DNA of 16,505 bases from a virus. Within the stretch, counting starts at the first letter, position 1; the number at the start of each line of letters is the position of its first letter. Positions 1 through 16,505 of the stretch are shown one piece after another. The position numbers and the translations under genes were made by a program. The stretch lies in the UHGV virus genome UHGV-0075529. One strand, 5' to 3'. The notes below the pieces were generated by a model that ran no database searches, had not been told where the DNA came from, and worked only from the letters and a program-made list of their open reading frames with translations.

Positions 1-20
1 AATTCAGTAAGCAGAAAGTC

Positions 21-44
21 AAAAGCCTCCGACCGGAGGCTTTT
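21..44. terminator. Bidirectional intrinsic terminator shared by yciA and the upstream convergent gene (tonB side)
   Basis: Stem GCCTCC (25-30) / GGAGGC (35-40), loop GACC, flanked by AAAA (21-24) and TTTT (41-44), so it reads as hairpin plus U-run on both strands; lies 5 nt past the yciA stop. Confidence 0.75.
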
Positions 45-49
45 GACTA

Positions 50-448
50 TTACTCAACAGGTAAGGCGCGAGGTTTTCCTTCAGGATCAACCGCGACATA
101 CTTAAATAATGCTTCTGTCGCTTTATACCGTTGCCCGATTGGTTCAGACGCTACTTTTTTCACCCACACTTCAATATTAATGCTGACCGATGTCGTCCCT
201 TTCTGGACACAGCGTGCATAGCAGCACACCACATCGCCGACCGCAACCGGCCGTAAGAAAGTCATTCCTTCAACCCGCACAGTCACTACGCGACCGTGGG
301 CAATTTCTTTTGCCAGAATAGCGCCGCCAATATCCATTTGTGACATTAACCAACCACCAAAGATGTCACCATTGGCATTGGTATCGGCGGGCATGGCTAA
401 AGTACGTAAAACAAGATCGCCCTGAGGGACGTTATGTGTTGTAGACAT
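50..448 (-). CDS. yciA: Acyl-CoA thioester hydrolase YciA (hotdog fold)
   Basis: 132-aa ORF recognised as enterobacterial YciA from the full sequence (MSTTHNVPQGDLVLRTLAMPADTNANGDIFGGW...); chromosomal, not phage. Confidence 0.9.
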   Translation of the reverse strand: MSTTHNVPQGDLVLRTLAMPADTNANGDIFGGWLMSQMDIGGAILAKEIAHGRVVTVRVEGMTFLRPVAVGDVVCCYARCVQKGTTSVSINIEVWVKKVASEPIGQRYKATEALFKYVAVDPEGKPRALPVE

Positions 449-580
449 GGTAAAACCGACTTAAAAGGAAAATCACAGGCGCGATGCTACTATGATTTTC
501 CTGAGGAGAACAGAGGAGATACAGCGCCAGCCCCGAAGGACTGGCAGTCTGGTTAGGATTTATCTTCCTGAGGCATAATA

Positions 581-750
581 CTTTAACGAGTTCTGCTTTA
601 TCGTGTTTTATTGCGTTTAAAATTATTCCCGCCCAAACCGCGCCGTTACTCACTTCATTGTTTATAACGCTTTAACGTGTTTTATTTTGTATGGTTGCAA
701 TTTACGTGTTTTGTGTACACTGCTGAGTACATGGCTCAGGGGTGTACACG
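581..750. repeat. Repeat-rich junction upstream of int (candidate attL arm sites and int promoter region)
   Basis: CGTGTTTT at 602, 676 and 705; CTTTAACG at 581 and 671; 8-bp palindrome GTGTACAC at 713-720 and again at 742-749, just before the int start. Confidence 0.3.
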
Positions 751-1932
751 ATGCTCACAGATACAAAACTTCGCAAGGCGCTTGGGAAGCGCAGAGAGAG
801 TGTGGAAGTTCTCTCAGATTCAAACGGGCTTAACGTGAGGTTAAGCATAACTGGTGGCGTAACTTTCTTCTACCGTTATCGCTGGCAGGGTAAGCCGGTG
901 CAGCTCAGCATAGGTGAATACCCAGCCTACTCATTAGCGCAGGCCAGAGACCGCAGGCAGCAGTTTCGCGCCTGGCTGAGTGAGGGTTACGATCCACGCC
1001 AGAAGGTTCTGGTTGAGAAAGCGGAAAGGATAGAGGCGCTGACGGTTGACCAGGCGTATGAGTACTGGGTAAAGCATTACTGCATTCCCGAGGGTCTGAT
1101 AAAAATCGATGCCAATACCAGGAGCTTTCAGAAGCACATTAGCCCGCGCATTGGCAGGGCGATGGTTGATCAGACAGTCAAGGCTAACTGGCTTGATGTG
1201 TTCGACGAGATGGGGCGTTCGGTTATTACTGGTGAGATGCTGTCATTAATGAAGCGCGCGTTCCGGTTCTGCCATAACCGAGGGGTGATTAAAAACAACC
1301 CGCTTGAATCCTTGCGCAGATCAGACGTTGGTATTGCAGCGAAGATGAAGGAGAGGCGACTCTCCGACGAAGAGATCAAAGTGGTTTGGGATACACTTTT
1401 CGCGCTCCCTCCATCACAGCAGCTTGTTATACGGTTCATGCTCCTGACTGGGTGCAGGGCTGCAGAAATAAGGAAATCGCGCTGGGACTGGTACAACTTT
1501 AATGAAAAGACCTGGACGGTACCGGCTGAGGATTACAAAACAGGGAAGACGATCAGGAGGGCATTGCCTGAAGTGGCGATCAGGCTACTTCAGGAGCATA
1601 AAAGAGGTTCGGTCACTAAGCACGTTTTAACACCGGCTCAGTTCCGAGATAAAGAAGACATTCCACCTACTCAGGCTCTGGTATCGACCTATTCCATGCA
1701 GGTGATCAGAAAGACAGACATGAAACAGTGGTCTCTGCATGACCTGAGACGCACCGTGGCTACCAGGCTGTCAGAACTTGGCGCGCCACCGCATGTTATT
1801 GAAAAGCTACTCGGTCATCAGATGGGTGGGGTGATGGCCAGATACAACCTGCACGACTATATGGATGATCAGCGCGAGTGGTTGGGTATCTGGCAGAATC
1901 ACCTGCAGAGCATTATTGGGTATCAGCTTTAG
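751..1932 (+). CDS. int: Tyrosine site-specific integrase (P4-like, N-terminal arm-binding domain)
   Basis: C-terminal catalytic motifs HDLRRT, LLGHQ and tyrosine in VMARYNLHDY; N-terminus MLTDTKLRKA typical of this family. The ORF track starts at GTG 742; first in-frame ATG is 751. Confidence 0.88.
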   Translation: MLTDTKLRKALGKRRESVEVLSDSNGLNVRLSITGGVTFFYRYRWQGKPVQLSIGEYPAYSLAQARDRRQQFRAWLSEGYDPRQKVLVEKAERIEALTVDQAYEYWVKHYCIPEGLIKIDANTRSFQKHISPRIGRAMVDQTVKANWLDVFDEMGRSVITGEMLSLMKRAFRFCHNRGVIKNNPLESLRRSDVGIAAKMKERRLSDEEIKVVWDTLFALPPSQQLVIRFMLLTGCRAAEIRKSRWDWYNFNEKTWTVPAEDYKTGKTIRRALPEVAIRLLQEHKRGSVTKHVLTPAQFRDKEDIPPTQALVSTYSMQVIRKTDMKQWSLHDLRRTVATRLSELGAPPHVIEKLLGHQMGGVMARYNLHDYMDDQREWLGIWQNHLQSIIGYQL

Positions 1933-2128
1933 AGGCGTTGACCTGCATTTCCCACGAAACGATCTCCGACTCTCTCCAGCGTTTTGGGTTGCCGGGGATT
2001 GTTGGTTTGGGGAAAGGGCAGGTGAAGCCAGCAGGCATTCGCTCCGGGGTGCTCCAGAAATACAGAGTGCTCCGGGAAATCTTATAGCGAGCCAGTACGT
2101 CACTGGTAAGCAGGATACTGTCATTCAT
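1913..2128 (-). CDS. AlpA-family DNA-binding protein (excisionase / prophage regulator)
   Basis: 71-aa ORF with the AlpA signature ...ISRSTLYFW...FPKPTIPG..KRWRESEIVSWE; SD GGAGA 6 nt upstream of ATG 2128; 3' end overlaps the int 3' end convergently by 20 nt. Confidence 0.65.
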   Translation of the reverse strand: MNDSILLTSDVLARYKISRSTLYFWSTPERMPAGFTCPFPKPTIPGNPKRWRESEIVSWEMQVNASKADTQ

Positions 2129-2141
2129 AGCTGTCTCCAGG

Positions 2142-2169
2142 CAAAAAGAAGCCCTCGCAATGGAGGGCT
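2142..2169 (-). terminator. Intrinsic terminator (minus strand) ending the long leftward operon, just upstream of the AlpA-like gene
   Basis: Stem AGCCCTC (2150-2156) / GAGGGCT (2163-2169), loop GCAATG, then a T-run on the minus strand (A-run 2143-2147 on plus). Confidence 0.6.
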
Positions 2170-2237
2170 GAAAGGGGGATAACGTGGCAGTGCATTAGCA
2201 CCCAATAGCCGACTCATTGAATCAGCTATCAGTTGCG

Positions 2238-2423
2238 TCATGACCGGTTGCGAATTTTATCCAGCCAATCAGGGTCCGGCCCCGCCGCATCACATACTTC
2301 AGGCTCTTCGAGAGCGTCACGAAATGCAGCTGCGACAATCTTCCCGCCCATAAACTCAAGCCCCGCACTGACTGGCGGCTCCTTGCCGTCTTCATACTCA
2401 AATACGAAAGTCATCTTTCCCAT
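2238..2423 (-). CDS. Hypothetical phage protein, 61 aa
   Basis: ORF with strong SD (GAGGAGAG) upstream of ATG 2423; last gene of the leftward operon before the terminator. Confidence 0.5.
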   Translation of the reverse strand: MGKMTFVFEYEDGKEPPVSAGLEFMGGKIVAAAFRDALEEPEVCDAAGPDPDWLDKIRNRS

Positions 2424-2432
2424 AATCTCTCC

Positions 2433-2672
2433 TCAATGCATCTGCATGGCTCTCAGCCGTTTAATGTGCTCGCTCGTCTCCAGTTCGGCGCGGATCTGCT
2501 CCGCCTCCCGGTGGTCAAGCGGTTCGAAATCGTTATTAAGGCGGTAGATTGATGCGTAACCAATCCTGCCATTTCTTCTGTAGCGCACGACATCATTCCT
2601 GACCCCTTCAATGATGACGGGCCACCCATGACGATCAGCGAATATCTGGCCGCGCTGGATTAGCTTGAACAT
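2433..2672 (-). CDS. Hypothetical phage protein, 79 aa
   Basis: ORF in operon context; start overlaps the upstream gene end by 38 nt, so the true start is uncertain. Confidence 0.5.
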   Translation of the reverse strand: MFKLIQRGQIFADRHGWPVIIEGVRNDVVRYRRNGRIGYASIYRLNNDFEPLDHREAEQIRAELETSEHIKRLRAMQMH

Positions 2673-3000
2673 TGGCTGACTCCTGCAAAATGAGGTAGAC
2701 GATTGCCACAGCGCGAAGCGGGTTCCGGTGAGTGGCGCTGATGCCAGATTCGTGCGATGCCTGCCAGACGGACTTGCCTGACGGAGCGAGCCCGATTCGA
2801 TGCTTCTTCATTGCCGGGTAAAGCTCTTCGGCGCGCCGCAGCGGGAAATAACCAGTGTTCTGTACCGTGTTAAACCAATTCCACGACAAATTGGCGCCGG
2901 AATTCTCGTGTGGATGAATGGTGGCGCTGTACTTTGGCTTTAGGAAATAGGCCAGCCTGACGCTAATCTCCCCATCACTCAGCTTGCTGTAATCCATCAC
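2635..3000 (-). CDS. Hypothetical phage protein, 121 aa
   Basis: ORF whose ATG (3000-2998) overlaps the stop of the upstream gene (ATGA junction). Confidence 0.55.
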   Translation of the reverse strand: MMDYSKLSDGEISVRLAYFLKPKYSATIHPHENSGANLSWNWFNTVQNTGYFPLRRAEELYPAMKKHRIGLAPSGKSVWQASHESGISATHRNPLRAVAIVYLILQESANVQANPARPDIR

Positions 3001-3221
3001 TTTTCATCCTCCAAATCATCCACTGCATCCATCACGTCAGCCCCGCGAATCATCTCGAACGCCCGGCAAGCCATCTCAAAACACAGCCGCTCATGTGGGT
3101 GGGGAGACTTCCAGTATTCGAACCCATCGCGATGCGAATAGCCCTGCATCGCGTAAAACTCCCCGGCAAGCTCTATCGCGGCATCTACCAGTTCGCGGTT
3201 GGTCATCACCTTTCCCATCAC
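2997..3221 (-). CDS. Hypothetical phage protein, 74 aa
   Basis: ORF with ATGA overlap to the TraR-like gene stop. Confidence 0.55.
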   Translation of the reverse strand: MMGKVMTNRELVDAAIELAGEFYAMQGYSHRDGFEYWKSPHPHERLCFEMACRAFEMIRGADVMDAVDDLEDEK

Positions 3222-3436
3222 ATCCCCCTCTGCTTATTCCGAAATTCCATCTCACCCTGGCAATCAACGCACATCGTGCAGCCCGGATACGCTTTCCGGC
3301 GAGCCTCCGGCAGTGGCTCGCAACATTCCTCACAGTGCGTTGCCGATACCGCATCACGGTTAATCCGGTGAGCACTTAACGCAGCATTACGCTGCAACTC
3401 TTCGACGGCTGATGCGTCGTCTGCAAAATCTGCCAT
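3218..3436 (-). CDS. TraR/DksA-family C4 zinc-finger protein
   Basis: 72 aa with CEECCEPLPEARRKAYPGCTMCVDCQ (CxxC-N17-CxxC), the signature of TraR/DksA proteins; SD AGGGAG upstream. Confidence 0.75.
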   Translation of the reverse strand: MADFADDASAVEELQRNAALSAHRINRDAVSATHCEECCEPLPEARRKAYPGCTMCVDCQGEMEFRNKQRGM

Positions 3437-3490
3437 GGTCAGTGCTCCCTGAACTGTTCATTGATGCGGCTGACGGCAAACGCCAGCAAT

Positions 3491-3536
3491 AAAAAAGGCC
3501 GCATTAGCGACCCGGTGATTTGTGCTGTCATGCGGC
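3491..3536 (-). terminator. Possible weak intrinsic terminator or attenuator (minus strand) between the 203-aa gene and the TraR-like gene
   Basis: 7-bp stem GCCGCAT (3498-3504) / ATGCGGC (3530-3536) with a long ~25-nt loop, followed on the minus strand by TTTTTT (plus A-run 3491-3496); the stop of the 203-aa gene sits in the stem. Confidence 0.3.
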
Positions 3537-4139
3537 GCGACCCGCCATTATTTCGGCCTTCTGCTCATCATCAAGGATGTCGTCAGATATAATCGCCACA
3601 CGGTTGCTCGCTGCCCATGAGACAGGCTCACTTTCTCGGATCGCCTTGTTCAGTGCATCAGCGGCATCAAGAACTGCTTGCGGAAGTGAGTAACAATCAC
3701 CGCCATCAGGAATTATTTCTTCGCAATGCTGCTCAACGTCGAAATATGGCGGGTAATTTGGTTCGCAGATCATCAGTTGGAGTTCGCCTGGCAGCACTGA
3801 ATTGTCCAGGCAGTAGTCAGCCAGCGAATCAAGGTCAAAGAAATACTGATCGCCATCGAAGAGAACGAGTGGCTCGCCCGCCCAGACTGCCCGCTCCATC
3901 TCGGAAAACTTTGTCTGGCGACTTTCTCGGTGACATTCTTCGCAGTAACCATGGGGGCTATGGATTGGGTGCTCTTCTGGTTTGTTTTTGCACTTCTGGT
4001 GCGTCGCGCCACACCACCGGGCCATGCGCTCGTCATTGCCCCAGAAGCGCCCGCCACGGTCTACCCACCCGGTCAAAGTCTGGATGCTGGCTGCTTCATC
4101 GCTGTCCATCATTACAATCTTTTCAGTTTTCATGCTCAT
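3528..4139 (-). CDS. Hypothetical phage protein, 203 aa, Cys/His-rich centre and acidic C-terminus
   Basis: Long ORF with ATGA overlap to the upstream gene; motif WCGATHQKCKNKPEEHPIHSPHGYCEECH suggests metal binding; no family recognised. Confidence 0.65.
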   Translation of the reverse strand: MSMKTEKIVMMDSDEAASIQTLTGWVDRGGRFWGNDERMARWCGATHQKCKNKPEEHPIHSPHGYCEECHRESRQTKFSEMERAVWAGEPLVLFDGDQYFFDLDSLADYCLDNSVLPGELQLMICEPNYPPYFDVEQHCEEIIPDGGDCYSLPQAVLDAADALNKAIRESEPVSWAASNRVAIISDDILDDEQKAEIMAGRAA

Positions 4140-4363
4140 GACTCCACTCCGTAGCGCCCATTCAGGCGACCAATTTCGCTGTTAAATTTGATAAGGCTGA
4201 TGCCTAGAGGCTCGACGATTTGGTGATATTTTCGGAGGATAGGCGGGACGACTTTATTCCAGTTCGGCTTGGGCTTTGTGCGCATCGCCGCTTTCAGTTC
4301 GTCACTGCATCGCCGGGCCTGAGAGTGCAAAGCATTCTCCTGTTCGGTGGTCATTCGCTTCAT
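4136..4363 (-). CDS. Hypothetical phage protein, 75 aa
   Basis: ORF with ATGA overlaps at both ends (Dam stop and 203-aa start). Confidence 0.55.
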   Translation of the reverse strand: MKRMTTEQENALHSQARRCSDELKAAMRTKPKPNWNKVVPPILRKYHQIVEPLGISLIKFNSEIGRLNGRYGVES

Positions 4364-4911
4364 GCTGCCTCCCGCCGGGCGATAAGTTTCGCTCCGAAAG
4401 TCATTAATACGTCGCGCTCCACGAAATTGGACTCGCAGTGTGTCCGAGGGAATGGCCGCCAGATGAGCAACATACTCCCTTTATTATTTCCCGATACCGG
4501 CTTACCGGTGACCGGGTTGATGAATTCCAGCCGCCCGGCAGTGATGAATCGAACCTCGCTCGCCGTCTCGATAGCCTCACGGAACCAGCCGACGGAAGTA
4601 TCAGCCGGAACCAGCATGACGGTGCCGATCTGATTCTTGCTCTCCGCTGCGGCTTTCTTCACGAATGGCGTGATGTCGCTGTAAGGTGGGTTGAGCCACG
4701 CATAGCCTGGAATGGTGAGGTAATCGGCCCACGGAGTTTCCAGCGTATTCTGCTCTGCGGTGATGAACTTGCGGCAGAGCGCGTTATGCGGCGCTGCTGC
4801 GGCGTCCAGTTGAAAGCAGAACTCTGCATCCAGCGCGGCAAATAGAGCCGGTGGTGTGCGCCATAAATCACGCTGATCTGCTGGCGTGTTACTTCCGGTG
4901 TAATCGGTCAT
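4360..4911 (-). CDS. dam: Phage-type DNA N6-adenine methyltransferase (Dam family)
   Basis: 183 aa with the catalytic NPPY motif (AWLNPPYSD) and overall phage Dam architecture. Confidence 0.8.
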   Translation of the reverse strand: MTDYTGSNTPADQRDLWRTPPALFAALDAEFCFQLDAAAAPHNALCRKFITAEQNTLETPWADYLTIPGYAWLNPPYSDITPFVKKAAAESKNQIGTVMLVPADTSVGWFREAIETASEVRFITAGRLEFINPVTGKPVSGNNKGSMLLIWRPFPRTHCESNFVERDVLMTFGAKLIARREAA

Positions 4912-5066
4912 GCCGCCTCCCTCTTATTGTTTAGCTCTTCCGCCAAGCGCTGGGCCTTGAGTGGGTTCTGGATGACCATGCCGCCGGGAACCACCCACCC
5001 GCGGCGTAAGTTCGAATAGACGAGCGTCACCGATCCCACGCTGATGTTGTCGTGTGCATTTTTCAT
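4908..5066 (-). CDS. Small hypothetical protein, 52 aa (not in the ORF track)
   Basis: Hand translation of the minus strand gives [52 protein letters not shown]; ATG overlaps the exo stop and its TGA overlaps the dam ATG; SD GGAGAG 8 nt upstream. The listed 84-aa ORF here is in another frame. Confidence 0.45.
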
Positions 5067-5743
5067 CGCCATTGCTCTCCGAAGGTGAAGCCAATCTCTG
5101 CCAGCGCCTCGTCCATCTTTTCGATGAACTCCGGCACCATCTCGTCGAAGTCGGCCATGTATTTTTCATCCCGCTCAACCACGACGTAATGCAGCCCCTC
5201 GCGCTTCATGCGAGGGTCGTAGTTGGCAAAGAACCAGGCTGGATTTTTGTTTACCCACATGCTGTATTGCACCTGGGCCATGTAGTCCGCTTTGATGGCA
5301 TCGAAGCCGCCGAGCCGGAACTTCATGAAGTCTCGGGAGGTGAACGGGCATTTCAGCTCGAGGCCAAATCCGTTACTGCACAGGCCGTCTGGTGAACAGG
5401 CGGTGCGCATGGTTTCATCGCGAAAGAGGATCGGTGATTCGATGACGCTCACTCCGGTCGTGAACTCAAACAGGGTGCGTGCGTCCTCTTCGTACTGCTT
5501 GCCCCAGGCAAGCGCCTTTGCATTCACCTCCGGCGCTACACCGGTGCATACCTCAGCGAGGAGGGTGTGGAAGTAGGACATCTTCATGCAAGTCCATTTG
5601 GTGCCGCTGCGCGGTTTTGAAATGACGTTATGAACCTCAGATGCGGTGATAACACCGAGGCGAAGTCGATGCCACTCCTCATCACCCTGTTCGATTCTGG
5701 TCACATCAATGCCGGTTCGCGCCAGGATGATTTCTGGTGTCAT
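5063..5743 (-). CDS. exo: Lambda-type 5'-3' exonuclease (Red-alpha / YqaJ family)
   Basis: 226 aa, near-collinear with lambda Exo as recalled ([14 protein letters not shown]..., [32 protein letters not shown]-terminal FGEQWR). Confidence 0.9.
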
Positions 5744-6669
5744 GCGGCAGCCCTCTGCTTGAGGAAACCAAGAGCCTTGACGGCCTCTATCTCAGTGAGA
5801 TCGCCAGACTCCAGAATGTCGCGCTTGAAGATACGGCGGCACAGAGGGAGAAGGTCCTCATCCCATGTTTTGTTCATGGCGATCAGGAGGTCGTTTATCT
5901 CTTTCAGCGTGTCGAGGCTGGCCGGGGTAATATCGCGCTCTGGCTGGCGCTCTGCAGCAAAGTTGATACCCTCCTCGCCCTCAGTGTTGACGTGGTCGAT
6001 AGCGGCATCCAGACGTTCGCGTCGCGGCCAGTATTTGGTTGCCTGCTTCACGACTGTCTTGAGGATCATCTGCTCTTCGTCCGTCACCCATGGACACTTC
6101 TTGCTGCTGTCCTGCTTGTACTTCTTCCAGGCTTCCGAACGGTCACGGATCGCGAAGATATCCGCTATGCGCATGGTATGGGTGAGATAGTCGCCGTCGT
6201 CAGTTTTAACCACGACATACGCCCCAACAATCTCACCGCGCTGCTCTGCGGTGTCGAAGTCGTTGTAGATGTGAATGGGTGGCTTATCTAGCCCCTCACG
6301 GCGGAACTGGTCGTTCTTCCGCACGATTGCAGACTGGCACCACTTAATTGCACCAGATTGCTGGGCGATGTGCATCAACCCCATGTAGCTAATATCGAGG
6401 CAGATAGCACCTTTTCGCGGCACAAGATAAGCAAGTTTCTGCGCCGGGTTCAGCGATATCCCGATTCCTGAAATATTCATCAGGGCGCTACGGGTGCTAG
6501 TCGGGTTGGAGAGAGCGATTTTCGCCAGGTAGTCATTGTTGGCGAAGATCTGCATGGCGAACTCAGATTCGCGCTTGAATTGAATGGACGGTTCGGCGCA
6601 AACCTGCTCGAACTCCGCCTTGAGTGGGTTAATCAGGTTGAATACCTGATCTGTAAGCAGGCCAGCCAT
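5740..6669 (-). CDS. recT: RecT-family single-strand annealing protein
   Basis: 309 aa directly upstream of exo with ATGA coupling; sequence pattern consistent with the RecT family; SD AGGAGGA upstream. Confidence 0.75.
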
Positions 6670-6693
6670 CAGCAGTCCTCCTGTTATTGAAAG

Positions 6694-6978
6694 TTAAAAC
6701 GGGCAGCCGGTGCGGTGTTCCCAGTCGTGCTCTGCCTGGGCGTAGGCCACTGCCGAAACGAAGTCGTTGTATGCCTCGGCAGCTTTATCGCTGCGAAGTC
6801 CTTCGTATGGGCTGGCGTCGATCGGCACGGAGAAGTGGAAGAGACCGGACGGCTCTTTTGGCATCATGTCGATGATTTCCTGCGCCCGGTCGTCGATCCA
6901 CTTCTCTTTCTCGTCGGTGAGCTGCTGCTCAGCCCAGCGTCGATCTTCGATGCGGTCGTAAGTGAGGAATGCGTTCAT
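6694..6978 (-). CDS. gam: Gam-like host-nuclease (RecBCD) inhibitor
   Basis: 94 aa; N-terminus MNAFLTYDRIEDRRWAEQQL resembles lambda GamS [22 protein letters not shown] as recalled; sits just upstream of the annealing protein as in lambda. Confidence 0.55.
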   Translation of the reverse strand: MNAFLTYDRIEDRRWAEQQLTDEKEKWIDDRAQEIIDMMPKEPSGLFHFSVPIDASPYEGLRSDKAAEAYNDFVSAVAYAQAEHDWEHRTGCPF

Positions 6979-6985
6979 GGTTGCC

Positions 6986-7957
6986 TCAGTAATGAATTTT
7001 CGCGCAGGGGATTAGGTCGTCTTTAAGTGCGGTGAGCACTTCGATAGCCTGTTCGCGGGTTAAGCTGGTGTGGCTGGTGAGCGCGTTAACGATGTTGGTG
7101 CCGACCGTCTTGCGGTGCTTCACGTCAGCTTCGCGCTTTGCCTGTTCATCGGCGAGGCGCTTCTCTTCGGCCAGGCGAGCATCTTCGGCCTGTTTTGCCT
7201 TGTGGCGCTCAGCTTCCACTGCCGCAGCTTTTTCTCTTTCCGCCCGGGCTTCTGCTTCCTTCTTCTCGCGTGTCGCACGCTGTTCCGCTTCAATGCGCTG
7301 GCGTTCCGCCAGCTCTGCACGCGCTTTCTCTTCAGCTTCACGGCGCGCTGCGGCTTCAATTTCTGCTTTGTGCTTCGCTTCGGCATCGCGTCGGGCTTGC
7401 TCTGCCGCTTCACTCTTAATGCGCTCTTCATGCTCACGTTGAGCCTGTTCCGCCAGGCGGCGCTGCTCTTCGCGGTCCCGGTCAAAATCCTTATTCATCA
7501 GCAGAGCCATTTCGTGGTCCGCTTCGAACTGAATAGCCCGCTGCAAATCGATGCTCTCGTTCATCACCAGTGCTTCGGCGTGCATCGCGTTCATGGCTTC
7601 TTCAGCCTTAATACGTTCCTGCTCGGCTTCCCATTCGGTAAGTGGGCGCCGTACTTCATCCTTCAGCGCGTCCAGCCTCTCACGCACAATGCGGCGGCTT
7701 TCGTCGATCTGCTTCGGCAGGGCTTTAAGCTCGGCAACCAGATCCTTGCCGGCGTTGTCGATATAGGTTTTGGAGCGGGCAACCTTATGCGCCATGGATG
7801 CGATCGCGTCGCGGCCTTTGCGGGTCGACACATCCGGTACCAGGCTGCGAGCTTCTTTCTCGATCGCCTCAATAATAGGGTCGAGCTGCTCTTTGGTGGT
7901 GAATACCGCCATTGCGTTCTGTTTCTCAATGACGACTAAATCCGTTACTTCGCTCAT
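6986..7957 (-). CDS. Low-complexity coiled-coil protein, 323 aa (Ala/Glu/Arg/Lys-rich centre)
   Basis: Uninterrupted ORF with strong SD (AGGAGA); central ~150 aa is a charged repeat (EAEQRATREKKEAEARAEREKAAAVEAERHKAKQ...) between non-repetitive termini. Confidence 0.7.
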   Translation of the reverse strand: MSEVTDLVVIEKQNAMAVFTTKEQLDPIIEAIEKEARSLVPDVSTRKGRDAIASMAHKVARSKTYIDNAGKDLVAELKALPKQIDESRRIVRERLDALKDEVRRPLTEWEAEQERIKAEEAMNAMHAEALVMNESIDLQRAIQFEADHEMALLMNKDFDRDREEQRRLAEQAQREHEERIKSEAAEQARRDAEAKHKAEIEAAARREAEEKARAELAERQRIEAEQRATREKKEAEARAEREKAAAVEAERHKAKQAEDARLAEEKRLADEQAKREADVKHRKTVGTNIVNALTSHTSLTREQAIEVLTALKDDLIPCAKIHY

Positions 7958-8025
7958 GGTTTCTCCTGAAATTTGGATGTGCAGATGCCGCCCGCATAAG
8001 CCAGGCCGATCGGTTGAATAGGGGG

Positions 8026-8166
8026 TTAGGCTGTTTTTCTATGCCACGGATAACCGATGGCGACCTTCATTTCGTCGTAGGCTGCCATCCACATGGCGCC
8101 ATCACCGATAAACAGGGCAATGGCTGCTTTACTCTGCGCTGCGCGCAGCAGGTGATGATTGATCAT
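8026..8166 (-). CDS. kil: Kil-like small peptide, 46 aa (candidate cell-division inhibitor; not in the ORF track)
   Basis: Hand translation: MINHHLLRAAQSKAAIALFIGDGAMWMAAYDEMKVAIGYPWHRKTA; ATG overlaps the stop of the upstream small ORF; the ALFIGDGAMW segment resembles lambda Kil as I recall it (unverified). Confidence 0.4.
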   Translation of the reverse strand: MINHHLLRAAQSKAAIALFIGDGAMWMAAYDEMKVAIGYPWHRKTA

Positions 8167-8321
8167 GCCTTCACCTCAACCTGTTTCATGAGGCCAGCGA
8201 TATTCATCTGTTGGCGGTTCAGCGTCAGCTTGTCGCGCGGTGCCGATACCGACGTCAACTGCCACTCGTTATCGTTGAGTTTTTTGGCGGTGTACTGCTT
8301 GCCGTTGTGGGTGACTGTCAT
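8163..8321 (-). CDS. Small hypothetical protein, 52 aa (not in the ORF track)
   Basis: Hand translation: MTVTHNGKQYTAKKLNDNEWQLTSVSAPRDKLTLNRQQMNIAGLMKQVEVKA; strong SD GGAGGAATC directly upstream; ATGA overlaps at both ends. Confidence 0.45.
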   Translation of the reverse strand: MTVTHNGKQYTAKKLNDNEWQLTSVSAPRDKLTLNRQQMNIAGLMKQVEVKA

Positions 8322-8557
8322 GATTCCTCCCGAGCGCGGAGCATTGCGTCAGCTATCTGGTACGCTTCGGTTGCCGTGCGGTCATCGCTACACAACCAGT
8401 CAGGATTGGCTAATCGACCCTGCATAGCCTTGGCCGCGAAGTAATCGCGTAGGGTCATGCCGCCAGAGCTGACTTCGAAACCATGTAAGTGACCAACTTC
8501 GTCGCGCTCCACGATAGAATCACACGGGAAAGCGCGCCCTCCAGTTTTGTTGCTCAT
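8318..8557 (-). CDS. Hypothetical phage protein, 79 aa
   Basis: ORF with SD AAGAGGG upstream of ATG 8557; first gene after the leftward terminator. Confidence 0.6.
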   Translation of the reverse strand: MSNKTGGRAFPCDSIVERDEVGHLHGFEVSSGGMTLRDYFAAKAMQGRLANPDWLCSDDRTATEAYQIADAMLRAREES

Positions 8558-8691
8558 AAACCCTCTTGGCCTTATCGCGGCGAACGGAACGGTTAATACA
8601 AGACTTCAACGCATTTATTCAGTGTTTCAATGGGCGGTGGATGGCCGCCGGTTGTCATAACTTGAGCCACTCGTAAATGACCCCAGGTATG

Positions 8692-8714
8692 AAAAAAGCC
8701 GCTGGTTAGGCGGC
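8692..8714 (-). terminator. Intrinsic terminator (minus strand), tL1-like position downstream of the pL-proximal genes
   Basis: Stem GCCGC (8698-8702) / GCGGC (8710-8714), loop TGGTTAG, followed on the minus strand by TTTTTT (plus A-run 8692-8697). Confidence 0.65.
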
Positions 8715-8873
8715 TCTGTTAATCCATTCTCGTGCGTTGCGTCGGCACATCCATGCCAGCTTTACCCAAAGGTCATGAAACCCATCACCACGCACTGATG
8801 CTCGACATTTTTTGCGGTACTGCCTGTAATCTTCACTGCACTCGGCAGCATATTTATCAGTTGTGCTTTGCAT
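8706..8873 (-). CDS. Small hypothetical Cys-containing protein, 55 aa (not in the ORF track)
   Basis: Hand translation: MQSTTDKYAAECSEDYRQYRKKCRASVRGDGFHDLWVKLAWMCRRNAREWINRAA; SD GAGGGT upstream; its stop lies in the loop of the 8692-8714 terminator. Confidence 0.4.
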   Translation of the reverse strand: MQSTTDKYAAECSEDYRQYRKKCRASVRGDGFHDLWVKLAWMCRRNAREWINRAA

Positions 8874-8930
8874 GCTCTTACCCTCTGTCGTTACCCGCTG
8901 ATGCGGGAGAAATTCTTTATCTATCAGCTG

Positions 8931-9143
8931 CTACAACTCATCACGAATCTGTGAGAGTGTGCTGATCGCCTGGTAATGACCGCGACGCTGCTCTTCTGTT
9001 TTGAACGCGCGCATATCGTCTTTTATCGATGCGATTGCCTTATTCAGAACTTCCACTTGCGCTTCTTTAATCGCCTGTTTGCGTGGCTTCTGACGCTTCT
9101 TAGGAAGGTCTCTTAAACACGCCGGAATGTATGTCTGAGTCAT
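8931..9143 (-). CDS. Basic 70-aa protein, first gene downstream of pL (N position; antiterminator identity unproven)
   Basis: ORF with SD AAGAGGA; Lys/Arg-rich stretch LPKKRQKPRKQAIKEAQ near the N-terminus; position matches lambda N. Confidence 0.5.
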   Translation of the reverse strand: MTQTYIPACLRDLPKKRQKPRKQAIKEAQVEVLNKAIASIKDDMRAFKTEEQRRGHYQAISTLSQIRDEL

Positions 9144-9348
9144 AAAAAATCCTCTTGTGATTCAGCACAGCCCACTCAGCTTCGAATGGACTGGAATAAA
9201 TCTTTTTTTCGCTTTGCCATAATTGCCGCTCTCCCTGAGCCCGCCTATGGTCCGACGCATGGTTTACTGTCGCGCCGTTCGACTGACCGAATCTCCACTT
9301 CGCCGCTGGCTAACTTCGCTCAGCTGTCGATGTTTCGTTTCGATGGGG

Positions 9349-9430
9349 TAAATTTAGCGTGATGCTAAATTATGCGCAATAGCAAAATGCTAAATTGTTG
9401 AATGGTTTTATTTAGCGTATTGATTAATAA
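9349..9430 (-). promoter_or_regulatory. OL operator triplet with pL promoter
   Basis: 17-bp sites TTTAGC-N5-GCTAAA at 9353-9369 (perfect), 9378-9394 and 9411-9427 (imperfect); on the minus strand -35 TTGCGC (9379-9374), 17-bp spacer, -10 TAAATT (9356-9351). Confidence 0.6.
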
Positions 9431-9466
9431 GCGATTAAAAATTTACAGCGAAGGAATTCGGGACGT

Positions 9467-9490
9467 AAAAAAGCCCGCGCGATGGCGGGC
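9467..9490 (-). terminator. Intrinsic terminator downstream of cI (minus strand)
   Basis: Stem GCCCGC (9473-9478) / GCGGGC (9485-9490), loop GCGATG, followed on the minus strand by TTTTTT (plus A-run 9467-9472). Confidence 0.6.
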
Positions 9491-9510
9491 TTGAGGGGTT
9501 TTGCGTGAGG

Positions 9511-10188
9511 TTATGGGATGTTTAGTATTTTGGCATCAACCACAACGCCGATGATTTTGCAGTTTCCATTAATTTCTAGCATTGGATATGCGGGGTTAAG
9601 GGGCTTTAGGAAGCGTCTGCCGGCATCGATTACAAGCTTCTTAAAGGTCGCTTCGTTATCGCCTTCTAGCTTCGCGACAACCAGCTTTCCGTTGCGCGGC
9701 TCGACTTCAGGATCAACAAGTATCGCTGCTCCCTCGGGTATGCTCAGTCCAGCCGGGGAGGTCATAGAATCCCCTTTAACGTCCAGCCAGAATGAATCTT
9801 CTGAGCAGTCAACAGTCGTGTCATACCAGCGATCTATCGCTCTTCGGTGATAAGGTTCTACAGCTTCCATCCATTGCCCCGCGCTTACCCAGCTGATTAC
9901 AGGATAACTTCCTTTTGTCTCGTTCAGTCCTCGAAATGCAACGTTCGAAGGTTCTTCACTGGCGTGTAAAACATCCATCCAGCCAAAAGGCAGATCAAGC
10001 GCAGTTTCAATTTTGCGAGCCATCTTATCGCCGATATTGCGATGAGGGTTTGGTCCCAGTAGCTGGCTAAGCGCAGCCGGACTTGTCTCGATGAGCTCGG
10101 CAAACTGCGCTTTGGTCATTCCAGACTCGTGCTGACGCTTCTCGTACAGCGCTTCCAGGTTGGCTTTTCTGATTTCTTTATTTTCCAT
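9511..10188 (-). CDS. cI: cI-type prophage repressor (N-terminal HTH, C-terminal S24 LexA-like autopeptidase)
   Basis: Start taken at ATG 10188 (MENKEIRKANLEA...); C-terminal domain has the catalytic Ser in GDSM, a downstream Lys, and an Ala-Gly candidate cleavage site (SWVSAGQW). The ORF track runs to 10305 across the operators. Confidence 0.88.
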   Translation of the reverse strand: MENKEIRKANLEALYEKRQHESGMTKAQFAELIETSPAALSQLLGPNPHRNIGDKMARKIETALDLPFGWMDVLHASEEPSNVAFRGLNETKGSYPVISWVSAGQWMEAVEPYHRRAIDRWYDTTVDCSEDSFWLDVKGDSMTSPAGLSIPEGAAILVDPEVEPRNGKLVVAKLEGDNEATFKKLVIDAGRRFLKPLNPAYPMLEINGNCKIIGVVVDAKILNIP

Positions 10189-10304
10189 ACCTGCATTGTT
10201 ACTGCTTTTAGCAAAATGATAAATATGCAAATTGCTAAATGATGCTTGCGTAGTATTTAGCATAACGCTAAACTCCAAATCAAACGACTCACCCGGAGAC
10301 ACCA
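10189..10304. promoter_or_regulatory. OR operator triplet with divergent PRM/PR promoters
   Basis: 17-bp sites at 10207-10223 (TTTAGC-AAAAT-GATAAA), 10223-10239 (weak) and 10256-10272 (perfect TTTAGC-ATAAC-GCTAAA); PR candidate -35 TTGCGT (10246-10251), 17-bp spacer, -10 TAAACT (10269-10274). Confidence 0.7.
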
Positions 10305-10538
10305 ATGAGCACTGAACTACACCGCTGGCGCAAGGCCGCCACTACCGACGAATGGGCGCAGCTCGCAAAGTTGGCTAACACGACGCCAGGTTACCTGGAC
10401 CAGATCGCCTACGGAAATCGCCGGGCATCTCCAGAAATGGCATCTGCTATCGAGAAAGGCACGAAGAATTTTCACCGCCAGGCTCCGGTCCTAAAAGAAA
10501 GCCTGGTATTCGCATCGCCGCGTGATACTGCGGCCTAA
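10305..10538 (+). CDS. cro: Cro-like / YdaS-family HTH DNA-binding protein
   Basis: 77-aa ORF divergent from cI across the operator region; SD GGAGA 7 nt upstream; HTH-like segment EWAQLAKLANTTPGYLDQIAYGNR. Confidence 0.65.
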   Translation: MSTELHRWRKAATTDEWAQLAKLANTTPGYLDQIAYGNRRASPEMASAIEKGTKNFHRQAPVLKESLVFASPRDTAA

Positions 10539-10555
10539 CCACGAAAGGGAAAGCA

Positions 10556-11122
10556 ATGCATTCACTTGCGTATCAACAGAGTACCGGACTTGAACAACGT
10601 CCGTTGATTTCGATTTATCAAAGTGTTCCGCGTAATAACCGTAAGCTAACTCGAATACGGGAGGCAGTTAAGGCCTGGCAAAAAGCTACGCCGGGCCAGT
10701 CTCAGGTTCACATTTCTCAGCTGGTTGCGAAAGAGTGGCTGGCGCGCGGCGGGAAGGGGTTGTTACTGGCAGGTTCTGAACACAACACGAAGCAGAACTT
10801 CTTCCGGATGATTAACGATCCGGGCCCGAAGAACGACAAGGGGTTGATGCTACTGATCCCCGTCATTATCGACGTGATGGCGCGGGATAACGAGAAAGTG
10901 GCGAGAGAGTTCGGTCTGGTCGCAAAGACTGAGGCCGAACTGATAGCCGAGGCCATGAAAGAGTGCACTGAAGCGCATCAGGCGAAGTTACTTGGTCAGC
11001 CGATACAACGCCTTGAGAAAGAGGTGAGAGAAGCTGCTGAAGCACTTCTGCGCTTTCTGCCCACTGAATCAATCGCCGCGGTGGTGACAAGTCTGGCCGC
11101 TATGGCGCCGGGAGTTATGTGA
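10556..11122 (+). CDS. YdaT-like protein in the CII position
   Basis: 188 aa immediately after the cro-like gene; segment KEWLARGGKGLLLAGSEHNTKQNFFRMIN resembles Rac YdaT as recalled. Confidence 0.55.
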   Translation: MHSLAYQQSTGLEQRPLISIYQSVPRNNRKLTRIREAVKAWQKATPGQSQVHISQLVAKEWLARGGKGLLLAGSEHNTKQNFFRMINDPGPKNDKGLMLLIPVIIDVMARDNEKVAREFGLVAKTEAELIAEAMKECTEAHQAKLLGQPIQRLEKEVREAAEALLRFLPTESIAAVVTSLAAMAPGVM

Positions 11123-11211
11123 TGGGAAGTATCAAAAACGGCGAAAGCCAGTCTGCTCGAACAGAACTGGCCTTCAGATGCAAATCGTGTGCACTCATTG
11201 CAGGAGGAATA

Positions 11212-11358
11212 ATGGCAAAAAATCCACGCTATTACCATACCGCTGTACATAAAAACATAACCCGCGACCGCTTCATCCGCTCGGTTAACCCGATTGTGGC
11301 AGAGAAGATGCGCGCCATCCTGGAAGAACTGAAACGTAAGGAGAGTGGCCGTGGGTAA
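11212..11358 (+). CDS. Small hypothetical protein, 48 aa (or 78 aa from ATG 11122)
   Basis: Strong SD AGGAGG 5-6 nt upstream of ATG 11212 (MAKNPRYYHTAVHKNITRDRF...); the ORF track extends to 11119 overlapping the upstream stop. Confidence 0.45.
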   Translation: MAKNPRYYHTAVHKNITRDRFIRSVNPIVAEKMRAILEELKRKESGRG

Positions 11359-12250
11359 CGTATCCAATTTAGCCGAAGCCAGAGAGGCCAGAAGGCTCCA
11401 GAAACCGCGCACGAATGACGGTAAGGGGTTTGCCTTGCTGCACCGTAAAATTATGGATGTGCCGTTCTACAAGGACGCTGAGGCGGCTCATTTATGGGTT
11501 CACCTGCTCCTGCGCGCTAATCATGAACAGACACTGGTATCGACTGATGTCGGCGATGTGATCTGCGAGCGCGGAGAGTTCATTACCGGGCGAAACACGC
11601 TGGCAATGGAAACGGGTTTGACCGCTGATCGCGTTAAATCACTGCTCCGTAAATTCCAGAACCTGGGCATGATCACCACCAAATCGAACAACCGTTTTAC
11701 TGTTCTAAAAGTGGTCAAATATGACGAATATCAGTCAAATTTTTGTCCAGCCGATGTCCAGCCAGTGTCCAGCGCAAACGCAGCTATATCAATGCCTGCG
11801 GAGGCGGAGTGTCCAGCCGATGTCCAGCCAGTGTCCACAGATAACAATATATTAAATAACTTACTACCTAACGGTAGTAAGTATGTCGCAAATGACCAGA
11901 AACCCGCTGAAGAGAAAAAGTCCCGTTTGTCATGCGATGAAGTATGGCAATGCCTGAAAGACGAACTGCCTGAAGCCCGGGGATGGAGATGCCTCACTGA
12001 TGAGCGACGCAATCTGATCCGCACCTTCTGGGGTAAGGCTAACAAAATTGCCCGCAACCTGGACGGCAAGCCGATGGATATGGACGGTTTCAGAAGCTAT
12101 CTGCGCTACATCGCTCAGAACTGCCGCTGGATGCTTGAAGACCGACCAGACCAGAAATCCGGGAAGACCTGGCGCCGCATGAAATTCGATAAGTTCCTGA
12201 CCGAAAAGCTCTACATCGAAGTGCGCGAAGGGGATCGTGATGACCGCTGA
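11345..12250 (+). CDS. Replication initiator / replisome organiser (O-like) with the origin inside the gene
   Basis: 301 aa with N-terminal DNA-binding-like region, a central linker encoded by the iterons (CPADVQPVS twice), and a conserved phage C-terminal domain; sits directly upstream of the helicase. Confidence 0.7.
   Translation: MAVGNVSNLAEAREARRLQKPRTNDGKGFALLHRKIMDVPFYKDAEAAHLWVHLLLRANHEQTLVSTDVGDVICERGEFITGRNTLAMETGLTADRVKSLLRKFQNLGMITTKSNNRFTVLKVVKYDEYQSNFCPADVQPVSSANAAISMPAEAECPADVQPVSTDNNILNNLLPNGSKYVANDQKPAEEKKSRLSCDEVWQCLKDELPEARGWRCLTDERRNLIRTFWGKANKIARNLDGKPMDMDGFRSYLRYIAQNCRWMLEDRPDQKSGKTWRRMKFDKFLTEKLYIEVREGDRDDR
11744..11882. repeat. Candidate replication origin: six phased iterons, AT-rich tract and a 24-bp palindrome
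   Basis: TGTCCAGCC-type 9-mers at 11744, 11755, 11766, 11810, 11821 and 11832 (11-bp spacing; 28-bp perfect direct repeat 11744-11771 = 11810-11837); AT-rich ATAACAATATATTAAATAAC; palindrome ACTTACTACC-TAAC-GGTAGTAAGT (11859-11882). Confidence 0.6.
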
Positions 12251-13673
12251 TTTCATGGCTGTACCACAAAACCTCGAAGCAGAGCAGAGCGTTATCGGTG
12301 GCCTGCTGCTGGATGATGACAACAGCGAGCGAGTCCAGAAGGTTCTGGCGATGCTCAAGCCTGAGTCGTTCTACAGCCGACCTCACCAGCTGATCTTTGC
12401 CGAGATGCGCCAGATGTTCCGCGACAACAAGCCAGTCGATGGTCTGACATTGTTCGACGCGCTCGAAGGCAAAGGGCTCGCTGAGCAGGTGGGTGGCTTT
12501 GCTTACCTTGCGGAGATCGCCAAGAACACTCCCAGCGCTGCAAACATCGTAGCTTACGCAGCATCAGTCCGGGAAGCCGCAATGGAGCGCTACGGTATCA
12601 ACCGCCTGACCGAAGCTACTGAGCTGCTGTATTCCCGTAACGGCATGAGCGCTACGCAGAAGTACGAGGCCATTCAGGGTATTTTCACCCAGCTCGCAGA
12701 CCATTCAAAAACCGGTAGTCGCCGTGGGTTGCGGTCGTTCGGCGAGGTTATGGATGACTGGGTAGCAGATCTGGAGAAACGCTTTGACCCTTCAGGCGAA
12801 CAGCGCGGCATGAGCACCGGCATCCCGTCACTCGACCGGCTGCTGGCGCCGAAAGGTCTGGTTAAAGGCTCTCTGTTCGTGATTGGCGCAAGGCCAAAGA
12901 TGGGCAAGACAACCCTGTACGGTCAGATGGCGATCAACTGCGCGGTTCGTGAGAAAAAGCCAGCGCTGATGTTCAGCCTCGAAATGCCGGGCGACCAGAT
13001 CCTCGAAAAACTGGTTGGTCAGAAGTCTGGAGTTAACCCGAGCATTTTTTACATGCCAGCCACGGATGACGCCGATGACCAGTACCAGGGCGATTACGAC
13101 GGCGACTTTAAGAAGGCGATCGCCACCGCCGGGCGATTGAGTGAAATCGACATGCTGTACATCGACGATACTCCTGGCCTGTCACTGGCGCACATCGTTA
13201 GCGAAAGCCGCCGAATCAAGCGCGAGAAGGGCTGCGTAGGAATGATTTTGGTTGACTACCTGACTCTGATGACCGCCGAAAAAGCCGACCGTAATGACCT
13301 TGCCTACGGGATGATCACCAAAGGGTTGAAGAACCTCGCTAAAGAGCTTGGCTGCGTCGTCGTGCTGCTGACCCAGCTCAACCGCGAACTGGAGAAGCGA
13401 GTGAATAAACGCCCGTTACCGAGCGATTCCCGCGACACAGGACAGATTGAGCAGGACTGCGACTACTGGGTTGGTATCCACCGGGAAGGTGCTTTCGATG
13501 ATAGCGTGCCGCCGGGAGAAACCGAGTTAATCCTGCGACTCAATCGCCACGGCAGTACCGGAACGGTTTATTGCAATCAGATCAACGGGGCAATTTACGA
13601 CACAGACCAGCAGGCCGCCGCCGCAGAACGACGCGGGCGTGAGCAGCAGCCGAAAAAGAAAGGGGGATTCTGA
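12240..13673 (+). CDS. Replicative DNA helicase, DnaB family (phage-encoded)
   Basis: DnaB N-terminal signature AVPQNLEAEQSVIGGLLLD...FYSRPHQLIF...GGFAYLAEIAKNTPSAANI and Walker A GARPKMGKTT; ATG at 12240 with SD AAGGGGA. Confidence 0.9.
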   Translation: MTADFMAVPQNLEAEQSVIGGLLLDDDNSERVQKVLAMLKPESFYSRPHQLIFAEMRQMFRDNKPVDGLTLFDALEGKGLAEQVGGFAYLAEIAKNTPSAANIVAYAASVREAAMERYGINRLTEATELLYSRNGMSATQKYEAIQGIFTQLADHSKTGSRRGLRSFGEVMDDWVADLEKRFDPSGEQRGMSTGIPSLDRLLAPKGLVKGSLFVIGARPKMGKTTLYGQMAINCAVREKKPALMFSLEMPGDQILEKLVGQKSGVNPSIFYMPATDDADDQYQGDYDGDFKKAIATAGRLSEIDMLYIDDTPGLSLAHIVSESRRIKREKGCVGMILVDYLTLMTAEKADRNDLAYGMITKGLKNLAKELGCVVVLLTQLNRELEKRVNKRPLPSDSRDTGQIEQDCDYWVGIHREGAFDDSVPPGETELILRLNRHGSTGTVYCNQINGAIYDTDQQAAAAERRGREQQPKKKGGF

Positions 13674-14017
13674 TGACCATAACAATCCGCGGGCAGATTC
13701 TTGCAGCCCTGCGTAACAACCCGGGCCTGAACAGTGCTCGTATTGCCAGCATGATCGGCATGACCACCAAAAAGATTTCCGGCCCGTTAAGTACGTTGTT
13801 TGCAGACGGCCTGATCGAGTTCGAAGGCAAGCACGGACAGCGGCTTTATCGGCTGACCGATTACGGCATGAAATACGCACCAGAAACAATCCCGGCTATG
13901 CCGAAGGGAAATTCGAAGCTGGTGCAGCGTACAGAGGCAAACGTGATCTGCCAGGAGTGCCGCAACAGCGCGGCGATGAGAAGGGTATTGATGGTTTGGG
14001 GGAGGGTAGGGGTATGA
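13673..14017 (+). CDS. Putative winged-helix DNA-binding protein, 114 aa
   Basis: ORF whose ATG overlaps the helicase stop (TGATG); N-terminal region has an HTH-like pattern (ILAALRNNPGLNSARIASMIGMTTKKISGPLSTL). Confidence 0.55.
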   Translation: MTITIRGQILAALRNNPGLNSARIASMIGMTTKKISGPLSTLFADGLIEFEGKHGQRLYRLTDYGMKYAPETIPAMPKGNSKLVQRTEANVICQECRNSAAMRRVLMVWGRVGV

Positions 14018-14211
14018 AAATCGAAGATATCAAAAACGTTGCGGTGTTCTTCAATATGAACGGCAAGACAGTAGCGTTACGAATGGATGCTGAGCAGAAG
14101 CGGATCGTCGCATTAATGGCGCTTAACACGGCTGATGCTCGGGCAGAACTGATTGAAGTGCCGCACATGACTTTACCAGCAGACCCAGCCATGGAGGAGG
14201 CCGCCCAATGA
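14014..14211 (+). CDS. Hypothetical phage protein, 65 aa
   Basis: ATG 14014 overlaps the upstream stop (ATGA) and follows SD GGAGGG; the ORF track starts at 13957. Confidence 0.5.
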   Translation: MKIEDIKNVAVFFNMNGKTVALRMDAEQKRIVALMALNTADARAELIEVPHMTLPADPAMEEAAQ

Positions 14212-14597
14212 GCAACATCGACAAACGTGGATTACGTGAAGCAGCGGAGAAGGCGACGAAATGCCGGTGGGCTGTTGAGTTCGACGATGAGATTTACTCC
14301 ACTGACGGCGTGAACCATGAGCAAATAGCCATGGTATTCAGTGAAAACGAAGCGCGTGATGCTGCATTTATCGCCGCAGCCAACCCCGCCACCGTGCTGG
14401 CGCTGCTGGATGAGCTGGAAGCCGCAGAGAAGCGAATCGCTGAACTGGAAGCGAAGCTCGATAGCGCAGATAAATTGCAAGATAGCGCATTTCGTCATGG
14501 TCTTCAGCATGGCTTCAGTTTTGGTCAAACGGATAATCAGGCTGGATTTGAAGAGTGCTTATCTGCATATGGAGCGCGGGGTAAAGATAATGGCTAA
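14208..14597 (+). CDS. Ead/Ea22-like family protein
   Basis: 129 aa; N-terminal KRGLREAAEKATK and ATVLALLDELEAAEKRIAELEAKL are typical of Ead/Ea22-like proteins as recalled; ATGA overlap to the upstream gene. Confidence 0.65.
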   Translation: MSNIDKRGLREAAEKATKCRWAVEFDDEIYSTDGVNHEQIAMVFSENEARDAAFIAAANPATVLALLDELEAAEKRIAELEAKLDSADKLQDSAFRHGLQHGFSFGQTDNQAGFEECLSAYGARGKDNG

Positions 14598-14790
14598 TTC
14601 ATTACTTGAAACATGCAATGACTGGCAAATTCTTCGCGCAGAAATATTGGCTCGAAATCCAAATATGGCCATGATACTTCAAAAGCTCGACATCATGATT
14701 GAGCATTCCGTTAGGGCGGCAATTGAAATATCGCATCGTGTTGACTGGGATTTTAGTGAAGCAGAGCGTAAAGCTAAGGCGGTGAATTAA
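14590..14790 (+). CDS. Hypothetical phage protein, 66 aa
   Basis: ATG 14590 overlaps the end of the upstream gene by 8 nt; the ORF track extends to 14341, overlapping the Ead-like gene. Confidence 0.45.
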   Translation: MANSLLETCNDWQILRAEILARNPNMAMILQKLDIMIEHSVRAAIEISHRVDWDFSEAERKAKAVN

Positions 14791-15587
14791 TGGAACTTTC
14801 ACGGGATAAGATTAAAGAAATAATCAATGACGATTGGCTTTTGATGGATGATTGCGAAGGAAATAAAAACTGTGACGTTGTCAAAGAGATGGCGCGTATA
14901 GCGCTGGCATCGCTCGAAGCGGAGCCTGCCATTCACCGGTGGCGTCGTGTGACCTCTGAGCCATACGGCCCCTATCCTTGGCATTATGGTGATTTTATCG
15001 GCTTCTCAAAGCCCGTTGATGGGATTGAGGATGAGTATTTTTACTCCGCCCCGCCAGAGCCAGCCAATGCCGAAACCGTAGCCTGGCTGTGGTCACACAG
15101 GAAACACCCGAGCGAAGTCACGCTTGTTCGCCCTGAAGATGATGAGAGAGCGGAGGGTGCTCACTGGTCTGGCTGGAGTTGTCAGGCGCTTTATGCAGCA
15201 CCGCCAGTTCCGGTATCTGTGCCCACATTCGAGAAATGGTGTGAGTTGACTGAGCAGAAACCTGTCGGATGGGTGCGTGATGCTATGAAAGAAGCGTATG
15301 ACGGATGCCGCGACGCCATGCTTCAGGGTGCCGAAAAAGCCGAGTCGCCCACCACCATGCAGACCGCGCCAGCCCTAGATTCTTCGCCAAAAATTTCCGA
15401 GTCGCCCGTCAGCAACTCTCCGGTGATTCCGGATGGTTGGGTGCTGGTTCCTAAGGAGCCAACTCCAGAAATGCGTGAGGCGTACCATCAGGCGCAGGAA
15501 GAGTGTGAAGATGGCGGTAGATTATGGAGCCCAGACCACCAATGGAAGGCCATGATCGCAGCAGCACCGCAGCAGGAGGCGAAGTGA
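14790..15587 (+). CDS. Hypothetical phage protein, 265 aa, with an internally repeated motif
   Basis: ATG overlaps the upstream stop (TAATG); internal repeat GWVRDAMKEAYDGCRDAM versus GWVLVPKEPTPEMREAYHQAQ; no catalytic motif recognised. Confidence 0.65.
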   Translation: MELSRDKIKEIINDDWLLMDDCEGNKNCDVVKEMARIALASLEAEPAIHRWRRVTSEPYGPYPWHYGDFIGFSKPVDGIEDEYFYSAPPEPANAETVAWLWSHRKHPSEVTLVRPEDDERAEGAHWSGWSCQALYAAPPVPVSVPTFEKWCELTEQKPVGWVRDAMKEAYDGCRDAMLQGAEKAESPTTMQTAPALDSSPKISESPVSNSPVIPDGWVLVPKEPTPEMREAYHQAQEECEDGGRLWSPDHQWKAMIAAAPQQEAK

Positions 15588-15638
15588 TTATGTCGTGACA
15601 GCATAATTGCGATGTCAACGATAAGCAGAGGTTTGAAA

Positions 15639-15833
15639 ATGAAATCACAATCACCAGTGCAGCATGAAGTTAACATCGACGGCAAAGAGTATGTTGTCAC
15701 AGTAGTCCAAACCGGCAAGTCAACGTGGAGGGCATGGGGAGATTCCTGGGGGCGCCATATAGTCGAAACAGGTTCTAGCGAACATAGCGCGCTTTCTCAT
15801 TGGAAAGCAAAAGCTTTAGTTATGAATGGGTAG
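15639..15833 (+). CDS. Hypothetical phage protein, 64 aa
   Basis: ATG 15639 preceded by SD GAGG (the ORF track starts at 15612); followed by the 15857-15882 terminator. Confidence 0.5.
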   Translation: MKSQSPVQHEVNIDGKEYVVTVVQTGKSTWRAWGDSWGRHIVETGSSEHSALSHWKAKALVMNG

Positions 15834-15856
15834 CGCGGAAACTTTGAAGGTATAAT

Positions 15857-15882
15857 CCCCTCAAATAATCGAGGGGGTTTTT
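15857..15882 (+). terminator. Intrinsic terminator (plus strand) whose 3' stem half doubles as the SD of the next gene
   Basis: Stem CCCCTC (15857-15862) / GAGGGG (15871-15876), loop AAATAATC, then TTTTT (15878-15882) abutting ATG 15883. Confidence 0.6.
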
Positions 15883-16455
15883 ATGTCTGGTTGGGATAAC
15901 GGTATAGATGCAGTTTCTGCGATTGCAGCTATCGCATATGGAAACTCCGTCTATGTAGAATTTGACCGCGAAGCACAATCACTTGATGCAGCTATCGCAT
16001 CTGCGGTAGCAACTTATTTAGCATGGCGATCCTCAGAAGCTAGCAGGGCCACATCCGAAAAAGCTTTGCAGTTGCAAGGAAAGCAGTATTTGTACGAGAC
16101 ATTAAAAGCTTGCGCTGAGAGAGCGAATTCATACTCAAAAGGAAAGAAAGGGGCTGACTGGAGCTTTCATGACGCAGCCAATATTGTTCGATGTTTGAAC
16201 ATGGCAATGGGGAGCATAATAAATTACTCAGATACCAACAATCAGGATGCAATGAAAGGTCTGAAGCAATTCTTTATTAGCCAATTAAACATGGAGCTTT
16301 TTGAAGAGCTCAACTATGAGGTTGGGCCTGATGCCTTCTTTCACGGAGAGGAGCTAACCAGCATGACGAGCGATATTTACTCGCAGTGGTTAAACATTAT
16401 TTCATTCTTTAACCTCATGATTGTCACAGATGATGACCTCGCCGATGAAACATAG
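15883..16455 (+). CDS. Hypothetical protein, 190 aa, in a visibly AT-richer segment (candidate moron / accessory gene)
   Basis: Clean ORF starting right after a terminator; lower GC by eye than the replication genes; acidic C-terminus (TDDDLADET); no motif recognised. Confidence 0.65.
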   Translation: MSGWDNGIDAVSAIAAIAYGNSVYVEFDREAQSLDAAIASAVATYLAWRSSEASRATSEKALQLQGKQYLYETLKACAERANSYSKGKKGADWSFHDAANIVRCLNMAMGSIINYSDTNNQDAMKGLKQFFISQLNMELFEELNYEVGPDAFFHGEELTSMTSDIYSQWLNIISFFNLMIVTDDDLADET

Positions 16456-16505
16456 CTTGATTGATTTTCCATAATCAACCCGCCATAATCATGTCATCGG
16501 AGCCT

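Follow-up and report, generated by a model that had tools for sequence, protein, structure and literature searches.

The window, that is, the whole stretch of 16,505 nucleotides of viral DNA considered here, carries on its plus strand the gene of a phage DnaB-family replicative helicase (12240 to 13673, 477 residues), which follows the gene of an O-like replication initiator (11351 to 12250, 299 residues). The helicase frame runs uninterrupted from an ATG at 12240 to a TGA at 13671 to 13673, with a GTG at 12237 as an alternative start, whereas the initiator begins with a GTG at 11351 in a frame that is open from another GTG at 11345. Since the TGA of the initiator (12248 to 12250) lies inside the helicase frame, the two genes overlap by 11 nucleotides (ATGACCGCTGA), and a Shine-Dalgarno-like sequence, GAAGGGGA (12227 to 12234), ends 5 nucleotides upstream of the helicase ATG. 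The overlap suggests that translation of the initiator and of the helicase may be coupled. The annotations of the phages HK022, L, CobraSix and Chronis give genes of equal size with this overlap, and both traits recur in eight further bacterial loci, the overlap being seen in L005 to L010 and L019 to L021. In 107 phage records a match at E ≤ 1e-100 spans 80% or more of the helicase, and an O- or gp18-type gene is annotated next to it in every one that was examined. The original prediction had placed an O-like initiator directly upstream of the helicase, with overlapping stop and start, and this is what is found at 12240 to 12250.

The helicase is composed of an N-terminal domain (residues 1–118), a linker (119–189), a RecA-like ATPase domain (190–445) and a basic/acidic tail (446–477). 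Scans against Pfam, PHROG and NCBIfam detect the DnaB N-terminal domain (PF00772, residues 9–112, E = 2.6e-31, 108.1 bits with a cut-off of 23) and the DnaB_C domain (PF03796, residues 190–445, E = 6.9e-58, 196.5 bits with a cut-off of 27), as well as PHROG 19, “DnaB-like replicative helicase” (E = 7.8e-132). The match to TIGR03600, “phage replicative helicase, DnaB family”, extends over profile positions 1 to 420 of 421 and reaches 550.8 bits (E = 2.1e-165), above the curated cut-off of 498.65 bits; with both Pfam domains and this family above cut-off, the prediction of a phage-encoded DnaB-family helicase is borne out. The score against the cellular DnaB equivalog, TIGR00665, stays below its curated cut-off (316 vs. 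385.25 bits), and the protein is therefore not classed as a host-type dnaB orthologue. The exact 477-residue protein turns up in 214 indexed blocks of a public assembly collection, so the reading frame is not a chance one, and all six of the exact-helicase loci displayed have an O-like gene upstream with the identical overlap.

All six catalytic motifs are intact, namely Walker A (GARPKMGKTT, 216–225), the catalytic glutamate E248 in FSLEM, Walker B with D339 in ILVDYL, the sensor glutamine Q379 (H3) in LTQLNR, H4 (RDTGQIEQDCD, 398–408) and the arginine finger R436. Each of them aligns with both E. coli DnaB and P22 gp12, and their conservation means that the refuting condition named with the prediction, helicase motifs inactive on alignment, does not apply. 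The domain comparison that had been proposed gives identities of 33% to P22 gp12 and 39% to the host protein. E. coli DnaB, which is the best match among solved structures (E = 8e-83), has the same two-domain architecture and the same motifs, and the identity of its K-12 sequence to the phage helicase is distributed unevenly, with 51% in the N-terminal domain, 41% in the RecA-like domain and 20% in the linker. A stretch of the N-terminal domain is near-identical in the two proteins (GGFAYLAEIAKNTPSAANIVAYA in the window, GGFAYLAELSKNTPSAANISAYA in E. coli DnaB), while the phage protein differs in an acidic insertion of about 10 residues (around 278–287) and in its C-terminal tail. Given its homology to solved DnaB hexamers, the phage protein would be expected to form a hexamer and to unwind DNA in the 5′–3′ direction in an ATP-dependent way.

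The initiator consists of a winged-helix, origin-binding N-domain (residues ~40–128), a disordered linker (~129–191) and a helical C-domain (~192–295). PHROG 345, “replication initiation O-like”, covers its full length (E = 3.3e-69), and 1679 homologues were found by search, with identities of 98% to the CobraSix homologue, 96% to that of Chronis and 49% to phage L gp18. No usable named family was returned by the Pfam (a sub-threshold MksE match only), NCBIfam and PDB sequence searches. Residues 16–132 align with residues 17–123 of lambda O (hhalign probability 94.8%, E = 5.5e-8), whereas past residue 132 neither BLASTP nor profile alignment finds similarity to lambda O, including its P-binding C-terminus. 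The sole match of the C-domain is the C-terminus of P22 gp18 (26% over 117 residues, E = 6e-4), with which it has invariant motifs in common; to judge from these alignments, only the N-domain resembles O, while the C-domain belongs with that of P22 gp18. The AlphaFold2 model, built from a shallow alignment of 17 sequences (mean pLDDT 65, pTM 0.36), contains two folded domains (pLDDT ~75–88) joined by a linker with a pLDDT of ~30. Its N-domain adopts a winged-helix fold, for which Foldseek returns only weak wHTH matches in the PDB (E ~0.01); nothing in the PDB, known loaders included, matches the model at E ≤ 0.001.

The disordered linker is the part of the initiator that is encoded by a putative origin of replication. 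Six 11-bp repeats of the form TGTCCAGCnnn, the last of which is degenerate, occupy positions 11744 to 11842 in two clusters (starting at 11744, 11755 and 11766, and at 11810, 11821 and 11832), with helical phasing and 66 bp between the starts of the two clusters. The core TGTCCAGC is present in five exact copies, when 0.61 are expected, and none of 200 shuffles reaches five. The repeats are followed at 11843 to 11882 by an A+T-rich stretch, up to 11858, and a palindrome with a perfect 10-bp stem, ACTTACTACC TAAC GGTAGTAAGT (11859 to 11882), which was also picked up by the terminator scan as a stem-loop. The A+T-rich stretch and the palindrome would be the side on which the origin is expected to unwind. 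In lambda, ori is laid out as iterons, an A+T-rich region and an inverted repeat, and the region from 11744 to 11882 runs parallel to this.

The same arrangement of three plus three 11-bp iterons is found at the matching place within the initiator genes of HK022/L-type modules. The repeats of phage L, with which the region from 11744 to 11882 aligns, are annotated as rep_origin and have been described as the likely ori (PMC8022706). The iteron sequence itself is different: the window has TGTCCAGCC where L has TGTCCAACG and HK022 has TTACCAGCA. The initiator N-domain, too, is just 56–65% identical to those of the HK022/L-type modules, and these differences indicate a different origin specificity. 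Iteron type tracks N-domain type in natural mosaics, as in P0012, where an HK022-type N-domain is accompanied by HK022-type repeats. Judged by its repeats, the putative origin adds to the HK022/L-type module family a third iteron specificity (TGTCCAGCC), one that is common to the phages and prophages of Enterobacter, Klebsiella and Citrobacter found here. Among published phages, the nearest that share it are Enterobacter phage CobraSix and Klebsiella phage Chronis; CobraSix, which forms plaques, has the module at 96.5% nucleotide identity, and its gp57 is 98.7% identical to the helicase.

On the left, a small open reading frame of 79 residues on the same strand (11119 to 11358) overlaps the initiator start by 8 nucleotides, in the same way as P22 orf48 precedes gene 18. 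The frame is homologous to P22 orf48 and HK620 HkaW (DUF2740, Pfam E = 5e-4), and the “tail protein” label of its match in PHROG 1913 (E = 8.6e-26) is probably a mislabel. In other prophages the mosaic junctions on this side lie near 11110–11126, and the frame marks the left boundary of the mobile replication unit. On the right, the stop codon of the helicase overlaps the ATG of the next gene (TGATG), which encodes a Ren-like winged-helix protein of 114 residues (13673 to 14017, plus strand) that matches PHROG 142, “Ren-like exclusion protein” (E = 8.6e-29), and is 27% identical to lambda Ren (E = 2e-9). The right mosaic junction is at 13676 or at 14021, and the Ren-like gene often, but not always, accompanies the module, with other genes in its place in L007, L021, HK022 and L; the protein is probably outside the replication machinery. 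No gene for a primase or for a loader resembling lambda P, DnaC or DnaI is found among the open reading frames of the window, which ends at 16505, including the downstream frames (13957 to 16455) and the left arm. Such a gene could still be situated beyond 16505, though longer related loci have none as far as the lysis genes. A promoter scan from 9300 to 14300 detects no consensus sigma-70 site, and terminator-like matches inside genes are at chance level (8 vs. 5.7 expected); a tRNA scan found none.

The closest relatives of the pair are HK022 O/P, Sf6 gp43/gp44, HK620 O/P, gp18/gp12 of ST64T and L, and O/P of VT2-Sakai (Sp5), all of which have the same gene order, a 299-residue initiator (49–52% identical to the one described here), a 477- or 478-residue helicase (84–87% identical; ~86% for HK022 P, Sf6 gp44 and ST64T/L gp12) and the 11-nucleotide overlap. 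HK022 P is a member of the DnaB family (PMC2669165). Because the arrangement has been described in P22, HK022, Sf6, ST64T and L, the module is real but ordinary: going by its sequence, the pair is the classical initiator–helicase replication module of a lambda-like prophage, already known and with nothing new in its arrangement.

Lambda, whose O/P pair is an initiator–helicase loader module, has its O and P genes at the same position in the early right operon, after cro and cII-like genes and with ren next, and its O protein has a homologous N-domain with the iterons likewise inside the gene. Lambda P, however, is a 233-residue loader that captures host DnaB, whereas the second gene of the window encodes the helicase itself. 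The contrast with lambda drawn in the original prediction stands, since the order of O-like, helicase and ren-like genes mirrors O-P-ren with the helicase replacing P. In P22, as in the window, an iteron-bearing initiator gene (18) is followed by an overlapping gene for a DnaB-type helicase (12), and the helicase motifs of gp12 are conserved. Direct orthology to P22 gp12 was nevertheless rejected in favor of HK022, Sf6 and L as close relatives, as the helicases are 33% identical and the initiator N-domains ~15%. P22 gp12 belongs to a different NCBIfam subfamily, being outside TIGR03600 (305 bits vs. the cut-off of 498.65), and P22 has four repeats of ~20 bp (PMC8022706) rather than six of 11 bp.

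Initiator–helicase (IH) and IL types are treated as standard classes of replication modules in a passage of PMC11131426 (citing Weigel & Seitz, 2006). Two marks of the IH type are present, an initiator gene followed immediately by a helicase gene, with no P-, DnaC- or DnaI-like frame in the window, and iterons with an A+T-rich region within the initiator gene, the putative origin. The locus is thus very probably an IH-type module, in which the phage's own helicase would be recruited by its own initiator at an internal origin. Once a cI-like repressor is relieved, rightward transcription would express initiator and helicase in fixed proportion, coupled by the gene overlap. The N-domain of the initiator would bind the iterons and open the adjoining A+T-rich DNA, and its C-domain, which is gp18-like and unlike the P-binding C-terminus of lambda O, would recruit the helicase directly to the opened origin, where it would work with host DnaG primase and the Pol III holoenzyme. 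Replication would need no host DnaB and probably no DnaC, a view already taken of P22 gene 12. The use of DnaG would be in line with the helicase's N-terminal, primase-binding domain being its part most like host DnaB (51%), and P22 gp12 works with E. coli DnaG according to Wickner (1984), as cited in PMC8022706.

The C-domain of the initiator (~192–295) might itself be a loader of DnaB-type ring helicases, fused to the origin-binding protein and unrelated to DnaC/DnaI, lambda P or DciA, that would open the ring of the phage helicase at the origin or build it there. This is a tentative proposal, to which a probability of well under one half is given. It would fit a domain that P22 gp18 shares and lambda O lacks, and for which the PDB holds no relative in sequence or fold. 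Among the loci compared, the type of C-domain does not clearly track the type of helicase: in L019 a 51%-identical C-domain stands beside a 94–99%-identical helicase, and in Chronis a 98%-identical C-domain stands beside a 52–80%-identical helicase. As the two do not co-vary tightly, the proposed direct contact is without support from covariation.

Independence from host DnaB and DnaC may reasonably be inferred by extension from the biochemistry of P22 gp12 (Wickner, 1984, as cited in PMC8022706), a transfer that crosses subfamilies because gp12 falls below the TIGR03600 cut-off; in the literature searched, no published test of it was found for the HK022/L-type helicase subfamily. Host DnaB is a slightly closer relative of the helicase than P22 gp12 is, so that by sequence the phage protein could use host DnaC, with which E. 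coli DnaB works and of which the window encodes no equivalent. The phage helicase might then replace host DnaB and yet be loaded by DnaC, making replication independent of DnaB but not of host loading. The identity to DnaB (39% overall, 41% in the RecA-like domain), the lack of a dedicated loader gene in the window, and a C-domain that neither co-varies with the helicase nor has a structural relative among known loaders all point in this direction. However, the helices that DnaC and lambda P contact belong to the DnaB linker region, and it is here that the phage protein is only 20% identical (119–189). P22, moreover, is regarded as independent of host dnaB and dnaC in its replication, and the conservation of the initiator C-domain with P22 gp18, unlike lambda O, fits a dedicated helicase partner, so loading by DnaC is considered rather unlikely.

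Far less probable is that the upstream protein is a DnaD-like helicase loader or remodeller instead of an origin-binding initiator, with the origin elsewhere. Its N-terminal part does match “DnaD-like helicase loader” PHROGs (phrog_2514, E = 2.6e-23; phrog_186, E = 8.7e-15), and the Pfam, NCBIfam and PDB sequence searches give it no named family, but its best PHROG is the O-like one over the full length, its N-domain aligns with that of lambda O by profile, the gene contains the iterons, as in lambda, P22 and L, and N-domain and iteron types co-vary in mosaics (P0012). Least credible of all is a decayed or non-replicative helicase, carried as a passenger of a defective prophage and, for example, poisoning host DnaB through mixed hexamers. 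The window is a prophage region that may be incomplete, and mixed hexamers are known for the pair of P1 Ban and DnaB. That pair is much closer, though, while the identity to host DnaB is just 39% here; every catalytic motif is intact, the identical protein occurs in the 214 collection blocks, a 98.7%-identical helicase is present in an isolated plaque-forming phage, and initiator and ori invariably accompany the helicase.

With the IH-type reading preferred, the wider interest of the locus is how an initiator without a separate loader puts a closed-ring, DnaB-type helicase on DNA, for which no structural solution in this class of modules was found in the literature searched; in a module that is otherwise textbook, the C-domain as a putative fused loader is the only part whose mechanism is open. 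The chief value of the analysis is one of annotation, in that the replication module and the probable origin of the prophage have been identified. For the phage, a helicase of its own may lessen the dependence on host DnaB and DnaC and the exposure to interference by the host or by rival phages at this step, and the idea that such self-supply lowers host dependence is long established for P22.

The ORF at 12240-13673 (+), with 477 open codons, encodes a DnaB-family helicase, exactly where and as the original prediction had it: both of its Pfam domains lie far over threshold (PF00772, 108 bits; PF03796, 196 bits), it matches PHROG 19, "DnaB-like replicative helicase" (E = 7.8e-132), and its closest solved structure is E. 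coli DnaB (E = 8e-83). The start codon, ATG 12240, is preceded by GAAGGGGA at 12227-12234. The gene directly follows that of the initiator, whose stop codon (TGA 12248-12250) gives an 11-nt overlap with the helicase frame, and the predicted overlap of stop and start is thus observed. At the other end, the sequence TGATG contains both the helicase stop (TGA 13671-13673) and the overlapping ATG of the following gene.

The possibility that the helicase motifs are inactive was examined in an alignment with E. coli K-12 DnaB (NC_000913), P22 gp12, and phage L gp12, in which every catalytic element is intact. Conserved are the Walker A motif (residues 216-225, GARPKMGKTT), the catalytic glutamate E248 within FSLEM, the Walker B aspartate D339 within ILVDYL, the sensor glutamine Q379 within LTQLNR, the DNA loop and H4 motif (NKRP; RDTGQIEQDCD, 398-408), and the arginine finger R436; therefore, the helicase is not visibly inactivated. 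An acidic stretch of about 10 aa (ADDQYQGDYD, residues ~278-287), inserted between the Walker A and B regions, distinguishes the helicase and its HK022/L-type relatives from E. coli DnaB and P22 gp12, both of which lack it.

The helicase is 39% identical to E. coli DnaB (N-terminal domain 51%, linker 20%, ATPase domain 41%) and 33% identical to P22 gp12, while identity reaches 84-87% with HK022 "P", Sf6 gp44, HK620 P, ST64T/L gp12, and VT2-Sakai P, and 98.7% with gp57 of the Enterobacter phage CobraSix. It passes the NCBIfam model TIGR03600, "phage replicative helicase, DnaB family" (550.8 vs. a cut-off of 498.65 bits), but not the cellular DnaB equivalog TIGR00665 (316 vs. 385.25), and P22 gp12 falls short of the TIGR03600 cut-off. 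By these sequence models, the helicase thus belongs to an already curated phage subfamily, separate from host DnaB and from P22 gp12.

The initiator probably starts at GTG 11351, following the CobraSix annotation, which gives a protein of 299 aa. It is covered over its full length by PHROG 345, "replication initiation O-like" (E = 3.3e-69), and a profile of the initiator and its relatives aligns through residues 16-132 (probability 94.8%) with the domain by which lambda O binds the origin at its N-terminus, with nothing in lambda O matching past residue 132. The AlphaFold2 model consists of a winged helix (~40-128) and a helical domain (~192-295), with a disordered linker between them, and the C-terminal third has weak, motif-rich similarity to the C-terminus of P22 gp18. 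The predicted "O-like" character therefore holds for the N-domain but not for the C-domain, which is gp18-like instead and can be assigned to the kind that precedes helicase genes, not to the lambda P-binding kind.

The initiator gene also contains the putative origin. Two clusters, at 11744-11776 and 11810-11842, each hold three 11-bp repeats (TGTCCAGCnnn), six in all; next come an A+T-rich stretch and a palindrome with a perfect 10-bp stem (11859-11882). Five exact copies of TGTCCAGC are present, compared to 0.61 expected by chance. Phages L and HK022 have an identical iteron layout in the alignment, but their repeat sequences, TGTCCAACG in phage L and TTACCAGCA in HK022, differ from those of the window. 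In natural mosaics, repeat type and initiator N-domain type go together, which fits a reading of the iterons by the N-domain. A 28-nt iteron string is present in species representatives of Enterobacter, Citrobacter, and Izhakiella. The iterons encode the peptide CPADVQPVS, repeated in the disordered linker. Some initiator homologues from Klebsiella and Salmonella (among P0002-P0008) are 277 aa long and lack exactly 22 aa, CPADVQPVSSANAAISMPAEAE; these correspond to 66 nt, the start-to-start spacing of the two clusters (11744-11842), which suggests that the clusters underwent unequal crossing-over, leading to a three-iteron origin.

The window corresponds to the early region of a lambdoid prophage. 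An integrase (742-1932, +) is followed by a Dam-like DNA methyltransferase (4360-4911, −) and by a set of YqaJ/RecE-like exonuclease, RecT, and GamL (5063-6978, −), which takes the place of lambda exo/bet/gam in the left arm. Adjoining the GamL-like gene is a conserved ORF of 323 aa (6986-7957, −; PHROG 1376, no Pfam family), found at the same position in five of six related prophage loci, in a region whose A/T bias between strands is very strong (AT skew −0.33 to −0.37). A cI-like repressor (9511-10305, −) and a cro-like gene (10305-10538, +) precede a YdaT-like protein in the cII position (10556-11122, +), which, at 188 aa, greatly exceeds the 97 aa of lambda CII; it matches PHROG 163, "CII-like" (E = 4.7e-38), and its YdaT_toxin Pfam match, also listed for homologues, is weak (E = 0.013). 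The next small ORF, orf48/HkaW-like (11119-11358, +; DUF2740), is labelled "tail protein" in PHROG 1913 and RefSeq phage records, which is doubtful because its place as the first gene of the replication module is conserved and, as in P22, it shares 8 nt with the start of the initiator gene. After the replication pair (11351-13673, +) come a ren-like gene (13673-14017, +; 27% to lambda Ren), so that the lambda order O-P-ren is mirrored by O-like, helicase, and ren, and an Ead/Ea22-like gene (14208-14597, +). Two downstream ORFs of 265 aa (14790-15587, +) and 190 aa (15883-16455, +) have no Pfam family, hit PHROGs of unknown function alone (phrog_60/28084 and phrog_1779), and show neither a Walker A motif nor resemblance to a loader. 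No P-, DnaC-, or primase-like gene was found among the ORFs of the window.

The initiator-helicase pair is conserved in roughly one hundred phage records and in many prophages; the module occurs at 97-99% nucleotide identity in 19 E. coli genomes, all complete, and window 2240-14926 is 99.96% identical to a contig of assembly GCA_048815935.1. Prophage comparison reveals that the module travels as a unit, with left junctions at ~11110-11126 and right junctions at 13676 or 14021. The initiator is itself mosaic, its N-domain and repeats recombining separately from the C-domain, as seen in the related loci L012 (Klebsiella phage Chronis), L019, and L021. Chronis has 87% DNA identity across the initiator and for ~440 nt into the helicase and is divergent afterwards, the junction (~12679) lying at the border of the helicase N-terminal domain and linker.

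Mechanistically, the initiator would bind the repeats and open the A+T-rich DNA, its C-domain would recruit the phage helicase, and the helicase would then work with host DnaG and Pol III. Primase binding in DnaB proteins resides in the N-terminal domain, the part of the helicase most like host DnaB (51%). For P22 gp12, support of oligonucleotide synthesis by the E. coli primase DnaG has been described (Wickner, 1984, as cited in PMC8022706). Provided that the phage helicase is used, host DnaB would not be needed. Independence from DnaC is less secure; P22 is a precedent for replication without DnaC, and the dissimilar linker (20%) and the gp18-like C-domain point the same way. Covariation of initiator C-domain type with helicase sequence was sought and none was found, and the initiator model has no significant structural match.

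The pairing of helicase and initiator is confirmed, the original prediction's reading of it is supported, and it has precedents. Phage replication modules are already classed as initiator-helicase-loader or initiator-helicase (PMC11131426, citing Weigel & Seitz, 2006), the "P" proteins of HK022 and Sp5 (VT2-Sakai) belong to the DnaB family (PMC2669165), and divergent P22-type modules have been described in L-like Salmonella phages (PMC10307801; PMC8022706). The module of the window is a further copy of an already known initiator-helicase module, and CobraSix, a published phage, has essentially the same genes. Its only particular feature is its iteron specificity, common to CobraSix and Chronis.

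Follow-up and report, generated by a model that had tools for sequence, protein, structure and literature searches.

A recent recombinant in a cassette-built family of acidic early proteins from lambdoid prophages

Among early proteins of lambdoid phages, Ea22 has a pro-lysogenic role; the names EaA and Eaa record a map position and not a function; and the DUF551 (PF04448) domain occurs in prophage proteins such as YfdS of CPS-53. Ea22 genes have been described as mosaic, combining a common N-terminal part with portable acidic C-terminal domains, DUF551 among them (PMC10834534). Experiments with lambda, phi80 and Rac have shown that phage recombinases exchange DNA on short homology, including intragenic exchanges of ~100 bp (PMC2839356; PMC3945230), and Rad52-like recombinases have been shown to drive such short-homology mosaics, again with ~100-bp intragenic exchanges (PMC3945230). 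Pairing by Red-beta requires a segment of at least 23-27 bp, and pairing by RecA one of at least 31-34 bp (PMC3945230). The gene described here is a clean example of this already known mosaicism, a feature of an ordinary kind that is unusually well resolved.

The window, that is, the whole 16,505-nucleotide stretch of virus genome UHGV-0075529, carries a complete gene for a 265-residue protein at 14790..15587 on the + strand; the original prediction had given both the reading frame and its product correctly. The protein matches the PHROG 60 profile over residues 6-264 (E 8.1e-21), as do 142 of 146 relatives that bear the junction peptides described below, and PHROG 60 proteins go by the names "Eaa protein", Ead/Ea22-like and DUF551 domain-containing. 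It is acidic (pI 4.68, net charge about -21; the family median pI is 4.59). Pfam returned no family at E up to 1, NCBIfam and PADLOC searches gave no match, and PDB sequence searches with the protein and with a profile of its C-terminal domain gave chance matches only. The ATG overlaps the TAA of an upstream 66-residue gene (14590..14790, +; phrog_10585), which suggests translational coupling of the two. This small gene is nearly identical to HK140_033, and is preceded by an Ead/Ea22-like gene (14208..14597, +; PF13935, 75 bits) that is itself mosaic, with a GC fraction of 0.547 in its 5' part and 0.456 in its 3' part. The exact 265-residue protein is on record once, and at least four 268-residue variants of the same cluster are found on 33-103 contigs each. 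As set out below, the gene arose by recent recombination within a very large combinatorial family, whose members are acidic early proteins encoded by lambdoid prophages of Enterobacteriaceae.

At least five cassettes, each exchangeable independently of the others, make up the protein: a helical segment at the N terminus, two units of ~45 residues, a helix in a third slot, a disordered linker and a C-terminal helical-hairpin domain. This architecture was derived from an alignment (A1), from breakpoints and from the cassette comparisons given below; all features lie on the + strand. The helical, AT-rich N-terminal cassette (residues 1-34, 14790..14891) is followed by junction J1 (14892..14927, ARIALASLEAEP) and by the unit-1 cassette (residues 47-83, 14928..15038, AIHRWRRV...EDEY). 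Junction J2 (15039..15086, FYSAPPEPANAETVAW) leads to the unit-2 cassette (residues 100-132, 15087..15185, LWSHRKHPSEV...WSGWSC), which is followed by junction J3 (15186..15224, ALYAAPPVPVSVP), of the same type as J2. Next come the slot-3 cassette (residues 146-172, 15225..15305, TFEKWCELTEQKPVGWVRDAMKEAYDG), junction J4 (15306..15335, CRDAMLQGAE) and a linker of low complexity, rich in Ser, Pro and Thr and modelled as disordered (residues 183-207, 15336..15410), that contains an 18-nt direct repeat encoding (A/S)ESP(T/V)(T/S). Junction J5 (15411..15440, SNSPVIPDGW) opens the C-terminal domain (residues 214-260, 15429..15569, GWxLVPxEPTxEM...AMIAAAP), and junction J6 runs to the end of the gene (15552..15587, MIAAAPQQEAK and the stop). 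The consensus peptides are ARIALASLEAEP for J1, LYxAPPxP for J2 and J3, RAAMLQGAE for J4, SPVIPDGW for J5 and AAAPQQE(V/A)K for J6.

Each of the N-terminal cassette, unit 1, unit 2, the slot-3 cassette and the C-terminal domain was found alone in other proteins, which goes beyond the suggestion in the original prediction that the two halves of the protein might occur separately. Unit 1 occurs without unit 2; unit 2 turns up at 70-92% identity in a wide range of protein contexts, and is missing from two proteins (P0031 and P0102) in which J2 is joined directly to J3. A search among 1.84 billion representatives likewise matched the two units separately. Slot 3 holds at least 15 unrelated cassette types, and slot 4 many variants. 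The flanks of J1 fell into 36 upstream and 53 downstream types, which formed 104 combinations in 130 contexts; those of J5 fell into 49 upstream and 44 downstream types, with 91 combinations in 112 contexts. Cassettes thus reassort freely across the junctions, as seen both in these flank combinations and in the separate occurrence of units 1 and 2. Judging from these comparisons, PHROG 60 members are chains of unrelated cassettes joined by junctions (J1-J6) of almost fixed DNA.

The near-fixity of the junctions was evident at the nucleotide level. Besides the two parental prophages discussed below, 15 loci gave any HSP with the gene (L003-L014, L017 and L019), matching J1, J4, J5 and J6 at 85-100%; most junction HSPs were 94-100% identical, and cassette DNA of unit 1 or unit 2 was common to only three of these loci (L003-L005, 87-92%). 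Two junction 24-mers, from J1 and J5, each occur in at least 120 IMG/VR viral contigs. The present gene carries the J1, J3, J4, J5 and J6 peptides in order with the consensus nucleotides of the pool; the one departure in its J1 is synonymous, ATA in place of ATC. Around J1 conservation dropped to background within 6-18 nt, as it did upstream of J5; downstream of J5 it decayed over about 60 nt. An exact junction 24-mer was the means by which most loci entered the large census, so that identity at J1 and J5 in that set is partly by construction. To offset this bias, codon fixation was scored solely at junction motifs that had not been used to select the loci, and 17 loci found through peptide patterns were included. 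Scored in this way, one codon accounted for 83-100% of instances at junction positions, compared with 12-70% for the same codons elsewhere in the same genes. The islands of exact identity had median lengths of 26 nt at J1, 20 nt at J4, 32 nt at J5 and 22 nt at J6. These medians of 20-32 nt bracket the 23-27 bp required by Red-beta-type proteins, with J4 and J6 slightly below the published pairing minimum.

A Hendrix-type model would account for the junctions differently: the peptides would be kept for the needs of the protein alone, cassettes would be joined by random illegitimate recombination followed by selection for an in-frame product, and junction DNA would have no role. Protein constraint does contribute, because the junction peptides are still found outside the enterobacterial pool, encoded there by other codons (an Aeromonas phage has 1 of 5 and 2 of 8 codons the same, and Edwardsiella 5 of 12), and the C-terminal domain is bounded by J5 and J6. 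Illegitimate joins, however, would not recur within the same ~30 nt, and the model leaves the codon fixation across more than 100 different flank contexts, as well as sharp nucleotide islands of a length near the Red-beta pairing minimum, without explanation. We therefore consider it unlikely. Frequent gene flow could also explain the codon fixation, rather than maintenance of the junctions for recombination.

Recombination at the junctions would have suitable machinery at hand. The window encodes on its - strand a recombination module (5063..6669) composed of a YqaJ-type exonuclease (5063-5743) and a RecT annealing protein (5740-6669), and from its presence and from island lengths near the pairing minimum we infer RecT/Red-beta action at the junctions. 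The junctions would offer single-strand-annealing recombinases of this type stretches of perfect identity measuring a few tens of nucleotides, the prophage's own RecT and YqaJ exonuclease being the putative users. Such recombination would allow co-resident or co-infecting phages to trade cassettes without loss of frame, and the same process would keep the junction DNA homogenised. Shuffling by a shufflon or invertase was considered and rejected, because each junction has a sequence of its own, appears a single time in the window and has no inverted counterpart. Within the window the junction motifs are present in this gene alone, the only inverted repeats are two 12-nt pairs with 83% complementarity, and the sole tyrosine recombinase is the integrase (742-1932). 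Neither Chi sites nor other known recombination signals were seen by eye in the junction sequences. A literature search returned no paper on the junction peptides and, for intragenic linkers in this family, only general work on mosaicism.

The most recent event in the history of this gene can be placed at J1. Positions 14202-14926 are 98.8% identical to one E. coli prophage (L002), and positions 14894-15940 are 99.8% identical to another (L001). Gene 032 of HK140 is 99.3% identical over 14790-14926 only. The two parental types thus have in common the 33 nt of 14894-14926, encoding RIALASLEAE, and this interval contains the crossover. A mosaic joint inside the gene had been proposed from the sequence composition, and the alignments locate it here. 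The underlying difference in composition is real as well: the GC fraction is 0.353 in 14790-14891 and 0.413 in the 66-residue gene, compared with 0.567 in 14928-15587 (Fisher tests, p=7e-5 and 8e-7). Composition is therefore not uniform across the gene, and the step from 0.35 to 0.57 coincides with the joint at J1. The AT-rich 5' block comprises the 3' end of the Ead/Ea22-like gene, the 66-residue gene and the N-terminal cassette. As judged from these alignments, a crossover within J1 produced the present copy, joining an AT-rich 5' block of HK140 type to the body of a common 268-residue E. coli prophage protein. Among 5426 complete E. coli genomes, none had a place covering at least 80% of 14200-16000. 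The same adjacency of N-terminal cassette and unit 1 is also present in two Enterobacter proteins (P0005 and P0102), so the event at J1 may not have taken place in the present lineage.

A chimera of this kind might be a functionless by-product of recombination, a decaying reading frame and not a working gene. Its exact sequence has a single record, two thirds of the protein is modelled with pLDDT <50, and it matches no curated family of known function, all of which would fit such a reading. We nevertheless regard it as highly improbable: the frame stays open across six junctions, and the start codon and the upstream stop overlap, an arrangement seen in densely packed phage operons. The protein sequence of the body matches, at 100% identity, a variant carried by more than 100 contigs, and all of the cassettes are met again, in frame, in numerous other proteins.

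The original prediction had also drawn attention to a motif, GW...(A/E)M(K/R)EAY, that appears twice in the C-terminal half, and had proposed that the protein contains tandem small domains. Both strings are present, at residues 157-177 (15258-15320) and 214-242 (15429-15515), the first beginning in the slot-3 cassette and the second lying in the C-terminal domain; their GW dipeptides are 56 residues apart, and both motifs begin predicted helices. Duplication of one small domain, however, was not established. Smith-Waterman alignment of the hand-picked segments against 2000 shuffles gave p=0.0105, with the optimal alignment in another register, and the two halves as a whole gave p=0.11. BLASTP of the halves gave E 0.29 in a tiny search space. 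Alignment of the two cassette families with hhalign did recover the proposed register (P 0.0099), but with a probability of only 4.2%, and the family HMM of the C-terminal domain scored 1.6 bits on residues 144-205, a score reached by 18% of shuffles. The predicted elements differ as well: AlphaFold models residues 147-179 as a helix followed by a long helix at low confidence, and residues 214-260 as an extended segment and a two-helix hairpin at high confidence. The first region has neither the LVPxEPT segment nor the second helix. Furthermore, the second GW is part of J5 (SPVIPDGW), which is conserved whichever cassette follows it, DUF551 included; REAY is not a conserved feature of the domain family, whose members begin the helix in various ways (HEMLEAG, EEMNQAA, EDMIVNG); and the two copies do not have the DNA repeat D1 in the same reading frame. 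Tandem duplication is therefore very unlikely, and the motif pair appears to be a chance-level resemblance of the slot-3 helix to the first part of the C-terminal domain. Genuine internal repeats are limited to J2 and J3, (F/L)Y(S/A)APPxP, which lie 150 nt apart and delimit two unrelated units of ~45 residues. A second candidate repeat, residues 43-93 against 93-144, was rejected, having only the YxAPPxP junction in common (p 0.06).

The full-length AlphaFold model had a mean pLDDT of 49, and for this reason its use was confined to the N-terminal helices and to the C-terminal domain, the latter modelled with a pLDDT of 83. With Foldseek, the C-terminal domain was recognised at probabilities of 0.99-1.00 in phages of Aeromonas, Ralstonia, Burkholderia and Xanthomonas, the proteins concerned being uncharacterised. 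When the 61-residue peptide from the C terminus was used alone to look for homologues, only 16 matches were obtained; a profile search was more productive. Recognisable domains among 146 diverse family members were DUF551 (51), a Lar restriction-alleviation module (8) and a dATP/dGTP pyrophosphohydrolase (4), the Lar module being fused through J4-J5 to a C-terminal domain of the type found here. Tentatively, these Lar fusions, the acidity of the protein and its early-operon position hint at an accessory early protein that might target host or defence functions. Its helical N-terminal part would then serve, together with the junctions, as a scaffold, and the swappable modules as binding or effector parts; in the present copy the candidate for such a part is the widespread GWxLVPxEPTxEM hairpin domain. 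A bolder possibility, which we hold to be rather doubtful, is that the junctions are more than passive remnants of gene flow: they would be a maintained in-frame linker code, and PHROG 60 a population-level combinatorial library of small modules (Lar anti-restriction, DUF551, pyrophosphohydrolase and the GWxLVPxEPTxEM hairpin), all carried by a shared acidic scaffold. If so, RecT/Red-beta-type recombination would give prophages frequent changes of their counter-defence or host-modulating repertoire. Taken together, we consider the account given here (a cassette family, recombination at the junctions, a crossover at J1 and a chance motif pair) to be likely.

By itself, the gene only adds to the uncharacterised accessory genes of lambdoid prophages. 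It is of value as an unusually clean and quantifiable case of linker-guided exchange: with six junctions in 800 nt, near-fixed codons, islands near the pairing minimum, more than 100 flank combinations and a datable recent crossover, models of linker-guided and of illegitimate recombination become directly testable against each other. The very large PHROG 60 family and the widespread unnamed C-terminal domain are candidates for functional study.

Compared with the described systems, the gene resembles lambda Ea22/Ead (PF13935), an early-operon accessory gene of lambdoid phages, in its setting: an Ead/Ea22-like gene lies two genes upstream, and the EaD-like protein of HK140 carries junction J1. 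Unlike Ea22, it has no PF13935 match at E up to 1 (the gathering score is 27 bits) and no long coiled coil, and it lies in a rightward operon past the replication genes, not between exo and xis. DUF551 occupies the slot of its C-terminal domain in 51 of 146 relatives, with the same J5 and J6 flanks, and the L002 prophage protein that has its N-terminal cassette is annotated DUF551; the protein itself has in that slot the unrelated GWxLVPxEPTxEM helical hairpin and no DUF551 domain. As to the P22-type EaA/Eaa proteins, "eaa protein" is among the names of relatives of the C-terminal domain, and tblastn matches include the EaA proteins of phages mEp390 and PT1, but the similarity is piecewise, the N-terminal cassette resembling one EaA protein and the C-terminal domain another. 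A Lar-like zinc module (RalR, PF14354) is joined through J4-J5 to the same type of C-terminal domain in 8 of 146 relatives; the present protein has no Lar module, and an anti-restriction role for it would be conjecture. Finally, the arrangement recalls the linker model of Susskind and Botstein, and of Botstein, combined with relaxed recombination by Rad52-like proteins, in that conserved short sequences flank exchangeable modules. It differs from that model in that a single coding sequence contains the linkers, which are translated as part of the protein, that there are six of them in 800 nt, and that the units exchanged are protein domains or sub-domains, not genes.

The open reading frame at 14790-15587 (plus strand) was confirmed, its translation being the 265-residue protein of the original prediction. 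Its ATG overlaps by one base the TAA of an upstream 66-aa gene, which in turn overlaps the 3' end of an Ead/Ea22-like gene (14208-14597, plus strand); these overlaps indicate a compact phage operon whose genes all run in one direction. The window spans the early region of a lambdoid prophage of the E. coli type, with an integrase (742-1932), a minus-strand S24 repressor (9511-10305), replication genes plus a DnaB helicase (11345-13673) and a Ren-like winged-helix protein (13673-14017) ahead of these three genes. In its leftward operon (4360-6669, minus strand), a phage Dam-type N6-adenine methyltransferase adjoins a YqaJ exonuclease and RecT pair. An 84-aa reading frame (13957-14211, plus strand) shares 61 nt with the Ren-like gene; since its match to phrog_12311 begins only at residue 20, translation probably begins at the ATG at 14014, which overlaps the upstream stop. 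Downstream of the target, a terminator-like hairpin (15854-15879, plus strand; 9-bp stem with 5 G-C pairs, T-rich tail) lies between a 73-aa reading frame (15612-15833) and a 190-aa gene (15883-16455), and is a possible boundary of an operon or moron.

Searching for homologues yielded more than 3400 proteins, chiefly from prophages of Enterobacter, E. coli and Salmonella, and the alignments broke recurrently near residues 31-39, 138-147, 180-182 and 215-218. The multiple alignment of homologues (A1) consists of mutually unrelated cassettes separated by conserved junction peptides: ARIALASLEAEP at J1, LYxAPPxP at J2 and J3 (with (A)EPVAW after J2), RAAMLQGAE at J4, (G)NSPVIPDGW at J5 and AAAPQQE(V/A)K at J6, at the stop. 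The target is a member of PHROG 60, an umbrella family with no assigned function that was matched by 142 of 146 diverse members. Slot 3 holds at least 15 unrelated cassette types. Among 122 J5-bearing family proteins, J5 is followed by a GWxLVPxEPTxEM domain in 80, by DUF551 in 39 and by another sequence in 3; A1 also has a zinc-ribbon cassette at this slot. When residues 44-146 were searched against 1.84 billion representative proteins, only 190 matches were found (53-95% identity), covering either residues 44-94 only or about 83-145 only. This split indicates that units 1 and 2 are separate cassettes without distant relatives, and the proposed comparison of homologues, meant to see whether the N- and C-terminal halves occur apart, found these two units in separate proteins. 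In the relatives P0031 and P0102 unit 2 is absent and J2 directly abuts J3; the DNA of J2 and J3 is 78% identical over 18 nt. In the Ser/Pro/Thr-rich linker, an 18-nt direct repeat (15340-15357 and 15397-15414, 83% identical, 57 nt apart) encodes (A/S)ESP(T/V)(T/S) and resembles the outcome of small-scale slippage or duplication within a disordered spacer. A 95-aa database protein, P0121, opens with the +1-frame translation of 15305-15400 (compare a 49-aa reading frame at 15305-15454) and then carries the target's C-terminal domain in frame; it is probably a copy with a frameshift or an assembly error.

The original prediction had read two similar motifs in the C-terminal half as a duplication suggestive of tandem small domains. 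Both strings do occur (residues 157-177 and 214-242), but formal tests did not support a duplication. BLASTP between the protein halves gave no significant match, and Smith-Waterman alignment of the halves gave p=0.11. The two hand-picked segments scored p=0.0105 against 2000 shuffles, their optimal alignment being in a different register from that proposed. When the slot-3 and C-terminal-domain families were aligned with hhalign, the proposed register returned, but at a probability of 4.2%. With an HMM trained on 27 diverse C-terminal domains, residues 206-265 scored 100 bits and residues 144-205 scored 1.6 bits, a value that 18% of shuffles matched. Across the domain family the helix start varies (HEMLEAG, EEMNQAA, EDMIVNG), so that REAY is a subtype feature, and the GW of the second copy is part of a junction also found upstream of unrelated DUF551 cassettes. 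AlphaFold predicted differing elements for the two regions. On the hhalign probability, the shuffle-level HMM score, the placing of GW in a junction and the unlike predicted structures, internal duplication was rejected; self-alignment, profile comparisons and predicted structures likewise spoke against tandem small domains.

The proposed composition step and mosaic joint inside the gene were both borne out. GC content is 0.353 at 14790-14891 and 0.413 in the 66-aa gene versus 0.567 at 14928-15587 (Fisher tests, p 7e-5 and 8e-7), and similarity tracts to two parental-type prophages overlap at this step, at 14894-14926, which encodes RIALASLEAE. One E. coli prophage (L002) is 98.8% identical to 14202-14926, and in it a DUF551 protein carries the target's N-terminal segment as a fusion. 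The other (L001) is 99.8% identical to 14894-15940; it encodes a protein of 268 aa whose sequence is that of the target from residue 36 on. Phage HK140 matches 14790-14926 only (99.3%). Across 5426 complete E. coli genomes, no one site spans 80% or more of 14200-16000. The exact target protein has one record, on one 95-kb contig; in its 190-member cluster, at least four of the 268-aa variants occur on 33-103 contigs each. Taken together, the two tracts, the lack of a genome with the whole region and the single record indicate that the gene is the product of a recent crossover. The N cassette also adjoins unit 1 in Enterobacter P0005 and P0102, and the J1 crossover event thus need not be unique.

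The target gene was compared by blastn-short with 19 loci, 17 of them non-parental. Fifteen of the 17 gave any HSP (L003-L014, L017, L019; from Enterobacter, Citrobacter, Trabulsiella, Pseudescherichia and Pseudocitrobacter), and all 15 matched at J1, J4, J5 and J6 (85-100%); three of the 15 (L003-L005) also had unit-1 or unit-2 cassette DNA in common (87-92%). The J1 24-mer GCGCTGGCATCGCTCGAAGCGGAG and the J5 24-mer TCTCCGGTGATTCCGGATGGTTGG were each found exactly in at least 120 IMG/VR contigs. Around J1, and on the upstream side of J5, column conservation was down to the background level after 6-18 nt. Downstream of J5 it decayed over about 60 nt, because the same domain type follows in most contexts. 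The flanks are extensively reassorted: with 60-nt flanks clustered into types at 80% identity, J1 had 36 upstream and 53 downstream types in 104 combinations (130 contexts), and J5 had 49 and 44 types in 91 combinations (112 contexts). Codon usage at the junctions is nearly fixed. To avoid circularity, codons were scored only in junction motifs unused in selecting that locus; a single codon accounted for 83-100% of instances (Ser TCG 100% versus 12% in the background, Leu CTT 96% versus 23%, Ala GCC 98% versus 22%). Outside the lambdoid genes of Enterobacteriaceae the same peptides are written in other codons (1/5 and 2/8 alike in an Aeromonas phage, 5/12 in an Edwardsiella prophage), so the junction peptides are constrained at the protein level; J5 and J6 are the edges of the C-terminal domain. 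The identity of the junctions in nucleotides, by contrast, belongs to the pool of lambdoid genes of Enterobacteriaceae.

Between the target and other loci, the median island of exact identity was 26 nt at J1, 20 nt at J4, 32 nt at J5 and 22 nt at J6. According to published values, efficient pairing requires at least 23-27 bp with Red-beta and 31-34 bp with RecA; mosaics formed on short diverged homology have been shown for the Rad52-like recombinases Red-beta, RecT (Rac, phi80) and Erf, and exchanges of ~100 bp inside genes have been noted with such enzymes (PMC3945230). The prophage itself encodes RecT and a YqaJ exonuclease. From island lengths, published minima and these genes we infer annealing-type exchange at the junctions. 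Such recombination would swap cassettes in frame, and exchange would in turn homogenise the junction DNA. The cassette architecture, the reassortment, the fixed codons and the joint at J1 are direct observations; a phage annealing protein is the putative enzyme, and the junctions may be selected for a role in exchange. A shufflon-type system was ruled out, since the junctions differ from one another, are found only once each in the window and are not inverted.

Neighbouring genes are mosaic too. HK140 carries at 1994-3340 the same three genes (EaD-like, 66-aa, cassette protein) as the window at 14208-15587, in a leftward early operon near xis and int, whereas the window block lies in a rightward operon after the replication genes; the block therefore moves between operons. 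The Ead/Ea22-like gene (GC 0.547 in its 5' part, 0.456 in its 3' part) shares the last 50-odd residues of its product identically with the HK140 EaD-like protein, which has a different N-terminal part, containing J1. Consequently, the AT-rich block begins inside this gene. The AT-rich 190-aa gene (15883-16455, plus strand; GC 0.43) matches phrog_1779, and residues 16-43 of its product match an excisionase/regulator-type helix-turn-helix profile. Over 15933-16000 the sequence is 100% identical to that of HTH/AlpA-family regulator genes carried by many E. coli plasmids of 95-155 kb, and the L001 similarity stops at 15940, which places a further mosaic joint within the gene.

The target had no match among curated families, defence-system models or solved structures. 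Its acidity is pronounced (pI 4.68, net charge about -21; family median pI 4.59) and is reminiscent of Ea22, for which portable acidic domains at the C-terminus have been described (PMC10834534). Domains among the 146 diverse family members include DUF551 (51), Lar restriction-alleviation (8) and dATP/dGTP pyrophosphohydrolase (4), Lar being joined via J4-J5 to the same C-terminal domain as the target's. Three short relatives (P0155, P0164, P0223) consist of a Lar-like zinc module, J4-J5 and a target-type C-terminal hairpin domain; anti-restriction modules may commonly be paired with this domain. Recombination-linked early loci have been argued to be reservoirs of fast-evolving anti-immunity proteins (preprint 10.64898/2026.07.10.737580). 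Tentatively, and with some doubt, the target might be an accessory early protein directed at host or defence functions, with the hairpin as its binding module.

The junction peptides were not found in the searchable literature, so the linker structure of this family appears not to have been described explicitly before; the underlying general phenomenon is already well known. The gene points to a large uncharacterised family, PHROG 60, and offers a good model locus in which linker-guided recombination can be measured. The Pfam profiles Ead_Ea22 and DUF551 do not match it, but it is a relative of the mosaic accessory proteins of the Ea22, EaA and DUF551 types and works in the same way. Exchange at the junctions as inferred here would be the linker model of Susskind and Botstein and of Botstein (summarised in PMC2839356), operating within one coding sequence.

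Follow-up and report, generated by a model that had tools for sequence, protein, structure and literature searches.

The DNA analysed here, called the window in the following, comprises 16,505 nt of the virus genome UHGV-0075529 and represents the early region of a lambdoid prophage, with a conserved cassette at the entrance to the nin region reached by its last nucleotides. It contains genes for an integrase, an S24/HTH repressor, an initiator protein with TGTCCAGCC iterons in its gene and a DnaB-type helicase, as well as an Ead/Ea22-like gene and other ORFs. Over its last 1.6 kb, right up to the final base, the window shares 99.9% identity with prophages of many E. coli chromosomes. Sequence past position 16505 was read from such proxies and not from the window itself, using the prophage of E. 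coli QDFD216 (L001), in which a window position equals the L001 position plus 8956. In QDFD216, the sequence continues with a 33-aa ORF, ybcN (NinB/Orf family), ninE, ybcO, rusA, ylcG and quuD, which codes for a Q homologue. Six loci match the last 100 nt of the window exactly, and these are also identical for the next 45 nt. The features needed for the argument are the following:

742-1932: integrase
9511-10305, minus strand: S24/HTH repressor
15883-16455, plus strand: ORF of 190 aa with stop codon TAG at 16453-16455, the left neighbour of the cassette and outside of it
16456-16460, no strand: mosaic joint; homology to other cassette-bearing phages and prophages starts directly to its right
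16461-16466, plus strand: -35 hexamer TTGATT from the promoter scan, homologous to the 'minus_35_signal, putative' of the phage 82 record X92588
16484-16489, plus strand: -10 hexamer CATAAT from the promoter scan, homologous to the 'minus_10_signal, putative' of X92588
16461-16478, no strand: palindrome TTGATT-N6-AATCAA, a possible operator spanning the -35 hexamer and the spacer
16496, plus strand: predicted transcription start, an A in seventh position after the -10 hexamer and preceded by C
16493-16505, plus strand: left arm of hairpin HP1 (GTCATCGGAG, 16493-16502) and the loop bases CCT, cut by the window edge

Some further features lie elsewhere in the window. Six TGTCCAGCC-like iterons with 11-bp spacing are present at 11733-11837, grouped in clusters at 11744-11771 and 11810-11837 that repeat a 28-nt block exactly. 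They are located inside a 301-aa ORF (11345-12250) just upstream of the DnaB-type helicase gene (12237-13673), and they very probably represent the phage replication origin, which would lie within its initiator gene. The stretch from 14500 to 14926 is 99.5% identical to phage HK140, where it covers three hypothetical genes, and its flanks match other phages, another instance of how finely mosaic this prophage is. The 190-aa ORF next to the cassette has no match in Pfam or NCBIfam and is annotated as 'hypothetical protein' in QDFD216. Its ATG at 15883 follows 3 nt after a terminator-like hairpin (AATCCCCTCAAATAATCGAGGGGGTT, then TTTATG; 15854-15879). Inside this ORF (15925-15999), 63 nt corresponding to 21 codons are absent from the otherwise 99.9% identical QDFD216 prophage, and a 12-bp direct repeat, GCAGCTATCGCA, flanks it at 15925-15936 and 15988-15999. 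A stretch of 75 nt overlapping this segment (15933-16007) recurs with 100% identity in the 108-kb phage Cyrano, within a gene labelled 'putative antitoxin HicB'.

In lambdoid prophages of the phage-82/DLP12 type, the left nin border is formed by a conserved non-coding cassette, and the window closes with the first 45 nt of it, its 5' end. BLAST matches to phages begin at the window equivalent of 16461, and 17 unrelated upstream sequences join the same conserved block at TTGATT among the first 80 loci. The sample consisted of 238 loci retrieved with three ybcN/NinB queries and 26 more from a genome scan, and the cassette was present in 151 of the 185 distinct upstream regions. Conserved within the block are TTGATT, AATCAA, CATAAT and the hairpin arms, with variable bases in between. 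Relatives of the segment were found in 3018 of 5426 complete E. coli genomes, and relatives of the cassette occur in prophages of Enterobacter, Citrobacter, Klebsiella, Leclercia and other Enterobacteriaceae.

Scanning for promoters yielded TTGATT-17-CATAAT in both the window and the proxy, with 9 of 12 matches to the sigma-70 consensus. The hexamers are moderate (4/6 and 5/6), two such sites are expected by chance per 700 bp, and two possibly incomplete E. coli TSS resources list no mapped transcription start here; these points were counted against reading the site as a promoter. Conservation across the variants is much stronger evidence than the scan call, such calls being common by chance. 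The best promoter score has a mean of 9.2 over the 151 distinct variants versus 6.8 in shuffles, and scores of at least 9.5 are reached by 60% of the variants versus 2% of the shuffles. TTGNNN and the 17-bp spacer are present in nearly all 151 variants, while NATAAT is near-invariant and is extended to TGnTATAAT in some of them. Cassettes of the Klebsiella type carry TTGCTT-17-GATAAT within otherwise unrelated sequence, and the distance from the -10 hexamer to the HP1 loop stays constant at 13-17 nt across the variants. Of 75 distinct variants, 72 have a purine as the seventh nucleotide after the -10 hexamer; a pyrimidine precedes this nucleotide in 65 of them, and in 68 it is paired at the foot of HP1. 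Judged from these patterns, the last stretch of the window very probably serves as a promoter region for the downstream genes, and to this extent the original prediction, which had suggested the promoter region of the next gene as a possibility, is supported.

The palindrome in the spacer ends in the tail of the first copy of the 9-mer CCATAATCA (see below), which forms its right arm. Both arms are conserved in homologous loci while the central 6 nt vary, phi80 and HK225 show the symmetric change TTGATA-N6-TATCAA, and TTGA-N10-TCAA is present in 76 of the 151 variants. A site for a dimeric protein, overlapping the -35 hexamer, would show such a pattern, and the palindrome could be an operator. 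Klebsiella-type cassettes (e.g., L092-L160) contain another palindrome, TATCCCCG-N3-CGGGCGATA, between TTGCTT and GATAAT, in a position matching that of the E. coli-type TTGATT-N6-AATCAA. The sites of some well-known regulators were also considered. An FNR box consists of the half-sites TTGAT/ATCAA at a spacing of N4; both half-sites are matched here, but with a spacing of N8, for which reason an FNR box was rejected. The consensus for IHF is unmatched. The likeness to a Fur box is partial and confined to some variants.

The second inverted repeat, HP1, begins inside the window and continues in the six exact-match loci with the loop CCTGAACAA and the right arm CTCCGGTGAC; it is homologous to the repeat_region of X92588 annotated as a 'possible regulator-binding site'. 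HP1 occurs in 53 versions, which comprise about a dozen unrelated stems (for example, GTCAYCGGAG/CTCCGGTGAC, TCTGCCAGCGG/CCCTGGCAGA, GTCAG/CTGAC, TTGCTGATGG/CCATTGGTGA and CCATGCAG/CTGCATGG) and a single loop motif, YCUGAACAM, with a 9-nt loop CCUGAACAA. With 61 distinct sequences aligned on the loop without gaps, 88% of the cells pair versus 57% in shuffles, and the covariation score amounts to 0.82, compared to 0.25 after shuffling and at most 0.37 in slid controls. Pairing is better on the plus strand (88%) than on the minus strand (78%), with many T.G pairs. Because the loop is kept while the arms vary freely, which is the opposite of a classical operator, this indicates that HP1 is an RNA hairpin read through its loop. 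Within the window, no HP1-type hairpin was found elsewhere than at this slot. Two IMG/VR contigs (L202 and L208) carry two to three tandem hairpins in place of HP1, about 130-200 nt upstream of ninB, which have unrelated stems and each display a loop of the CUGAACAA or CCGAACAG type.

These data bear on the view that the cassette is made up of DNA operators, in which GTCAYCGGAG-N9-CTCCGGTGAC and/or TTGATT-N6-AATCAA would bind a dimeric repressor of the promoter. The depositors of X92588 thought of a regulator-binding site, the stem of HP1 frequently reaches back beyond the predicted +1, and the spacer palindrome behaves as a dimer site would, with its arms kept, its centre variable, a symmetric change in phi80 (TTGATA/TATCAA) and a different palindrome in the same spacer of the Klebsiella-type cassettes. 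The behaviour of HP1 is the reverse of that of an operator, since its arms change completely among the 53 versions and its centre is conserved; moreover, its complementarity is maintained through the T.G pairs in favour of the plus-strand transcript, the tandem hairpins of L202 and L208 share the same loop, and no candidate regulator travels with the cassette. We consider operators unlikely as the explanation of the whole, although the part that concerns the spacer palindrome is compatible with the reading preferred below.

Beyond the window edge, the proxies continue with a second hairpin, HP2, and a leader ORF of 33 codons (orf33/ylcH), whose start would lie some 40 nt outside the window (window equivalent 16545) and which is followed by the start of ybcN/ninB at about 16643. 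For HP2, some nine mutually unrelated stems were distinguished, with lengths of 10-13 bp, energies of -13 to -16 kcal/mol and the loop GGGA; the AUG of the leader ORF is always in the 3' arm, and the Shine-Dalgarno sequence GGGGA occupies the loop and its immediate surroundings. The HP2 positions are paired to 93% versus 58% in shuffles, and 10 out of 10 pairs have changed on both sides, values that carry some selection bias from picking the segments by folding. The element annotated as 'IR4' in phi80 is the HP2 of that phage. The leader ORF, mostly 31-33 codons long but with 40 codons in a few cases, stays open in 148 of the 151 variants and ends with a stop codon overlapping the ninB start (GTGA/ATGA). 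Its peptide changes wherever the stems covary, e.g., from SQMQKCTC to SPMAKATG, which suggests that the act of translation matters and not the encoded peptide. No runs of regulatory codons were seen in the leader ORF and no alternative antiterminator pairing is evident in the leader.

A third hairpin, HP3, is located inside the leader ORF (UCACAGAUGCA-GAAA-UGCACCUGCGA, followed by a U-run; L001 7621-7649, window equivalent 16577-16605). It is G+C-rich and, together with the U-run, has the features of an intrinsic terminator according to the terminator scan, and three of its pairs show compensatory changes in RNAalifold. The U-run varies even among the six exact-match proxies. HP3 contains two strictly conserved A.C mismatches, at least one of which could be closed by a synonymous change; the minus strand reads G.U at these positions. 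An alternative fold, in which an A-rich arm pairs with the U-run, appears in single-sequence folds only and has no covariation support. Because the spacing at HP2 differs by cassette type, the hairpins were scored separately and not with a single covariance model of the whole leader. Covariance searches of Rfam 15 with five locus variants (L001, L003, L085, L086 and L091) gave no relevant match at E <= 1. Two short motifs recur in the leaders: CUGAAC is repeated in the single-stranded linker between HP2 and HP3 of phi80-type leaders, and UUCUGCG follows both HP1 (CUUCUGCGC) and HP3 (AUUCUGCG), as seen at L001 7546-7554 and 7652-7658 and in phi80 (L085) at 1550-1558.

An RNA of the opposite strand was also considered. 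The plus-strand fold of the whole leader reaches -32.9 kcal/mol (z = -2.95), the single-sequence fold of the minus strand is stronger (-43.1 kcal/mol, z = -4.0), and HP3 pairs better on the minus strand (94% versus 79%). A minus-strand RNA was not adopted because the covariation of HP1 and HP2, the U-run, the layout of Shine-Dalgarno sequence, AUG and ORF, and the RNA 3' end described next all belong to the plus strand; the promoter scan returned no promoter on the minus strand.

In E. coli MG1655, Term-seq places an RNA 3' end at 572349(+), directly after ...CTCCGGTGACTTCTG and 4-5 nt past the right arm of HP1, with low abundance (1584 reads) and in the class 'orphan' (PMC7815308). This end falls inside the first UUCUGCG copy, between CUUCUG and CGC. 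No U-run follows HP1, since the 10-bp stem is succeeded by CUUCUG, and the terminator scan gives no call. The transcripts ending here could have started upstream (at ybcM in K-12), and the end could have arisen from exonuclease trimming instead of termination. In many variants, the HP1 stem reaches upstream of the predicted +1 and attains 10-14 bp, which suits transcripts arriving from upstream. One alternative is that the early rightward operon simply has HP1, and HP3 with it, as its equivalents of the terminator tR2, the promoter-like hexamers being vestiges or incidental. Lambda has tR2 in the same slot, the K-12 RNA ends just past HP1, the full stem exists only in transcripts started upstream, and the two TSS resources, incomplete as they may be, list no start. 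This reading is improbable to us in view of the -35/17/-10 geometry and the fixed hairpin distance, which are kept in unrelated sequence and include a consensus extended -10, and of the pyrimidine-purine step that 65 of 75 variants have at the predicted +1. In addition, a plain terminator needs no conserved loop, and HP1 lacks a U-run.

Still less probable is a small-RNA gene, which would produce either a trans-acting RNA of about 115 nt, from the promoter through HP3, or an HP1 RNA of about 30 nt, with the HP1 loop as seed or recognition element. The cassette has the makings of such a gene, namely a promoter-like site of its own, three stem-loops of which the terminal one has a U-run, a YUNR-type CUGA in the conserved loop and a short RNA 3' end in vivo; the dual-function IsrK RNA of Gifsy-1 has a similar arrangement. 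However, 148 of 151 variants keep the leader ORF open and coupled to ninB, which argues for a role in cis, no Rfam family matches, there is no known target, and the element is absent from the prophage small RNAs of the 2026 Pas sRNA survey, which are located near Q and holin. The prophage small RNAs Pas, AgvB, AsxR and STnc100 were rejected as relatives; they lie near Q, holin and lysozyme genes, and no Rfam match was obtained here.

The feature that first drew attention to the window edge was a tandem repeat followed by an ATG. The 9-mer CCATAATCA occurs exactly twice in the window, on the plus strand at 16469-16477 and 16483-16491, 3 and 2 nt below the positions first assigned to the two copies (16472-16480 and 16485-16493), and the copies are 14 nt apart from start to start, with a gap of 5 nt, instead of the 13 bp initially given. 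A CATAAT inside each copy was correctly recognised (16470-16475 and 16484-16489). The window ends with ...ACATAGCTTGATTGATTTTCCATAATCAACCCGCCATAATCATGTCATCGGAGCCT, and the ATG placed at 16495 is actually found at 16491-16493 on the plus strand, overlapping the last A of the second copy. By chance, CCATAATCA is expected 0.14 times per window and 1 of 200 shuffles reached two copies, a figure that applies to a word chosen post hoc. Counting all non-trivial direct repeats of 9 nt whose copies lie 9-20 bp apart, 0.94 are expected per window, the window has 4, and at least one occurs in 52% of dinucleotide shuffles; as a repeat, CCATAATCA is within chance expectation.

Two exact copies are present in just 9 of the 151 distinct homologous variants. 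The CATAAT of the first copy is variable in homologues, which show GCGATAAT, CCAATAAT, TCAACAAT or GGGAAAT and keep only the tail AATCA(A), and the second copy, which holds the -10 hexamer, varies in its final CA. Across the 151 variants, each copy is conserved over a different part, unlike iteron-like direct repeats, whose unit would be kept as a whole. A tandem repeat acting as a functional unit, be it an iteron or a double -10 box, fails on both the chance expectation and the lack of conservation, and this part of the promoter proposal had to be given up: the repeat at the window edge is a chance composite of two genuine signals, the right arm of the palindrome (AATCA) and the -10 hexamer (CATAAT).

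The idea that a gene begins at the ATG, which does stand after a -10-like box, can practically be dismissed, because its frame in the extension reads ATG TCA TCG GAG CCT GAA CAA CTC CGG TGA, i.e., 9 codons, in all six loci containing the last 100 nt of the window exactly, so that it is already refuted unless the genome of the window differs from all six proxies, and because the ATG has no Shine-Dalgarno sequence in front and is missing in 107 of 151 variants. It also lies upstream of the predicted +1 at 16496.

Taken together, the reading we favour, with a probability of about 0.6, is that the nin and Q genes are preceded by an internal promoter and an attenuating leader. The cassette would consist of a sigma-70 promoter with its palindrome, HP1, HP2 and the terminator HP3 within the leader ORF, whose stop overlaps the ybcN/ninB start, followed by the genes ybcN/ninB, ninE, ybcO, rusA, ylcG and that for the Q antiterminator. 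Transcription would start at about 16496 at the foot of HP1, making HP1 the 5'-terminal structure of the RNA, and HP1 would be responsible for the RNA 3' end just downstream in vivo. Most transcripts from this promoter would end in the leader, at HP1 and/or HP3. HP2 would limit initiation at the leader ORF by burying the AUG in its 3' arm, and HP3 would act as a terminator except on N-modified polymerase, such as arrives from pR in lytic growth, or when opened by a ribosome on the leader ORF. Translation of ninB would be coupled to that of the leader ORF. Of this picture, the anatomy of the sequence, its conservation and covariation and the K-12 RNA 3' end past HP1 are observations, whereas the activity and start site of the promoter, the attenuation and any part played by leader translation are inferred. 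The rusA gene of K-12 is said to have been found poorly expressed from its native context by Mahdi et al. in 1996; any promoter here would accordingly drive no strong distal expression, which fits attenuation and would also fit a weak or silent promoter.

Located directly upstream of the genes leading to Q, the switch for the phage late genes, such a leader would bear on basal nin expression in lysogens, on spontaneous expression of late genes and on why rusA of K-12 is silent unless activated. Annotation of the promoter is old, but only fragments of the cassette are annotated: in phage 82 a putative promoter together with an inverted repeat, and in phi80 the element IR4. A previous description of the three-hairpin leader with its covariation seems to be lacking. 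More tentatively, and with clearly less confidence than in the attenuating leader, we suggest that the cassettes may form an undescribed family of cis-regulatory phage RNAs ('nin leader'), in which the invariant CUGAACA loop of HP1 would be recognised by a protein or RNA partner that sets transcription from an internal, repressor-independent promoter into ninB, rusA and Q. This would provide a second route besides pR and N to the expression of late genes and, in some prophages, of toxins; a small RNA expressed from the prophage would be the other possible form of this idea.

Regarding known systems, several partial resemblances exist. The boxB hairpins are likewise short phage RNA hairpins with a conserved purine-rich loop (lambda GAAAA and P22 GACAA vs. 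CCUGAACAA), but prophages that differ in their immunity and N modules share one and the same HP1 loop. A nut site (boxA/boxB) was rejected, since the HP1 loop has 9 nt and is not a 5-nt GNRA-like loop, a boxA is missing, and the position is in the nin region and not after pL or pR. The HusR (YnfL) site near rusA (PMC12844172) is a different site inside ybcO. Like the pR'-6S RNA/tR' module of lambda, the cassette combines a promoter with a hairpin and an RNA 3' end within about 30 nt, but it contains neither a Q-binding element nor a pause signal and gives no sign of antitermination here. A hairpin beginning at the predicted +1 without an unpaired 5' tail is also known from 5' stabilisers of the ompA type. 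The attenuators of trp, his and pyrBI have in common with the cassette a short leader ORF with a terminator within or after it and a downstream gene for which expression would depend on the position of the ribosome; they differ in that the terminator of the cassette lies inside the ORF and the leader AUG is sequestered in HP2.

With respect to its position, the cassette corresponds to tR2 of lambda, which occupies the same slot immediately upstream of a NinB-family gene at the nin start. Lambda tR2 is an intrinsic terminator that N-modified polymerase must read through. The interval between ren and ninB of lambda contains only tR2 (AGGCCTGC...GCAGGCCTTTTTATTT), a single canonical hairpin with a U-run, and shows no promoter-like site, leader ORF or sequence similarity to the cassette, in contrast to three hairpins and a terminator inside a leader ORF in the latter. 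The cassette is thus the tR2-slot module of nin regions of the phage-82 type, with a putative promoter, a hairpin with a specific loop and a leader ORF as additions.

The closest known counterpart is phage 82 itself, represented by the GenBank record X92588 (2.3 kb; 'orf33, orf151, orf56, orf96, rus, orf45 and Q'). The window proxy is 90.6% identical to this entry over 256 nt, from the cassette start into ybcN/orf151, and DLP12 of K-12 is identical to phage 82 in this region, upstream of ylcH-ybcN. Phage 82 and DLP12 (X92588; Mahdi, Sharples, Mandal and Lloyd 1996) share with the window the same TTGATT, 17-bp spacer and CATAAT, the same inverted repeat with loop CCTGAACAA, the 33-codon ORF and the order of the downstream genes, and the putative -35 and -10 signals annotated in X92588 are in register with ours. 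The arm of the inverted repeat reads GTCACCGGAG in phage 82, where the annotated element is GTCACCGGAG-N9-CTCCGGTGAC, and GTCATCGGAG in the window, which results in a T.G pair. The spacers also differ (GGGAAATCAA in phage 82, CCATAATCAA / TCCATAATCAA in the window), and it is this difference that creates the CCATAATCA repeat of the window, the first CATAAT being absent in phage 82. While the annotation of 1996 termed the promoter signals 'putative' and took the inverted repeat for a protein site, the covariation observed here argues for an RNA hairpin.
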